This document shows, in pieces, positions 1 to 64,000 of a stretch of 64,000 nt of DNA (position 1 is the first letter of the stretch; each line of letters starts with the position of its first letter). The stretch lies in assembly GCA_965372795.1 (NCBI GenBank), contig CBDVDR010000004.1, forward strand, positions 1 through 64,000. The letters are read 5' to 3'. Under the pieces are notes generated by a model. That model saw only the letters and a list, made by a program, of their open reading frames with translations, was not told the DNA's origin and did no database searches. Position numbers and translations under genes: made by a program. The stretch is from an uncultured bacterium. Lineage in GTDB: Bacteria > Zixibacteria > MSB-5A5 > GN15 > FEB-12.

Positions 1-1233
1 AGTTTAGAAGATTTTGATTCAAAATATTTACCCCACTCATTGTGGGAATCGCTTCCGAAAAAACCACTCTATGCAATTATTTTACCATTTATAAGTTTCA
101 TTTCAATAGCCGCTATCGTACTTGTACTAATTAATATTTTACATTTCAGTGTATTGATAGCTATTTTTGTTATAAATCTATTTATTCGAGCTTATATAAA
201 AAGAAAAAATGATTTATTCATATATTCATTTCAGTATCTTGGTATTTTAATTAATACAGCTCAAAAAATATCTTCTCTCAAATTTCCTGAGTTAAAGGAT
301 ATTCAGAAAACACTAATTAAGAATTTAAAAGGGACCAAAAATATTGCCCGAAAGATTTCTGCTTTACAATATAAAGATGAATTAGGCTTGATAGAATATA
401 TTAATATTTTCTTTTTATGGGACATAACAGGTTTTTATTCAGCCATCAATAATATTGAAAAGCATATAGATGAATTAAGAAATATTTATGAGACGGTTGG
501 TTATTTGGATGCATTGATATCGATAGCATCTTTTCGTTTTGGCAGCCCAGAATTATGCCCTCCCTCATTTAACGAAAGTACAAATAAATATATCGTTGAT
601 GGAATATATCACCCCTTGCTTAATAAGCCGGTTCCTAATTCTTTTGAATTTACCAATAAAAATATTCTTGTAACCGGTTCAAATATGGCCGGGAAAACTA
701 CTTTTTTGAAAACGATGGGGGTTAATGCGATTCTTGCCCAGACTATCAATGTATGCTTTGCCGAAAAATATGAGGCGCCATTTATTAAGGTCATTTCTTC
801 GATAGAAAGGGAAGACAATTTAATTCTTGGAAAAAGCTATTACCTGGCTGAAGTGGAATCAATTCTAAGAATAATAAAGGCATCTAAATCAAATTATAAT
901 CACTTGTTTATTATCGATGAAATTTTCAGAGGAACCAATTCTGTCGAACGCTCGGCTGCTTCTATTGAAGTACTCAACTATTTGGCAACTGGAAAAGATT
1001 TTATTCTGGTTGCTACCCATGATTTACAATTAAGTGAAACGCTTAATAATAAATACAAGAATTATCATTTCCGAGAAAAAGTGCATAAGCAAGGACTTTC
1101 ATTTGATTATAAATTATGTTCGGGTGTTTCAACTACAAGAAATGCAATTGCACTCTTAGAATATGTTGGTTATCCCCAAAGTATTATTGAGAATGCAACT
1201 AATCGGATTAAAAATAACTTTAATAAGAATTAA
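1..1233 (+). CDS. MutS domain-V ATPase family protein (membrane-anchored MutS-related), 5'-truncated by the window edge
   Basis: Walker A TGSNMAGKTT, SYYLAEV, Walker B IIDEIFRGTN, VATHD; hydrophobic N-terminal segment; the frame stays open back to base 1. Confidence 0.85.
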   Translation, partial: SLEDFDSKYLPHSLWESLPKKPLYAIILPFISFISIAAIVLVLINILHFSVLIAIFVINLFIRAYIKRKNDLFIYSFQYLGILINTAQKISSLKFPELKDIQKTLIKNLKGTKNIARKISALQYKDELGLIEYINIFFLWDITGFYSAINNIEKHIDELRNIYETVGYLDALISIASFRFGSPELCPPSFNESTNKYIVDGIYHPLLNKPVPNSFEFTNKNILVTGSNMAGKTTFLKTMGVNAILAQTINVCFAEKYEAPFIKVISSIEREDNLILGKSYYLAEVESILRIIKASKSNYNHLFIIDEIFRGTNSVERSAASIEVLNYLATGKDFILVATHDLQLSETLNNKYKNYHFREKVHKQGLSFDYKLCSGVSTTRNAIALLEYVGYPQSIIENATNRIKNNFNKN

Positions 1234-1492
1234 ATTTTGCTCTGGTGCATAGTTTGTAAACAGGGCAATTTATAAAAATAAGTTACAAATGTTGATCTCT
1301 TTGTTTTTATTCAAAATATCATAATTTCATTAAATAGCCTCTTGAGTGCTTTATTTAGACTACCTTCATCTTTGCAATTAACTGACAAACAATAACCACA
1401 AAAAACCGTATAAATAACAGCAACAGAATGGACACTTGTTGTCTTTTATAGTTCAAAAAACATGATACAAGGGAAATAATTAAATTTAAGGT

Positions 1493-2902
1493 TTGGGTAT
1501 GAATTTTAGAAAATTAAATTTTATAATAATCCTGACCGGACTTATTTTGATATTTGGCTCTCTTAATTCTCAGGCAGCTGTTGCTCTAACCGTACAAGAG
1601 ATAACTTCAGGATTATCTAATCCAATTTTTGTAACTTTTGCTCCCGGCGACAGTCTCAGACTGTTTATTGTTGAACAGGGTGGGGAAATAAAAATACTTA
1701 AAGACGGTAATTTACTTGGGACCTCATTTTTGAATATTCAAAGTAAGGTTCTTTCAGGTGGAGAACGCGGTCTTTTAGGGCTTGCTTTTCATCCTCAATA
1801 TCAATTGAACGGTTTTTTCTTTGTAAATTACACAGACAATTCTGGTAATACGGTTGTCAGTAAGTTTTCTGTTTCTGCTAATCCTGATATTGCTGATTTT
1901 AGCAGCGAAGTAATAATACTTACTCAAGCTCAACCATTTTCAAATCATAATGGAGGGATGATTGCGTTTGGTCCAAATGACGGATATCTTTATATCGGTT
2001 TTGGTGATGGAGGCGATTCAAACGATCCCAACAATAACGGACAAAACATGAGTACGCTATTGGGGAAAATGGTTAGAATTGATATTGAGGGCGCTTCACC
2101 ATATTCTATTCCTGAGGATAATCCATTCAGTCTTGCAACCGATACGGCTCGGGAAATTTGGGTTTCCGGTTTAAGGAATCCCTGGCGGTTTAGTTTTGAT
2201 AGAACAAATGGAAATCTGTTTATTGCCGACGTTGGCCAGAATGAGTCAGAAGAAATTGATGTTGTTACAAATTCAAGTAATGGTGGTCAAAATTTTGGAT
2301 GGCGGCTAAAGGAAGCCAGCAATTGTTTTATTCCTTCAACTAATTGTGATCCTACAGCGAAGCTAACTGATCCTATTTATGAATATGTCCATGGTGGGAG
2401 TCCTCACCGTTGTTCTGTTACGGGTGGTTATGTTTATCGCGGCTGTGCAATTCCGGAATTGACGGGAGCTTATATATTCGGAGATTTTTGCAGTGGTGAT
2501 ATTTGGTCTTTTCAATTCGATGGTGAAGCAATTTTTGATTTCCTTGATCTGAGTAATGATTTGAATATAAGTATTTTCCAATTGTCATCCTTTGGGGAAG
2601 ATTACTATGGCGAGATTTATTTAACGCTTTTAAATGACGGAAAAGTTTTTAAAATAATTCCAGTCGGCGAACCGGCTTGCTCAGCCCCTACCTGTTGTGG
2701 TCTACGGGGAGATGTGGATCAAACCGGCGAAAGGGACATAGTTGATTTAACTTATTTTATCGATTTCATGTTTGCGGGTGGACAGGAACCTGTTTGCATG
2801 AAAGAAGCCGACAACAATAATAACGGCGAAATCGATATTACAGATTTGACTTACTATATTGCTTACATGTTTGCCAATGGTCCGGAACCGATAGCGTGTT
2901 AA
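1493..2902 (+). CDS. PQQ-dependent glucose/sorbosone dehydrogenase family protein with C-terminal dockerin-like domain
   Basis: Signal peptide; GERGLLGLAFHP, NHNGG, GLRNPWRFSFD, ADVGQ motifs; C-terminus CCGLRGDVD..DIVDLTY...EADNNNNGEIDITDLTY duplicated EF-hand-like repeat. Confidence 0.9.
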   Translation: MGMNFRKLNFIIILTGLILIFGSLNSQAAVALTVQEITSGLSNPIFVTFAPGDSLRLFIVEQGGEIKILKDGNLLGTSFLNIQSKVLSGGERGLLGLAFHPQYQLNGFFFVNYTDNSGNTVVSKFSVSANPDIADFSSEVIILTQAQPFSNHNGGMIAFGPNDGYLYIGFGDGGDSNDPNNNGQNMSTLLGKMVRIDIEGASPYSIPEDNPFSLATDTAREIWVSGLRNPWRFSFDRTNGNLFIADVGQNESEEIDVVTNSSNGGQNFGWRLKEASNCFIPSTNCDPTAKLTDPIYEYVHGGSPHRCSVTGGYVYRGCAIPELTGAYIFGDFCSGDIWSFQFDGEAIFDFLDLSNDLNISIFQLSSFGEDYYGEIYLTLLNDGKVFKIIPVGEPACSAPTCCGLRGDVDQTGERDIVDLTYFIDFMFAGGQEPVCMKEADNNNNGEIDITDLTYYIAYMFANGPEPIAC

Positions 2903-2948
2903 ATTATAAAAGAGTAACTCAAATTTTCAAGTTAGTCATAATAATTGT

Positions 2949-4193
2949 CTATAGTTCTTTCCATCTAAAAGTATAGTGACCGGCTCCAGAATTATTATTC
3001 TGGTCGTAATAATATGATTCAATTATAATTTTATAAACTTTTTCATCGGAATGAATAAAATATACATGGTTGTTAGATGAAATCAAATGCTGGACAGGAA
3101 TATATTTATACCAGGCAACTAATGCTGAAGCTGCTTGATCCTTGAAAAAAGGTATTCCATCTGAAACTAAACCAACTGCATTAATATCTGTCGGGTCGAT
3201 TAAATCATAGAAAATTTTATATGTTGCAGTATAACCGATTCCGTTTGGTCCACTATTTTGGAAAATAATATAGTCATTTATTCTAATGTCCCATTCAAGA
3301 GAATTTTTTGGATCATCAGGAGAAATTATTTGACCGCTTGAAAAATCAAAATAGACCGTATCAGAATTAATCTGAAAACTAACCTGCTGGGGAACGCCTG
3401 CAAGGTTTCTTGAATTATAAATCGGTTGATAGTAATAGGTCAAGAACATCTTCCCCATACTCCAGGAAGTCATTCCAATTAAAGAATCGATTTGAAATTT
3501 AATATAGTTGTCACCTTCAGCATCAACCAGACAGAAAACATTTTGTGATATGTCCAGAGCATGTGTTTGTACATTATAGTAAAACCATGCTCTGATTTCG
3601 TAATCGGTAATATCTTCCATCCATGACTCCCCCAATGTATCGGCAATAGTAATATTATCAAAAGCTACTACATCTAAATCTGATCCTAACACTGATCCGC
3701 CAGTACTTGAGACACCTCCATTAAGGATAATTTCTTCACGTTTGAATCCGATGTCCCATAAATTAGGATCGGTTGTTATTTCTTTGGTCAAAAATGAGAA
3801 ACGAACATATTCATCAAAACTTGTAGCATCAATTTTTGTCACCCAGGACTCACGCAAAGGATCCCAAATAGTTATGCTGCTACATTCCAGATTCAAATTG
3901 TAGCCACGGAACAGGTAATCAATTAGATTAATAAGATCAGTTATATCAATTGAGTTATCATAATTCAGATCTGCTTCTTCAAGACAAACCGGCGCAGGTC
4001 CATTTTGAAACATATAGTTGACAAGAAAAGTCAAATCTGAGATATCAATCATACTAGAATGATTAACATCACCATTTACAGCACAACAACTTTGCGCTGA
4101 AACAGACGGTATCGTAAATATAAAAGAGAATAAAAGACAACAAATTAGAACTAAAGGCATAGAGTCACTCAAGAAATGTTTTTGATAGAACAT
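2949..4193 (-). CDS. Secreted protein: N-terminal dockerin-like domain plus two HmuY-like (heme-binding) domains
   Basis: CCAVNGDVNH..DISDLT..EADLN..DITDL; twice the pattern WDI-x-x...N-x-G...W-x-x-Y...H...K-x-x-I typical of HmuY. Confidence 0.7.
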   Translation of the reverse strand: MFYQKHFLSDSMPLVLICCLLFSFIFTIPSVSAQSCCAVNGDVNHSSMIDISDLTFLVNYMFQNGPAPVCLEEADLNYDNSIDITDLINLIDYLFRGYNLNLECSSITIWDPLRESWVTKIDATSFDEYVRFSFLTKEITTDPNLWDIGFKREEIILNGGVSSTGGSVLGSDLDVVAFDNITIADTLGESWMEDITDYEIRAWFYYNVQTHALDISQNVFCLVDAEGDNYIKFQIDSLIGMTSWSMGKMFLTYYYQPIYNSRNLAGVPQQVSFQINSDTVYFDFSSGQIISPDDPKNSLEWDIRINDYIIFQNSGPNGIGYTATYKIFYDLIDPTDINAVGLVSDGIPFFKDQAASALVAWYKYIPVQHLISSNNHVYFIHSDEKVYKIIIESYYYDQNNNSGAGHYTFRWKEL

Positions 4194-4365
4194 AAGATTC
4201 CTAGTTAAGTTGATACTAAATTAAAATACAAATATCTTTGAAATTGTCAATAAATATAATAGAGCCAATTGTATAGATTTAGAATGTTATAAACAATCTA
4301 AGAATTTTAAAGAAGTAAGCCACCAACAATTTAATATAAAAATCTACAAAATTTCCATTAAACAT

Positions 4366-6792
4366 TTAAGGGCATAATGGTGGTGCGGGACCAGCCTGGA
4401 AAAAATATGCAATTATATATGTAAGATCACTTATATCCAATTTTCCATCCAAAGTAACATCAGTTTCTTCAAAACAGACAGGCTCAACACCTTGTCTAAA
4501 GAAATAATCTATCAGAAAAGTCAGATCAGAAATATCTACTATATCATTTTGATCGTTGTCAATATTAGCCGTTGAACCTACACAACAACTTACTGAACCT
4601 TTTACTACAACTAAAAGGTTTGCCACCGTATCTGAACAATTACATTCAGAACAAACTGAAATAGTATAACTATAATCTCCGTGTATTTCCTGACTTAATG
4701 ATATGTTGCTCCCTCGTCCTGAATAAATCTGTACTCCGTTTTCATATAGTACATAAGCAGCAGGAAATTCAGTCTTATCCCATGCTATAGTATATTTTTC
4801 ATCTATTTCCACAGATTCAACCAGACAGTACAAAGTATCCGGTGGTTGCGGTTGTGCGCCAACCAATATTTTAATTTCCATACTTGCTTCGCTTATTCCA
4901 CAATGATTATCTGCCATAATTGTAAATCCAACATTATTCTCAGTTTCAATTAAAATCCAAATAGTAGTATCAGATGTTGATGTTAATTCTATATTATCAC
5001 GATAAACATAATATTTCGTTGCATTTGGGACTGCACTCCAAATAAGCAGAGTGGAATCCTTATGGCAGGGTGTTGGCCAGGGTGAAAACAAAGTATCGGG
5101 AGCAAGTAGAGAATTTGATACTACAATAGATAAAGAATTACTTTGGGCACTCCATTGATTGCAGTCATTTCCGGCTAAGATGTGATAACTATATCCACCT
5201 GGGGGATTAGTTATTTGCATCGATGTTTCAAAACCTTCATATATAAGGATATCATTTTCAAACAACCAATATTCTGATGCACCTGCAACAGGAGTCCAGC
5301 TAATTGTGTACATTGTATTTTCACAAGGGGTTATTGTTGAAGCTGTGGGCACTAACGGTGTAGCTGGAGTTTCGGAAATAGAAAGTGACTGAGGAACACT
5401 GTTTTCACTCCAGCCACAAGAGTTACCAGCGATAGCTTGATAAGTGAAACCTCCAGAAGAATGAGATAGAATAACAAATGTATTGGCTCCTTCATAAATT
5501 TGAATTCCGTTTTCCAAAAGGCGATAGGAATCCGCTATAAGTGAACTATTCCAGGTCATAGTATAATTTTGATTAGGACAAGGGTTTGATGAGCTACTGA
5601 TTAAATTATCAGGTGCATCAGGAAAATTAATTACATTGACAGTTGTGATCCCGCTCATTGGACTCCAGCCACAACTATTGCCATATTGAATTTTGTAATT
5701 AAATGTTCCAGAAAATGAGGCATAAGTAAATCCCATATAAGTACTACTACCCTCGTATCTTTGAACATCATTCTCATATAACCTATAAATTGTAGCACCC
5801 GGGATGGGATCCCAACTGATTATAAAATTCTCTCCCCGGCAGAGATTGTTATCAGTTGAACTCGGTGGGAATGGAACGGTTGAATTTGTTAAAATATTTA
5901 CTGTTTCTGCTTCACTTTGGGCACTCCAGCCACAAATAGTATTATAAGATAATGTGTAATTATAGCCGGCTCCTGAAGAATGATTAAAAACATATTGTGT
6001 CCCGGTTCCATTATAGATAAGATTTGAATTTTCATATAATCTATAAGCAGTGGCGTTATTAATGTTATTCCAGCTAACGGTATAATTTTCATTTGCACAT
6101 GGAGCATTATTTGAAGCAGTAGGGCTGGGTGGACCGACAGATAAATTATTACCGTATACTCTGAGAACAATTCCAGAAATCATCATATGATAAAAGGAAT
6201 CAAGTCCTACTGCAAACCACCCCTTTTGAAGAGCATTCTCCAGATCTACAATTCCTTGAGCTCCAAGTGAGACGGTATTAGTGCCAATAACTTGTGCTAA
6301 TTGAAGACTGGTATCATAAATAAAACCAGTTCTAATTGAGTCATTAAGGTGGGTTAATATAGTGTCCATATATGTTATTGCTGGGTCAACATTTAATCTA
6401 ACTATTTCTGCATAATAAGTAGGATTATCTATTATAGTTTTAATTGTAATTGCTTCAAATATCACAGAGTCTATGCAGACGTTTGATGGAAAATTGCTTA
6501 GTTCAAATTTTGCATATCCTCGGTAGTTCATAGTTGATGGATAGGGGTTATCGTCGAGACCTGATTGCAAAATAGTTACAGTGCTTCTGTACACTTTATC
6601 ATTATCATCAATTATTGTATAAACACTTCCCATCGAATTAATGTTGTTTTCAGGATATATAGAAAAAACCAATGAATTGGCTGTTTCAAGTTCAATTGAT
6701 TTCTCATTTGCAGATCCATTAATTGAAATTAACATTGATAAAATTAAGCTGGATAATAGGATATTACTAATTAGGCGGTTTCTTGCAGTCAT
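4366..6792 (-). CDS. Secreted protein with about five Fn3/Ig-like repeats and C-terminal dockerin-like domain
   Basis: Repeated unit PC..Y.ISW....A..Y.LYEN...IY.G......Y......N.CGWS..S; C-terminal SCCVG..NIDND..DISDLT..ETDVTLDGKLDISDLT. Confidence 0.75.
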   Translation of the reverse strand: MTARNRLISNILLSSLILSMLISINGSANEKSIELETANSLVFSIYPENNINSMGSVYTIIDDNDKVYRSTVTILQSGLDDNPYPSTMNYRGYAKFELSNFPSNVCIDSVIFEAITIKTIIDNPTYYAEIVRLNVDPAITYMDTILTHLNDSIRTGFIYDTSLQLAQVIGTNTVSLGAQGIVDLENALQKGWFAVGLDSFYHMMISGIVLRVYGNNLSVGPPSPTASNNAPCANENYTVSWNNINNATAYRLYENSNLIYNGTGTQYVFNHSSGAGYNYTLSYNTICGWSAQSEAETVNILTNSTVPFPPSSTDNNLCRGENFIISWDPIPGATIYRLYENDVQRYEGSSTYMGFTYASFSGTFNYKIQYGNSCGWSPMSGITTVNVINFPDAPDNLISSSSNPCPNQNYTMTWNSSLIADSYRLLENGIQIYEGANTFVILSHSSGGFTYQAIAGNSCGWSENSVPQSLSISETPATPLVPTASTITPCENTMYTISWTPVAGASEYWLFENDILIYEGFETSMQITNPPGGYSYHILAGNDCNQWSAQSNSLSIVVSNSLLAPDTLFSPWPTPCHKDSTLLIWSAVPNATKYYVYRDNIELTSTSDTTIWILIETENNVGFTIMADNHCGISEASMEIKILVGAQPQPPDTLYCLVESVEIDEKYTIAWDKTEFPAAYVLYENGVQIYSGRGSNISLSQEIHGDYSYTISVCSECNCSDTVANLLVVVKGSVSCCVGSTANIDNDQNDIVDISDLTFLIDYFFRQGVEPVCFEETDVTLDGKLDISDLTYIIAYFFQAGPAPPLCP

Positions 6793-7170
6793 GTATTACT
6801 CCTTCGCAAGGATTGACTTATATATAAATAATTGCGTTTTTTATTAAAAATAGCATATACAATACCTTATCGTCTTTATTCAAGATAATATTTATGCTCT
6901 TTTTGTCAAGTATTTGATGGTAAATATATCCATAATGTTATATTTCAACATCTTACAGTTACATATATCTTGTTTTTTTTATCAAAAAAATATTATTTAC
7001 AATTTAAATTTGAGGATCTGATTAATTTAATATTTGGTAACTGGTCAACAGAGGGCATTGGATTACTCTTTAAATTACTTCCAAAAGAAATACTCTTGAT
7101 TACCATTTTAAAAGAAACAATGGCTGTAAATTGATATTGAAAGAAAGATCAGTAAGGTTTATTTAGTAAT

Positions 7171-7210
7171 AATAATCGGTCACCTCAATTAATTAAGGTG
7201 ACCGATTATT
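7171..7210. terminator. Perfect 15-bp inverted repeat, probable terminator
   Basis: AATAATCGGTCACCT-caattaatta-AGGTGACCGATTATT. Confidence 0.6.
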
Positions 7211-7345
7211 ATAAGTTGACGTTCAGGTTTTCTATTTCACTAAAAGTATTTTTTTTGGAATTAACATAATCATCAACAGTAAGCCGGTAGAAATATACAC
7301 CCGTTGAAATATTGCTGCCGTCAAAAATTACATTATGTGTTCCGG
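7209..7345 (-). pseudogene. Orphan remnant of a T9SS-type-A/FlgD-like C-terminal sorting domain
   Basis: AGTHNVIFDGSNISTGVYFYRLTVDDYVNSKK matches the last half of the CTD in the upstream gene (DASNVSSGIYLYKL...TKK), but has no N-terminal body. Confidence 0.65.
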
Positions 7346-7351
7346 CATCAA

Positions 7352-7385
7352 AGTAAAGGGGACATGCTTTATAAGCACATCCCCT
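7352..7385 (-). terminator. Intrinsic terminator after the 7415-9727 gene
   Basis: Minus strand GGGGATGTGCTT-ATA-AAGCATGTCCCC followed by a T-rich tail. Confidence 0.6.
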
Positions 7386-7414
7386 ATTCTCCCCTACCAA
7401 AATAGTTGAGCAGT

Positions 7415-9727
7415 TTATTTTAGTAATATCATCTTTTTGGTGTCAACAAATCCCCCAGCATTTAACTTATACAGATAAATTCCTGATGATACATTTGAAG
7501 CATCCCATTCCACAGAGACAATACCAGCAGTAGAATTTCCGACAAAATCCCTCACAAATTGACCTTTGATGTTATAAATCGTAATATTCCAATCACTCTG
7601 TTTCGGCAGATCAAAACTAATGGTAGTGATTGGGTTAAATGGATTAGGATAGTTCTGATGCAACCCAAATGTCTGTGGCAGACCAACGTCTGAATCATCA
7701 TTATCATTAATCGATGTTTTTTGAACATTGCCGCATGTATTTACTTCACAGTCAAGAGTTACATCTCCATCCCGATTGTATACATATAGTTCATTTCCAT
7801 CAGCATCTTTCATGAAAAAATCTGCGTTAAGATCAACAGTAGTCTCGAAACTTTCAGGACCACCTCCAATAGATGCGCATTCATAATTAATGTACCCGAT
7901 ATAATCATAATTTTCATCTCCAGAAATACCTGAAAAAGTACCGTCAGTAGTGAATTTCACCTTATCGTTACCAATAAGAGTTGCATTTACACCGGTAATG
8001 CTTGTAGAAAAAGATTCATAGTGAGTTGGGTCGACATTAACAGTAAAAGAAAATCCCTCTACATCAAATGTACTTCTTATTTTAATTAATTGTGCCACAC
8101 AACTCTTATTAGCTTCAATTTTATCAACTATGAAAACTTCTCCAATAGCAACTTTTGCACCTTCAAATTCACCTAAATCAAGATATTCATTCTCATTGCT
8201 CCCACCAACACAACCCTCATTGTCGGGAAGTTGTGTGTTTCCATAAGATCCTGTATTTATAAATGTTGGTTGAATTCTTGTATCCAAGGTCGGATTGAAA
8301 TCAGCCTCAGGCTCCCAATAATATTCAATTGTATGTCGGCCTACATAGCCGTCAGATTGACTCCACTCACCTTCTGAGACTTGCTTAAAAGAACTGTTAG
8401 GTTCCTCGTTTTCGTCATGATAAAATGATATAGCTTCGGTACCATTCCAGTAATCATCTTTGTAGTTTAAGTGTGGTGTGTGATCAATATTAAATTTTAT
8501 TTGTTCTTCAAGCCCGCCTTGAATAAAATCACCTTTAGTTTGTATTGTATACGTGATAGTTTGATTTCCATCTAGCCATGTTTTGAACAAATGTGTTCCT
8601 TCATCTATAATAGCTTGAATGGAAGCAGTAGAACTGAAATCAATAATTCCAGGATTATCGTAAGTTTCAACGATATCTAATTCATCTAAATTATCTATAC
8701 AATCGTTTTCAACTTTCAGATTTGTAGTGTTAAGATCAGTGCCGCTCTTAAAATTTAGTGAATATGGATTATTAAATGGTTTATTAATTAAAGGACATTT
8801 AACCTTAAATTCAACTTCATACATTTTACCATTTATTTCTGGCAAAGTATTAGGTATATCATCGATAATATTATCGAAAATTACTACAATTTCACCGGCT
8901 GTTGTAGTCGCATCGGCATCGAAATGTTCATATTGTTCAGTATTAGTTGCTGAAACAAATTCCAATAGAGTATTATTATATTCAAGGGTATGCTTGCCAT
9001 CATAATACAGGCTATTAATGTTACCATAAACAGGTACTGTGATATTATCGCCAACATATCCATTCTGGACTACATCCTTTATATCAAATTCTGCAATATA
9101 ATTGGCTATCGTAACCATACCATTACGTTCATAAAGATCATTAGCATAAACGTAGTCTGGTGTTATGTTATAATTTCCACTGATAATGAAAGAATTTGTA
9201 TGTCCAGGAATGATTTCTAATTTAGCAAAACTTGATGGATTTTGACAGATGGGTGTTATGATTATATGAGCTATAGTAAGTGATGAATTGGAAGCACTAA
9301 TTGAACCATCAGATAAGATAAATCCATATCGTCCTTCTTCGCCATCATCAATTACAATCGGATCACCATTCCAGCCTAAATTTGGGTCAACATTTGCACT
9401 TACAATTCTATAGGAATTAGCATCAAAAGTGAATGTTAACTGAATATCTTCAATAGTTATAGTTTCATTATTTTCATCATTATATTCTATTGTGAATTCG
9501 ATATCCACTTCCTCACCTATTGGAGAATCTTCTTTTGTAAATTCAATAAAAGCAGAGGTTCTTGAAAGTTTAAAAATTATTTTTTCACTCTCTAAATAAG
9601 TCATTTCTAATGGGTCAATTGGATCTATTGGTCCTCCACCTGGGCCAGCTAATACATGTGATGAAACAAATAAAGCAAACAATGCTAAAACGATTAATAA
9701 TGGTTTGATTTTTTTTACAAGTCTCAT
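7415..9727 (-). CDS. Secreted protein with 2-3 cohesin-like beta-sandwich domains and T9SS-type-A/FlgD-like CTD
   Basis: Signal peptide; GEEVDIEF..IQLTFTFDANSYRIVSA and GDNITVPVY..LEYNNTLLEFVSA cohesin-like strands; C-terminus LPQTFGLHQNYPNPFNP..TKKMILLK. Confidence 0.7.
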   Translation of the reverse strand: MRLVKKIKPLLIVLALFALFVSSHVLAGPGGGPIDPIDPLEMTYLESEKIIFKLSRTSAFIEFTKEDSPIGEEVDIEFTIEYNDENNETITIEDIQLTFTFDANSYRIVSANVDPNLGWNGDPIVIDDGEEGRYGFILSDGSISASNSSLTIAHIIITPICQNPSSFAKLEIIPGHTNSFIISGNYNITPDYVYANDLYERNGMVTIANYIAEFDIKDVVQNGYVGDNITVPVYGNINSLYYDGKHTLEYNNTLLEFVSATNTEQYEHFDADATTTAGEIVVIFDNIIDDIPNTLPEINGKMYEVEFKVKCPLINKPFNNPYSLNFKSGTDLNTTNLKVENDCIDNLDELDIVETYDNPGIIDFSSTASIQAIIDEGTHLFKTWLDGNQTITYTIQTKGDFIQGGLEEQIKFNIDHTPHLNYKDDYWNGTEAISFYHDENEEPNSSFKQVSEGEWSQSDGYVGRHTIEYYWEPEADFNPTLDTRIQPTFINTGSYGNTQLPDNEGCVGGSNENEYLDLGEFEGAKVAIGEVFIVDKIEANKSCVAQLIKIRSTFDVEGFSFTVNVDPTHYESFSTSITGVNATLIGNDKVKFTTDGTFSGISGDENYDYIGYINYECASIGGGPESFETTVDLNADFFMKDADGNELYVYNRDGDVTLDCEVNTCGNVQKTSINDNDDSDVGLPQTFGLHQNYPNPFNPITTISFDLPKQSDWNITIYNIKGQFVRDFVGNSTAGIVSVEWDASNVSSGIYLYKLNAGGFVDTKKMILLK

Positions 9728-10057
9728 TTTTTGCTCCTCATTGAAGTTAATGTTCTAAATGATTGATGCTGTTTATAGGTAAATCTCATCTGCAAAAAAA
9801 ACACTTAAAAAAATTGATAAGAATACTTTGATGTTTTCACTTAAAACTCCTCCGTTTTGAGTTCATAAAACTATATAATTTAACCAGCTTCCTAACCTGC
9901 AGTAATGAATTCGAACAAGATATCGTATTACTTTATAGCTCAGTTTGTTTAATGGATCAATTCTAACAAACAATTGTATAATAATCACATTCATTTCGTC
10001 TTGACTTATGACGATTATGGATTACTTTAATGTAAGGGTAACTTTAATGGAGACAAA

Positions 10058-10591
10058 TTGATAGAGCACTTAGTCAATCAAATTCATTTAGGTGATAAAA
10101 AAGCAGAAAATCAAATTTTCCAATTTTTACTTGTTAGATTTAAGATACTTGCCAAACAAAGGATTAATGAAGACGTATCGGAAGACATTGCCCAGGAAGC
10201 ATGTCTTACGATTGTAGAAAAGTTACGGTCAAATGATATTCCTGAAAATTTCATGGCTTGGGCTTATGATATTTTAAGAAAAAAAATCGGAAATTATTAT
10301 CAGTATCGTGATGTAAGAAGAATTATGACAACTTCAGAAAATGCTACTGTTAATAGTCAAGATAACACTCAATTTGATCAAATAAATGACTTAAGAAATA
10401 GGTTATTGAGTTGTATGAGGAAATTAATAAAACATAATCAAAATCAGGCTCGCATTCTCAATTTGATTTACCAGGGATACAACACCGATGAAATTAGTGA
10501 AAAACTATCAATTTCACCTGACAATATGTATATGATTCTAAGTCGAGGTCGTAAAATGCTCCGTAATTGTTTGGGACAGGAAAGGAGTTGA
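10058..10591 (+). CDS. ECF RNA polymerase sigma factor
   Basis: Region 2 SEDIAQEA..FMAWAY.I; region 4 GYNTDEISEKLSIS..LSRGRKML. Confidence 0.85.
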   Translation: MIEHLVNQIHLGDKKAENQIFQFLLVRFKILAKQRINEDVSEDIAQEACLTIVEKLRSNDIPENFMAWAYDILRKKIGNYYQYRDVRRIMTTSENATVNSQDNTQFDQINDLRNRLLSCMRKLIKHNQNQARILNLIYQGYNTDEISEKLSISPDNMYMILSRGRKMLRNCLGQERS

Positions 10592-11280
10592 TTATCTCTT
10601 CTAAATGTACAAATTCTAAAATCGGTATATATTTGTCGGCATACGAATATGATGCTTTGCCAGAAAACAAACTCGAACAGTTTGAAATGCATCTATTGGA
10701 GTGTGACTACTGTATGAATGAAATCAAAGATTTTTCCAAATTCTCTCATTTATTAAGTAAAGATAAACAAACTCATCAGGCTATCAGAAATCTTATTCCA
10801 AACATCACTCATCCTGAACCTTTTTTCCATAAGATCAAGAATCATTTATTTCCACACTCACCGCTATTACTTAAACCGGCATTCCTTATTTTTGTAATTC
10901 TATTGTTAATTTTACCGGCATATCATGGTTTGTTTATTCAAAAGCATCATCAAGTTTTACCTGTAAAAACATTTACTCTCGTTCCCACTCGAGCAAATAT
11001 AATCACTAAAATAACAGTTGATCATGAACAAGACATTGTTGTTTCATTTGTGTTAAGAGATGCTTCTGAGGATGAGAACTATATTGTAAAACTTGAAAGT
11101 GAAGCTGGAACTATCATATGGCAAGATAATAATTTTTCAGCTTTTGACAAATTTGGAGTTGGCAGTATTATTTTTCCTTCTGAATTAATTAAAAATGGAA
11201 GTTATAAGCTTTCAATGAAAACAAAAGATGCTTCCGGTAAAGAGATCAAACAAATCTACTTTTTTGATATTAACAAATAA
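10567..11280 (+). CDS. zf-HC2 (ZAS) anti-sigma factor with TM helix and extracytoplasmic domain
   Basis: FEMHLLECDYC (HxxxCxxC), then a TM segment; overlaps the sigma gene. Confidence 0.85.
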   Translation: MFGTGKELIISSKCTNSKIGIYLSAYEYDALPENKLEQFEMHLLECDYCMNEIKDFSKFSHLLSKDKQTHQAIRNLIPNITHPEPFFHKIKNHLFPHSPLLLKPAFLIFVILLLILPAYHGLFIQKHHQVLPVKTFTLVPTRANIITKITVDHEQDIVVSFVLRDASEDENYIVKLESEAGTIIWQDNNFSAFDKFGVGSIIFPSELIKNGSYKLSMKTKDASGKEIKQIYFFDINK

Positions 11281-11307
11281 CAATCTGAAAAAAAACTACA
11301 ACAACGA

Positions 11308-14300
11308 TTGAATAACAGTATGGAATTCTCATCAGAAAATAAACTACGATTTAGGATTCTCAAATTGTTTTTAGTAATTTCTTTTTTTGTAATTTCTATT
11401 AATTTTTATAGTAAAAACAATTCAAATGCGATTATTGAAGCAAGAAGCCTTTATTTCGAAGAAACCACTTTAGACAATTTAAATTGGGAACAATCAATAG
11501 CCAAAACAGACTCGCTCTTTGAATTAAAAAAATACGACTTAGCAATTTCTATCGGGAATGAACTTCTAGAAAATGTTCAAACACGATTAGGGCAAGAAGA
11601 TACTATTGTTGCTGAAATTTTATACAAGTTGGGGATTTATAATGAAGAAGCTATTAATTATCCTATAGCAGAAAGTCTAAGTCGAAGAGCTTTATTAATT
11701 CAAGAAAAACATTTTGGTAAAGATAGTCCTCAAGTAGGTAATACTTTGATTTTATTAGGAACCGCATGTGGGAATCAAGGAAAATACGTAGAAAGTGAAC
11801 AGCTTTATAAACGAGCTTTAAAAATTTTGGAAAGTGCCCATGGTCCAGATCATAAAGAAGTTGCGCATTGTTTGAATAAGCTTGCAATAGTATGTAGATC
11901 TCAGGATAAAAATGAAGAAGCTAAAAATTATTTTAACCGATCTCTAAAAATCTATGAATCTATTTTCGGCAATAACCACAACTCAGTAGCCACTATTTTA
12001 AATAATCTGTCAAATCTTCATGCTAATGAAGGAAGACACAAATTGGCTGAAACATATTATTTCCGATGTAAGGAAATCTATGAAAATTTATATGGTGACT
12101 CACATCCAAACACAGCTACAATATATAACAATCTTGCATGTTTATATCACGAAGTAGGTAAATATTCAGAAGCAGAAAAACTCTTTAAGCGGGCTCTAGA
12201 TATAAGAGAAAAATTTTATGGTCCCGTATATCGCAGTGTTGCCACCACTCTTGGAAATCTTGCCACAGTATATCAGGATCAGGGAAGATATCTTAAAGCT
12301 GAACCTCTGTATTTGCGATCATTATCAATCAATGAAGAAATACTCGGAAAAGCTCATTTGTCAGTTGGAACATCACTTGACATATTGGGCAATTTTTATC
12401 GGATCCAGGGAAAGTATTCTAAAGCAGAAGATCATATTATTAGAGCTTTAGAAATCATTAAGAAAAGATTAGGTCAAAATCATTCCCAAATTGCAATTAG
12501 TATAAATAATTTAGCCGCCATATCACATGACCTTGGAAAGTTCGAAAAAGCCGAAACTCTTTACAACAAAGCTCTTTCAATGAGAATTAAAATCTATGGC
12601 ACGGAGCATCTGTATGTTGCAGAATCAAATAAGAACCTTGCCAGACTATACTATGACTGGGGTAAATATGAATTATCAGAACCTCTTTATAAACAAGCTC
12701 TGGTCATAAAAGAAAACTTATTAGGGTCTACTCATCCTATCGTTGGTGAGATTCAACAAGAGATAGCCAAACTATATGCAAGTGAGTATGATTCTATCCA
12801 AAGTGCTGAGTATTATGAAAAGTCATGGCATTCCAGACAGGAGTTTATTGAACATGTATTCTCATCTTCATCCGAAAACCAGAAATTGAGGTGGATTAAG
12901 AAATACCCTCTTATTGATAATTCCCTATTATCTCTAGCATTACAACAAAAAAATCAAACGCTGAACAAGACAGCTTTAAAAATGATCCTTTATGGTAAAT
13001 CGGCTGTCATAGATGCCATTCTTGCTGAAAAAGAAGCTGCGTACTGCAACTATGATGAAGATATCATGAAAATGCTAGAAGATCGTTCAAGCGTTTGTAA
13101 CCAAATTGCAAATCTTATCCTTTTTGACCAATCGAAAAATATTACCAACTCGACCAGCGATAGTCTTAAAAAACTATATGCTGTACAGGATTCTATTGAA
13201 CAAGAATTAAGCGTACAGTGTTCTGAATTTAAAAATGAGATTACTTCGACTCAGTTTAATCTTAATCAAATTGCATCAAATCTACCTTCAGAATCAGTGT
13301 TATGGGAATTTATAAAATATGAACCATTTGATTTTTATAGCCCTGGGACTGAAAAGGAAAGAACCGGAAAATCCAGATATGCTGTTTTTTCTTTAAATCA
13401 CAATGGTGAAGTATCAGCATTAGATCTGGGTGAATCTGATCATATTGACAGTCTAATAATGGCGACAAGAAAAATGATATACGATTCTGAAACTAGAATC
13501 TATTCACATCTCGCTCCTGAACTTGAATTACAACTTAAAGATGTAACCAGTAAGTTGTATAAACTTATTTTTGAGCCATTGGCAAAAGACCTTCAAGAGC
13601 AAACTAGTATACAAATATCTCTAGACGGTCAACTTCATCTTTTACCACTTGATATTCTTCCGATACCAGACGGATCCTATGTGATCGAAAAATATAGGCT
13701 TTCCTATTTATCATCGGGTAAAGATTTGTTAAAATCTAATACAGCGAGTAGTTTTTCAAATGATGTAGTTATAATAACAAATCCTGATTATAACAGAAGT
13801 ATTCAAGACGTTTCAAATCAAAACCAAAAAACTTTTGTAAAAAATATCAATTCAATTAGCCAACCAGTGAATAACAAAAAAGTGAATTACTCAGCACGTA
13901 AATTTATACCGTTATTATATTGCCAAAATGAAAAGGAATTGATCGTAAATACATTTATACAATTAGAGAATATTAATATCTATGAATATTCTGATGAATA
14001 TGCAACTGAATCGGTAATCAAACAACTAGAAATTTTTCCTCGAATTTTACACATTGCAACTCATGGTTATTATAACAATAATAAAGATTTCAATCGTAAA
14101 TTGTCTATCGACCACCCCTTTCATCACTCAGGGATCGTACTCGCTGGTGCTAATAATCTTTTCAAGACTGATGAAATTATCGCTAATGATTTCGAAAATG
14201 GAATATTAACAGCTTATGAAGTTTCAAGCTTAAATTTACAAGGAACAGAACTAGTCACTTTATCTGCATGCGAGACTGGATTGGGTGAGACTTTAAATGG

Positions 14301-14559
14301 CGAAGGTGTTTTTGGGCTTCGTCGGGCGTTTAAACATGCGGGAGCACAATCAATTCTTATGAGTCTTTGGAGAGTACAGGACAAAGAGACTTCTGTTCTT
14401 ATGGATGGATTTTATCGACGTTGGCTTATGGGAAACATATCTAAGCAAGATGCACTTCACAACACATCACTAAACATTTTAGATAATTGCCGAAAAAAAT
14501 GGGGTCATGGTCATCCTTTATTCTGGGGTGGTTTCATTTTAGCTGGCAATAACAATTGA
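11308..14559 (+). CDS. TPR-repeat (kinesin-light-chain type) plus CHAT (caspase-like) protease
   Basis: About ten 42-aa repeats (A..LNNLA..Y..G.Y..AE.L..RAL.I.E...G..H); CHAT dyad ILHIATHG and LSACETG; HPLFWGGF; N-terminal signal/TM. Confidence 0.92.
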   Translation: MNNSMEFSSENKLRFRILKLFLVISFFVISINFYSKNNSNAIIEARSLYFEETTLDNLNWEQSIAKTDSLFELKKYDLAISIGNELLENVQTRLGQEDTIVAEILYKLGIYNEEAINYPIAESLSRRALLIQEKHFGKDSPQVGNTLILLGTACGNQGKYVESEQLYKRALKILESAHGPDHKEVAHCLNKLAIVCRSQDKNEEAKNYFNRSLKIYESIFGNNHNSVATILNNLSNLHANEGRHKLAETYYFRCKEIYENLYGDSHPNTATIYNNLACLYHEVGKYSEAEKLFKRALDIREKFYGPVYRSVATTLGNLATVYQDQGRYLKAEPLYLRSLSINEEILGKAHLSVGTSLDILGNFYRIQGKYSKAEDHIIRALEIIKKRLGQNHSQIAISINNLAAISHDLGKFEKAETLYNKALSMRIKIYGTEHLYVAESNKNLARLYYDWGKYELSEPLYKQALVIKENLLGSTHPIVGEIQQEIAKLYASEYDSIQSAEYYEKSWHSRQEFIEHVFSSSSENQKLRWIKKYPLIDNSLLSLALQQKNQTLNKTALKMILYGKSAVIDAILAEKEAAYCNYDEDIMKMLEDRSSVCNQIANLILFDQSKNITNSTSDSLKKLYAVQDSIEQELSVQCSEFKNEITSTQFNLNQIASNLPSESVLWEFIKYEPFDFYSPGTEKERTGKSRYAVFSLNHNGEVSALDLGESDHIDSLIMATRKMIYDSETRIYSHLAPELELQLKDVTSKLYKLIFEPLAKDLQEQTSIQISLDGQLHLLPLDILPIPDGSYVIEKYRLSYLSSGKDLLKSNTASSFSNDVVIITNPDYNRSIQDVSNQNQKTFVKNINSISQPVNNKKVNYSARKFIPLLYCQNEKELIVNTFIQLENINIYEYSDEYATESVIKQLEIFPRILHIATHGYYNNNKDFNRKLSIDHPFHHSGIVLAGANNLFKTDEIIANDFENGILTAYEVSSLNLQGTELVTLSACETGLGETLNGEGVFGLRRAFKHAGAQSILMSLWRVQDKETSVLMDGFYRRWLMGNISKQDALHNTSLNILDNCRKKWGHGHPLFWGGFILAGNNN

Positions 14560-14666
14560 TATGATTCTTAAAACCTAAACTTGTGCGTTTTCCGAATTTG
14601 TTTAAAATAAAAATATCAATTCGATTAGATTTTGCTAGATTATAGAGATCTTCATCATGAAATTTC

Positions 14667-14694
14667 GTGGGCGGCAGACGTCCTCGTCTGCCCC
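14667..14694 (+). repeat. REP-like GC-rich palindrome (or terminator)
   Basis: GTGG-gc-GGCAGACG-tcct-CGTCTGCC-cc. Confidence 0.45.
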
Positions 14695-14886
14695 TTTCTA
14701 TCTATCCCATCAACCATTAATGATCCTTATCAATTTTAGGCAACCCATTTCCTGTTGTCAACTAATCTAAAGTACTTGAAATTGAACCGTGGGAATTCAT
14801 ACTCACTGTGACGAAGTTTATCAAATTCATATTTCTAATAAAATATCTCCTCGCTGTCCGAAGGAATAAAGCATACGAATTATGCA

Positions 14887-14914
14887 GGGCTACTTGGAAG
14901 ACATATCGAACTTT
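14887..14914 (+). repeat. att-like direct repeat, copy 1
   Basis: GGGCTACTTGGAAGACATATCGAACTTT; 26/28 identical to copy 2. Confidence 0.8.
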
Positions 14915-14934
14915 GATAAACCTATAACTTCGAA

Positions 14935-15468
14935 TCATATTTTTTGTTTGTACCATATGACCTTGCCCATTAATGGTTTGGGTGAGAGCATAACTACTGC
15001 TTTTTTTGCCAATTCCTTTGAGGAAGCAGTATTTTCTAAATTCAAGTATTGGTATATTGTTTTTTCTGGATTATTAATTGTATAATTTCTGATTGATCTT
15101 ACTAAAACATCAACTTTTCTACCTTTGTAGTATTTCATTATTTGGTTCGAGGGGTGTCTTCCAAATTTTGGATTAATATAATCCCAATTCCAAATAGAGC
15201 GGTAAGGAAGATGTTTTTTATTAAATGGATAAAAGAACCATATATCAAAGTCCTTTATACCATTGGATTTGTCATGAAAATGCATAGCAGCACCTTGACA
15301 AAGAGCTACAGCTATTGGTTTCTTAATATTGTATAATTTTTCCCATTTTTTACCATTGCCCTGAATAAAATATTCATTTAGACATTTAAAACTTCCATTA
15401 TACAACTCTATAAGATCATTTTTTGTGATTGGTTTTAAAGATCGTTTAATTTCCGTGTTTCCTCCCAA
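14935..15468 (-). CDS. Hypothetical protein, possible Pol-beta-like minimal nucleotidyltransferase
   Basis: AVALCQGAAMH...GIKDFDIWFFY (hG...DxD) and a later KVDVLVR acidic strand; start codon uncertain. Confidence 0.5.
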   Translation of the reverse strand: MGGNTEIKRSLKPITKNDLIELYNGSFKCLNEYFIQGNGKKWEKLYNIKKPIAVALCQGAAMHFHDKSNGIKDFDIWFFYPFNKKHLPYRSIWNWDYINPKFGRHPSNQIMKYYKGRKVDVLVRSIRNYTINNPEKTIYQYLNLENTASSKELAKKAVVMLSPKPLMGKVIWYKQKI

Positions 15469-15480
15469 CGGTTAGTTCAA

Positions 15481-15511
15481 GTAGGGTAGGATCCCAGTGA
15501 GTGACCTTGCC
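15481..15511 (+). repeat. Degenerate GTAG-type REP-like palindrome
   Basis: GTAG-GGTAGGATC-ccagtgagt-GACCTTGCC (imperfect stem). Confidence 0.3.
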
Positions 15512-15565
15512 ATCTAATTATATTCTTTATTTTGTATCAATTGTTAAATCCTGCAAATAATAAGC

Positions 15566-15593
15566 GGGCTACTTGGGATACATATCGAACTTT
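15566..15593 (+). repeat. att-like direct repeat, copy 2 (best candidate attL)
   Basis: GGGCTACTTGGGATACATATCGAACTTT; its junction context ATAATAAGCGG resembles the tRNA-side junction ATAATATGCGG. Confidence 0.8.
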
Positions 15594-15743
15594 TATTAAA
15601 AATATGTGTAGAGAACTCTGATTAATCTTAATTTGAAAAGCATGTGTAAACAACAGCAAAACTGGTACGAGTAGAATACTCTCTATTTTTAATTAAGCAT
15701 GTGGAAGTCCTCCTTAAAAGGATATAATGTGAGTTTATCAATT

Positions 15744-16706
15744 CTAGCTTAATCGGTATGGTTCTCCCAAGTTAATACTATCAATGTTTTCTTTTGCAAG
15801 TTTTATTAAAGTAAGAGTACTTTCAGAAACAAGTCTAATTAGTTTTTCTAAAACAATTTGAAATGTTGGGGTGGATCCTCCAACTTTACTAAAAAGAGTT
15901 GCTATTTTTTCTCTGTCTCCTTTATGCTCATACTTACCAATATTGTTAAACATGGTCTCAAGTAATGTATGAGAGTTTTTGTCTTTTATTGATTTTTTAT
16001 CAATTATTATATTAGGCGGTGCAGATTCTACAAAGGACCTAATTTCAGATAAAAGCTCTTTGTCGTTCAACCATCCAGGAGGAGTAGGTGTAAAAAACTG
16101 AAAATCATTACCATGAACACTCATTGTTGATCCTCGTTGCCTTGGTCTATTTGAGTGTACTATGAATCTATTTCGGAATATTCTAAAGTTGTAAAAAAGC
16201 CATAAGAGAGCTTCAGAGTAAATTTTCCAGAGTTCTGCTAGAGTATTTAAATTATTTTTTTCTAGTTCGACAACTAAATCAGAAAAAGGATGTGAAGTTT
16301 TTATATTTCCTCCTCCTACTATAATAGCTTGAAGACTCCATTGGTCTAAGAGAATTCCACCAAACATATATAGAGATTCCATGTCTGTCTTCATAAGATT
16401 AGTTAACTTATGCGATTCTTGAAATATTTTTTTAGCTTCTGAAGAGAATGGCTTTTGGGACCGACAGTTTTCAATTAAATAGGAACTTTCAATCTTTCCT
16501 AATTCAGACAATTCATTTCGCTGATTAAAAAGTCTCTCAGCTATTAATTTGCAGTTTTGAAGTCGTTCCAGAGAATAGGAACTATGATGAAAGAATGCAT
16601 ACGGACCAGCAGGAGGTTTTTTTCCTTCAAGTATAACTTTACTAAGTTCTCTAAGGTTTTCCTCTGCCTGATTAAATAACTTGCCAAGTTCTTCTTGAGA
16701 GATCAT
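15744..16706 (-). CDS. Hypothetical protein with HEPN-like RNase motif
   Basis: Helical protein with FRNRFIVHS (R-x5-H) motif. Confidence 0.5.
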   Translation of the reverse strand: MISQEELGKLFNQAEENLRELSKVILEGKKPPAGPYAFFHHSSYSLERLQNCKLIAERLFNQRNELSELGKIESSYLIENCRSQKPFSSEAKKIFQESHKLTNLMKTDMESLYMFGGILLDQWSLQAIIVGGGNIKTSHPFSDLVVELEKNNLNTLAELWKIYSEALLWLFYNFRIFRNRFIVHSNRPRQRGSTMSVHGNDFQFFTPTPPGWLNDKELLSEIRSFVESAPPNIIIDKKSIKDKNSHTLLETMFNNIGKYEHKGDREKIATLFSKVGGSTPTFQIVLEKLIRLVSESTLTLIKLAKENIDSINLGEPYRLS

Positions 16707-16835
16707 TTTCCATTTTCATTATTTATTACTATTTAATGTTATAGCATTATTATTTTCATATTCTTCAATATAATTTGTATTGTATAAAATAATAACTAAA
16801 AGAACAGTTATTGATGTTTGTACAATTTCTACAAG

Positions 16836-16863
16836 AGGCTACTTGAGATACAAATCAAATTTT
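16836..16863 (+). repeat. att-like direct repeat, copy 3 (degenerate)
   Basis: AGGCTACTTGAGATACAAATCAAATTTT; 23/28 identical to copy 2. Confidence 0.7.
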
Positions 16864-17087
16864 AGTTACTATGCACAAACTACAAACTTGAAACCACAAC
16901 ACATTACTAATCATAGGCTTAGGAAAAGATTACATAGAATAATAGAGACAAAGCGTTGTAACTATTGTGTTATTCTATGCTTAACTTTTTTATCGCTTGT
17001 TAGTTATAATTCAATTGACTGCAAAGCTTTATGTGATTAATATGTCTAATACTAAAGAAGCAACTAATCGTCTTATAGGGAAATCAA

Positions 17088-17867
17088 ATGATAAGTATCA
17101 ATGATTTGTTTAACAAAAATGCTAAATTAACAAACTCAGTTATATTATTTATAGGATTAGTTTTAATTGCTTGTGGTGTACTATTGCGTGAAAAAATACC
17201 TAATGAATCAATTATTTTAATAAGCATAGGAGCATCAATTGTTGCAAGTGCAATAGTTGTTTATGTATCTGCCAAATATCTAGTTAAAAGACAAAACGTT
17301 TTAGAGCTTATTGAAAAGTGGGGATTAATTGGTATCTTTAATACTCGATCAGAAATGAATCGAAGAGCTGATAAAACCTTTGTGAAACTTGAAAATAAAC
17401 TGGACATTGTTGGTTTTGGTTTTAGAGCATTTAGATCTGTCAAAGGCAGTGAAATTGAAGAAAAAGTAAAGAGAGGTTTACAAGTTAGAATTTTAACTAT
17501 GAACCCAGAATCTTCGATTGTTAAACAAAGAGAAAATGATGAGCATGAAGTACCTGGTCAAATTAAAAATACAATTAAAGACTTAATTGATTGGGTAGAG
17601 AGTTTAAAAAATAATAGCCCAAATAATTTAGTTCAAATAAAATTTTATGATAATCTGCCATTACAATCTTACTATAGACAAGATAATCATATATACACAG
17701 GACCATATTTATTTGGAAAGCCAAGTCAACAAACAATCTCTTTTGAATATAAAAATAATTCATTGGGATTTAATTATTGGGCTTCATATTTTGAAAGTGT
17801 ATGGAACAATTCAGATTTTGCTAAAGAGAATTATATTGAATGCTCAAATATGTTTTGTGAAAACTGA
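17088..17867 (+). CDS. Two-TM protein with DUF5919/PLD-like cytoplasmic domain
   Basis: Two N-terminal hydrophobic helices; LDIVG, VRILTMNP.S..V.QRE.DE, IKFYD.LP...Y.R.D...Y.GPYL, YF..VW; no HKD motif. Confidence 0.7.
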   Translation: MISINDLFNKNAKLTNSVILFIGLVLIACGVLLREKIPNESIILISIGASIVASAIVVYVSAKYLVKRQNVLELIEKWGLIGIFNTRSEMNRRADKTFVKLENKLDIVGFGFRAFRSVKGSEIEEKVKRGLQVRILTMNPESSIVKQRENDEHEVPGQIKNTIKDLIDWVESLKNNSPNNLVQIKFYDNLPLQSYYRQDNHIYTGPYLFGKPSQQTISFEYKNNSLGFNYWASYFESVWNNSDFAKENYIECSNMFCEN

Positions 17868-17890
17868 GAATTACATGGAACTTGTTATTT

Positions 17891-19012
17891 ATGAGCAATA
17901 ATCACAATATAGAATTTAAAGCTTTTTATGATGACAGAGAAAAGGCAATTGATAAGTGTAAAAAAATTGGTGCAACTTTAATCAGGACTCATCAACAGAA
18001 AGATACTTATTATGATGTAAAAAAAGGTAAAATGAAACTGCGAGAAGACCAAGAATTTGGAAATCAAATAATTTATTATGATCGATTAGCAAATTCTATT
18101 GCAAGATCTTCCCATTATAATAAAGTTGACATAACCCCACTAACTAATGATCTATCTGACTTTTTTAAAGAAGCATTTGGGATTAAAGCTATAATTGAAA
18201 AGCATCGCATAACTTATGAAACAGAATATGCTCTTATTAACATTGATAATTTTCCACTAATAGGAAACTTTATAGAAGTTGAAGTTTTGATGGAAAAAGC
18301 CAATTCCACTGAAAAAGGACTTCAAGTTTCTTCCGAACTCCAAAATTACTTAGAAATCGAACCTAATAGCTTAGTCTCATTTTCGTATGCTGATCTTTTA
18401 TTAATGTATGAGAAAGCTGCTTCGTGGAGAAAAAAAATTAATGAGAGCAGTAATGCTGGTAAGTTGTTTTTGGTCGATGGTTGTAGTTGTTCGGGCAAAA
18501 CATCCTTGACGCAACAATTATCTCTAGAACAAAATAATAGCATCAAATTTATCCGAAGATATTGCACTAGACCAAAGAGAATAAATGATAATTCAGAATC
18601 TGAATATGTATTCGTTGATGCAAATCACTTTTACCAGATGGCATCTAATGGGGAATTCATAGAGTTTAGAGATTTTGATTTTGGTATGAGTTATGGGTTA
18701 AGCTGGAAAGATGTAATGAGTCCAATTGTTAATGGGCATAATGCCTTTGGAATTATAAATTTTGGAAGCATTTTACACATAAAAAAAATATTTCCTGAGG
18801 CGATAACAATTCTTATTAATGCACCTTTAGAGACAATTAAAAAAAGATTAAATCAGCGGGGATATAATGCTACTGAACAGATCGAGGAAAGATTGGAAAA
18901 TGCAAAATTAGTTGATTCATATATAGATTACTATGATTATGTCATTAACAACGACGACGGGATGTTCAATGAAGCTCTAGAACAGATACATAATATTATC
19001 TCTTCAGAATAA
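17891..19012 (+). CDS. Fusion of a CYTH (class IV adenylate cyclase/CyaB-like) domain and a guanylate kinase/PhnN-like domain
   Basis: NIEFKA, QKDTYY, KMKLRE, EKHR, GNFIEVEV, SYADLL (CYTH); DGCSCSGKTS, RYCTRPKR, FIEF, YGL, RLNQRG, YDYVINND (GK); ATG at 17891 preferred as start. Confidence 0.85.
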   Translation: MSNNHNIEFKAFYDDREKAIDKCKKIGATLIRTHQQKDTYYDVKKGKMKLREDQEFGNQIIYYDRLANSIARSSHYNKVDITPLTNDLSDFFKEAFGIKAIIEKHRITYETEYALINIDNFPLIGNFIEVEVLMEKANSTEKGLQVSSELQNYLEIEPNSLVSFSYADLLLMYEKAASWRKKINESSNAGKLFLVDGCSCSGKTSLTQQLSLEQNNSIKFIRRYCTRPKRINDNSESEYVFVDANHFYQMASNGEFIEFRDFDFGMSYGLSWKDVMSPIVNGHNAFGIINFGSILHIKKIFPEAITILINAPLETIKKRLNQRGYNATEQIEERLENAKLVDSYIDYYDYVINNDDGMFNEALEQIHNIISSE

Positions 19013-19042
19013 TAATTACAATAATTTATAGAAAGAAGTTAA

Positions 19043-19507
19043 ATGAAAGAAATATTTAATTCGGATGTTCAATTTCGATATATTGGAATTAAAGAGAATG
19101 AATATGAAATACCTGGCATTTGTTTTTGTTATGCTAATAAGAAAAGCGCAAAAGAATTTTTTACAATGATTTACGATTACATGACTTTAAAAAGTGGAGA
19201 AAAACAATTTAATATTGAGCTCCGATTACAAGATGATAATTGCTATACTCTCGAAATGATAATAGAAACACCTGAAAAAATTCTTAAAACCATAATTTCT
19301 GATATTATTCCATCCGATATCGAAAAAATACCCAAAAATCTTCGTAGTGTCTCTTATTATGTTATCCTTGCAGGATATGATAAAGCTGGAGAATTTACTT
19401 TACTTCCAACTGATAAGTATCATTTATTTAAAAAAGAACTTCTTATTGATGGAAAAAAAGTTGAAGGTGCATCCAATTGTTCTATAGATTGGGATAAAGT
19501 ATTTTAA
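19043..19507 (+). CDS. Hypothetical protein (154 aa)
   Basis: Clean ORF with short intergenic gaps inside the operon; no recognisable motif. Confidence 0.6.
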   Translation: MKEIFNSDVQFRYIGIKENEYEIPGICFCYANKKSAKEFFTMIYDYMTLKSGEKQFNIELRLQDDNCYTLEMIIETPEKILKTIISDIIPSDIEKIPKNLRSVSYYVILAGYDKAGEFTLLPTDKYHLFKKELLIDGKKVEGASNCSIDWDKVF

Positions 19508-19551
19508 TACAATGTGTTGATTAAAAGTACTAATTAATAGGTGTTTTAATT

Positions 19552-20691
19552 TTGTTAAATGCTACTAATAATTTTGTTAAAAGAAACTTAAATAATAAAA
19601 AAGTTAATTGTAACTATGGGTTAATTATAGTTCAGCATTTGTTACCTGACACTGAATGTTTTCTTGATATTCTAAAAAAAGCTGGATTCAATATTATAAA
19701 AGTTTATGGAATTGAATATTCTACGAAAAATATTGTTCTAGAGCAAATTAAGAATAAAGACATAAGTGTTATATCGCCGAGACATAGAAATCTAAAAAAA
19801 ATCATTAGACAAGATTTAATTAATGATTTAGAAATTGGTACATCAAATTTAAAAGGTATATTTATACATGAAGTAGGTGGCTATTTTGCAGACATTTTCT
19901 CAAAACCTTTTAACATAAAAAATAGTTTTTACAATAAAATAGAAGGTGTCATTGAAGAGACAAAACAGGGACATTGGAGATATAACAGCTTAAAATCTCT
20001 AAAATTGCCAGTATTAAGTATAGCCGATTCTGTTCTGAAAGATGTTGAAGGTAAATATGTTGGTGAAAGCGTTGCAAAAGTAGTGTTTTCAGATTTAAGA
20101 GATTTAGGTCTAAAACCAAAGTCATTAAAAATAGGTGTTACTGGATTCGGAATTATCGGTGGAAGTGTGGCTAAGTCCCTTCTTAATCAATCATGTGATG
20201 TTGCAATATTTGATAAATCATCTATTAAAATAATTAATGCAACGCTTGATGGTTTTAAAATAAAAAATAAAAATAAGCTAATTAAAGAATCTGATTTGAT
20301 CATTGGTTCAAGTGGAAGTAGAGTTATATCATATAATGAACTTAAAGATCTAAAGGATAATGTAATATTGGCAAGTGCTAGTTCAAGGTCAATTGAGTAC
20401 CCTATTAATAAAATAAAGAGAACTGGCAGTATGACAGTTTTATCTGATTATGTTAAAGAATATAAAATGCCTTGGAACAAGTGCATTCGGATCATTAATG
20501 AGGGTTTTCCTATTAACTTTCGATTTAGCAGCCTTCCGATACATATCTCAGACCTAATGTTCTGTCAAATTTCTTATTGTATTTATAAGCTGATGAATGG
20601 AAAATTTAAATCTGGGCTGTATAGACTTTCAGAACAAGAAGAACAAATTATTGCAAATTTATGGTTAGATTCACATGCAAAAAGCTCTTAG
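19552..20691 (+). CDS. Divergent S-adenosylhomocysteine hydrolase-like NAD-binding protein
   Basis: QHLL, HEVGGY (cf. DDGGD), EETKQG (cf. EETTTG), PVLSIADSVLK (cf. PAINVNDSVTK), GFGIIG Rossmann motif, NEGFPINF (cf. AEGRLVNL). Confidence 0.75.
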   Translation: MLNATNNFVKRNLNNKKVNCNYGLIIVQHLLPDTECFLDILKKAGFNIIKVYGIEYSTKNIVLEQIKNKDISVISPRHRNLKKIIRQDLINDLEIGTSNLKGIFIHEVGGYFADIFSKPFNIKNSFYNKIEGVIEETKQGHWRYNSLKSLKLPVLSIADSVLKDVEGKYVGESVAKVVFSDLRDLGLKPKSLKIGVTGFGIIGGSVAKSLLNQSCDVAIFDKSSIKIINATLDGFKIKNKNKLIKESDLIIGSSGSRVISYNELKDLKDNVILASASSRSIEYPINKIKRTGSMTVLSDYVKEYKMPWNKCIRIINEGFPINFRFSSLPIHISDLMFCQISYCIYKLMNGKFKSGLYRLSEQEEQIIANLWLDSHAKSS

Positions 20692-20766
20692 ACAAAATAA
20701 TTTGTTTAACTTTTATATGAAATACACTAAGATAATTTTGAGTGATATATAAATCAATACTACGTA

Positions 20767-21546
20767 ATGATTACTCAACTCGCTTTAAAAAACTTTGAAA
20801 TAATCTGGCAACTGTTTGAAAATAAAGAGAAAGGTATGCTTGATGCTGGGGGAGCTATGTTTCTGGTTGATCCTTTTGAGCAGTTTTTTTCAAATGAGTT
20901 TGCATTCAATTTGACTGAGGAATCAGCTCATACTCATTTTCATTCACAAATGGAAAAATGGGGACAGATTGAGCAAAATGAACATGAAATAGAAATTGAA
21001 CAAGAATGTGAATTGCCCGATGGGAAAATCTTTAAGAAGACAAGGTTTAAAGATCCAGAAGTTAGATGGGCGAGAAATTTTATTATTTATTCTTTTTATA
21101 ATCTTGCATGTCTAGCTACTAATAATAAAACTATTGAAGAATTAATTTACATAGCTGTGAAAGATAGAGAAATACTAGACACAGATGGTAAAGATATTAA
21201 GGCATTTATTAAATTAATCGAATTAAGTAAATCTTTTCAATCAGCTGAATGGGCAAAAGATATAATTGATAAAGCAACTGCAAATAATAATGAAGATTTT
21301 TTTAATAAATTAAGCAAAGCTGTTAAAAAAACTACTGCTAAAGATAAATTTGATACTGCTATAAGATGGATAGGTGTAATCATGCTTTGGTATCTTGGCG
21401 GTAAACACATGAAGCCACGTCGAAATTTCATGAATCTTCTTCAACAAATGGATATAATTCCAAAATCCACAATTTTCTCAGAAGAGTCTTTTCGTAGTAT
21501 GTTATATAACTTAGGTCTTACTAAAGATTTAAGTGCAAGTAAATAA
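20767..21546 (+). CDS. Hypothetical protein (element backbone or cargo)
   Basis: 259-aa ORF, helical, no recognised motif. Confidence 0.6.
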   Translation: MITQLALKNFEIIWQLFENKEKGMLDAGGAMFLVDPFEQFFSNEFAFNLTEESAHTHFHSQMEKWGQIEQNEHEIEIEQECELPDGKIFKKTRFKDPEVRWARNFIIYSFYNLACLATNNKTIEELIYIAVKDREILDTDGKDIKAFIKLIELSKSFQSAEWAKDIIDKATANNNEDFFNKLSKAVKKTTAKDKFDTAIRWIGVIMLWYLGGKHMKPRRNFMNLLQQMDIIPKSTIFSEESFRSMLYNLGLTKDLSASK

Positions 21547-21620
21547 GCCTCATTTCTACTTTTAGCTAAAAATATTCAAATCAATTAAACTGAAGCCTCA
21601 TAATTTAATGTGAGGTAACA

Positions 21621-21809
21621 TTGCGTAAAGATCTGATTCAAAAAGCTAGAGAACTGTACGGAGATCATTACAGTCATTCTCTGTCTGATTCTGAATGTAT
21701 TGAAATAATCAGAGATCTAACCTCATTCGGTAAAGCCTTAATAGAAATCGATAAAATGAATAATCAGGGAGTTACAAATAATGAACTCAAAAATAAAAGT
21801 AGTAATTAG
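21621..21809 (+). CDS. Small hypothetical backbone protein
   Basis: GAGG RBS before TTG; overlaps the next gene. Confidence 0.5.
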   Translation: MRKDLIQKARELYGDHYSHSLSDSECIEIIRDLTSFGKALIEIDKMNNQGVTNNELKNKSSN

Positions 21810-22071
21810 AAGAGTTAAGGATACTGAGCCTTTATTGGCATTTGCTGATATTACTCTAAGAGTGAAATTCGGTGAAATAACTATAAAACGGTTTAAGATA
21901 CTTGAAAATGATTCTAAAAAGCCCTGGGTAGCTTTTCCTCAAGCTCAGTACCAGACTTTCCTATCAACAAAATATATCAATCTGCTTCACATGAATAAAA
22001 GGGTTGAGGATTACATTAAGAACCAAATTATGAAAGAATATAAGAATGCGATTAAATATAGCAAAAAATAA
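21781..22071 (+). CDS. SpoVG-like nucleic-acid/ssDNA-binding protein
   Basis: LLAFADITL....ITIKRFKILE...PWVAFPQ pattern of SpoVG; GGAG RBS. Confidence 0.7.
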   Translation: MNSKIKVVIRRVKDTEPLLAFADITLRVKFGEITIKRFKILENDSKKPWVAFPQAQYQTFLSTKYINLLHMNKRVEDYIKNQIMKEYKNAIKYSKK

Positions 22072-22082
22072 CCCTGTAATAT

Positions 22083-22310
22083 TTGGCAACTCTATTGCAG
22101 GATTGCAGACGGTAGAAATCTTCCCACCGAAGGTGGGCTACCGGTGCCAATCACTGCCGGTACCAAGTAACGCTCGCAGAGCGTTGCTTGGGGGCAGTGG
22201 TCAAAGTTGTCGGCGAAGCCGTAAATGCAGTATGCATTTCTTGCTTCTTGCGGGCGGATTTATCCTCCTCTTCTGAGCCGAAGGCGAAGCTCTTAGTTAA
22301 CTTGAAGATT
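22083..22310 (+). other. Putative replication origin: multi-hairpin single-strand origin plus candidate nick site (AACTTG/A)
   Basis: GC-rich island of hairpins with GAA/GCA/GTA triloops directly upstream of Rep; TAACTTGAAGATTA resembles the phiX174/pC194-type nick sequence. Confidence 0.65.
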
Positions 22311-22351
22311 ACAAATAAGTGTGAAAGTGACTGTTAATTAACAGATTAAAC

Positions 22352-23302
22352 ATGAACAAAGACGAAAAAACAGATAATATACAACAAGTTTATAATAAAT
22401 TTGGTAGTGCTCAAGGCAAATACCTTAAAGAAGAAGATTTAAGCTTTCGTGAAAAAGTATTTAACTCAATTCTAAATAGATCCAGAAATTATAATCAACA
22501 ATTCAATTTAACGGGTGGTAAAAGATTTAAAAAAAGATCTGAACAACTACATAAACAAGCATATAGGTTTCGATATTGTGGTTATGAGTATTTAAAATTA
22601 CAATGCAATAGCTGTTCACAAGCTTATATCTCCAGAAATAGATGTGAATCTAGAATTTGTACTCATTGCTCAAAGAAAATTGGTGCAAAAGCCAGAAAGA
22701 GTATAAATAATCTATTAGGTAATATAAAAATCACTCATCAAAAAAGAATCATGCATCTTGTAGTTACGCAAAAACATGAACGAAATTATGAGCCTAATGA
22801 ATTTGATGTTAGAAGGTTAGGTAACAATGTAAAAAAGTTAATGCATAAGTTATACCCTAAAAAAGTACATGAATGCGGGGCTTTTGGTGTTATTGAAATG
22901 GGTGAAAAAGGTAACGGCTTACATATGCATTTAATTGTATATGGTTACTTCTATCCTCAAAAATATATATCAAAAGTATGGAAAGAAATTACAGGCGATA
23001 GTGATATTGTTAATATAAGAGAAGTAGATGGAATTAAGAAATGTGTAAACTATTTATTAAAATATGTTACTAAACCTCCAGATTATAACAATCCTAATCA
23101 ACTGGCATTGTACTTAGATGCATTAACTGGTACAAGACGTATCAGAACTTATGGATTGTTTTATAATTTTCCAATTATGAAAAAGAATCTATTTCCTTGT
23201 GTTAAATGTGGAGGTCTGTTGATGTACGGCGGTACTGATGGGGGTTTAGGAATTCCACTAGATGCAATGTTTATTGAAGATGCTGTAAAAACCGCATGCT
23301 AA
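22352..23302 (+). CDS. rep: HUH rolling-circle replication initiator (Rep_1/IS91-like, Zn-binding)
   Basis: Cys cluster CG..C..C...C....C..C; HUH GLHMHLIV; catalytic YLLKY; RRIRTYG; C-terminal CVKCG. Confidence 0.85.
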   Translation: MNKDEKTDNIQQVYNKFGSAQGKYLKEEDLSFREKVFNSILNRSRNYNQQFNLTGGKRFKKRSEQLHKQAYRFRYCGYEYLKLQCNSCSQAYISRNRCESRICTHCSKKIGAKARKSINNLLGNIKITHQKRIMHLVVTQKHERNYEPNEFDVRRLGNNVKKLMHKLYPKKVHECGAFGVIEMGEKGNGLHMHLIVYGYFYPQKYISKVWKEITGDSDIVNIREVDGIKKCVNYLLKYVTKPPDYNNPNQLALYLDALTGTRRIRTYGLFYNFPIMKKNLFPCVKCGGLLMYGGTDGGLGIPLDAMFIEDAVKTAC

Positions 23303-23362
23303 GAAATTTAATAGTACAGAAACATCCTAACCTATCCAAAGGTAAGAAAGTGAGGCTTTAAA

Positions 23363-23575
23363 ATGTATTATGATTTAAAATCAATGTTAAAAAACGGAGA
23401 GATGGCAAAAATAGTGGGAGTTAATCCTAAAACTTTGAGGAAATGGGCTAAGAAAAAATGTATTACATCTTATCAAAACCCGATTAATAGATACTATTAC
23501 TATGATAAACAATTAGTATTAAAAGAGTTAAAACTAATTCAGGTTTCGATGAATCAATCTATTGACGAAAATTAA
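23363..23575 (+). CDS. MerR/Xis-type HTH protein, candidate recombination directionality factor
   Basis: LKNGEMAKIVGVNPKTLRKW..K; immediately upstream of the LSR. Confidence 0.75.
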   Translation: MYYDLKSMLKNGEMAKIVGVNPKTLRKWAKKKCITSYQNPINRYYYYDKQLVLKELKLIQVSMNQSIDEN

Positions 23576-23596
23576 TTGGAGTGTTAAATTAATTCT

Positions 23597-25069
23597 ATGC
23601 AAAAATCTATTATCTATACCAGAGTATCATCAAAAGAACAGGAAAAATCAGGCTACTCTATTCCTGCTCAAATTCGCATTCTAAGAGAGTATGCACAAAA
23701 GAATAATATTCATATAGTAAAAGAGTTTAAAGATTCTGAAACAGCAGGTAAAGCAGGTAGAACGGCATTTACTGAAATGGTTCAACTCTTAGAATGTGAT
23801 AAATCAATCAATGTGATACTTGTTGAAAAAACTGATCGATTATACCGTAACTTTAAAGATCATGTAACAATTGATGAATTGAATATTGAAATTCATTTTG
23901 TAAAAGATAATCGGATAATAGGTAAAGATTCAAAACCTTCTGATAAGTTCGTGCATGATATTGAAACAGCTCAGGCTAGATTCTACTTAAATAATTTATC
24001 TCAAGAAGTTAAAAAAGGGATGCATCAAAAAGCTCTATCAGGAAAATATCCAGGTGGACCTGTTCCCTTTGGATACTTGAGGAATAAATACACAAAATCA
24101 ATTGAGATAGATCCTGAAAGAATTGAAGTAATAAGATATTTATATGAATTATATTCTGATGGTAATAATTCTATTGATAAATTGCATGCAGAAGCTAAAA
24201 GATTAAATCTATCATATCCAAAAACAGGCAGAATAATAACAAGATCTGAAATAGATAGAATGCTAAAGAAACAATTCTATACGGGTAAATTTGTTTGGGA
24301 AGGTGTTCTATATCAAGGTGATCATCCTGCAATAATAGATTCTATGTTATTTAATCAAGTGCAAGATGTGTTTAAGCAAAGATCTAATGGCAGATTCTCG
24401 AAAAGGAATTTCACCTTTAGCAGACTAATGGAGTGTGGTCATTGTAATCATACAATTACGGCTGAGATTAAAAAGAATAAATATATTTATTATCATTGCA
24501 CCGGATACGGAAATTTACATAAGAAAGAATATGTATCTGAATCTAAAATAGATTCTATGTTTGCAGAAGTTGTAAGCAATGCATCTTTACCACATGAATT
24601 TTATATGTTCATGAAGGATTGCCTAGAATATGAATATAGTAACAAGAAGATAAAGACTGCTAGTGAAAGAGATAAATTAGAATTATCAAAAGATAAAATT
24701 GAGAATGATATGAAGAAGGCTTTCCAATCAAAAATTGAAGGTTTGATACATGAAGAATTCTTTAAATCAGTATTCAATGGTTATCAAAAACAATTAGAAT
24801 CAATAAATTACAGACTTAACAATCTAGATGAATCAATTATTAATGATTTTGAGTTTTCAATGAAAGCTATCGAACTTAGTTATAACGCTGAATCACATTA
24901 CCTTAAAGCAATTCCTGCATTAAAACGTGATGTACTAAAATCCATGCTATCGAACTGCTATTTGAAAGATGCAACCCTTTATCCCATATACAATAAAGCC
25001 TTTGACATATTCGCCAAAGGTATTGCATCTGATAATATGCGGAGAGGCAGGGATTCGAACCCTGGATAG
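23597..25069 (+). CDS. Large serine recombinase (resolvase, recombinase and Zn-ribbon domains)
   Basis: IYTRVSSKEQ catalytic Ser, DRLYRN, PFGY, CGHC...YYHC; C-terminus MRRGRDSNPG is encoded by the antisense of the tRNA. Confidence 0.95.
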   Translation: MQKSIIYTRVSSKEQEKSGYSIPAQIRILREYAQKNNIHIVKEFKDSETAGKAGRTAFTEMVQLLECDKSINVILVEKTDRLYRNFKDHVTIDELNIEIHFVKDNRIIGKDSKPSDKFVHDIETAQARFYLNNLSQEVKKGMHQKALSGKYPGGPVPFGYLRNKYTKSIEIDPERIEVIRYLYELYSDGNNSIDKLHAEAKRLNLSYPKTGRIITRSEIDRMLKKQFYTGKFVWEGVLYQGDHPAIIDSMLFNQVQDVFKQRSNGRFSKRNFTFSRLMECGHCNHTITAEIKKNKYIYYHCTGYGNLHKKEYVSESKIDSMFAEVVSNASLPHEFYMFMKDCLEYEYSNKKIKTASERDKLELSKDKIENDMKKAFQSKIEGLIHEEFFKSVFNGYQKQLESINYRLNNLDESIINDFEFSMKAIELSYNAESHYLKAIPALKRDVLKSMLSNCYLKDATLYPIYNKAFDIFAKGIASDNMRRGRDSNPG

Positions 25070-25129
25070 AGCAATATACCCTATAACGGATTAGCAATCC
25101 GCCGCTTTCAGCCGCTCAGCCACCTCTCC
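25040..25129 (-). tRNA. tRNA-Ser(GCT)
   Basis: GGAGAGG acceptor stem, anticodon arm GCGGA-TTGCTAA-TCCGT, long variable arm, GGTTCGAATCC T-loop, discriminator G, CCA not encoded. Confidence 0.95.
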
Positions 25130-25201
25130 GATCTGAATTTGTGAATGAATTATAGGTTGTTAGTGATAGAATATCAAGACCTTTTTACCGGTCAAAGCAG
25201 A

Positions 25202-26632
25202 CTATTTATCCTTCTGATAAGCAGAGACAAGTACTCTATTACCATCACTGGACAGCTCGCAATTCCGGCGGTCATCAACAATCTCGAGATAAACGATGCC
25301 AAAGTAGGCTTTTACCCCGGTATACATGATTTCCTCTGCAACTATACGGGCATCAAGAAGTTCTTTCATTGCCGCTTCTATCTGAGTTTTTTCATTTTCC
25401 AGATTCTCAAGGGTAGTAGGCAGTTCCCGCTTAAACTCTTCAAATTTGGCTAAAACTGCTTCTTGTTCTTCAGATAGCTGTTTGTCCAATTGGAGTCTAT
25501 ATAGTCCGTTTAGGGCTTCTTTGATTCGTAATTCATCTTCATTAAGTCTGTTTATTTCTTTGTGAGTATCGAAATATTTTTTCATCAATTTAGAGTCATG
25601 AGCCACTCTAATCATAGTTGCCGTGCCAGCATCAGAACCAAATCGGGCAGCTTTAATAAATTTTTTGGCTCTAATGTCTCCCCCGACAACTTTTCCATTT
25701 TTACTTTTAACGATAATTTCATTTCCGGCGGTCAGCTGACAGTTTACAATCTCATCACCTACATAGATACTACTATTTGAATTAATTCTCATTCCTTCAG
25801 CAAACTTAAAAGAAATATCACCTTCGGCGTTGATTTCACCTTCACCTTGACCAATAATACCGCCTTTGATCATGATATTGCCCTTGGAATAGATCATGCA
25901 ATCTTCGACATTTCCGGCAACTTCAACGTCACCGTCAGTTTTTATAGTAAACCCTGCTTTGATACCGCCATTAATTCTCACAGATCCACGCGAATCGATA
26001 TTGCCAACATTAAAATCAACATCTCCGCTAATTATAGTAATGTCATTAACAGAAACTTTGCCATGAGTGAAAACAATAGCTCCCGCACAAGTAGCTGTTA
26101 ATTCCAATCCATCTTTAGAGATTGAAGTATTAGCACCACACTTGAAAGGCACGTCCCTTCCATCCGGACCTTGCATCTCTTTTCCTCGAACAGTAATCCC
26201 AACATCTCCCTGTGTCGGAGGAATTTTAGTAACTAACAGTTCGCCATCGCCAACGTTTTGAATAAAATTTATATTTTTATAATCGATGTTACCTTTTTCA
26301 TCTTCAAGCGGTTTATGATCAGATGTTGTATCAAAGGAATAGATAAATTGAGCCGATTTCCCCCGCGTCGGTTTTCGGCCACTTGCAATTTTTACAGGTT
26401 GATTAAAAATTTGATCATTGATAATTTTTTCAATCGCAGTTTCATCAATCCCAAAAACTACCTCAGCATTTGCAATTTCCTGTAATACATCATTTACAGA
26501 GGAAGGCAATTCGCCAACACTGGGATGTCGTACAACTACGGTTGCCGTCATAGAATCTTTAGCAATCGTAATTTTTATTTTATTTGAGCTCGTAGATGTC
26601 TGCCCATTGGTTTTAATATTAGCTTCAACCAT
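25202..26632 (-). CDS. fapA: FapA/DUF342 family flagellar assembly protein
   Basis: IDYK..FIQNV..GELL..KIPP..G..G.TV.G; GDVDFNVGNI..GSV.I.G. Confidence 0.85.
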   Translation of the reverse strand: MVEANIKTNGQTSTSSNKIKITIAKDSMTATVVVRHPSVGELPSSVNDVLQEIANAEVVFGIDETAIEKIINDQIFNQPVKIASGRKPTRGKSAQFIYSFDTTSDHKPLEDEKGNIDYKNINFIQNVGDGELLVTKIPPTQGDVGITVRGKEMQGPDGRDVPFKCGANTSISKDGLELTATCAGAIVFTHGKVSVNDITIISGDVDFNVGNIDSRGSVRINGGIKAGFTIKTDGDVEVAGNVEDCMIYSKGNIMIKGGIIGQGEGEINAEGDISFKFAEGMRINSNSSIYVGDEIVNCQLTAGNEIIVKSKNGKVVGGDIRAKKFIKAARFGSDAGTATMIRVAHDSKLMKKYFDTHKEINRLNEDELRIKEALNGLYRLQLDKQLSEEQEAVLAKFEEFKRELPTTLENLENEKTQIEAAMKELLDARIVAEEIMYTGVKAYFGIVYLEIVDDRRNCELSSDGNRVLVSAYQKDK

Positions 26633-26647
26633 ATTAATTTCCAGAGA

Positions 26648-27046
26648 TTAAATGCTCTCTTGTTGTTTAGATGAGATTATACGCCAATATGCTCGTTCAA
26701 CTACCAACGATATCTCATGACTTTTAAATGGCTTTGTCACATATTCATCGGCGCCCAATAACATTGCATCCTTAACTGTAAAAGTATCTCCATAGGCGGT
26801 CATAATAATCACACTTGTTTGTGAATTCCCTTTTTTTATCATTTTCAATAAATCAAATCCATTCATACCGGGCATTTTCATGTCTGTAATTACTATTTCA
26901 AAATTGTCTGTTTCCATACAGTGAAGGGCTTCGATTCCATCAGAGGCTTGCTGTACACGATATCCATCACGAATTAAAATCTTTTCCAAAAGTGTTCTCA
27001 TCGTTGGATCATCATCTACTATTAGAATTGAAACTCTATCTTTCAT
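26648..27046 (-). CDS. Single-domain response regulator receiver
   Basis: ILIVDDD, TDMKMPGMNG, MTAYG, YVTKPF. Confidence 0.9.
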   Translation of the reverse strand: MKDRVSILIVDDDPTMRTLLEKILIRDGYRVQQASDGIEALHCMETDNFEIVITDMKMPGMNGFDLLKMIKKGNSQTSVIIMTAYGDTFTVKDAMLLGADEYVTKPFKSHEISLVVERAYWRIISSKQQESI

Positions 27047-27062
27047 TTTTTTCTCCGAAAAT

Positions 27063-27473
27063 TTATTTTATTAAAGTTGTAATCAATTCACTTAAAAATG
27101 TGTCAATTTCCACGGGTTTATACATTACCTTACAGGCACCCAATATCCCTGCTTCTTTGACAAGTTTATCAGTAGCATTTCCGGTAATTATAATTACCGG
27201 AAGATGTGGAGATAATATTTTTATTTCAGTTAATAAATCCAATCCTGAGATTTCAGGCATAATCAAATCGACAGTTACCAGATCATATTTTTTATCTTTA
27301 ATTTTTTGAAGAGCATCCTGGCCATTTTCAACAATGTCAACCTGAATTCCCTCAACCACATTACAAAAATCTTTGAAAGTTTCTCTAACCCATTTTTCAT
27401 CATCAACAATAAGAACTTTCATCGGAGCGTCATGCTTTTTTAAAATTTCATTATATTTTTCAATATTCAGCAT
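27063..27473 (-). CDS. Single-domain response regulator receiver
   Basis: VLIVDDE, DLIMPEISG, ITG, YKP. Confidence 0.9.
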   Translation of the reverse strand: MLNIEKYNEILKKHDAPMKVLIVDDEKWVRETFKDFCNVVEGIQVDIVENGQDALQKIKDKKYDLVTVDLIMPEISGLDLLTEIKILSPHLPVIIITGNATDKLVKEAGILGACKVMYKPVEIDTFLSELITTLIK

Positions 27474-27570
27474 AGGTGCTTTCCGTAAAAACTATCTTAA
27501 ATTGTTTATCAACAAGACCTTCACTCCCTGAAAAAAACAGGAGTAATCTATTCTTACATCTATAATAAGT

Positions 27571-27597
27571 TTATCGGCAATTTTGTGTTATTTTTAA
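27571..27597 (-). promoter_or_regulatory. sigma28 (FliA) promoter
   Basis: TTAAA-N14-GCCGATAA upstream of the two receivers and fapA. Confidence 0.7.
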
Positions 27598-27662
27598 CCA
27601 GTTGATTTGCTTCAATCGGACTATAGTCGGTCTATATATTTAGCCGGAGAGATTTGGAATTA

Positions 27663-28010
27663 TTAAATATTAACAACTTTTGATAAATCATAGCGGATTT
27701 TGCTACATTGGTCTAAAATCGAATGTAATCGAATTTCGATTTGATCTTTCCCGGATGGACTACTATTTAAAGTAATCTCCCCTTTGCCTAAATTATTAGC
27801 AGCATTCAATATTTCATTGATTTCCTGGACTACTTTAACGGTACCGTTTACTAATCTAATGAATTCAGGCTCTAGTCGTGCTAATTCTTCAGATGACCCT
27901 TTTGCTTTTGCAAGATATATAGCCAGATTCAAAGCCAAGTCTTTAACTTCATCATTCAAATAATCGACTTGATCGATCATTTTCAGGGATTTATCTCTAT
28001 TTTTTAGCAT
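27663..28010 (-). CDS. Hypothetical helical protein
   Basis: ORF continuing the operon. Confidence 0.6.
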   Translation of the reverse strand: MLKNRDKSLKMIDQVDYLNDEVKDLALNLAIYLAKAKGSSEELARLEPEFIRLVNGTVKVVQEINEILNAANNLGKGEITLNSSPSGKDQIEIRLHSILDQCSKIRYDLSKVVNI

Positions 28011-28013
28011 ACA

Positions 28014-28622
28014 CTATCTTTTTCTTACATTAGTTAATTTTCTTATTTTATCACAAAGGTGATCTGAGGCTGCTTTTTCAAGTTTTCTATAAAACTTCGA
28101 TTTCTCAGGTGCACTCAGATGCAGATCAGCATCATAACGATTATCATCAATATATGCTTGAATTACTCTGGGACCTTTGATTTCAATATTAATCGGTTCT
28201 GCTTTAAGAAGTTTTCCACGACCGATATCAATAAATCGCCATTCGCCTTCTAAAATTCCAACCGTTTGATATTTGTGAGCAAATAGCGGAATACTAAAGT
28301 TCTTTTTGGTTTCAATTCGTTCACTGATAATATTAACAAACAGCAGGTATGTCCCTCCTGCTTCAGCTCCCCAATTAAGCAAACTGTCAAAATTATAAAT
28401 GTCTTCGGGGAAATTTGGAATCAGCTCATTCGATGGATCATAATTAGCAATTTGTAATTCCTGATATCTGGTTAAATCAGTTATTAATAATTTATCAAGA
28501 TTTGTTTCTCCCCAGATGAGATCGGCAGAATTTACCTTTAATACAATATTTTTACTTATCCCGGCAAAAACAGCGGTACTAAATAATATAAAAATTAATA
28601 ACCATCGAATAACTTTAAACAT
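28014..28622 (-). CDS. Hypothetical exported protein (possibly CsgG/FlgO/FlgT-like fold)
   Basis: Signal peptide; GTYLL..I...WRFIDIGRG pattern. Confidence 0.5.
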   Translation of the reverse strand: MFKVIRWLLIFILFSTAVFAGISKNIVLKVNSADLIWGETNLDKLLITDLTRYQELQIANYDPSNELIPNFPEDIYNFDSLLNWGAEAGGTYLLFVNIISERIETKKNFSIPLFAHKYQTVGILEGEWRFIDIGRGKLLKAEPINIEIKGPRVIQAYIDDNRYDADLHLSAPEKSKFYRKLEKAASDHLCDKIRKLTNVRKR

Positions 28623-28628
28623 TTTATT

Positions 28629-29144
28629 TTAACTCACTTTAGTTTGATAAATAAATTTCTTCAATACACTGGAGACAGTATCTGTAAAATTCGAATAGGT
28701 ATCAGATATCATTTCCAACTCAGGTTTTGACAGACGATCCTCAAGATCACTTTTACTAACAAATTTTAAACCTGCAAATATAAAGTCTTCCTGACAATCA
28801 GTTCTTGTAACAACCCCTAAAATTTTATCAAGTTTTTCATATCCCTGAAGAGTAAAATTCATTGATACGATATCACCTTCATTGAGTGGTTCATTAATTT
28901 CAACAAGTAATCCGCCGGGAGAGATATTCAAAATTGTACCGCTTATGACAGTATTATCACCTTCTGGCCAGAAGTTTGAAAAAATATCTTTGATTTTATT
29001 AAGCGACATTGGCGATGATATTTCCAGTCGGATAAACCTCCGTCTACTTTCCTGATTCAATTTAAACGGTTTGCGAACACTAATTTTGCTTTCTTCCAAG
29101 TCTATATCAGATATAAACTTCGTTTTTTCTGCAGTTTTCATCAA
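28629..29144 (-). CDS. PilZ domain protein
   Basis: SRRRFIR, NISPGG, AGLKF. Confidence 0.85.
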   Translation of the reverse strand: MMKTAEKTKFISDIDLEESKISVRKPFKLNQESRRRFIRLEISSPMSLNKIKDIFSNFWPEGDNTVISGTILNISPGGLLVEINEPLNEGDIVSMNFTLQGYEKLDKILGVVTRTDCQEDFIFAGLKFVSKSDLEDRLSKPELEMISDTYSNFTDTVSSVLKKFIYQTKVS

Positions 29145-29158
29145 AGACTCCTAATCTT

Positions 29159-29911
29159 TTACTCCATTAATTTTGCCTGTAAATTATCATTTACTTCTTT
29201 TTGAAGTATTTTTGAATATTCCAGTACAGCTGGAGGCAGGCAATTTATTGCCTTTTTATCAAAATGATTCATTTTTTCTTCGTTTATAATAAATTTAACA
29301 CCAATTCTAAATTTGTTAGCTTTCCATTCATAACAATAACGCACTTGAACAATAATCAGGTGAGGCAGAGATAAATCCTTTAAAGGCAGATTTATAAACA
29401 AGAGTGTATTTTCCATAAATAAGTTTGAAGCCTCAAGTAACGCACCCCCGCAAGAGATATTAACAATTTTTGAATCACGCCATTTTAGACGGGAAGTAAA
29501 AGATGGCGAAGTAATATTTGACGCAATTACTGCAAATTTGGCAGAATCGGAATATATAAATCGTTTGAATTTTCTTCTTGTCAGAGGGACAACATTATCA
29601 CCTAAGATAATTGTACATTTTCCAGAAGTAGTTCTTTTTAATACAGCAGAGACTGAAATTTTTTCACCTTTATAATCAAACTGAGTAATAATGTTTTGAT
29701 TATTAATCAGTTCATCAATTTTACCATGATTTTTCCCTCGATCAATCGACAGACGATTATCATTGACCATCACTACTCTGCTTTGTAAACTATTCCCGGG
29801 AAATTGTTCAGAGAAAATAGTAATGTTTCTTCCAACAAGAGATGACAGATCTAATTGTTCAGAACTTATAACTCCGGTTGATTGTACAACTTGCAGGTTT
29901 GGATTACTCAT
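29159..29911 (-). CDS. YcgR/MotI-like flagellar brake, PilZ domain
   Basis: N-terminal PilZN-like domain; RRKFKR, NISCGG, IGVKF. Confidence 0.75.
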   Translation of the reverse strand: MSNPNLQVVQSTGVISSEQLDLSSLVGRNITIFSEQFPGNSLQSRVVMVNDNRLSIDRGKNHGKIDELINNQNIITQFDYKGEKISVSAVLKRTTSGKCTIILGDNVVPLTRRKFKRFIYSDSAKFAVIASNITSPSFTSRLKWRDSKIVNISCGGALLEASNLFMENTLLFINLPLKDLSLPHLIIVQVRYCYEWKANKFRIGVKFIINEEKMNHFDKKAINCLPPAVLEYSKILQKEVNDNLQAKLME

Positions 29912-30663
29912 TACAATAATCCCTTCTGGCGCATTTTAATCTGTAATTGAAAAACGTAGTTAGACAGAATATTTTGTTCCTGTAAATCAAATTTCCGTAC
30001 TGAAGGAGGCAGACATTTCAAGATATGTTTGGGGAAGTAATCATTAATTGTATCTTTGACAATAAACTCAAGTCCACAGTAGTAAAAATCTTTTTTGTTT
30101 ACGACCCGTCTGCAGACTCCGGCGATAATCTTTGGTAAAGCTAAATGATTGAAAAGATCAATATTTAACAGGGCAATGTCACCATTATCTATAAATGTTT
30201 TTGTTTTAATCAAAGCTCCCCCACCACTCAAATTAACGGTAAAAGATGTTTTCCATTCTAAATATGGTGAGGTAGATTTACCATTCTTTAAAAATTCAGG
30301 GATTTTCGAAATCAATATTTCCTGGGCTATATCAACTCGAACATATTTTCGACGCTGGACTCTTTGAATTTCACTAATATCCTGAAGCAAATAACCATCT
30401 AAGCCCCTTATTTTGACTTTGTGGATGTTGCAATAAAACTGATAAACAGCATCTTCTTTTGTAATAAGTACTCTAACCAGAGAATTTTCCCGTAACAGGG
30501 TTTTCCCACTTACAAAAACAGGTAAACTGATGACAATCCCTTCATCAGTGAAATCTTCAATTCGTGAAGAATAACAACCCGAATTATTTCCATCACCAAT
30601 AACAAGCTCAAGTTTTTCACGGAGCAGTAATGGTTGAGATATCTGTTTAACCCTTAATTCCAC
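29911..30663 (-). CDS. YcgR/MotI-like flagellar brake, PilZ domain
   Basis: YSSRIED, QRRKYVR, NLSGGG, CGLEF, YVF..Q..RQKG. Confidence 0.85.
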   Translation of the reverse strand: MELRVKQISQPLLLREKLELVIGDGNNSGCYSSRIEDFTDEGIVISLPVFVSGKTLLRENSLVRVLITKEDAVYQFYCNIHKVKIRGLDGYLLQDISEIQRVQRRKYVRVDIAQEILISKIPEFLKNGKSTSPYLEWKTSFTVNLSGGGALIKTKTFIDNGDIALLNIDLFNHLALPKIIAGVCRRVVNKKDFYYCGLEFIVKDTINDYFPKHILKCLPPSVRKFDLQEQNILSNYVFQLQIKMRQKGLL

Positions 30664-30678
30664 AATCTATAAATCCAT

Positions 30679-31878
30679 TTAAATGTTAATATTTTTTGAT
30701 GCTTCCAGGTTTAATTTCCCTTGTTCAATCGCCAGTTCTAATATTTTTCTAGCAAGAGCGGTTCTCGCAGGATCTTGACGGTTTTGATAAACAAATTCCT
30801 GTCCATGCTTTATAGTGCTGTTAAAATATTGCCTTGCATTATCAAAATCACCAATCCGGCGCGATAATTCAGCGATTAAATATGAAGCTTGAATTAATTG
30901 ATTACCCGCGGAAATAGTTCGACCATCTTCCAACGCTTGAATATAGTAGTGAATTGCTTTTTCCAAAGCTTCTGATTCATTTACTACAATCAGCGACCAA
31001 TCTTTTTTGACATCAAAAAGGAAATCTTTAAAAGATGCGTGGTTACCAAATGATCCGCCACTACCTTGACTTCCCCCAAATACTACATTTTTGTACTCAA
31101 TGATAATTTCATTAATTTTTTCAAATTCATTTTTTGCAGATTCAAGTTGAGTTTGTAAATTTTCGACTGCTTTCCCAAATTTGTCTTTAAATGGAATCAT
31201 CTGTGATTGTATATCCGTTGAGATATTTTCGTTATCAAAATGAGAATTGATATGATTTATTAAACCAGATGATTCTTTACCTGTATCAGAATGACAATTT
31301 TGTAAAGCCGTGAATTTTGTACACATCTCCATCATCAAGCCATTAATAAACAGATCGTTGGGATTAACAGCATCCTGCATAGACCTGAAAACCCATCCAA
31401 TTCTTAAATAGAATCTCCCCAGATCCAGCATTGAAGGCCGATCGGGCAGAAGTTCATCTAAAATGGAAAGGTGGAGTTTTATAATAGCTGATTCATTTGG
31501 ATGTCGAACGATATCAACAGCTTGTCCCATTTTCTTAAGAACAGATTCAGAGACTGCAAGTTTATCCAGATGTTTTTCTTTTACAGTTTTTAGGCGATAC
31601 GTACGAAAATGATTATCATTTTTCCACTCTTTAAAGTTATTGGAAAATTCGCGGGTATAGTAGCAATTGTTGCATGTAACCGTGAAAAATGCCAGTGGAT
31701 TAATCGCCTGGTATCGCGGATATCGCCACTTGGTTTCTAACGGACAAAAGTCAGTATCCCGGCCTTCTTCCACGTAAGCGCCAACTTTAAGGGTCTCAAA
31801 TTCGTTTAAAGTTTTACAAATCGGACACTCTATTTTTGTTAAAAAGAACGGACTTTCTTTCGACATTGTATTCTCCAA
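30679..31878 (-). CDS. DUF2225 family protein (Zn-finger plus TPR-like)
   Basis: CPIC, DTDFCP, INPL, CNNCYY, LRIGW, YLIAELSRRIG. Confidence 0.8.
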   Translation of the reverse strand: MENTMSKESPFFLTKIECPICKTLNEFETLKVGAYVEEGRDTDFCPLETKWRYPRYQAINPLAFFTVTCNNCYYTREFSNNFKEWKNDNHFRTYRLKTVKEKHLDKLAVSESVLKKMGQAVDIVRHPNESAIIKLHLSILDELLPDRPSMLDLGRFYLRIGWVFRSMQDAVNPNDLFINGLMMEMCTKFTALQNCHSDTGKESSGLINHINSHFDNENISTDIQSQMIPFKDKFGKAVENLQTQLESAKNEFEKINEIIIEYKNVVFGGSQGSGGSFGNHASFKDFLFDVKKDWSLIVVNESEALEKAIHYYIQALEDGRTISAGNQLIQASYLIAELSRRIGDFDNARQYFNSTIKHGQEFVYQNRQDPARTALARKILELAIEQGKLNLEASKNINI

Positions 31879-31883
31879 AATGT

Positions 31884-32324
31884 TTATTTATTTGCTAAAG
31901 TCAAAAGGGACAGTTCTGCCATAGATATCGGCAAGACTCCCATAATTCTATCATTGTCTGCTCCAGCTTTGAGCATCTCTTTTGCAATTCTGATAATATC
32001 AGATCGATCCCGTCGAGCTGTATTATTTTCAATCTTTATCGGTATCTCTTCATCCTGAACGAGATCAGCTTTATCTTCTGTGGAATTTGAATCTGTTAAA
32101 AAATTGATAAATTCAATTTTTTCATTCACAGGCCTTTCATTCCTAATATTTTTAGCTGGTGCTCTTTTAACGATAAGAGCGGCTGATGTTGAAGCTCCTA
32201 TTGTTTCAGTATCTTTCTTTTGAAAGATTGTATAAATTATGACTGCAAGAATTGAAACAATGACATATCCAGCAGCGTTCATCGCAATATCAATAATCAT
32301 TTCTTGTGAAAGTTCCATTTTCAC
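31884..32324 (-). CDS. Hypothetical single-TM flagellar operon protein
   Basis: N-terminal TM, C-terminal HTH-like segment (ISMAELSL). Confidence 0.55.
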   Translation of the reverse strand: MKMELSQEMIIDIAMNAAGYVIVSILAVIIYTIFQKKDTETIGASTSAALIVKRAPAKNIRNERPVNEKIEFINFLTDSNSTEDKADLVQDEEIPIKIENNTARRDRSDIIRIAKEMLKAGADNDRIMGVLPISMAELSLLTLANK

Positions 32325-32334
32325 ACTCCATTAT

Positions 32335-32652
32335 CTAAGCCTTAATATCAATATGTTCAGTGCTATCAGGCATGTCTTTGTCAGTCTTATCTGGTTCTTC
32401 AGACTGTTGAATTTTTTTTTCCTGTTTCTTTTCATCATGCCTTTGATTGCTCTGATCATCCTTTAATTCGGTTAAATAAACCGAATCCTGTTTATTTTTT
32501 TTCTTTTTAGCAAGTTCCTCTTCCATTTTCTCTTTAAGAGCTTTGGAGAAGTTTTGCTGATTTTTCTCTTTTTCAGACCGCTCAATTCTTCTGACAATTT
32601 CTCCTGGTTGAGCGTTCGCACTATTATCGACACGATCAATCGGAGTATTCAT
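32335..32652 (-). CDS. Hypothetical charged protein
   Basis: GGAGG RBS before ATG at 32652; ends HIDIKA like small flagellar operon proteins. Confidence 0.55.
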   Translation of the reverse strand: MNTPIDRVDNSANAQPGEIVRRIERSEKEKNQQNFSKALKEKMEEELAKKKKNKQDSVYLTELKDDQSNQRHDEKKQEKKIQQSEEPDKTDKDMPDSTEHIDIKA

Positions 32653-32679
32653 AGAACCTCCCAAGTCTGGTAATCGAAA

Positions 32680-33555
32680 TTATGCCGTCATAGAAAATTT
32701 TTCTTTAACCATGCCACGTAATTTCATTACCGCGCGAGTATGAATCTGAGATACTCTTGATTCAGAAATCGACATCACTTCACCGATCTCTTTCAGCGTC
32801 AATATTTCATAGTAATAAAGCGCTATCACAAGTTTTTCCTGCTTAGTCAATTTATCAATTGCTACTACAAGAAAAGATCGCAGTTCATCTTTTTCAATTT
32901 CTGCCAGAATGCTATGAGATGACTTATCCATAATTGTTTCAATTCTTGGCACCTGACGGTTATCATCTTCACGGAAAATTACTTCATCAAGCGAAAGGAT
33001 ATTTGTACCTGACACATCATCCAATGCCAGATGAAGATCTTGCAGTGTTATGTTCATATATTTAGCCAATTCCATCTTTTCCGGTGGGCGACCAAGATCA
33101 TTTTTCAAAATGGTTACAGCTTTCTCGATTTCACGAGATTTAGCTCTTGTTGATCTGGGGACCCAGTCTAAAGCTCTTAATTCGTCAAGAATTGCACCAC
33201 GAATTCTTGGAACAGCATAGGTTTCAAATTTCACTCCTCGATCCGGATCGAAATGTCCGAAGGCTTCAATCAAACCGATCACACCGGTACTGATTAAATC
33301 TGACAGTTCGACCGACTTCGGAAAGCCCATTGCCATCCGGGTTGCAACATTTCTAACAAGTGGCACATATTTGTCAAGTAGCATTCTGCGCTGTTCTGGA
33401 GCTTTGAATTTATGATATCTTCTCCAGTCAGTTTCAGTCACTTCCCAACGGTTAGGTCTCAGACTCTTTGGAATCAGAGGTGCTTTCTTCTCAACTTTTT
33501 TAGTCTTCGGCTTTCTGCCTTGCTTTTTTGGTTCAATTAATAATGCATTAGCCAT
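32680..33555 (-). CDS. fliA: Flagellar sigma factor sigma28 (FliA/WhiG)
   Basis: DLISTGVIGL, KFETYA..RIRGAILDELR.LDWVPRS, TLKEIG.V..ISESRVSQIH. Confidence 0.95.
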   Translation of the reverse strand: MANALLIEPKKQGRKPKTKKVEKKAPLIPKSLRPNRWEVTETDWRRYHKFKAPEQRRMLLDKYVPLVRNVATRMAMGFPKSVELSDLISTGVIGLIEAFGHFDPDRGVKFETYAVPRIRGAILDELRALDWVPRSTRAKSREIEKAVTILKNDLGRPPEKMELAKYMNITLQDLHLALDDVSGTNILSLDEVIFREDDNRQVPRIETIMDKSSHSILAEIEKDELRSFLVVAIDKLTKQEKLVIALYYYEILTLKEIGEVMSISESRVSQIHTRAVMKLRGMVKEKFSMTA

Positions 33556-33562
33556 AGGTATT

Positions 33563-34435
33563 TTATTCCTTTATATCGGCCATATTAAGGTTATTATTTA
33601 TTTTTAATTTGTTATCCTGTTCAGTTTCAAACTGAATATTCTGAAATCCTTCAGTTAAAGATTTTATTGTTTTGTTAAGTGGTTGAATTACAACAGATTC
33701 GTCAGTTATCGCTGATACCGGTTGCTGAGTTGCAACACTTTTGCGATATGAATCTGATTCTGTGATATATCCTGCAAAAAACGGTATTCTATTTATAAAC
33801 CGCTCCGAAAGAGCGCTGAATTTTCGACGAATATATTCTGCTTCTTCTGCATCCTGAACTCTATTTATTAACAAAGCCAGGTTTATTGAACTATCAGTAT
33901 TCGACAAATATTTGGTTAGACCGTAACAATCAGAGATTGAGGTTAATTCGGGGACCATTACTATCATTGTTGAATCTGATCCGATAGCTGTTACAGCTGA
34001 AAATTTGCAAATTCCAGAGCCATGATCTATAATTACTTTATCATATCTCTTTGATTCATTGCGAAGGACAGTTATAAATTCTGCCGCTTGTTTAATATCA
34101 GCCGTATCAATTTCTATTTCACCAACAGAAGCTAACAGATCAAGGTTACCATTGACTTTTGTAACAGCTTCTTTTAGTGAGAGAGACCGATTGAGAAAAT
34201 GAGATATGCCATAAGAGGGGCATACATTGGCAAGAATATGTAAATTTCCAAAATACAGATCGCCGTCAACCAGCAATACTTTTTTACCCGAAAATGCAAT
34301 CCGTTCGGCAAGATTATAAGCCAGAACAGTTTTACCAACGCCGCCTTTACCGGAAAGTATTGAAGTAATTCTCAAGCTATAATCAGTGCCTTTAGAATTT
34401 ATCAAATTTTTGAGATTAAGCCTTTTCAAGAGCAA
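33563..34435 (-). CDS. flhG: FlhG/FleN MinD-like ATPase
   Basis: SGKGGVGKT, VDGDL, PELTSISD; between flhF and fliA. Confidence 0.9.
   Translation of the reverse strand: MLLKRLNLKNLINSKGTDYSLRITSILSGKGGVGKTVLAYNLAERIAFSGKKVLLVDGDLYFGNLHILANVCPSYGISHFLNRSLSLKEAVTKVNGNLDLLASVGEIEIDTADIKQAAEFITVLRNESKRYDKVIIDHGSGICKFSAVTAIGSDSTMIVMVPELTSISDCYGLTKYLSNTDSSINLALLINRVQDAEEAEYIRRKFSALSERFINRIPFFAGYITESDSYRKSVATQQPVSAITDESVVIQPLNKTIKSLTEGFQNIQFETEQDNKLKINNNLNMADIKE
33573..33600 (-). promoter_or_regulatory. sigma28-type promoter in front of fliA (within the flhG 3' end)
   Basis: TAAA-N16-GCCGATAT. Confidence 0.55.
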
Positions 34436-35519
34436 CCTCAGCTTTCATTATTTTTCTGGAGATCAGATCCGGATCGGGAGCATTGATAGATCCGATACCA
34501 CCGGGAGCATCTGAAACATAAATGACTTTTAAATCACTGCTATTTGCTGCTGCCATGATTGAACCCAAGCGGTCAGTTAAATCCTGCATTGTGATTATTA
34601 AATGGGTTGGATTAAATTTTTTCACCTGTTTCATCATCTGAGCGATATCGCTTGAACGGGTTAAAGATGAAAAAACTGCAAAACAGAAATCAGCATTAAG
34701 AGCTTCTATTTTCTGTGTCAGTTTATTCAGGTTAATCTCATCAGATGGCATTGCCGGTGAATCGATTAAGATAATACTGTTATCTGATATAGTTTTATCT
34801 ATATCGGAGTTAAGATCAGCGACTTCAACATCAAGCAGGTCTGCATAACCATGGATTTCATCATGGGCACCCATTTTCATATCATCAAGTGATGCCAGAT
34901 GAACTTTTTTCTTTTCATTAATAATTAATTGAACGGCAAGTTTTCCCATGGCGGAAGATTTTCCACTTCCAGCCGGACCTACGAAAACAATTTTACTTCC
35001 TTCGGTAAATTCTATTGAAGGAAGCATCAAATTTGAAAGCATCTCAACGAGTTTAACTCTAACAACATCAGGAGCTTTATTTTGCTCAACCGCATTGATA
35101 ATGAGATGCTCGATAATTTCATCAATGATATTCTGTGGAATATCAGAATCTTTAAGTTTGTTAATTACATCTGAATAGATTAGAGAGGTATCAGATTCGG
35201 ACTTTGCACCAAAGTTATCTTTATCTAACAGATTTGAAATCTGTCCCTCAAGATTTGAAAGTCTATTGATTATTACATCATCATTTTTAATTACCGGAGC
35301 AGGTTCTATAACAGCAGCTGCAGGAGGGGCATCAGGGAATATTCTATTAGATTGACCAACTGTCGGTTTTTCAAGGCAGGCAGTGATTTCTATTTTATAT
35401 CCATTCCTGTCCTGAGTAAGTTCACTCGTTTTAAGAACGATGGCATCTCCACCCATTTCGCTGCGAACTGCTTTTAAAGCTGCTGCTGAAGTTTCTGCCC
35501 TAAACGATTTAATTATCAT
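34416..35519 (-). CDS. flhF: FlhF SRP-family GTPase (degenerate G3/G4)
   Basis: N-terminus IKSF.A....AL..VR.E.G.DAIVL; VGPAGSGKSS; synteny. Confidence 0.85.
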   Translation of the reverse strand: MIIKSFRAETSAAALKAVRSEMGGDAIVLKTSELTQDRNGYKIEITACLEKPTVGQSNRIFPDAPPAAAVIEPAPVIKNDDVIINRLSNLEGQISNLLDKDNFGAKSESDTSLIYSDVINKLKDSDIPQNIIDEIIEHLIINAVEQNKAPDVVRVKLVEMLSNLMLPSIEFTEGSKIVFVGPAGSGKSSAMGKLAVQLIINEKKKVHLASLDDMKMGAHDEIHGYADLLDVEVADLNSDIDKTISDNSIILIDSPAMPSDEINLNKLTQKIEALNADFCFAVFSSLTRSSDIAQMMKQVKKFNPTHLIITMQDLTDRLGSIMAAANSSDLKVIYVSDAPGGIGSINAPDPDLISRKIMKAEVALEKA

Positions 35520-37593
35520 CTTGTAACCTCACCATTCCCATTGATACAAGTTCGACATCAGGTAAAATTTCATTGAATGAGACAATCGTCAGTTGCGGGA
35601 AAGACGCTTCGACTAATCTTCTCAAAGCCAATCTGATGTTTGGTGAGCAGATGCATACCGGCGTATGTCCGGTTGACTGCAAAGTTTCGATCTGCTTCCC
35701 TATTTTTTCCAATAGCAACCCAGACATGGTAGGATCAAGTACCAGCATTAAACCCTGTTTGGTATTTTGCACTGATTCACCAAGTTGCTGTTCTATCTGG
35801 GGATCAATTGTGAAGACATTGACTTTGCCTTCTTTATCTTTGTTCATCTCAGTTATCTGACGCTTTAAAGCCATGCGAACATATTCAGCCAGAACATCAT
35901 TATCTTTTGTAGCGCCAATGTAATCACTGATGGTTTCAACTATAGTAGCCAGATCGCGAACCGGAATTCTTTCATTCAGTAACGACTGTAAAATTTTCTG
36001 AAGGGTTCCCAATGGAACTATTTCCGGAATGACTGAATCAACCAATGCAGGAGAATCTTCTTTGAGAGTTTCCACCAAATGCTGGACATCCTGACGGGTG
36101 AGTATTTCAGCAGATGCTGATCTGATTACTTCTGTTAAATGGGTTGCTAAAACAGCTGATGGTTCAACACAGGTATAGTTATTGGCTTCAGCCATTTCTT
36201 TCAGATTAGGAATAATCCAGGTAGCGTTTAATCCGTAGGCGGGGTCTTTAGTATCAAAACCATCAAGTTTTTCTTCAACAAAGCCCGGGTTAATTGCCAG
36301 TTTATGATCCGGCATAAGTTCAAATCCGGAAACCTTAATGCCTTTAACTTTAATTTGGTATTCATTCGGCTTGAGTTGGACATTATCTCTTATTCTGATG
36401 GCAGGAATTACTATGCCTAATTCAGAAGCCAGTTGTTTGCGAATAACTGTAACTCGATCAAGTAAATCTCCACCCTGATTAGCATCGACTAAAGGAATTA
36501 ACCCATATCCGATTTCTAATCCGAGTGAATCAACCTTAAGAAGATCTTCAGTACGCTCTTCAACAGGCGGTTCAGAATCCTCATCCTTTTGAATCTGTTT
36601 TTCTTGAACATCTTTTTTTGCAAGAGCTTCTTTGGCGACAAATCCTATTCCACCAGCTAAGGCACTCATAAACATGAAAATTGAAGTTGGCATTCCCGGT
36701 AGAAGACCAAAAACAAACAGTACCCCGGCACCAACAAAAATTGCCCGTGGCTCACGGGTCAGCTGACTTGCTAAATCGGAACCCATACTTCCGGTTGATG
36801 CTGCTCTGGTAACAATGATACCTGATGCGGTAGAAACCAATAAGGCAGGAATCTGTGTTACCAAACCATCACCGATAGACAGCAAAGAATAAGTCCGCAT
36901 TGAATCAGCCAGAGTCATATCATTTAAGGCGACTCCGATAACAAAACCACCAATGATATTGATCAGAGTAATGAGGATACCAGCGATAGCATCACCACGA
37001 ACAAACTTTGATGCACCGTCCATTGCGCCATAGAAATCAGCTTCCTGGGCAATCTCAACGCGGCGTTCACGGGCTTGTTCATCGGTTATAATACCGGCAT
37101 TTAAATCAGCATCGATTGCCATCTGTTTACCAGGCATCGCATCAAGAGTAAATCGAGCGGACACTTCAGATATACGACCGGCACCTTTGGTGATAACGAC
37201 GAATTGAATTATAACCAGAATGATAAATACAATAAAACCGACTACATAATTTCCCTGAACAACGAAGTTACCAAACGAGTTGATAACATCACCTGCAAAA
37301 GCATGTCCAAGAATCAAACGAGTCGATGCAACGTTTAATGATAAACGTAACAAAGTAACAATTAAAAGCATCCCCGGAAATACTGACAGATCCAGCGGAC
37401 GACGGATATACATAGTTGTTAACAAGACAACGAGTGAGAAAGTAATATTGAAAGCTAACGCAAAATCCAACAGCATTGTCGGAATAGGGATAATTAAGAC
37501 ACCAATAATAGCAACAACGCCCAAAGCCAGAACTATATCAGAGCGTTCAGTTATTACATCAATCATATTTTTTTGTTCTGATTGTTGTGCCAT
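35509..37593 (-). CDS. flhA: Flagellar export gate protein FlhA
   Basis: ITKGAGRISEVSARFTLDAMPGKQMAIDADL, FYGAMDGASKFVRGD. Confidence 0.97.
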   Translation of the reverse strand: MAQQSEQKNMIDVITERSDIVLALGVVAIIGVLIIPIPTMLLDFALAFNITFSLVVLLTTMYIRRPLDLSVFPGMLLIVTLLRLSLNVASTRLILGHAFAGDVINSFGNFVVQGNYVVGFIVFIILVIIQFVVITKGAGRISEVSARFTLDAMPGKQMAIDADLNAGIITDEQARERRVEIAQEADFYGAMDGASKFVRGDAIAGILITLINIIGGFVIGVALNDMTLADSMRTYSLLSIGDGLVTQIPALLVSTASGIIVTRAASTGSMGSDLASQLTREPRAIFVGAGVLFVFGLLPGMPTSIFMFMSALAGGIGFVAKEALAKKDVQEKQIQKDEDSEPPVEERTEDLLKVDSLGLEIGYGLIPLVDANQGGDLLDRVTVIRKQLASELGIVIPAIRIRDNVQLKPNEYQIKVKGIKVSGFELMPDHKLAINPGFVEEKLDGFDTKDPAYGLNATWIIPNLKEMAEANNYTCVEPSAVLATHLTEVIRSASAEILTRQDVQHLVETLKEDSPALVDSVIPEIVPLGTLQKILQSLLNERIPVRDLATIVETISDYIGATKDNDVLAEYVRMALKRQITEMNKDKEGKVNVFTIDPQIEQQLGESVQNTKQGLMLVLDPTMSGLLLEKIGKQIETLQSTGHTPVCICSPNIRLALRRLVEASFPQLTIVSFNEILPDVELVSMGMVRLQDDN

Positions 37594-37594
37594 C

Positions 37595-38665
37595 TTAGCT
37601 TACTCCCTTTCCATTCAAACGGAAGACATAAGCTAAAATCTCGGCAACGGCGCGATAGAGATGCATCGGCACCATCTGCCCGATTTCACAAACTTTGAAT
37701 AAGGCTCTTGCCAGAGGTTTATCTTCGATAACAGGAATATTATTTTCATAAGCAATTTTCTTAATTTTCTGTGCGATCAATCGTTCACCCTTTGCCACTA
37801 CCCAGGGAGCTGCCATTTCATCAGTATTATATTTCAAGGCTACTGCGATATGAGTCGGGTTAGTGATTACCACGTCAGCATCAGGAACTGATGCCATCAT
37901 TCTGTTACGCGACATCTCACGCTGAAGCTGTCGGACTCGTGATTTTATTTGGGGAGAACCTTCGGTATCTTTAAACTCGTCTCTTATTTCCTGACGAGAC
38001 ATTTTGATAGATTTTTCAAAATCATATTTTTGATAGGCATAATCAATAGCAGCAATAATCAATATTATTGAACCAACCTTTAATGCCAGGAAAACAGCCT
38101 GGGTTGCCATTGTACTTGCTATTTGTGCAACCGTCATATCCGGCAGCAGGAAAAATGAATCGAATTCACTTTCAATAACTTTAAAAGCGACAAAACCGAT
38201 AACAAATAATTTGACCGTATCGCGAACAAGTGTGACCAGTGACTTAACTGCAAAGAGACGTTTTAAGCCATTCAAAGGATTCAATTTGTCTAATTTCGGT
38301 TCTAATCCTTTAGGTGTAATTTTAAATCCAACTTGAGCGACATTGACTCCAAAGGCGATAACAATCATTCCTGCAAACACAGGAAACATGATTGAGAAGA
38401 AACGAAGCATGCTGTCGCCGAATACTTTTGCAAAAGTAGGATCAGAGGCAGCAATTACAGGAGCATTAGCTAAATTATAAGCGAATAAATCTTTAATTTG
38501 ACCGACAACATTAGGACCGACTGCATACAAAGTGAGAAATCCAAGACATATAATAGCAGCCGAATTTAATTCCATCGACTTGACAACTTTTCCTTCTTCG
38601 CGAGCTTTATGCCGCCTCCTGGGGGTCGCCTTCTCTGATTTTTCTTGGAAACTATCGTCAGCCAT
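37595..38665 (-). CDS. flhB: Flagellar export switch protein FlhB
   Basis: EKSEKATPRR, autocleavage TNPTH. Confidence 0.97.
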   Translation of the reverse strand: MADDSFQEKSEKATPRRRHKAREEGKVVKSMELNSAAIICLGFLTLYAVGPNVVGQIKDLFAYNLANAPVIAASDPTFAKVFGDSMLRFFSIMFPVFAGMIVIAFGVNVAQVGFKITPKGLEPKLDKLNPLNGLKRLFAVKSLVTLVRDTVKLFVIGFVAFKVIESEFDSFFLLPDMTVAQIASTMATQAVFLALKVGSIILIIAAIDYAYQKYDFEKSIKMSRQEIRDEFKDTEGSPQIKSRVRQLQREMSRNRMMASVPDADVVITNPTHIAVALKYNTDEMAAPWVVAKGERLIAQKIKKIAYENNIPVIEDKPLARALFKVCEIGQMVPMHLYRAVAEILAYVFRLNGKGVS

Positions 38666-38668
38666 TGG

Positions 38669-39457
38669 CTACGCCTTTCCCATCGACAGGAAGAGAATGT
38701 TCAGTTCTTTATCAAGGAAGCCCATACTCTTTTCTAGAACGTAGGCAAAAATCGGCATCGACATTGCCATAATCAAAAGCCCCATAGCAATTTTGATCGG
38801 GAAACCAACAAAGAACACATTCATAGTCGGCATTGTCTTAGCAATCGTACCAAGAGCAATATCTGTCAGGAATAATGAGATCATTATCGGAGCAGATATT
38901 TTCAATGCGATTACAAAAACATAAGCTGAATATTTTATCATTAACTCACCAACACTGCCTTGTATTGCAACGCCTGCCGGTGGAATGACTTCATAACTAT
39001 TTACAAAAGCTGTAATAATCAGGTGATGACCGTTAAGTCCGAGGAAAATCAGAATTGCCATAACATTCCAGAAATTTCCGATTACCGAAACCTGGGCACC
39101 AATATTACGATCAAATTCAGTTGCCATTGATAAGCCAATCTGGTAACCAACTATCGAACCGGCTGTCTGAACGCCATAAAAAATCAGCATAAAGAACATG
39201 CTGATTATTGCGCCGACTAAAATTTCTTTAATTGCAAATCCGGCAAACTGCCAGGTTGATTCAATTGGCGGAATAGTAACATTGCTGAGAGTAGAAACTA
39301 CGATACCTGATAATAAAATGAGTAATCCGACTCTGATTGTTCGTGGGATACTTTTATGTCCAAAAATCGGAGCAAAAGCAAATAATCCTGATCCACGAAA
39401 AATAACCAGAACAAAAATTTGAAGCTTATCAGCTGTAAAATTTACAAAATCGAACAA
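38669..39457 (-). CDS. fliR: Flagellar export protein FliR
   Basis: NGHHL, PTMNVFFVGFPIK. Confidence 0.95.
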   Translation of the reverse strand: MFDFVNFTADKLQIFVLVIFRGSGLFAFAPIFGHKSIPRTIRVGLLILLSGIVVSTLSNVTIPPIESTWQFAGFAIKEILVGAIISMFFMLIFYGVQTAGSIVGYQIGLSMATEFDRNIGAQVSVIGNFWNVMAILIFLGLNGHHLIITAFVNSYEVIPPAGVAIQGSVGELMIKYSAYVFVIALKISAPIMISLFLTDIALGTIAKTMPTMNVFFVGFPIKIAMGLLIMAMSMPIFAYVLEKSMGFLDKELNILFLSMGKA

Positions 39458-39495
39458 TGTTTTTTTTCCTTCCTCATGTTAGCACTAAACTGTAT

Positions 39496-39512
39496 CTCAA
39501 ATTTTGTGCCAA
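39496..39512 (-). promoter_or_regulatory. sigma54-type promoter upstream of fliR-flhB-flhA
   Basis: TTGGCAC-AAAAT-TTGA (-24 GG canonical, -12 GA instead of GC). Confidence 0.55.
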
Positions 39513-39665
39513 ACTCTCAGGTTGAGCGAAGGCTCCTATGTCGTTGAATTAAAAGGGGTTACATTTTGCCGATTTGACTGTTTTGAAAGCTTTTAAATAA
39601 TTGCGGAAAAATTTACCAGACCTGTTGGAAAAAAGTTCAAAGGTATAAAAAAGGGACAAGTCGCC

Positions 39666-39935
39666 TTAGCCGACCAGTCCCGGTATCATCTCGTACATAT
39701 GAGTGGTAAAATCTGTCAGGCGATTGATAATCCACGGCAAAAAGATGAGTAATGCCAGACCAATTGCCAGAATTTTTGGGATAAAAGTCAGGGTCATTTC
39801 CTGAATTTGGGTCACAGCTTGAAAAAGTGAAATAACCACACCAACTATTAAACCACACAGTAATAGCGGACCGGCAACCATAAGGGTTACCATCAGAGCT
39901 TCACGACCTATAGATACAACCATTTGCGGATTCAT
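39666..39935 (-). CDS. fliQ: Flagellar export protein FliQ
   Basis: FQAVTQIQEMTLTFIPK. Confidence 0.97.
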   Translation of the reverse strand: MNPQMVVSIGREALMVTLMVAGPLLLCGLIVGVVISLFQAVTQIQEMTLTFIPKILAIGLALLIFLPWIINRLTDFTTHMYEMIPGLVG

Positions 39936-39945
39936 TTCTACCTCA

Positions 39946-40698
39946 CTACATATGGAATGATTCGACGAGTGATTTGATTAGCATATACCAACCATCAACA
40001 AGTACGAATAACAAAATTTTAAATGGCAACGATACGATAATTGGCGGTAACATCATCATACCCATAGACATAAGTACTGACGCCACAACCATATCAATCA
40101 CTAAAAACGGAATAAACAAAATAAACGCAATTTGAAAGGCAGTCCTCAATTCAGAGATAACAAATCCCGGCACCAATATATGTAATGGCACATCTTCAGC
40201 TGAATTTGGCGGTTCAATCTTTGCGATGCTTACAAATAGAGCCAGATCCTTCTCCCTTGTTTGAGAGAGCATGAATTTTTTAAAAGGTGCCACCGTTTTT
40301 TCAAACGCTTCCTCTTTGGATATCTGTTCATCCAAATAAGGTTTTATGCCTTCATCGTAAGATTTATTAATTACCGGTGACATTACAAAAAATGTTAATA
40401 TCAAAGCCAATGCGATTAACAATTGTCCCGGCGGCATCTGGTTGATTCCCATTGCCTGCCTTAGAAATGACAATACAACAGTGAATCGTATAAAAGAGGT
40501 TACCATGATAATAATGGAAGGTGCCAAAGCCAGCACAGTCATCAATATGATAATCTGCAATGTCGCTGATAATTCAGCCGGTTCCGTAGCTTCACCGACC
40601 TCTAATGATATTTTTGGAAATGTCTGTGCCACAACATTAGAGATGTTAAATAATAATACGCTAAGTGCAGCAAAAGATATTTTAAGTAAATTACGCAT
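39946..40698 (-). CDS. fliP: Flagellar export protein FliP
   Basis: MSMGMMMLPP..SLPFKILLFVLVDGW. Confidence 0.97.
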   Translation of the reverse strand: MRNLLKISFAALSVLLFNISNVVAQTFPKISLEVGEATEPAELSATLQIIILMTVLALAPSIIIMVTSFIRFTVVLSFLRQAMGINQMPPGQLLIALALILTFFVMSPVINKSYDEGIKPYLDEQISKEEAFEKTVAPFKKFMLSQTREKDLALFVSIAKIEPPNSAEDVPLHILVPGFVISELRTAFQIAFILFIPFLVIDMVVASVLMSMGMMMLPPIIVSLPFKILLFVLVDGWYMLIKSLVESFHM

Positions 40699-40760
40699 AA
40701 AATCCTATTTTTTCCAATTTTGCGCAACGATCCATGTCACGCTTTCCGGCTCAATTGAGA

Positions 40761-41327
40761 TTAACTCTCAGCTATTGCCGGTTTTCCTTTTTGATTAAAC
40801 TCTCTAACTTTTGATGAAGCCATTGAGAGCATTTCTTTAAACCCCTTCACAGGAGTTTTTTCCTCAGCTGTTTCTTCTGATAAAATTAGATCAGAAGTTT
40901 CCTCATCAGTTAATTCTGTCAAAACTGAAATTTGTTGTTCAGTAACTCCTACCAATACCGAACGATTTGCAATTCTAACAAGGGAAATAGATTTTTTGGG
41001 TGCAAGATAAGTAGTCTCTAAAACTTCAAGAGTTTTATTGATCTTATTTCCACTTAATTTCTTCCCCATCACTTTCTTTAAAAAGAATATGCTTCCATAA
41101 ATACAGAACAGTACGACAACCAATGCTGAAAACATTTTCAGCAGTGATGGCATCACAGCTCCGCCAAATTGCGAATTTGTTGATGCTTCAATCTGATCAG
41201 TTGTTGTAACTGAGGTTACATCAGCTGAGGCATTGCCCGTATTTATAAGAACCAATCCGGCAATAGCGATTAAAAGTACGGCTGCTATTGTCAGAACCAT
41301 CCTTTTCTTTGAATTATTGCTGTTCAT
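40761..41327 (-). CDS. fliO: Flagellar biosynthesis protein FliO
   Basis: VLETTYLAPKKSISLVRI..LVGVT; position between fliN and fliP. Confidence 0.85.
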   Translation of the reverse strand: MNSNNSKKRMVLTIAAVLLIAIAGLVLINTGNASADVTSVTTTDQIEASTNSQFGGAVMPSLLKMFSALVVVLFCIYGSIFFLKKVMGKKLSGNKINKTLEVLETTYLAPKKSISLVRIANRSVLVGVTEQQISVLTELTDEETSDLILSEETAEEKTPVKGFKEMLSMASSKVREFNQKGKPAIAES

Positions 41328-41919
41328 TGATTGCTTTTAACCTTTCTTCCGGAGTTAGTAATTGAGTAACTCTGACTCCGAAATTTTCATCAATAACAAC
41401 AACCTCGCCACGAGCAACAGCTTTGTTATTGACAAGAACATCAACCGGCTCACCGGCGAGTTTATGCAATTCAACAACAGAACCAGGTCCCAGGGAAAGA
41501 ATCTCTGAAATAGACATTTTTGTTCTTCCCAATTCAATAGCTACCGGAAGATTGACATCCATAAGCATATCGATATTTCTGGGTTCGGTATTGCCCGATG
41601 GTTCCGACAAATGCTGAAATTTAGCGTCGGAAACTTCCTGTTCATCACCAAAGTCGATATCTTCCGGTTTGGTACCGGATTCTTCTTCCGGCAAATCTTC
41701 CAGCATCGCAAGCATTGCAGCTTCAGCATCATCCTCCGGAACATCCTTTTCATTAACAACCTTATTTTCGTTTTCATCCGAAACCACAGGTTTGTCAGCT
41801 GATTCATCACCGACTTCGTTCTGTTGAAGTTCCGCATTTTCAACGTTTTCATCCTTAGATAACTCCATGTTTTCTTCAGCATTAACGTCGTTTGTGTTCG
41901 GAACTTTTTCATCAGTCAT
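41314..41919 (-). CDS. fliN: Motor switch protein FliN with acidic N-terminal extension
   Basis: IELGRTKM..L.LGPGSVVEL.KLAGEPVD..GEVVVIDENFGVR. Confidence 0.93.
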   Translation of the reverse strand: MTDEKVPNTNDVNAEENMELSKDENVENAELQQNEVGDESADKPVVSDENENKVVNEKDVPEDDAEAAMLAMLEDLPEEESGTKPEDIDFGDEQEVSDAKFQHLSEPSGNTEPRNIDMLMDVNLPVAIELGRTKMSISEILSLGPGSVVELHKLAGEPVDVLVNNKAVARGEVVVIDENFGVRVTQLLTPEERLKAINEQQ

Positions 41920-41921
41920 AA

Positions 41922-42917
41922 TTAATTTTCCTCCATGATGCCTTCATGGACATCTATCACTTGAAAAGCTCGTTTTTTTCCAGTTAAACCCGGTCTGCCC
42001 GAGTATTTATTTCTGCCATTGATAAATATATCAATGGGTGTATTAATTTTTTTATCAGACGGAATTATATCACCTATTTTCAATCCTAAAAAATCTTTCA
42101 TTCTGATATTTGTTTTCAGAAGTTCAGCCGTTATACTGGCATCGACAGCTTGCAGATTTTCACTATTGAGATTACGATCCACATCAAGATTTTTCTTTTT
42201 AGTCGCATCAATCCAGTTCTGACCGGAAAGTTTGTTTATAATTGGCTCAATCGAGACGTATGGATAACAGATTGTCAACAGTCCGGTTGACTGAAATAAC
42301 TTGATCTGGAATGAGACAACCACAACCGTTTCTCCCGGCGGTACAATCTGAATAAACTGCGGATTACTTTCAAAGCTCTTCTGTTCAATATTAATTTGAA
42401 CAATATTTTCCCAGGCTTTTTCCAGATCTCGATATAGACGGGCCGATAAACGACCAATAATGGATCGTTCAATTGGTGTTAATTCACGTTCTGATTCCAG
42501 AATTTTCCCGGAACCGCCAAACATACGATCAATGAATGAGAAAGTCAGCGTGGGGTTGAAATCCACTAAGCTCACAGCTTCGAGCGGATCGGCGCTAAAT
42601 GTATACGTACAGGATGGTGTCACCAAAGACATAACAAACTCTGAATAAGTTATCTGATCAACAGAGACCAAATCAACGTCAACAATAGTCCTTAGAATAG
42701 TTGACAATGATGAGCCATAGTGACCGGCAAAGTTATCGTGCATATTTTCAAGAGTTCTAATCTGGTCTTTTGATACACGGTTAGGATGTTTGAAATCATA
42801 CGCTATAACTGAGCGTAATTTTTCATCATTTAAATTATCTTCAACGCCTTCAGAATCTCCTGAAGAAACCGTTGTCAACAACGCATCAATCTCGTCCTGT
42901 GAAAGAATTTTTGCCAC
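41922..42917 (-). CDS. fliM: Motor switch protein FliM
   Basis: ILSQDEIDALL, YDFKHPNR, ESNPQFIQIV. Confidence 0.95.
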   Translation of the reverse strand: MAKILSQDEIDALLTTVSSGDSEGVEDNLNDEKLRSVIAYDFKHPNRVSKDQIRTLENMHDNFAGHYGSSLSTILRTIVDVDLVSVDQITYSEFVMSLVTPSCTYTFSADPLEAVSLVDFNPTLTFSFIDRMFGGSGKILESERELTPIERSIIGRLSARLYRDLEKAWENIVQINIEQKSFESNPQFIQIVPPGETVVVVSFQIKLFQSTGLLTICYPYVSIEPIINKLSGQNWIDATKKKNLDVDRNLNSENLQAVDASITAELLKTNIRMKDFLGLKIGDIIPSDKKINTPIDIFINGRNKYSGRPGLTGKKRAFQVIDVHEGIMEEN

Positions 42918-42929
42918 GATTCAACTTCC

Positions 42930-43556
42930 TTATTGCATTACAAAATCGGTATAATAAACAGCAGCCAGCTCATCTGTCTGCATTATTTTTGATAGTTTTC
43001 TTTTAATCTGGAATCTGATGATCTCTTTCTGCTTTGGATCAGTTAGGTGTGTAACTGTTTTTGCAGAGAGTAAAGTAATCAACGCATCCCGTATAATCGG
43101 TGTCCGAGCTTCAAATCTTTCCATCTCTTCCTGAGAGTCAAGTTCAAAACCAAATGAAACCGATAGCCAGCGTGATCCGCCTGTACCGGCAGGATTCACT
43201 ACAATATCAGAGAGAGAGAAGACATAATTTTCTTCTACCCCATTTTTATTGCTTGATTTCTTTTTCTTCTTTTTCTTCTTTTTTGGTTTAGATTTACTGG
43301 ATGCCTTTGCAACTTCCTGTCCACCATCATCTGAATTGATTTCTTCAGTCTGACTGTCTTCACCACCATTATCAGACATCATTGGTTTTACAACAAATAT
43401 TGCCAGAGCCAGTCCAATTACTATAGCACCAACTCCAATACCACCAAATATTATCAATTTTTTACTGCCACCAGATTTAGGTTGCTTTGATTCCTTTCCA
43501 GAATCTTTTGCGTCGCCATCTTGTTCGACAATTGTTTTGTCATCATCGTTTGGCAT
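42930..43556 (-). CDS. fliL: Flagellar basal-body protein FliL
   Basis: TM then IVVNP, PIIRD, VYYTDFVMQ. Confidence 0.9.
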   Translation of the reverse strand: MPNDDDKTIVEQDGDAKDSGKESKQPKSGGSKKLIIFGGIGVGAIVIGLALAIFVVKPMMSDNGGEDSQTEEINSDDGGQEVAKASSKSKPKKKKKKKKKSSNKNGVEENYVFSLSDIVVNPAGTGGSRWLSVSFGFELDSQEEMERFEARTPIIRDALITLLSAKTVTHLTDPKQKEIIRFQIKRKLSKIMQTDELAAVYYTDFVMQ

Positions 43557-43558
43557 TT

Positions 43559-43783
43559 TTATCTCCCATCAGCAGTCTGACAGGTATCCGGATTTTCAAT
43601 CCGAATACCTGATCGACGCTTAAATTCTGCTACTCGTTCAATAATCTCATCGACATTTTCTTTTACCATTATTTTCTTACCGGTCGTAAGAGAGATAATA
43701 GTCTCAGGTATCGGTTCGATAAATTCGATTAAATCGGCGTTAATTACCAATTCTGATTCATTTAGACGAGTAACTTTTATCAT
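43559..43783 (-). CDS. flbD: Flagellar FlbD/SwrD family protein
   Basis: MIKVTRLN...INADLIEFIE..PET.I.LTTGKK. Confidence 0.9.
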   Translation of the reverse strand: MIKVTRLNESELVINADLIEFIEPIPETIISLTTGKKIMVKENVDEIIERVAEFKRRSGIRIENPDTCQTADGR

Positions 43784-43790
43784 TTACTAA

Positions 43791-45737
43791 TTACCTTTTA
43801 ATATTCACTAATTCATCAAGCATACTATCAGATGTCGTGATGATTCGGGCATTTGCCTGGAATCCACGCTGGGCAGTAATCATGCTTGTAAATTCCTGAG
43901 CGATATCAACTGATGACGATTCGAGCGCACCAGAGGTTATCTCAGCTGAAATTGTTGTTCCGGCAATTCCTTCAATTGGGTCACCAGAGTTAGCAGTTGG
44001 TTGATATACGGACCGTCCGGCTTTACGTAAACCAGCCTGGTTCGTAAAATCTGCCATTATAATTTGTGCCAGCACACGGTTGACACCATTTGTGAAAATA
44101 CCGGATATATTACCAGAACCATCAATTGTAATTTTATCCAAAATACCAACACCATATCCATCCTGTCCAATAATCGTTGCGGTATGATTGCCTGATGCAA
44201 AACCAGTCAAGCCATCATAGTTACCGGCTGATCCGGCATCAAAAGCAATACTCATACTATTGGCGCCATTTTGAGGATTGATAGTCAATTCTTGAGTACC
44301 ACCGTTATATTCAAATGTATTCAGAGATCCATCCGAATTAAATTGAACATACCCAGTACCACCACCAGTGATAACTTCATTACCATTTGCAGCAGCCTGC
44401 CATTCCCAGCGATTCGGAAGGATTGATTTTGTGAATTCAATTGAGATAGTATGTTTACCACCCTGTGAATCAAAGACATTGATTGAGGTAGAGTGAGTGG
44501 TAGTTTCTGTCTCGATTATTAATTCATTCCCCGGGGCAGTCGCACTTAATCCGCCAACAGCATCAATTGTTACGCCGCCACCGCCTAATCCATCCAGTCC
44601 AATTACAAAACCGTTGTTGGAATCAAAAATCATGTCTAAGCTTGTTACTGATGGTCCCGAAGCAGCACCAGTACCTTTAGTTGGTGAAAATGTATCAGTT
44701 GCCACAAATGTTGAAGCTGCTCCGCCGCCGGAGGTAAAGTTAGAACCCGGAGCGACTCCAAAAACAGCATTGACAATATTATTTACAACTGAATTTGATG
44801 ATGTAAAATTGAAAGTTGTCGGTGCGCCAGCATAATCTCTTTCGATCACAATATTACCTGCATCTAATTTGGCAGATATGCCACTTTTTTGATTTATTTC
44901 GTTAATAAGATCTTCGACGTCAGAATCGATAGTCATACCCTGAATTAATTCCGGGGATGCTCCATCAACTGAAATTGAAAAATCATCAAAGCCTGCCCCT
45001 ACAACGCCTAATGACGCAAGGGATGTGCTTGGGGTTAAACCGCCAACGGTTCCAACATACGAGGCTTTGATAGCCTGATTACCAACAATACTAATTGAGT
45101 GGGTTCCACCAACACCATCAGTAACATACTGACCACTTACTCCATCTACTCCGGAAGTACCCTTCTGAGTGATTGACGGAGATGATGTTGTTGCAGATGT
45201 ATCAATATTATTTGAGAGATTAATAAACTCTGTCGGTTTAGCAGGATCCTGTTGACCAAAAGGCAAATTGATAGCTGTAACCGTTGCATTGTTAGGGATA
45301 TTACCTGAGACATCAGCCATCTTACCCATAACAAATAAACCGGTTGCAGGATCAACCAGATTCGAGTTTCCATCAATCCCGAATGCTCCGGCGCGGGTAT
45401 AAAATTTATTGCCACCCGAATCACCAAGGATAAAAAATCCAGAGCCCTGGATTGCAAGGTCAGTAATCTGCCCGGTAGTTTCCAAGCCACCCTGTAAAAA
45501 GATATTATCAATTGAGGCAACCTGCATACCTAATCCAAGCTGGATCGGGTTGGTACCACCGTTTATTGCAGATGGACGACCAGCACCTTTGAAGGTTTGA
45601 ACCAGTGCTTCCTGAAAGTTAACTCTACTGGATTTATAACCAATCGTGTTAATATTGGCAATATTATTACCAATAACGTTCATCTTGACCTGATGGTTTT
45701 TCAGACCGGACACACCGGCAAATAATGAAGCCATCAT
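43791..45737 (-). CDS. flgE: Flagellar hook protein FlgE (long form)
   Basis: VIGNNIANINTIGYK, FYTRAG, ALESSSVD..QRGFQANAR; GGAGG RBS places the start at 45737. Confidence 0.95.
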   Translation of the reverse strand: MMASLFAGVSGLKNHQVKMNVIGNNIANINTIGYKSSRVNFQEALVQTFKGAGRPSAINGGTNPIQLGLGMQVASIDNIFLQGGLETTGQITDLAIQGSGFFILGDSGGNKFYTRAGAFGIDGNSNLVDPATGLFVMGKMADVSGNIPNNATVTAINLPFGQQDPAKPTEFINLSNNIDTSATTSSPSITQKGTSGVDGVSGQYVTDGVGGTHSISIVGNQAIKASYVGTVGGLTPSTSLASLGVVGAGFDDFSISVDGASPELIQGMTIDSDVEDLINEINQKSGISAKLDAGNIVIERDYAGAPTTFNFTSSNSVVNNIVNAVFGVAPGSNFTSGGGAASTFVATDTFSPTKGTGAASGPSVTSLDMIFDSNNGFVIGLDGLGGGGVTIDAVGGLSATAPGNELIIETETTTHSTSINVFDSQGGKHTISIEFTKSILPNRWEWQAAANGNEVITGGGTGYVQFNSDGSLNTFEYNGGTQELTINPQNGANSMSIAFDAGSAGNYDGLTGFASGNHTATIIGQDGYGVGILDKITIDGSGNISGIFTNGVNRVLAQIIMADFTNQAGLRKAGRSVYQPTANSGDPIEGIAGTTISAEITSGALESSSVDIAQEFTSMITAQRGFQANARIITTSDSMLDELVNIKR

Positions 45738-45832
45738 AACTTGTTTCCTCCAAGTTTTGGACAAAACCTCTCCATCAAAATGGAGTCCAGTTTTGTTTTT
45801 AAGTTTATCGTTTTCTTTTGTTTTTTCATTTC

Positions 45833-46237
45833 TTAAATAATCACTGCCGAATCAATCGAAGTGATTATTCCTTCACGTAATTTATCATTATCAAAGACTG
45901 TTACTACTGTGCGATTATTAACAGCGACGACAAACGCAGCATCATCGGAAAGCACTAAAGTTTCCTTAGATCCCTTTACTTCGGCTTTATCAATCGCATC
46001 AGCAAGTTTATTTATTTTTTCATCAGTTAATTCGATCCCACGAGAGAACATGCGATCATGGGCATGTTTTGAAAAAGTGACGTCGCGGTTGTTGGCCATT
46101 TCTCGGGAGAACATTTCCTTGAAAGAAATCTGTCCTTTACCAGATTTAATTGCAGTTGGGTTTGAACGTTCGGCAATCTCAATCAGATTTATCGGACGCT
46201 GGTAATTATTTAATTTTATTCCCTGAACTGAACTCAT
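45833..46237 (-). CDS. Flagellar operon protein (TIGR02530-like)
   Basis: FSKHA..R..RGI, KGSKETLV, NRTVVT, IDSAVII. Confidence 0.85.
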   Translation of the reverse strand: MSSVQGIKLNNYQRPINLIEIAERSNPTAIKSGKGQISFKEMFSREMANNRDVTFSKHAHDRMFSRGIELTDEKINKLADAIDKAEVKGSKETLVLSDDAAFVVAVNNRTVVTVFDNDKLREGIITSIDSAVII

Positions 46238-46974
46238 TACAGATCCCCATCAGAATTATCGTTTGAAGAGTCGTCATCATTTTCAGTGCTATCGGTAAAA
46301 GCACCCGGCTTACCTACAGCAGACACATCACCTAAGGCAATTTCAGTACCATTAACTCGTAAATAAGCGCCACCATCACGATAGGAGATTGACTCAACTG
46401 AACCAGTGAGAGATAAATTCGGTGTAAAGGTTGCCCCATCGGCTGTTTTAGCTTCAGCAACTACTGAGTAATACCCTTCCGGAACAGAGTTCCCAAAATT
46501 ATCACGACCATCCCAATTTAAACTATTCTTTCCTGATGGAACATCGTAAGTTCTCAGCACGGCGATAGTATCACCCTGTTCATTTTTGAAGCTGAAATTA
46601 ATTTCACTTGCATATTCTTTAGTGTTAAAGTTAAGAACCGCTTGTTTACCATCTTCAACAAACAAGCCTCTATAACTTGCGACCACATCTTTACCGATTA
46701 AGCCGGCAGCCATTGTATTATTAATTGACTGCATTTGTAAAAAATCCCATTCATTTGATGAGCTAATACCATCAGCAATATTATTCATTTGTTCCAAAGT
46801 TGAGAACTGTGCTAATTGAGCTATAAAATCTGCATCTTCCATCGGTTTCATAGGATCCTGATATTTTAATTTCGTAATCATAAGATTCAGGAAATCATCT
46901 TTTCCAAGAGACTGCATACTTCCGGTTTGTTTCGGCTTACCGTTACTATCTGTTGCTGCTGGTGATATCATCAT
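46237..46974 (-). CDS. flgD: Hook cap protein FlgD
   Basis: LGKDDFL.L.ITKLKYQDP..PM...FIAQLAQF; WDGRD. Confidence 0.95.
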   Translation of the reverse strand: MMISPAATDSNGKPKQTGSMQSLGKDDFLNLMITKLKYQDPMKPMEDADFIAQLAQFSTLEQMNNIADGISSSNEWDFLQMQSINNTMAAGLIGKDVVASYRGLFVEDGKQAVLNFNTKEYASEINFSFKNEQGDTIAVLRTYDVPSGKNSLNWDGRDNFGNSVPEGYYSVVAEAKTADGATFTPNLSLTGSVESISYRDGGAYLRVNGTEIALGDVSAVGKPGAFTDSTENDDDSSNDNSDGDL

Positions 46975-46983
46975 AATAAACTC

Positions 46984-48693
46984 CTATGCCAGAACATTTA
47001 CACCGTTCGAACCGACATAGTTCGATTGTGATGGCATATAATTTGAGATGGTTTGCTTATCTTCTGCTGATTCATTCAATTCGGAATCAACATTGTTTAC
47101 AGAACGGGTTTTCTGCCATTGAGGATGTCGATTGGCAAAATTGTTCTGAGCGTTATTTCCATTTATATTAACTTCGATATATTCTACTTTAATATCTGCT
47201 TGTGAGAGCTGATCGACTAACTGACTTAAAGAACCCTCAACTGTTGATTTTGCATAGGCGCTGTTAACAATAACTTCAGCACGAAGTGATTGATTTACAA
47301 AAGACAGTTTCAATCTGGCAGGACCAAGATTATCAGGGTTAATCATCAGATTAACTGAATTGCCATTTGGTTTTAAGGCTGTTCTAATATCATCCGGCAG
47401 AATAAATTTCGCCTGGCGAACATTTCCTTTGTCATTAGCTTGAGACTCAAGATTAAACAGTTTGTCGGCGCTTCCAATTTTTGCTCCAGAGAAATCTGTA
47501 TCAGCATCAATCAACTTATTAGTTGTTAAATTATTTTTGAAATTATTGATAGTTGAATTCTTAATCTGCTCGAAATTGTTTTTTCCAAAATTATTAAAAT
47601 CAGATTTGTTCTCAAAATTACTTTTTACTTCTAAAGCTGATTGTTTATCAATCTGCTCTTGATTTCCTTCGGCAGAAATTTTTCGCGTGGCATGAATCTG
47701 GCTGCGTTCAAGTTTTGCTCTTAAAATATTAGCCTGTCCGCTATTTTCAACAACCAGTTCAATTTCAACATGTTTTATATTTGAAGGATTAGATTTCACG
47801 TCAGCTTTAACAGAAACCGGATCAGCTTCTTTAACAATCAATTCTTTTAAATTTAATTTATCAAATAGATTTTCAAGCTTTGATTGTTGATTAATGTTAA
47901 GATCAACTCGACTGTCATTATTTACTTTACCGTTTAATATTTCTTGTGCTTGAGAGGCCGGGATAGAGATTTTGATTTCTCCCTCGGCTTTAGAAGAAAC
48001 AGTCAGACTTAAATTTTCTCCGTCAACTGAAGCATCGACAATATTATATTTGCCAACCGGTAAATCTATTTTCTCTATTGAAAGAATCTCATTAAATTTT
48101 GTTGTAACAACATTATTGGCAAAAAGCAGTTCAGGAATTTTCTCAACACTAACCGGTGCCTTTTCAATCAGCTTATTTATTAACTGCTCAGATTCTGCTG
48201 TTAGTTTTGAAACGGGGTTCAGATTATCATTATAAGTAACCCGATAAATTGATTTATCTTCTACCAAAGCAGTCAAATCAAGTGGATTAGTGATTGATTC
48301 GTTGATTTTTTCCAATGAGAGAGCCGGATTGTTAACTTGTTCCAGAATTTGAGGAGTTTCCAGAGGAGTTTCCAGAGGAGTTTCCAGAGGAGTTTCCAGA
48401 GGAGTTTCCAGAGGAGTTACTTGAGGAGTTACTAATAGAAGCTTACCGTTAGAATTTTCATTTATTTGATTTAGTAAGGCACGATAATCTTCAGGGAGAG
48501 CTTGATTGTTGACTTGTTGATTTAAAAGAGTTTCAACAGCAGTTTCACCTTCTTTTGTACCCAACAGAGAATTCATTAAATTCCCAAACAGGAACGGATC
48601 GGTGTTTTCAGAATTGATACCATTTAAAATGGTATCGCTTCCTTCAACCGGACCGACAAGAAGATCAAATATGTTTACACTGCTGTTATTCAT
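46984..48693 (-). CDS. fliK: Hook-length control protein FliK
   Basis: C-terminal INPDNLG...L.....L.AE......L...L.QA; low-complexity N-terminus; upstream of flgD. Confidence 0.8.
   Translation of the reverse strand: MNNSSVNIFDLLVGPVEGSDTILNGINSENTDPFLFGNLMNSLLGTKEGETAVETLLNQQVNNQALPEDYRALLNQINENSNGKLLLVTPQVTPLETPLETPLETPLETPLETPQILEQVNNPALSLEKINESITNPLDLTALVEDKSIYRVTYNDNLNPVSKLTAESEQLINKLIEKAPVSVEKIPELLFANNVVTTKFNEILSIEKIDLPVGKYNIVDASVDGENLSLTVSSKAEGEIKISIPASQAQEILNGKVNNDSRVDLNINQQSKLENLFDKLNLKELIVKEADPVSVKADVKSNPSNIKHVEIELVVENSGQANILRAKLERSQIHATRKISAEGNQEQIDKQSALEVKSNFENKSDFNNFGKNNFEQIKNSTINNFKNNLTTNKLIDADTDFSGAKIGSADKLFNLESQANDKGNVRQAKFILPDDIRTALKPNGNSVNLMINPDNLGPARLKLSFVNQSLRAEVIVNSAYAKSTVEGSLSQLVDQLSQADIKVEYIEVNINGNNAQNNFANRHPQWQKTRSVNNVDSELNESAEDKQTISNYMPSQSNYVGSNGVNVLA
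48351..48432. repeat. 12-bp in-frame tandem repeat in fliK
   Basis: (GAGGAGTTTCCA)x5 plus two variant units; encodes VTPQVTP(LETP)x5. Confidence 0.9.
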
Positions 48694-49464
48694 TTAGTTT
48701 CCTGCAATCGTTATCAATTTCTTGGAAAGATTAGCAGCTCTTTTTGATGGAAGGAGGGACAAAACGGCAGAAGCATTTTTAGTTTTCATTCTCGGAAGAA
48801 TTGAGACCACAGTAGCATCATCCAAATTCGACATCAATTTTGCTACTGCCCGCGAATCCATACCATCATATAACTTGGCTAATTGGGCAACTCTTGACGA
48901 TTCAGCCTGTTCTATTATTAATACTTTTTTAGTAACTTCTTTATTGAGAATATCAAGTTCGCGTTGACGGGTATCGAGATCTTTTTCTTTTTGGGAAAGT
49001 TTTGTTTTTTCCTGATCTATCCAATTGACAGCCTCAAGAGAATCTTCTTCTGACATCAGATATTCTTCTTCATATATCTCAGGATTCAAATCTATATCAA
49101 GTTCTGCCAGTTGTTCCATTATTGCTTCAATGACCGACGGATCATCAGACATTAAAGAATCTTCAAAAGTCATCACATCACTATCAACTTCACTATAAAC
49201 ATCATCTTCGGATTCAGTATAATTTTCGTCTTTTGTTGTATTTTGATCATTGTTTTCCTGATTAGAAGCAACTTCTTCACTAAGTTGATCTTCTGAAACC
49301 GGCTCTGAGCTATCAGATCCCATAAGCATCAGGGTTCCGATCACAACAGCTATAACTACAACAACACCAATACCACCAAACATCAACATCTTCATCATTC
49401 CGCCAGATGATTTAGTATCATTATTTTCTTTTGTTTCTTCAGTCTTTTTGACTTCGTCAGCCAC
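48694..49464 (-). CDS. MotE/FlbB-like (MgtE-N domain) flagellar protein
   Basis: TM, coiled coil, LAKLYDGMD..A..L..L.......IL..M....A..L. Confidence 0.75.
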   Translation of the reverse strand: MADEVKKTEETKENNDTKSSGGMMKMLMFGGIGVVVVIAVVIGTLMLMGSDSSEPVSEDQLSEEVASNQENNDQNTTKDENYTESEDDVYSEVDSDVMTFEDSLMSDDPSVIEAIMEQLAELDIDLNPEIYEEEYLMSEEDSLEAVNWIDQEKTKLSQKEKDLDTRQRELDILNKEVTKKVLIIEQAESSRVAQLAKLYDGMDSRAVAKLMSNLDDATVVSILPRMKTKNASAVLSLLPSKRAANLSKKLITIAGN

Positions 49465-49505
49465 AATAGGCTCCTTATAAAACTTATTATTCCGAGAAAC
49501 CTATT

Positions 49506-49522
49506 ATCACATACCGTGCCAA
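49506..49522 (-). promoter_or_regulatory. sigma54-type promoter at the head of the flagellar operon
   Basis: TTGGCACG-GTAT-GTGA. Confidence 0.5.
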
Positions 49523-49718
49523 ACGCACATGGCTCACCTTATCCCCCTGCAAGACATTTACTTACTTAATGAAGCATAGATTTGAGAAATCTTCAATTTC
49601 GGTTATTTGGTGAAGATTTTTCCACTTGGGTGGGAAATAATTAACAAATTGAGCGGATAATAATGTGATGAAACGAAAGCTTGTTCTACATTAATAGGAA
49701 ATTACTGAAAATAAGACT

Positions 49719-51023
49719 TTATACTAATTCGCCGGTAACATAATCATCAAATGCCTGCGTGACTTTGATTTTGATCACTTTCTTGCTCGGTACGACCGAA
49801 TCGGGAATTTTGACTTTCACATAGTTATCAGAAACCCCAAAATGATTCCGGTCCTTCTTTGCTTTAAATTCGCTGATAACTTCAAGGGTCTTCCCTATTT
49901 GCCGTTGAAGCAAATTCTTATTGATTTGGTTGGATAATCTTGTCAATCGAGCATTGCGGTCCTTAACAATCAATGGATTGATTTTATCATCCCTTAAACT
50001 GGCAACTGTTCCGGAACGGTCTGAATAACTGAAAACATGCATATAATCGAGCACACCCGACTCTGCCAGCCGATAAGTTTTCATAAAATCTTCTTCGGTT
50101 TCACCCGGGAATCCAACAATAACATCTGCGCCGATATTAGTATCCGGATTTATTTCACGAACATCCCTCACCCGTTGAAGATAAATTTTCTGATCATAAG
50201 GTCGTTTCATCTCTTTTAAAACTCTTGAAGATGCTGATTGAAGCGGCATATGAAAATGACGGCAAATTCGACCATTCGAGTTCGTATACATCTCTAACAG
50301 ATCGCTTCTGACAGTTTGCGGTTCAATCGAAGAGAGCCTTAAACGAAATAAATCAGTCTTGTCAATTATCAATTGACACAATGTCGCCAGATTTTTTATC
50401 TGAGGATCGGTTTTTCTATTTTTATAATGACCCAGATGTACCCCGGTCAGAACAACTTCGTTAAAACCATTTTCAACAATCTTATTTATTTCATCAATAA
50501 TTTTATTGGGATCACGATTGACCAGCGATCCACGCACTTCGGTAATTTTACAGAATGAACATTGTTGGTTGCAGCCATCTGAAATTTTTATCCAGGCTCG
50601 ATTATGCTCAAAGAAATTGGATAAATCGGTTGAACAGCCTTTGTCCGGTTCGCGGTCGAAAAGATCGGGAAGCTGTGATGTCAGGATATTGACAATATCT
50701 TCTTTCTCACTGTTATGAATAATTACATCAACACCCTCCATCCCAGAGAGTAATTCGGGATCATTATCAACATAACAGCCAGCAACAACAATCCGTCCAT
50801 TTGGATTTTGACGGGCAGCCCGCCGTATCCACTTACGAGCGTCAGAATCAGCACGATGAGTGACGGTGCAGGTATTTATAACGTATAGATCAGCTTTTTC
50901 ATTTTTCTGAATTCTTTCAAATCCATAAGGCATTAAAGCAGTTGCGATTTTTTCAGTTTCATATTGGTTAAGCCGGCACCCAATGGTATGCACGGCAATT
51001 TTTTTCATTCCTTTTTTTTCCAT
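49719..51023 (-). CDS. mtaB: tRNA t6A37 methylthiotransferase MtaB
   Basis: TIGCRLNQYE, INTCTVT, radical-SAM CxxxCxxC, VLTGVHLG, RLRLSSIEP. Confidence 0.9.
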   Translation of the reverse strand: MEKKGMKKIAVHTIGCRLNQYETEKIATALMPYGFERIQKNEKADLYVINTCTVTHRADSDARKWIRRAARQNPNGRIVVAGCYVDNDPELLSGMEGVDVIIHNSEKEDIVNILTSQLPDLFDREPDKGCSTDLSNFFEHNRAWIKISDGCNQQCSFCKITEVRGSLVNRDPNKIIDEINKIVENGFNEVVLTGVHLGHYKNRKTDPQIKNLATLCQLIIDKTDLFRLRLSSIEPQTVRSDLLEMYTNSNGRICRHFHMPLQSASSRVLKEMKRPYDQKIYLQRVRDVREINPDTNIGADVIVGFPGETEEDFMKTYRLAESGVLDYMHVFSYSDRSGTVASLRDDKINPLIVKDRNARLTRLSNQINKNLLQRQIGKTLEVISEFKAKKDRNHFGVSDNYVKVKIPDSVVPSKKVIKIKVTQAFDDYVTGELV

Positions 51024-51094
51024 AGCTGAATAATATAACGAAATTCAATTGTAATAGAGCAAAAATAATAGGATAAATTCAATGTTGGGTGAAT

Positions 51095-51126
51095 AAAAAA
51101 AGGCGGACTATTTGATAGTCCGCCTT
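51095..51126 (-). terminator. Intrinsic terminator after rpsA
   Basis: AAGGCGGACTAT-caa-ATAGTCCGCC followed by a T tract. Confidence 0.85.
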
Positions 51127-51148
51127 GAAATATATAAAAATAACCGAT

Positions 51149-53275
51149 TTATTCTTTAGTCTCAGTATCGTCTGAGGCTTCAGAACTTTCTTCTGTGGCA
51201 GGTTTTTCTTCTGCTTCAGGAGTCGCTTCAGCTGGTTTTTCTTCAGCTTCAGGAGTAGCTTCAGCTGGTTTTTCTTCAGCTTTCGGCTTTTCGGCTTTTT
51301 CTTTAACTTCAACTTTGGCAGTTTTGGTCAATTCTTTAGGCATCGCATCAGCAATCGAAGAACTTTCGGTTGTTACCGGATGCTTTGATAAGAATTCTTC
51401 CAGCTCGGAATCTTCACGGCTCTTAAAATAAGCTGTTACAGATAGCACGATTTTATGCTGGTTTTTGTCAAACTCAATAACTTGAAGAGGAATTTCTTCA
51501 CCTTGATTGAATATACCGGTAGGATTACTTAGTTCTTCATGTCCGAGTTGAGTCGTCGGAACAAATCCTTCTACCTGACCATCAAGCTCAACTATAACAC
51601 CACGATCCATAATTTTGATTATGGTTCCGAGACATTCGGTGTTCAGAGAGTATTTGGCAGCCATTTCAGCCCAGGGATCTTCAGTTAATTGTTTGAGACC
51701 TAATGAAATACGCCGGGTATCATGATCGATTTTCAATACCTTGACATCGATTTTATCACCTTTTTTGACGATTTCAGAAGGATGCTGTACTCGTTTAGTC
51801 CATGACATATCAGAGATATGAACTAATCCATCAATACCTTCTTCAAGCTCAACAAAGGCTCCAAAAGCGGTCAAATTACGAACTTTACCATTGACCAGTT
51901 GATTGACAGGATATTTATCATCAATCGTTGCCCACGGATCCGGTTCCATCTGTTTGATACCAAGAGAAATTTTCTCATGATCTTTATCTACTGAAAGAAC
52001 GATAGCTTCGATTCCATCATCAACATTCATAATTTTTGATGGATGTTTGATATGCTGGGTCCAGGACATTTCAGAAATATGAATCAATCCTTCAATACCT
52101 TTTTCCAGTTCTACAAACGCACCATAATCGGTAATCGAAACAACTCTACCGTTTACTTTTTTACCTAAAGGATATTTAGTTTCAATGTTTTCCCATGGAT
52201 AAGGGGTCATCTGTTTCAGACCGAGAGAAATACGGGAAGTATTTTCATCAAAATCTAATATTTTAACATCAATTTTATCACTCAGTGAAACGATTTCGGA
52301 GGGGTGACGAATCCTTCCCCAAGACATATCGGTGATATGAAGTAAACCGTCTACGCCGCCAAGATCGATGAAGACACCAAAGTCGGTAATGTTTTTAACA
52401 ATACCGGGGCGAACCTGACCAACAGCAATTTCGCTGAGAAGGTTCGAACGCATTGATTCCCGTTCATCTTCCAATACCATACGGCGGGAGACGACGATGT
52501 TACGTCTGGTTTTGTTCAATTTGATAATTTTAAGTTCCATTTCCTGATTGATCAGAGCATCAAAATCAGGAACCTGACGCAATGCTACCTGAGAACCAGG
52601 CAGGAAGGCATCCACTCCGTTAATGTCGACAACCAAACCACCTTTAATACGGCGATTGATACGACCAACGATTTTTGCACCAGCATCATGGACGTCGCGA
52701 ATCTTATCCCAGACTCGCATAAAGTCAGCTTTTTGTTTCGAGAGAATCAATTGACCATTAGCATCTTCGATTTGCTCCAGAAACACTTCAAGTGAATCAC
52801 CGACTTTGATATTCAGGGGCATAGTAAACTCGCTCATCGGAATAATACCTTCCGATTTAAAGCCTACATCAATGATAACATCGTCACGGCTGACACCTAA
52901 TACGGTACCGTTAACGATTTCCCCTTCACGGATGTCTTTTATGGTAGCGTCATACATTTCTACCATTGCCTGATATTCTTCCGGTTCATAAACGACACCG
53001 GATACATCAGTAATTTGAACGGCCGCCACTTCCTGAATCTCTTCTGCCACTGGCATAGTAGACCGGACTTTCGCCTTGTTGATCATACGCTGATGACGTG
53101 AAGTCATCTTGCGTTCAACTTTAACATCTTCTTTCTGAGTTTTTACTAACGATGCTTTGGCAGCTTCATCAGCTTTAGACAGTTTTGTTTTGACGGATTT
53201 GGTTTTCTTTGAAGACGTTGCTTTACGTCTTGAAACCTTGGCGGGTTGTTGGTTAGTTTTTTTGGCTTCTGCCAT
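51149..53275 (-). CDS. rpsA: 30S ribosomal protein S1 with N- and C-terminal extensions
   Basis: Six S1 domains (DGLLHITDMSW, EGLIHISEMSW, ISLGLKQ); follows cmk-plsC. Confidence 0.97.
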   Translation of the reverse strand: MAEAKKTNQQPAKVSRRKATSSKKTKSVKTKLSKADEAAKASLVKTQKEDVKVERKMTSRHQRMINKAKVRSTMPVAEEIQEVAAVQITDVSGVVYEPEEYQAMVEMYDATIKDIREGEIVNGTVLGVSRDDVIIDVGFKSEGIIPMSEFTMPLNIKVGDSLEVFLEQIEDANGQLILSKQKADFMRVWDKIRDVHDAGAKIVGRINRRIKGGLVVDINGVDAFLPGSQVALRQVPDFDALINQEMELKIIKLNKTRRNIVVSRRMVLEDERESMRSNLLSEIAVGQVRPGIVKNITDFGVFIDLGGVDGLLHITDMSWGRIRHPSEIVSLSDKIDVKILDFDENTSRISLGLKQMTPYPWENIETKYPLGKKVNGRVVSITDYGAFVELEKGIEGLIHISEMSWTQHIKHPSKIMNVDDGIEAIVLSVDKDHEKISLGIKQMEPDPWATIDDKYPVNQLVNGKVRNLTAFGAFVELEEGIDGLVHISDMSWTKRVQHPSEIVKKGDKIDVKVLKIDHDTRRISLGLKQLTEDPWAEMAAKYSLNTECLGTIIKIMDRGVIVELDGQVEGFVPTTQLGHEELSNPTGIFNQGEEIPLQVIEFDKNQHKIVLSVTAYFKSREDSELEEFLSKHPVTTESSSIADAMPKELTKTAKVEVKEKAEKPKAEEKPAEATPEAEEKPAEATPEAEEKPATEESSEASDDTETKE
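51201..51280. repeat. 33-bp coding repeat in the rpsA tail
   Basis: (AEEKPAEATPE) x ~2.5. Confidence 0.8.
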
Positions 53276-53466
53276 TTTCTTAAACGAGAACCTCCTTAAA
53301 AAGTAACCCGATAGTTTTGAATTTTTCCCAAAAGGGAAACTATCAGATTGTTCCTGAAATATAACTATTTCAGGAAAGAGCCTCTATATATACAAAAAAT
53401 AGAAATTAATTCAAGAGATTTTTTAAAAATAGAGACTTCTTTAAAATCGGCAAAAATGATTGGGGC

Positions 53467-54081
53467 TTAACTAATTACCGAGTCTCGAATTTCGCCGATC
53501 CGACTCATTACCGCTTCTGACATTTTTTGGTAGCCTTCTTTATTGGCAGGAAAAGAGTCTACCCATTCAGCAGAGAAAGGTTCTCCAAAGGCCACTATAA
53601 ACTTTTCATTCCTCCAGAAACAATCACTAAGTCGGTTGCTGCCATGAATATACGCCGGAACAATCTGACGTTTGGCATGATTTGCAATCAGCCCTATACC
53701 CGGTTTTGGATCAAGAAATTTATCGGTTTTGGATCGGGTTCCTTCAGGAAAGATAACCAGTCCATTCCCATTTTTAACGATATTTATACAAAGTTTCATA
53801 GCACTTCTGTCGAAAACCCCTCTTTTAATCGGCCGAGCATTGACATTCCACATATAAAATCTTGATATTATGTTCTTAAAAAGGGAATCTTTAGCCATAA
53901 AAAAGACAAAACGACCGGTGCAAGAGCCCATTACCGGCGGGTCAAAAATCGAAATATGGTTGCAGGCAAAAATAACTCCACCGCTTTTGGGGATTTTGTT
54001 TTTACCATAAATTTTCAAACCAAAAAATAGTTTTGAAATTAGTAAAATCAGATATTTACTGGTATAAAATATTAAATGCAT
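53467..54081 (-). CDS. plsC: 1-acyl-sn-glycerol-3-phosphate acyltransferase
   Basis: NHISIFD, FPEGTRS. Confidence 0.9.
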   Translation of the reverse strand: MHLIFYTSKYLILLISKLFFGLKIYGKNKIPKSGGVIFACNHISIFDPPVMGSCTGRFVFFMAKDSLFKNIISRFYMWNVNARPIKRGVFDRSAMKLCINIVKNGNGLVIFPEGTRSKTDKFLDPKPGIGLIANHAKRQIVPAYIHGSNRLSDCFWRNEKFIVAFGEPFSAEWVDSFPANKEGYQKMSEAVMSRIGEIRDSVIS

Positions 54082-54085
54082 CTTA

Positions 54086-54784
54086 TTATAATATTGATTT
54101 CATTAACGAAATAATATGGTCAACCTGTCCTTCAATCGTCATGTTTGATGTATCAACAATAATCGCATCAGGGGCTTTTAAAAGGGGTGAATGTTCCCGT
54201 CCTGAATCATAATTATCACGCCGGATTATATCCTGTTTTTGTTCTTCAAGAGTTGTACTGATATCCATTCTCATAAGATCAAGAAGCCTTCTTTGAGCCC
54301 TAACTTCAACCGATGCATCAAGATATATTTTCAGATCAGCATGAGGAAATACTACGGTTGTCGTGTCTCTGCCTTCTGCTACAATAGATCCATGCTTGCC
54401 AAGCTCTTTTTGTTGCTCAACCAATGCTGCCCGAACACCCTTAATGGCAGAAACTTCTGATACATGGCGAGTCACTTCGGGTAATCTGATTTCATTTGTT
54501 ACTTCTTCACCATTGATAAAAACTTTATTAATATCTTCGTGAGTTTCAAAGACAATCGGCAATTTTTTGGCTAAAACTTCAAGTCTTGAATTATCCGATG
54601 GTTCGATATTGTTTTGAAGGGCAAAATATGTTATGGCTCGATACATAGCTCCGGTATCAAGATAACTATAGCCAAGTTTTGCGGCTAAATTTCTTGCAGT
54701 TGTTGTTTTCCCGGATCCAGCCGGACCGTCAAGGGCAATTATTTTTCCCTTAAGTTTGGATAAATTTAATTTCATATCTGTCAT
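54086..54784 (-). CDS. cmk: Cytidylate kinase
   Basis: IALDGPAGSGK, LDTGAMYR, EGRD, RDNYDSGR..SPL. Confidence 0.95.
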   Translation of the reverse strand: MTDMKLNLSKLKGKIIALDGPAGSGKTTTARNLAAKLGYSYLDTGAMYRAITYFALQNNIEPSDNSRLEVLAKKLPIVFETHEDINKVFINGEEVTNEIRLPEVTRHVSEVSAIKGVRAALVEQQKELGKHGSIVAEGRDTTTVVFPHADLKIYLDASVEVRAQRRLLDLMRMDISTTLEEQKQDIIRRDNYDSGREHSPLLKAPDAIIVDTSNMTIEGQVDHIISLMKSIL

Positions 54785-54886
54785 GGTAAAATTCTAAGTC
54801 CTTAATTGAAAAAAGGCAATGAAAATGTTTATCAAGGCGATCAAAAGTTGTATTGGTATTATATAATATTGAGTGAAATAATCCAT

Positions 54887-54912
54887 AAAAAAAAGGGCGC
54901 CAAAGGCGCCCT
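54887..54912 (-). terminator. Intrinsic terminator
   Basis: AGGGCGCC-ttt-GGCGCCC followed by T8. Confidence 0.85.
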
Positions 54913-54935
54913 AAAGCAGACATTTATTATAAATG

Positions 54936-55835
54936 TTAAAAGAAATCAAGTGAAAATGAACCTAATCGATCATCAAGATCAATATCAATCTTATTTTCCG
55001 AACCTTCGTAGGTTTCATTTATGAAGCCGGTGTCGGTTTGAATCATTCCGATTCTTTCCAGATAAGACTTATATGCCTCGCCGGAAATCCTAATGCCAAT
55101 GCTAACCGGCACTCTTAATCGCAACCTTGAATCCTCGCCTTCAATACTCACATTAACCATTGATTGCAAATCACCAAGTTTTAAATAAATTTTTGTATCA
55201 TCCGATTTAAGTGTTAAGTGGTTTAACGGTGTAGACGATAAATTCAGATGGATATCAGAATTATTGCTGTAACATTCAAGGTCTAATGGCACATCTTTAT
55301 TGAAACGCATATACCAATCCTGTGAATCGTCCTGATCAATACTTACCGTACACCCAAGATATGAATGCGTTCTGCCTGTTAATGAAACCATTGCCAGACC
55401 GTTATCGGCATCAAAATCAATTTTAGGTTTTCGGGTAAATTGGTCAAACCTGCCATAGATTAAATCTTTACCAGAATCACGAATAGTAAGATTGGTTTGA
55501 TCGAAATTTAATACAGCATGCAACTTTTCAATATCCGGATCATTTTCCTGTGTAAAATGAGTTTCAGAGAAAAAGCTTTCATTAGCTCCTCCCGTACTTG
55601 AATAAAATGCGATAAAAAATCCACCAAAGAAAAGTGCGACAGAAGACAAATATGCAATAGCTTGTAATCGTGTCTTCGTAAATATTTTCTCAATTCCAAT
55701 TGCAATTAATACAATCGGAGACAAAATAATTAACTCACCCCAAAAGTTATCATTTAGATAACCGGCATTTCTCAATAAAATCAAGATGCCTATCTGGATA
55801 AAAATTAATCCCCACCGTAATTTTGCCGGACTCAT
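54936..55835 (-). CDS. DUF5668/LiaF-like membrane protein with C-terminal beta domain
   Basis: WGLIFI.IG..ILL.N.G...W......P..LIAIG. Confidence 0.7.
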   Translation of the reverse strand: MSPAKLRWGLIFIQIGILILLRNAGYLNDNFWGELIILSPIVLIAIGIEKIFTKTRLQAIAYLSSVALFFGGFFIAFYSSTGGANESFFSETHFTQENDPDIEKLHAVLNFDQTNLTIRDSGKDLIYGRFDQFTRKPKIDFDADNGLAMVSLTGRTHSYLGCTVSIDQDDSQDWYMRFNKDVPLDLECYSNNSDIHLNLSSTPLNHLTLKSDDTKIYLKLGDLQSMVNVSIEGEDSRLRLRVPVSIGIRISGEAYKSYLERIGMIQTDTGFINETYEGSENKIDIDLDDRLGSFSLDFF

Positions 55836-56281
55836 AATGAACTACTTCCGTTATGAGGGACTTCACCGTTAGATTTTAAGTCAGCAGTATTCTCAGTTGT
55901 TGATTCTTTTGGTTTTCTACGGAAAATTAAAACTAACCCGACTAAAATTAATGCAATAGGCCAGAACTCATCCCAGTCAAACCAGTACCAATTTTCACGA
56001 ACGAGTAAAATGACCCCAATACCAATAAGAATCAATCCGGGAAGATACTTATTCCAGGAAGAGAACTGATAATCAACTTCGGTAACAACAATATCTTTTG
56101 GTCTTAGAGGAATTATAACCCAACCGATGATATAAGCAAGTAAACCAATTCCAGGCGCTAAAACTAATAATACTGCTATGATTCTGACAAGGACAGGATC
56201 AATTTCGAAGTATTCACCAAGACCTCCGCAGACACCCCCAAAAACCTTATTCTGTTGAGATCGGTATAATCGTTTATTCAT
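55832..56281 (-). CDS. pspC: PspC domain protein with DUF5668/LiaI-like TM hairpin
   Basis: KRLYRS...KVFGGVCGGLGEYF.IDP.LVR; GGAGG RBS gives start 56281. Confidence 0.85.
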   Translation of the reverse strand: MNKRLYRSQQNKVFGGVCGGLGEYFEIDPVLVRIIAVLLVLAPGIGLLAYIIGWVIIPLRPKDIVVTEVDYQFSSWNKYLPGLILIGIGVILLVRENWYWFDWDEFWPIALILVGLVLIFRRKPKESTTENTADLKSNGEVPHNGSSSL

Positions 56282-56320
56282 TTCAGACCTCCTCGCATTT
56301 GCTTTCATCTATCTTATATC

Positions 56321-56346
56321 TACGCAAAGCTTTAATAAAAGATTCA
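56321..56346 (-). promoter_or_regulatory. SigW-like ECF promoter upstream of pspC
   Basis: TGAATC-N16-CGTA versus the SigW consensus TGAAAC-N16-CGTA. Confidence 0.6.
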
Positions 56347-56391
56347 GAAAAGACACATTAACTTAACAGCCTCATAACAGACAAGTATAGT

Positions 56392-57504
56392 CTATTTTCT
56401 AAGTTTGTTCAATTTCTCTAAATAATTCTCTGCCTTAGCCTTAAGGATTGGATTTTGATCATTTTCAAATCTAAAAATAAATTGCATTGATTTTTCAAAT
56501 TCAACTCGATCATCAGTATTCGAAGCGATTTGATAGTTCAATTTGATCAATTCGCTATGTATCGACTGTATGATAGAATCAGGAAGTACCGTTTCACTTT
56601 CTGTAATAGCATCCATTATGACTTCTCTTTTATCTGCTTTCTCTTGAGAATACATAGTTTCAACGATTTCCATTAGTGAATCTCGCTTAATACGAAGCTC
56701 AGTCAGATCCATTTTGGTATCGGGTGCTAATTTTGATTCATAATATTCTACCGCCCCCGAAGATGCTTTTGTAGTCATTTTAAGTTTTGGCGAAGCTGAT
56801 TTCTTAGGCAGCTCTTGTTTTTGGACAGTCTCAATTTGCTCATCAGGATTTTCTGGCTCAGCATCAATAACAACCCGTTTAGATTTCACAACGCCGGGAT
56901 TTTTCATTACTTTTGACGCTGTTATTGCTTTGTCAAATTTTTCAGGTCTCTTTTGCCTATCGCTATCTTTATCAATTGCTGATAATGATTCTTTAACTAT
57001 TGGAACATTTTCTTTTTGTCGTAATTGATCTTTTTCAATTAAAGTTTCATCACTAATTACCAGATCAGTTTCCGGTTTAATTATAGCTTTAGAAATTCCT
57101 GATACAGAATCTTCAGGCAAAGAATATTCCAACATTTCATCTGCCGGTTGGCTGATTTCATCCTCATTTAGAGCGATAAAGGTTAAAAATGCAATCGAGG
57201 CGGCAGCCGCAGTAAATTTCCAGATATTACCGAATGATGGTTTCTTTTTTATTTCAACAACTTTTTTTTCGTCTTCAATGCCTATTGATTGTTCAATTTT
57301 TTGAGCAGCCTTTTCCCAATATTCATCTGATTTTAATTCAGATCTTTCCTGAACCAAATCGTCGAGCTTACCAAAGTTCTTAAGCAGTTTTTGACATTCT
57401 TCACAACTTTGCAGGTGCTCCTTTACAACTTCCTCTTCATAGGGAGGCAAAGATTGGTCATAGTAAGCAGAGATTCTGTCTTTAAAGTACGAATGTTCCA
57501 TCAA
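56392..57504 (-). CDS. zf-HC2 anti-sigma factor
   Basis: HLQSCEEC, TM helix, downstream of the ECF sigma. Confidence 0.85.
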   Translation of the reverse strand: MMEHSYFKDRISAYYDQSLPPYEEEVVKEHLQSCEECQKLLKNFGKLDDLVQERSELKSDEYWEKAAQKIEQSIGIEDEKKVVEIKKKPSFGNIWKFTAAAASIAFLTFIALNEDEISQPADEMLEYSLPEDSVSGISKAIIKPETDLVISDETLIEKDQLRQKENVPIVKESLSAIDKDSDRQKRPEKFDKAITASKVMKNPGVVKSKRVVIDAEPENPDEQIETVQKQELPKKSASPKLKMTTKASSGAVEYYESKLAPDTKMDLTELRIKRDSLMEIVETMYSQEKADKREVIMDAITESETVLPDSIIQSIHSELIKLNYQIASNTDDRVEFEKSMQFIFRFENDQNPILKAKAENYLEKLNKLRK

Positions 57505-58101
57505 CTACTCCAAATTGAGCATATCTTTTAGCTCTTCCATTAAATATTTCCTTGCCCGATATAATCTCGAATCAACTGTCCCGGGTGGAATTTTTAAATA
57601 ACTGGCAATATCAGCATAATCCATATCTTCAAAGTGTCTTAGCACAAATACCGAACGATATTTCATTGGCATAGCTTTTAATGCCTTATAGAATTTCTCC
57701 TGACTTTCCTTATTAAGAAGCTTATCCAGTGGTCCCAGTGAAATATCTTTTTGGTTAAAACCGCCTAATTCAAGCTTGTCGAGTGACTCTTTTTTTTCTT
57801 CCCGATGAATATAATTATAAGCCAGATTCCGGGCTATGGTTGACAACCAGGGATAAAAGGAATAAGCCGGATTGAAGGTATTTATTGCCTTATAGGCTTT
57901 TAAAAAGCTTTCCTGCACAATATCTTCCGTCGCATCAAAAGATCCCAACATTCCATAAATAAATCGGAAAAGACGCTTTTGGTGCATTCTGACAATCTCA
58001 CCATAGGCTTTCTTATTACCATTTTGAACCGCCTCAATTAACCGCCGTTCTTGAGTTTTTTCTCTAATGTTATTTACCAGCATCAAACCGGTTTCTTCCA
58101 A
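57505..58101 (-). CDS. ECF sigma factor (SigW/RpoE-like)
   Basis: TEDIVQESFLKAY, FYPWLSTIARN, GTVDSRLYRAR. Confidence 0.92.
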   Translation of the reverse strand: MEETGLMLVNNIREKTQERRLIEAVQNGNKKAYGEIVRMHQKRLFRFIYGMLGSFDATEDIVQESFLKAYKAINTFNPAYSFYPWLSTIARNLAYNYIHREEKKESLDKLELGGFNQKDISLGPLDKLLNKESQEKFYKALKAMPMKYRSVFVLRHFEDMDYADIASYLKIPPGTVDSRLYRARKYLMEELKDMLNLE

Positions 58102-58107
58102 TTTATT

Positions 58108-59088
58108 TTAAATATTTCCAGCAGTTAAATTCAGAGCCAGTATTTCAAACGCCATTTCAGGTTTCATAAGACTCAGGCGAAGCTCTGAATCGAGACGGGC
58201 AATACCAATTATTATTTTTTCCAGTTGGTTATTCTGATATTTTTGTGCCTGCCGTTTAAAATTCGGAATTAAAAATGCTCTATTGCCAACCGGTGCTTTG
58301 CCATTTTTCACCAGATATAAAGATATAAAATGCTGTTGCAGAAGTGATGTTAAAACTGTCGGACCGGTGCCATCAGCAATCAAACTCCCGATCATTTTCA
58401 ATACTTTTTTAGCATTCCCCGATACAATCTGATCTGATAATGAGAACATGTTAAAAACTTCATATCCTGAAGAAACCTTTTTAATGTCATCAAAAGTAAG
58501 ATTTGTTCCGGAACCTTTGTAATTGATAAGTTTGGTCAATTCCCCTTCGAGGGCGCCTCGGTTGCCGGCCAGTAAACCAGCGAGCATTGTCAATGCTTCC
58601 TGATCGATTGATATGTTTTCTTTTTCAAGTTTTACTCTTACCAGAGACATAACTTCACCATCAGACATTTTTTTAAATTCGATTGGGTCTGCAGATTTTA
58701 TAATGTTCTTATAAAAAGCTGAACTTTTTTTGGGTACTTTGGAAGCAGGAGAACTGAAAATGATAATCCGGTTTGGATCGGGCGGAGTAAGCATTTTAAA
58801 AATTCGTTCCAACTGTTTCGGTTTATAACTTTGGATATTGGAAACAGCGAATAATTGCCTCTCACCCAACATCGGATAATTTGAAAGCTCGGCAATCAAA
58901 TTAGCTTCCGGAGTTCTTTTCCCATCTATTTTTTTATAATTGGTCAGGCTTTGTTTGTCAGGTAGAAATAATTTTACAATAAATTTTTGGGCTTCAATCA
59001 GACGGTACTCTTCCGGTCCGAAAAAGTAATAAGCCGGCTTGAATTTGCCTTTTTGTATATTATTAAATAATTCTCTTGGACTCGCCAT
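58108..59088 (-). CDS. holA: DNA polymerase III delta subunit
   Basis: YYFFGPEEY, PMLGERQ, ELTKL, FNMFSL. Confidence 0.85.
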   Translation of the reverse strand: MASPRELFNNIQKGKFKPAYYFFGPEEYRLIEAQKFIVKLFLPDKQSLTNYKKIDGKRTPEANLIAELSNYPMLGERQLFAVSNIQSYKPKQLERIFKMLTPPDPNRIIIFSSPASKVPKKSSAFYKNIIKSADPIEFKKMSDGEVMSLVRVKLEKENISIDQEALTMLAGLLAGNRGALEGELTKLINYKGSGTNLTFDDIKKVSSGYEVFNMFSLSDQIVSGNAKKVLKMIGSLIADGTGPTVLTSLLQQHFISLYLVKNGKAPVGNRAFLIPNFKRQAQKYQNNQLEKIIIGIARLDSELRLSLMKPEMAFEILALNLTAGNI

Positions 59089-59119
59089 ACCTGAGTATAC
59101 GAATCAGACGTAGAACACG

Positions 59120-59500
59120 TCAATCAAAAAGCTGTTCGTTGGCAGGATTGTCTTTGGATGGAATCCACTCGACAGAAAATTTATATTTTTCTCTAAAATC
59201 TCTGGTTTTTTCAAATAAGGGGGAAAATTTATAATCAAGCATCTCTTTTTCATTCACCTGATTGACAATACTAAGATTTGTGCCATAAATCTGATAAGTA
59301 TGATTACTGAAATATTTCTGATTTGAATCGATAAATTCCAATAATGCTAACAGCGAGGCAAAATCACTATGGTTATTATCTACAGCCTGAAAAGGAGCCT
59401 TAAACCGTATTCCAATTTCCGGAATCGAAAATGAAACGACCGCAGTTTTATTAGCCTGATTATTCTCAGGCAAATCAAATGATCCAAAATAACATTCCAT
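59120..59500 (-). CDS. RNase H-like fold protein, probably catalytically inactive
   Basis: DNNHSDFASLLALL, IYGTNLSIVNQVN, WIPSKDN.A parallel the RNase HI motifs TNNxAEYxAL, GDSxLVVNQ, xVPRxxN. Confidence 0.55.
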   Translation of the reverse strand: MECYFGSFDLPENNQANKTAVVSFSIPEIGIRFKAPFQAVDNNHSDFASLLALLEFIDSNQKYFSNHTYQIYGTNLSIVNQVNEKEMLDYKFSPLFEKTRDFREKYKFSVEWIPSKDNPANEQLFD

Positions 59501-59512
59501 ATCAATTCTTTA

Positions 59513-59529
59513 TGCAAAGGCTATGCCAT
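59513..59529 (-). promoter_or_regulatory. sigma54 promoter (canonical)
   Basis: TGGCAT-AGCCT-TTGCA. Confidence 0.55.
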
Positions 59530-59635
59530 TAGCAGCCCGAAACGTAAGTTCCTGTATAACAGCGCCTTATAATTGCGGAGATTAAATACATCCTATTTAA
59601 TTGCAAAATTATTCATGTATCGGAAAATAAAAGAC

Positions 59636-59662
59636 AAAAAAAAGCAGGAGAAATCTCCTGCC
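59636..59662 (-). terminator. Intrinsic terminator
   Basis: GCAGGAGA-tt-TCTCCTGC followed by T8. Confidence 0.8.
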
Positions 59663-59683
59663 TTCAAATAAATAATTTTCACA

Positions 59684-60091
59684 TTATTTTGCAGAGCAAC
59701 CATCCATGGAACTACATCCACCGCACCAGCTCTTCTTTTTTCCTTCAACTTCAAAGGTTTCAATATCAAGTTGATTAGCATTGGCAAAATAGATGCCATG
59801 TACTTTAACTTTTTTGTTATGATACTTTTCGCCAGAAATTAAATCGGCTGAATACTTATTTTCGAGGAAAATCACATACTTTCCATCAGCAGTTTTTAGG
59901 GCGTGATCATGTCCGTAAACTTTACATTCCGATCTGGCACCTTCGGTCTTGCTTAAATCACAACCCATACATACAAGGGTTCCTTCAAAATTTGCATGTT
60001 TTGAATGGTCAGCTTTGTCTACACCAGCAATTACAGAAATCCCTGCAATCAGAAACATAATCGCCAGAACTGAAATAGTTTTTCTAATCAT
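59684..60091 (-). CDS. Small exported Cys/His-rich (OB-fold-like) hypothetical protein
   Basis: Signal peptide; GTLVCMGC, C...GH.H, WCGGC. Confidence 0.65.
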   Translation of the reverse strand: MIRKTISVLAIMFLIAGISVIAGVDKADHSKHANFEGTLVCMGCDLSKTEGARSECKVYGHDHALKTADGKYVIFLENKYSADLISGEKYHNKKVKVHGIYFANANQLDIETFEVEGKKKSWCGGCSSMDGCSAK

Positions 60092-60219
60092 TATTCCTCC
60101 TTTGATAGGTTAATTTCAGGACTAATTAACTCTTGTTTGTTGTAACAATAAATTTTTCCGAATAGTTCCAAATGTAGTTTATTGAACTTTTTAAGTCAGT
60201 TTTAAGACTGGAATTGAAG

Positions 60220-61359
60220 CTAAATCATCATTTTATCGCTGATCTGCATTGCAAACCGGTCGGTCATTCCTGCAATATAGTCAGCGACTACAATTTCTAA
60301 CTTTTCGTTATTGAGCATTTTCTGAAATCTGTCAGGTAATTTTTTGGGATCCTGAATGAAATATTTAAAAAGAGAGCTGACAATTGCCTGCCCCCATTCG
60401 GTCATCTGATTGATATGTTCATGACGATAAAGATTACTTTTTAGGAATTTCTTTAGTCCATTTACATGGAAATTCATCTCATCAGAATATGAGATAAGTT
60501 TAATTTTTGAATCTCGAACATCAACCATATTTCTAATTTGATTTTTTTCAATTCTTTTTAAAGACTCTTGAATAACATCAGTAGTAATTTTGTCGATTAA
60601 CAATCTAACCAATCGCGGTCGACCGAATTGATCAAAGGAATAATTCATAAAATCATCATTCAACATTTTTGAAAAATCCGTAAACTGATTCAACATTTCA
60701 AAGGTAATTAACCCCGATGATAGCCCGTCATCAATATCATGAGAGTTATAAGCAATTTCATCGGCGATATCGACTAGTGAGGCTTCAAGAGTTGGAGAGC
60801 TCTTATCAAAATCAGGATGTTCGATTTTGGCATTGGTCTCATGTTTTACAATCCCCTCTCTGACTTCGTAGGTAAGATTTAATCCGGGATGTTCTTTGTA
60901 GTTATGTTCCAAAAAATCAACCACTCGCAATGATTGACGGTTGTGGTTAAATCCTCCATGATCTTTGAGAAGATTATTTAAAACATCCTCCCCGGAATGT
61001 CCGAAAGGTGTGTGTCCCAGATCATGAACCAGTGCTATAGCCTCGGCAAGGTCTTCATTCAGACATAAAATTCTTGCCATGGTGCGGCTAATCTGGGCAA
61101 CTTCGATTGTATGAGTCAGTCGAGTACGGTAATGATCGGTTTCTTCAAAAGGGATAAAGACCTGAGTTTTATATTCAAGTCTTCGAAAGGCAGTCGAATG
61201 AACAATTCTATCCCGGTCTCTTTGAAAATCAGTTCTAAGGAAATGTAAATCCTGAGCATAGACTCTTCCCCGTGTTTCAGACGACCGAGCCGCGTATGGC
61301 GCCAGCATTTGATTTTCCCGATTTTCTATTTCGAGTCGTGATAAATTATACTTGTTCAT
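60220..61359 (-). CDS. dgt: dGTP triphosphohydrolase-like HD protein
   Basis: RTDFQRDRDRI, RTRLTH, HDLGHTPFGH.GE, DYIAGMTD. Confidence 0.95.
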   Translation of the reverse strand: MNKYNLSRLEIENRENQMLAPYAARSSETRGRVYAQDLHFLRTDFQRDRDRIVHSTAFRRLEYKTQVFIPFEETDHYRTRLTHTIEVAQISRTMARILCLNEDLAEAIALVHDLGHTPFGHSGEDVLNNLLKDHGGFNHNRQSLRVVDFLEHNYKEHPGLNLTYEVREGIVKHETNAKIEHPDFDKSSPTLEASLVDIADEIAYNSHDIDDGLSSGLITFEMLNQFTDFSKMLNDDFMNYSFDQFGRPRLVRLLIDKITTDVIQESLKRIEKNQIRNMVDVRDSKIKLISYSDEMNFHVNGLKKFLKSNLYRHEHINQMTEWGQAIVSSLFKYFIQDPKKLPDRFQKMLNNEKLEIVVADYIAGMTDRFAMQISDKMMI

Positions 61360-61367
61360 TTCTTTCC

Positions 61368-62174
61368 CTAAATTCTTACTTCAGTATATGAAATAATTAT
61401 ATGATAAGAAAAGCCTAAAATAGGGTGATATGATAAAGAATAAGAGATTTTATGTTTTTGGTAATTGAATTTAAATCCACCACCGTATTTTAATGGTGAG
61501 TTAGACATACTCAAAAATATTGACAATTTTCTGGAAACATCAATAATTTCAGCAAAACTATAAGTGGGGGTTCGATATTTTTCTATCGTGACTCTACCCA
61601 ATAAGGTATGAATTTTGGAAGGAGAATATTCGCTGAAGATTGTATACCTGGGTTGTACCGGTGGAGCTGATAGATTAAAATTCGGTTTTGTTAGATTATC
61701 AGCCACGAAAGCAGCATATATTTTTTTTATTTTAAATGATGTCGATAAACCAATTGTGATATCTGACACTTTTGGATAATGGTTACCAAAATTTATATCG
61801 AAAGATGATGCCGTTAGCCCAAAGGAATATATTTTGTATTTTAAAGATGATGAAATCTTCAATAACGACTCTGTATAAAAATCTGTTTTACCAAATTGTG
61901 AAAACCCAACAGCTAAGGAATAGTTTGGATTTGAATAAACAGCTGCAGCATAAACCTGATCAAAATACTTGAGTTCAAACTTTCGATTATATCCGGTTTC
62001 AATAGACAGAACCGTACCGCTATCGGTGCAAGTAGGTATCGTCAATGATGACGATGCATTGATCTCTGAGATGGAAACAGAACCGCCCAACCCTTCTGAG
62101 TAAGTTGTTACAAAATCAAAAGCCAGGCAGTTTGAAGTCATAAATAATATGATGATGAATATTTTTAATTTCAT
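61368..62174 (-). CDS. Putative outer-membrane beta-barrel (PorV/PorP-like partner)
   Basis: Signal peptide, alternating aromatic strands, C-terminal YHPILGFSY; overlaps the CTD-B gene. Confidence 0.55.
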   Translation of the reverse strand: MKLKIFIIILFMTSNCLAFDFVTTYSEGLGGSVSISEINASSSLTIPTCTDSGTVLSIETGYNRKFELKYFDQVYAAAVYSNPNYSLAVGFSQFGKTDFYTESLLKISSSLKYKIYSFGLTASSFDINFGNHYPKVSDITIGLSTSFKIKKIYAAFVADNLTKPNFNLSAPPVQPRYTIFSEYSPSKIHTLLGRVTIEKYRTPTYSFAEIIDVSRKLSIFLSMSNSPLKYGGGFKFNYQKHKISYSLSYHPILGFSYHIIISYTEVRI

Positions 62175-63799
62175 CTGGCAATCACAATCGGTTTTTTGAT
62201 ACTTTTTTGCCCCTGAATTTCAAACAGAAAAATATATATTCCTAACGGCAAGCGATCTCCGGTTTGGGATTTTCCATCCCAAATGATTTCCTCAGGAATA
62301 AATTGAACGTCCTGAAAAAATGTAATAACCGGATTCCCCTGTTTGTTAAAAATCTTCGCACTATAATTGTCAGCATTAACAACATTGATAGAGATAACAG
62401 TAAAATCTTCAAAACCATCGCCATCCGGAGAAATATGGGTCGGGTTAATTTCAATAATATTTTCAGAATATTCATGTAAGTAAGTGATAGTATTTTCTAC
62501 GCCGGGAGTGCCACCTGCTAATGTTGAACGACCCCAGATATTATAATTGTATGACCAGGTATAGTTGCTGTCAAAAACTTCTGAATATTCCATTTTATCA
62601 ATTACAATTCCATTCATTTCTAAAAGCATGACAACATCAGAAGAATTATTGTAATTGGGGAAATTGTTAATTTGATGTACCTGTAAATTGGATAAATTAT
62701 AAAAGTGATTAAAGTCAATCGAATCACTGGTAAGGATTAAATATTCCCCACTTTCGAGTATTAAGTCATCATCAGTTATGTCTACAGTCGTAACTGCATC
62801 GGCGATAAACCAGTTTTTCAAATTAATATTCACCATAGAATTGTTGTATATCTCAACCCATTCAGCCATTAATTCGTTTAGAGGATTTGCTAAAAGTTCT
62901 GAAATGATAATTTCCGGAAAATCATCTCCAACGGTGACAATATTTTCAAAATTGTTTCGAATACGATCATCATCTGATAATATTGCTTTTAAATATATAT
63001 ACTTCCCATCAACATCAATGATACCATCAACAAATTCTGTGTCAGAAGGATTAATATCCGGGAGTGCTATAAATGCAAGAGTATCAGTTATATTATTAGC
63101 AGAATCAGTTTGATATAAATTTAGCTTTGCATACTTGACTATCTCTCGGCCACGATTTGTAATTTGTATCGAGATTTCTGGAATTTCTGATCGGGTTGTA
63201 ATTTCAGCACCTATGATTGCAAGGTCATAAGAAAGTTCTGTTTGTGAATTTATAAATCCCGGGGTTGATCCGGCTTTATCAATTGATTGTAATATTGAAT
63301 CGGACGATGGATCTAGTCTTTCCCATGAACAGCCATCTTGTCCGCTCTCAATCCATTCAAAAGTTGAGATTAATATACCATTATTTTTGTGAAGCAGAAT
63401 TAAACCATTGTTGTTAGTTAATGAAAAATCAATTTGGATTGCTTTGTTGAAATTCGTTTCCGGGTAGACATTCTCCCAGATTTCAGAATCAAATCCCCAT
63501 CTTTCATAGAACCCTGGTTTTCCATCTGATGTATACAAGTTTCTTGCAATGATAAAATAATCGTTACTGCCTAGCACTATTGAAGAATCGAAAATATAAT
63601 CGGTTCCATTCAAATTTATTCTGTAGTTTAAAAGATCAATCGAAGTCTCGTTATTGTTATAAAGTTCAACCCATTCTAACGATCTTTCCGAAGATGGTTC
63701 GTTGGACATGACTTCGTTAATTATAACCTCCCCATAAGTTGATTCAATCAGAATAAAAGCTAAAATTAAAAAGATCACCTGGCGTATCAAAATCCCCAC
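62171..63799 (-). CDS. Two lamin-tail domains plus gliding-motility/T9SS type-B-like C-terminal domain
   Basis: IINEVM.N..EWVELYN..TPG..N twice; SPDGDG.ED, WDGK...G..LP.G.Y. Confidence 0.8.
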   Translation of the reverse strand: MGILIRQVIFLILAFILIESTYGEVIINEVMSNEPSSERSLEWVELYNNNETSIDLLNYRINLNGTDYIFDSSIVLGSNDYFIIARNLYTSDGKPGFYERWGFDSEIWENVYPETNFNKAIQIDFSLTNNNGLILLHKNNGILISTFEWIESGQDGCSWERLDPSSDSILQSIDKAGSTPGFINSQTELSYDLAIIGAEITTRSEIPEISIQITNRGREIVKYAKLNLYQTDSANNITDTLAFIALPDINPSDTEFVDGIIDVDGKYIYLKAILSDDDRIRNNFENIVTVGDDFPEIIISELLANPLNELMAEWVEIYNNSMVNINLKNWFIADAVTTVDITDDDLILESGEYLILTSDSIDFNHFYNLSNLQVHQINNFPNYNNSSDVVMLLEMNGIVIDKMEYSEVFDSNYTWSYNYNIWGRSTLAGGTPGVENTITYLHEYSENIIEINPTHISPDGDGFEDFTVISINVVNADNYSAKIFNKQGNPVITFFQDVQFIPEEIIWDGKSQTGDRLPLGIYIFLFEIQGQKSIKKPIVIAR

Positions 63800-64000
63800 C
63801 TCATATTTGATGATATTGTTGTTTTGTGCTTGTCGGTTGAAATCCTGCTATAAGAGTGACTTGCTTTGATAGACAGATAAAAATTTGGATAAAGTTCAAG
63901 ATTGTTTTTGAAATATAGATTCCAATGTTCGATTATTTTATTATGCAGATTAAATTTACTTAGATAAGAATAAAGCTCATAAGTATTATTTTTGTTATAC

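Follow-up and report, generated by a model that had tools for sequence, protein, structure and literature searches.

Stacked inserts at the 3' end of a tRNA-Ser gene in an uncultured Zixibacteria genome, probably bounded by half-sites of a large serine recombinase

Here we describe an island behind a tRNA-Ser(GCU) gene in an uncultured bacterium of the Zixibacteria, within a window of 64,000 nt (the whole stretch of DNA that was analysed). The part described here, between positions 14659 and 25129, consists of tandem units at a single address, with three junctions in addition to the one at the tRNA gene, and units 1 and 2 carry no recombinase gene. Its features are as follows.

14659..14886, minus strand: unit 0, truncated, a module of about 230 nt with no gene after it here
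14661-14694: REP-like hairpin in unit 0, with copies on at least 6 contigs of the genome
14761-14733: promoter-like site in unit 0 (TTGACA, 17 nt, TAAAAT), from the promoter scan
14863-14849: terminator-like hairpin in unit 0, from the terminator scan
14871-14885: imperfect form of a 15-nt palindrome in unit 0, seen at the module's other copies
14887..14914, plus strand: repeat copy 1, taken here as unit 1's far att arm, on the element side (P'-type)
14935..15468, minus strand: gene of unit 1, 177 aa, nucleotidyltransferase (NTase)-like
15472..15565, minus strand: non-coding leader ahead of the 177-aa gene, at the end of unit 1 nearest the tRNA
15566..15593, plus strand: repeat copy 2, the best copy, with GC directly before it
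15744..16706, minus strand: gene of unit 2, 320 aa, all-helical, HEPN-like
16836..16863, plus strand: repeat copy 3, read as the far arm of the recombinase-bearing unit, the most decayed copy (5/28 changed), without a preceding GC
17088..20691, plus strand: cargo run of four genes
20767..22276, plus strand: four small ORFs encoding 259, 62, 96 and 76 aa; the product of 96 aa is SpoVG-like
22352..23302, plus strand: HUH-type rolling-circle Rep-like protein, 316 aa
23363..23575, plus strand: MerR/HTH_17-type helix-turn-helix protein, 70 aa
23597..25069, plus strand: large serine recombinase (LSR), 490 aa
24999..25020, minus strand: hairpin resembling a terminator, on the tRNA strand 19 nt past the tRNA and inside the LSR coding tail (fold z-score -4.07)
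25039..25129, minus strand: tRNA-Ser(GCU), with the invariant GC at 25039-25040 and the host-side (B'-type) half-site at 25041-25060

The repeat finder placed the three direct copies in one family. Compared with the middle 28-mer at 15566, copy 1 matches at 26/28 positions (2 changes) and copy 3 at 23/28 (5 changes), exactly as counted in an earlier, sequence-only reading of this DNA, and a 24-nt version of the motif with up to 3 mismatches occurs at 2 sites in the window and 0 in 100 shuffles. The same reading had noted one minus-strand gene per interval and a third copy preceding the cargo run; both statements hold, as the 177-aa and 320-aa ORFs are backed by homologues and copy 3 lies about 250 nt ahead of the plus-strand genes starting at 17088. 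Other ORFs of at least 50 aa in the first interval are short, lie on the opposite strand and overlap the 177-aa ORF. A motif-like site with 4 mismatches at about 14422-14445 falls within the CHAT gene and is probably due to chance, since the Pfam CHAT domain reaches residue 1081 of 1083.

Parts of these units recur elsewhere in the genome (G000; contigs are numbered C1 and so on). Unit 0 is 88-93% identical to C13:49726-49977, C13:52124-52345 and C3:82531-82267, and modules of its type are located elsewhere in G000 between a junction and the gene of a unit. The leader at 15472..15565 is 72-79% identical to stretches preceding three other motif copies (C3:83459-83343, C1:68117-68233 and C3:80486-80365). 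Units with unrelated genes thus have end modules in common, and at least some units carry a strong promoter match of their own. One class of unit end contains an A-rich run and a hairpin (CCCTG...CAGGG) about 15-20 nt ahead of the GC; the same kind of feature, CCTTTG...CAAAGG, is found in the 3' coding tails of LSR genes.

The cargo run of the unit beside the tRNA gene encodes a DUF5919 protein, a fusion of CYTH and guanylate-kinase-like domains, a 154-aa protein and an adenosylhomocysteinase-like NAD-binding protein. A rolling-circle replicon had been proposed to accompany the recombinase, and the Rep gene does share its unit with the LSR: the protein matches Pfam REP_ORF2-G2P above the family cut-off (E 2.6e-8), with HMH and YLLKY motifs in its translation. 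We infer that the 70-aa helix-turn-helix protein could be a directionality factor or a regulator. The LSR gene is intact and has the domains and catalytic serine of a serine integrase: resolvase (PF00239, 9.3e-25), recombinase (PF07508, 1.5e-11) and zinc ribbon (PF13408, 8.1e-8), with YTRVSS at residues 7-12 of the N-terminus. The top named NCBIfam models are CcrB (E 1.6e-23) and CcrA (E 1.8e-19), but the scores of 83.2 and 70.2 bits lie far under the equivalog cut-offs of 900 and 700, and the protein is therefore not a Ccr. In a scan of genome and metagenome contigs, full-length relatives were at most 34% identical, and two partial matches, 85 and 177 residues long, were 60% and 47% identical.

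The LSR ORF overlaps the 3' end of tRNA-Ser(GCU) by 31 nt, so that its final codons are the complementary strand of the tRNA gene. This arrangement is shared: of the 17 homologues of the LSR inspected within the order, 15 border directly on the 3' end of a tRNA gene (4/4 in this genome and 11/13 in relatives; tRNA-Ser, Asp, Asn or Gln), as do 4/5 distant homologues from other phyla. The arm, or a variant of it, terminates four LSR-bearing units on the side away from the tRNA. These are the window's unit, which ends in the decayed copy 3; a unit on G000:C10, with its arm at 46371, 19.8 kb from the tRNA; a unit on G044:C57 (LSR 61% identical), ending in the arm or a variant; and one in G130 (LSR 58%), with a variant arm 13.1 kb from tRNA-Ser-UGA. 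A counterpoint to the link between LSR and arm is that the only LSR-bearing unit of the window has the most decayed arm.

Across the genome, the motif follows tRNA genes. G000 contains 13 copies at up to 6 changes in 28, each located on the 3' side of a tRNA gene (Ser-GCU, Ser-GGA, Ser-UGA, Ser-CGA or Gln) and pointing the same way with respect to it; the ten beyond the window lie at three other tRNA-Ser genes and at tRNA-Gln. The motif core is patchily present in the order, in 68 of 160 genomes, and was not found in the same-genus genome; where placement was inspected, in G005, G004, G085 (Ser-GCU and Leu-CAG), G069, G021 and G057, it again lies 3' of tRNA genes and in that one orientation. 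Had the motif been scattered independently of the recombinase, it would have spoken against an attachment site. It does recur, but every copy is 3' of a tRNA gene, and this supports the earlier suggestion that the copies are LSR attachment half-sites delimiting the units of a composite island. Within units of 300-2500 nt, 10 of 12 ORFs are co-directional with the tRNA. Some copies lie just 50-90 nt past the tRNA gene, and 19 of 37 intervals between junctions measure only 49-109 nt, a length for which serial insertion of circles does not account. Arrays without a nearby LSR form the majority (G000 C3, C13 and C1; G069, where it is 136 kb off; G085, where it is on another contig), and in G057, a genome about 71% complete, no LSR was detected at E 1e-20.

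An empty-site comparison found FapA and tRNA-Ser(GCU) to be syntenic in 9 relatives. Six window proteins (four from left of the island and two unit proteins) had no tblastn match at E 1e-5 in the tRNA-flank stretches of 7 relatives, and in the same-genus genome FapA is just 65% identical and the island side lacks synteny.

The shape of the site is informative. In a profile of 46 distinct sites from this genome and 11 others, with positions -2 to +7 lying outside the search pattern, only positions -2 to +26 carry high information content, which is about zero on either side; this delimits a sharp block of 27-28 nt composed of GC and 25-26 nt. A likeness between the motif and the tRNA-Ser end had been pointed out before and is real: the arm matches the tRNA half-site (the last 20 nt) at 13/20 positions with one 5-nt gap after position 14, a score that 0.07% of 200,000 random contig 25-mers reach with the gap allowed anywhere (p about 7e-4). 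The 5-nt insertion sits ahead of the T-loop hexamer, the arm reading GC + GGGCTACTTGGGAT + ACATA + TCGAAC and the tRNA GC + GGAGAGGCAGGGAT + TCGAAC, in right-hand half-sites only. The same offset rule is observed at tRNA-Asn, in G024 (19/20) and on G000:C7, where two identical arms lie 849 nt apart behind an LSR element. A candidate tRNA-Asp arm on G000:C16 was rejected, as its 12/20 was no better than its reverse-strand control. Not all ends conform. A second class of far ends ("type B") is identical to the tRNA over 16-17 nt and does not follow the offset rule, and in G040, the closest complete-genome relative (LSR 57%), the far end is a plain, imperfect copy of the tRNA end without the 5-nt shift. 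The left (P) arms have no common motif, and inspection revealed no inverted TCGAAC in them.

This design resembles that of serine integrase sites. In the account of the Listeria LI/A118 integrase by Rutherford et al. (2013, PMC3783163), as far as drawn on here, a half-site takes up about 25 bp on the element and about 20 bp on the host, the zinc-ribbon motif occupies attP positions 16-24 and attB positions 11-19, a shift of 5 bp that brings this outer motif nearer the centre in attB, and the two sites have little identity beyond the central dinucleotide. The window sites are alike in these respects; here the design is predicted from sequence, and the rule applies in right-hand half-sites only. 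Stacking would also call for a hybrid (attR-like) target to be accepted; phage integrases accept none unless a directionality factor is present. Only GC(G/A)G is common at the junctions, which fits the 2-bp crossover of a serine recombinase.

We also considered that the motif might be a dispersed repeat with some other role (a REP-like element, a signal for transcription, or an element in tRNA trailers that serves processing or acts as a decoy), the LSR being nearby by coincidence. The genome does have other dispersed hairpin repeats, such as that at 14661-14694 on at least 6 contigs, and many motif copies are 50-110 nt apart with nothing between them or follow a tRNA gene by 50-90 nt. Yet no Rfam family was matched at E up to 1 over 14400-17200, no inverted repeat or hairpin symmetry is visible by eye in the motif, and its conservation is one-sided. 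The motif also measures exactly GC plus one attP-size half-site, copies the tRNA half-site with the 5-bp offset of serine integrases, bounds gene-sized foreign inserts and LSR elements, and is patchy across the order, with no copy found in the same-genus genome. We regard this explanation as very improbable.

Based on these observations, we consider it probable that the island is a serial stack of tRNA-3'-end inserts separated by element-side, attP-type half-sites of an LSR clade, with insertion most likely carried out by a large serine recombinase. The 28-nt repeats would be the attP-type half-sites of a clade that inserts DNA at tRNA 3' ends, and the arm may be read by the recombinase as the LI integrase reads attP: the inner part GGGAT (positions 10-14) is common to arm and tRNA half-site, and the outer hexamer TCGAAC, the T-loop complement, lies 5 bp further out than in the tRNA. 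Crossover most likely falls in or beside the invariant GC, that is, the discriminator base and the next base. With every insertion the tRNA would be kept intact and gain a new trailer, while older inserts would be displaced outward; from such displacement it follows that a junction within the stack should run from the end of unit n through GC into the 25-nt arm of unit n-1. The copies would then be the arms of four serially inserted units, which from old to new are the truncated unit (reduced to its promoter module), the NTase-like unit, the HEPN-like unit and, next to the tRNA, a putatively self-sufficient unit of 8.2 kb with the cargo operon, HUH Rep, HTH protein and LSR.

Of the small-unit proteins, the one of 177 aa has 236 database homologues, and no Pfam, NCBIfam or PADLOC family was matched. 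Its predicted structure (pLDDT 87.7) retrieves, with low scores (Foldseek E 0.03; VIA Z 5.7-3.9), mostly nucleotidyltransferases of the Pol-beta type, topped by TENT5 and CCA-adding-type enzymes, and G59 and D73-x-D75 are invariant in the family alignment. The 320-aa protein has 83 database homologues, none of them in the order's 159 other genomes, and no Pfam match; its model (pLDDT 85.9) resembles HEPN toxins (Z 8.7, 7.6 and 7.5), with many unrelated helical bundles scoring alike. R178 and H184 are invariant in its family alignment, at a spacing that fits the Rx4-6H motif of HEPN proteins. Profile searches of PDB sequences with both proteins yielded nothing under E 0.09. The labels "NTase-like" and "HEPN-like" given at the outset are plausible, and the fold matches behind them are low-scoring or non-specific. 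A HEPN/MNT (type VII toxin-antitoxin) pairing in one operon was considered and rejected, as the NTase-like gene is in a separate unit, across junction 2.

Cargo elsewhere in the arrays is mixed. PADLOC returned weak matches only (the CYTH-kinase fusion matched VakA at 1.6e-5, and the CHAT protein matched TPR models), and the G000 arrays further contain nitroreductase, Zn-ADH, AhpC-like and DUF2200 genes. The suggestion that the island stockpiles defence genes may hence apply to part of the cargo and does not describe the rest. In G095, a genome of another genus, a 66%-identical homologue of the 177-aa protein likewise lies between a motif copy and a junction, and its neighbours differ; the stretch, in which these neighbours are unannotated, revealed no HEPN-like gene. 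For a 151-aa cassette protein no homologue was found in the order's other genomes. A 515-aa cassette protein has homologues in 11 of them, one directly behind tRNA-Asn without a recognisable arm, and the motif was absent within about 1.5 kb at all nine loci examined. Among cargo homologues in other genomes, the motif thus flanks one of two for the 177-aa protein and none of nine for the 515-aa protein.

That tally bears on whether the small units move at all. They may be relics, once-complete LSR elements stripped of the recombinase and most genes, which never moved as small units, so that no capture or shuffling takes place at present. Such decay would suit cargo homologues that are mostly not motif-flanked, the visible truncation of unit 0, the decayed state of copy 3 and its junction, the mini-units of 49-109 nt that resemble gutted elements, and the likeness of CCCTG...CAGGG unit ends to the CCTTTG...CAAAGG of LSR coding tails. 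However, tblastn with the LSR at E 1e-3 found no pseudogene remnant in the C3, C13 and C1 arrays or in units 0-2. The arms of LSR-less units surpass that of the LSR unit in conservation and are near-invariant in 12 genomes amid unrelated flanks, which speaks for function or a recent arrival from a pool selected for mobility. Promoter-bearing end modules are common to units with different genes, and the 177-aa unit is found again, still as a unit, in a second genus. A collection of relics is in our view unlikely. It is plausible, given the recurrence in G095 and the conserved arms, that LSR-less units are mobilised by an LSR acting in trans, alone or together with neighbours.

A bolder version of this idea we put forward tentatively, and with more doubt than belief. 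An LSR clade using the universal T-loop sequence as its outer (zinc-ribbon) motif may run a true gene-cassette system, in which single-gene cassettes, some with a promoter-like site and each ending in a 27-nt arm, would be inserted, excised and exchanged in trans at the 3' ends of tRNA-Ser, Leu and Gln, and with other arms at Asn and Asp. It would be the serine-recombinase counterpart of the integron, spread across an uncultured order.

In integrons, IntI acts on single-strand-folded attC sites, and a resident integrase lies next to attI and a common promoter. The island likewise has rows of mostly one-gene, mostly same-orientation units at a fixed address, each with a recombination site, and had been called an integron-like array; unlike integrons, it involves another enzyme class and double-stranded half-sites, and it lacks a fixed platform, resident integrase and common promoter. 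The recombinase rides on an inserted unit, and some units bear their own promoter-like site, so the term does not fit. A genuine integron-type system, with a tyrosine recombinase working on folded single-stranded sites and the LSR a passenger, would give the same array look, and a tyrosine integrase gene does adjoin the LSR on G000:C10 (63405-64493). Against this, no tyrosine recombinase (Phage_integrase domain) is encoded among the proteins of the window island or the C3, C13 and C1 arrays, no attC-like inverted repeat is visible by eye in the motif, only about 2-4 nt are common at the junctions, and some units have a promoter-like site of their own; the likelihood is negligible.

We read the stack as closer to SCC and pseudo-SCC composites and to the Dehalococcoides ssrA islands than to an integron. 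In staphylococcal SCC/SCCmec and pseudo-SCC elements, LSRs (CcrAB, CcrC) target the 3' end of a single conserved gene, rlmH (orfX), for insertion, and successive inserts are stacked with repeated att sequences between them, some members lacking a recombinase and the cargo varying. The comparison with SCCmec drawn earlier is apt, as all of these traits find a likeness here; the differences are that the address is the 3' end of tRNA-Ser(GCU) instead of rlmH, that a single LSR gene is present instead of a pair, that many units are single-gene and 0.7-2.3 kb long, and that the host is an uncultured lineage.

The Dehalococcoides islands, so far as the account of McMurdie et al. (2011, PMC3146451) was drawn on, lie in tandem behind a small-RNA gene with a tRNA-like 3' end; the 3' end of a CcrB-like LSR gene overlaps the att site or RNA gene, its stop codon falling outside the island, and recombinase-less islands are interpreted as cis-mobilisable and moved by accretion, with insertion mapped from repeats. 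The tandem arrangement at a small-RNA or tRNA gene, the overlapping LSR 3' end and the recombinase-less members are all paralleled in our island. According to the same portions, the repeat there copies 20 bp of the ssrA end, with insertion in the T-loop, whereas here we propose insertion at the discriminator and a 5-nt-shifted mimic arm; those islands are several kb long, with a six-gene integration module and a second, small serine recombinase, whereas units here go down to one gene. A cassette-capture system built on an LSR had been proposed; stacked LSR islands with recombinase-less members behind a small-RNA gene were already published in that paper.

The same source cites the concept of CIMEs, which keep both att ends, have no recombination genes and are positioned in tandem beside a competent element, whose departure could take them along (PMC3146451). 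Our units share with CIMEs the tandem, recombinase-less arrangement at one att address and are much smaller and more numerous. To our knowledge, the described cases of CIME accretion involve tyrosine integrases of ICEs in streptococci. Prochlorococcus tycheposons, in the portions of the preprint drawn on (bioRxiv 10.1101/2020.12.28.424599), are elements at tRNA genes with replication genes, cargo, partial tRNA repeats and decayed remnants, in which later integrations push older ones inward, and an LSR occurs in 27 of 937 elements. They are similar in tRNA address, replication genes with cargo, successive integration and decayed remnants; they use overwhelmingly tyrosine recombinases and partial-tRNA repeats, and those portions make no mention of one-gene arrays with a dedicated arm. 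A full-text search of a literature collection returned no description of serine-recombinase single-gene cassette arrays at tRNA genes.

The stack resembles a smaller, single-gene-scale form of the LSR islands known from staphylococci and Dehalococcoides. If LSR-less units move, it would represent a second, mechanistically unrelated rack of exchangeable single genes at a fixed, safe address, with double-stranded att half-sites and a serine recombinase in place of IntI and attC. The half-site reading predicts that the 14-nt inner part is tRNA-specific and that the position of the T-loop hexamer differs by 5 bp from host to element; this reading would also explain how one LSR clade is retargeted among tRNA genes, a matter of relevance to serine-integrase engineering. 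Assembly breaks and "hypothetical" islets behind tRNA genes may then become readable as cassette arrays.

Here we confirm the repeats and intervals described in the sequence-only reading: a repeat search of the window found the three direct motif copies at 14887, 15566 and 16836, the outer two differing from the middle copy at 2/28 and 5/28 positions, as claimed. One minus-strand gene lies in each interval, a 177-aa ORF in the first and a 320-aa ORF in the second, and the gene families behind both are real (236 and 83 database homologues, respectively). With up to 3 mismatches allowed, a 24-nt version of the motif matched two window sites and had no match in 100 shuffled sequences. The 28-nt repeat may be read as the element-side att half-site, or arm, of a large serine recombinase (LSR), and GC plus arm as the junction between stacked units. 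A degenerate motif-like stretch at 14422-14445 (+), 465 nt to the left of copy 1, departs from the core at 4/18 positions; it falls in the CHAT domain's coding region of a CHAT-TPR gene (11308-14559) and is probably a chance resemblance.

Features of unit 3, the LSR-bearing unit, and its tRNA gene
17088-20691, plus strand: four-gene run encoding a DUF5919 protein, a CYTH and guanylate-kinase-like fusion, a 154-aa protein and an adenosylhomocysteinase-like protein
Upstream of the LSR gene: four small ORFs
Upstream of the LSR gene: Rep-like protein with HMH and YLLKY motifs
Upstream of the LSR gene: MerR/HTH_17-type protein, 70 aa
23597-25069, plus strand: LSR, 490 aa, with all three LSR domains
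25039-25129, minus strand: tRNA-Ser(GCU)

The LSR gene terminates 31 nt inside the 3' end of tRNA-Ser(GCU), the complementary strand of which encodes the final nine LSR residues. The LSR frames in the window (23597-25069) and on contig C10 of the same genome (64716-66164) both reach a stop only within the tRNA gene; a circular element would thus encode different terminal residues, nine of them for the window LSR and three for that of C10. The same property has been reported for dsiB of Dehalococcoides (PMC3146451). A terminator-like hairpin in the LSR tail lies on the tRNA strand, 19 nt past the tRNA (fold z-score -4.07), and therefore the new trailer of the tRNA comes from the element. A strong promoter-like site (TTGATA, 17 nt, TATAAT; 11/12) is located at 25149-25177 (-), just upstream of the tRNA. 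In the four-gene run, the CYTH domain is class IV cyclase-like, its fusion with the guanylate-kinase-like domain has a weak PADLOC match to VakA (1.6e-5), the 154-aa protein is an orphan and the adenosylhomocysteinase-like protein is NAD-binding; the run is a possible module for nucleotide-based signalling or defence.

Allowing up to 6/28 changed positions, the whole assembly contains 13 motif copies: the three window copies and ten more, of which C3 holds six, C10 two, and C13 and C1 one each. All 13 are located 3' of a tRNA gene and share the orientation relative to it that is seen in the window. Outside the window, the neighbouring tRNA is Ser-GGA on C3, Ser-UGA on C10, Ser-CGA on C13 and Gln on C1. 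All four LSR genes in the genome abut a tRNA 3' end, at Ser-GCU (window), Ser-UGA (C10), Asp (C16) and Asn (C7). The C3, C13 and C1 arrays contain neither an LSR gene nor an LSR remnant at E 1e-3.

Arrays and units elsewhere in the genome (up to 10 junctions in the LSR-less arrays)
C3, 71372-85400: LSR-less array at tRNA-Ser-GGA
C13, 40300-52520: LSR-less array at tRNA-Ser-CGA
C10, 46372-66151: LSR unit of 19.8 kb at tRNA-Ser-UGA, with a good motif copy at its end
C7, 33900-44630: second stack, running from tRNA-Asn and an LSR through a 9.8-kb unit to a pair of identical 25-nt arms

Cargo of the C3 and C13 arrays includes a nitroreductase, DUF2200, Zn-ADH, a GTA-type holin and amidase, an RHS-repeat protein, and an adenylate-cyclase/AAA/TPR giant with a cNMP-binding partner. 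The C10 unit carries type I restriction-modification genes, a uracil-DNA-glycosylase-like gene, a tyrosine integrase adjoining the LSR and a gene for a 1812-aa ParA/LRR/Roc-COR/NB-ARC/TPR protein. The C7 LSR is 26% identical to that of the window, and its arms (43757 and 44606, minus strand, 849 nt apart) are each preceded by AAGC.

Nearly all motif copies are preceded by GC. In a motif-anchored alignment of 46 distinct sites, drawn from this genome and 11 others, information content was high between -2 and +26 and dropped to near zero on either side; the search pattern did not include GC or positions +1 to +7. The conserved block is thus GC plus 25-26 nt. The arm is laid out as GC, GGGCTACTTGGGAT, ACATA, TCGAAC and the tRNA as GC, GGAGAGGCAGGGAT, TCGAAC, where GC are the last two bases ahead of the acceptor stem of the true tRNA. 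With a single 5-nt gap after position 14, the arm matches 13/20 of the last tRNA nucleotides, a score reached by only 0.07% of random 25-mers drawn from the contig. The same construction holds for tRNA-Asn (19/20 matches in the relative G024), and both C7 arms obey the rule of 14 nt, 5 nt and T-loop hexamer. In the Listeria LI integrase, the zinc-ribbon domain motif is reported at 16-24 in the attP half-site and at 11-19 in the attB half-site, a 5-bp shift (Rutherford et al. 2013, PMC3783163). The simplest reading, which is well supported and which we consider probable, is that the repeat represents a half-site of attP type, with its attB-type counterpart at the tRNA end. On this simplest reading of the sites, the outer motif would be the complement of the T-loop and crossover would occur in or beside the invariant GC, the 5-nt shift being visible only in right-hand half-sites.

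Integration of this kind would build a stack stepwise. A circle bearing its own end, GC and the arm would recombine with trailer, GC and tRNA, placing the element end against the tRNA and the arm against the former trailer; the next insertion at the same tRNA end would leave an internal junction of older unit end, GC and newer arm. The observed junctions have this form. Ordered from oldest to youngest, the contents of the window would be the stump followed by units 1, 2 and 3, of 679 nt, 1270 nt and 8.2 kb.

The sequences before GC are of several types: the palindrome GCATACgaaGTATGC behind a hairpin, an ending GCCATTtatAATGGC, a 94-nt leader, and two LSR-gene coding tails. A 230-nt module before copy 1 (14659-14886) recurs at 88-93% identity in three other genome locations. 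Two of these locations lie between a junction and a unit's gene; after the third comes a motif copy, with no gene behind it on the map. On the gene's strand, the module presents a terminator-like hairpin and then the best promoter match of the region (11/12). Nothing follows the module in the window, which marks it as the remaining stump of an earlier unit. Such signals are not on all unit ends; that of unit 1, for example, does not fold. The GC-rich hairpin at 14661-14694 is REP-like, has copies at 93-97% identity on C1, C5, C10, C12, C13 and C17, and also serves as a terminator-like site after the CHAT gene.

The small LSR-less units are candidate mobile cassettes but may instead be relics of larger elements. 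In favour of cassettes, their arms are almost invariant while everything else differs, end modules are common to units with unrelated genes, and the arrays yielded no LSR remnants at E 1e-3; in 11 array stretches, ORFs of units of 300-2500 nt are co-directional with the tRNA in 10/12. The 177-aa gene recurs in G095, a genome of the order, between an arm and a junction, at 66% identity and with different neighbours. Other observations speak against cassettes. The other homologue of the 177-aa gene in the order (G045) has no motif nearby. For a 515-aa cassette protein, homologues occur in 11 other genomes, and the motif is near 0/9 of the loci fetched. The unit ends of one class look like the coding tails of LSR genes, and a second class of far ends consists of a 16-17 nt tRNA copy without the 5-nt shift. 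Furthermore, 19/37 inter-junction intervals measure 49-109 nt, a size that neither circle insertion nor site-specific excision can yield. These mini-units comprise an arm and a unit end with no gene (e.g., C3:79014-80394, and G117:C65, G057:C19 and G034:C58 in relatives).

The labels "NTase-like" and "HEPN-like" proposed for the two cassette proteins are reasonable but not established, as fold scores were low or non-specific. Neither protein matched a family in Pfam, NCBIfam or PADLOC. The 177-aa model (pLDDT 87.7) gave low-score matches to Pol-beta-type nucleotidyltransferases (ANT(4') at E 0.03 in Foldseek; by VIA, TENT5 at Z 5.7 and 5.5, a CCA-adding enzyme at 5.2 and MNT at 3.9). In its alignment, G59 is invariant and is followed 13 residues later by D73-x-D75, a pattern that fits the NTase signature. 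The all-helical 320-aa model (pLDDT 85.9) matched HEPN toxins at Z 8.7, 7.6 and 7.5 over nearly whole targets, although unrelated bundles score equally; R178 and H184 are invariant. The two genes sit in separate units and do not form a classical HEPN/MNT operon. The 177-aa family (gene 14935-15468, -) retains 59-74% identity across Methylococcales, Desulfobacula, Deltaproteobacteria and Thorarchaeota archaeon records, which points to an unusually conserved and widely transferred protein for one without a Pfam family.

Related genomes were searched for the motif, as the sequence-only reading had suggested, using an 18-nt core at up to 2 mismatches: it occurs in 68/160 genomes of the order, versus 9/160 for the core read backwards, and was not found in the single same-genus genome. 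Motif rows stand directly behind a tRNA in G005 and G004 (Ser-GCU), G085 (Ser-GCU; Leu-CAG), and G069, G021 and G057 (Ser-UGA), while the stretches fetched from G034 (10-kb contig), G117:C65, G085:C5:204-216 kb, G095 and G023 contained no tRNA. At a threshold of E 1e-80, 42/160 genomes have an LSR homologue. Among the 13 loci fetched from relatives that include DNA past the gene's 3' end, 11 adjoin the 3' end of a tRNA gene, for Ser, Asp, Asn or Gln, and four of five distant homologues from other phyla likewise adjoin a tRNA 3' end. Within the window's clade, the far end of the G044 unit (LSR identity 61%) is marked by the motif, located 9.7 kb upstream and on one contig with the LSR, and G130 (58%) has a variant arm at its far end, 13.1 kb from tRNA-Ser-UGA; the far end in G040 (57%) has instead a plain imperfect copy of the tRNA end.

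The integron-like capture suggested earlier matches the look of the array as an analogy, but the platform does not match, because the recombinase itself rides on a mobile unit and some units bring their own promoter-like site. The nearest described systems are SCC composites (from general knowledge and the discussion in PMC3146451), Dehalococcoides ssrA islands and tycheposons. By score, the window's LSR falls outside the Ccr equivalogs, with 83 bits where the cut-off is 900. The ssrA islands are described as tandem islands behind a tRNA-like gene end, with a CcrB-like recombinase gene extending over the att site and recombinase-less members interpreted as cis-mobilisable (PMC3146451); tycheposons combine serial tRNA-gene integrations with replication genes, and 27/937 have an LSR (bioRxiv 10.1101/2020.12.28.424599). 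The present arrays differ in their smaller scale, down to one gene per unit, in a dedicated 25-nt arm mimicking the tRNA end with a 5-nt offset, in insertion at the discriminator, and in the number of tRNA addresses occupied within one genome. A full-text literature search found no published description of such arrays.

Stacking as proposed here would demand that the enzyme accept a hybrid target. To our knowledge, phage integrases do not do so unaided; the Ccr recombinases of SCC are a precedent. Copy 3 and its junction are decayed, and therefore any exit of unit 3 may now have to include unit 2, or both unit 2 and unit 1. Such joint exit with its neighbours would be one route by which cassettes become cargo.
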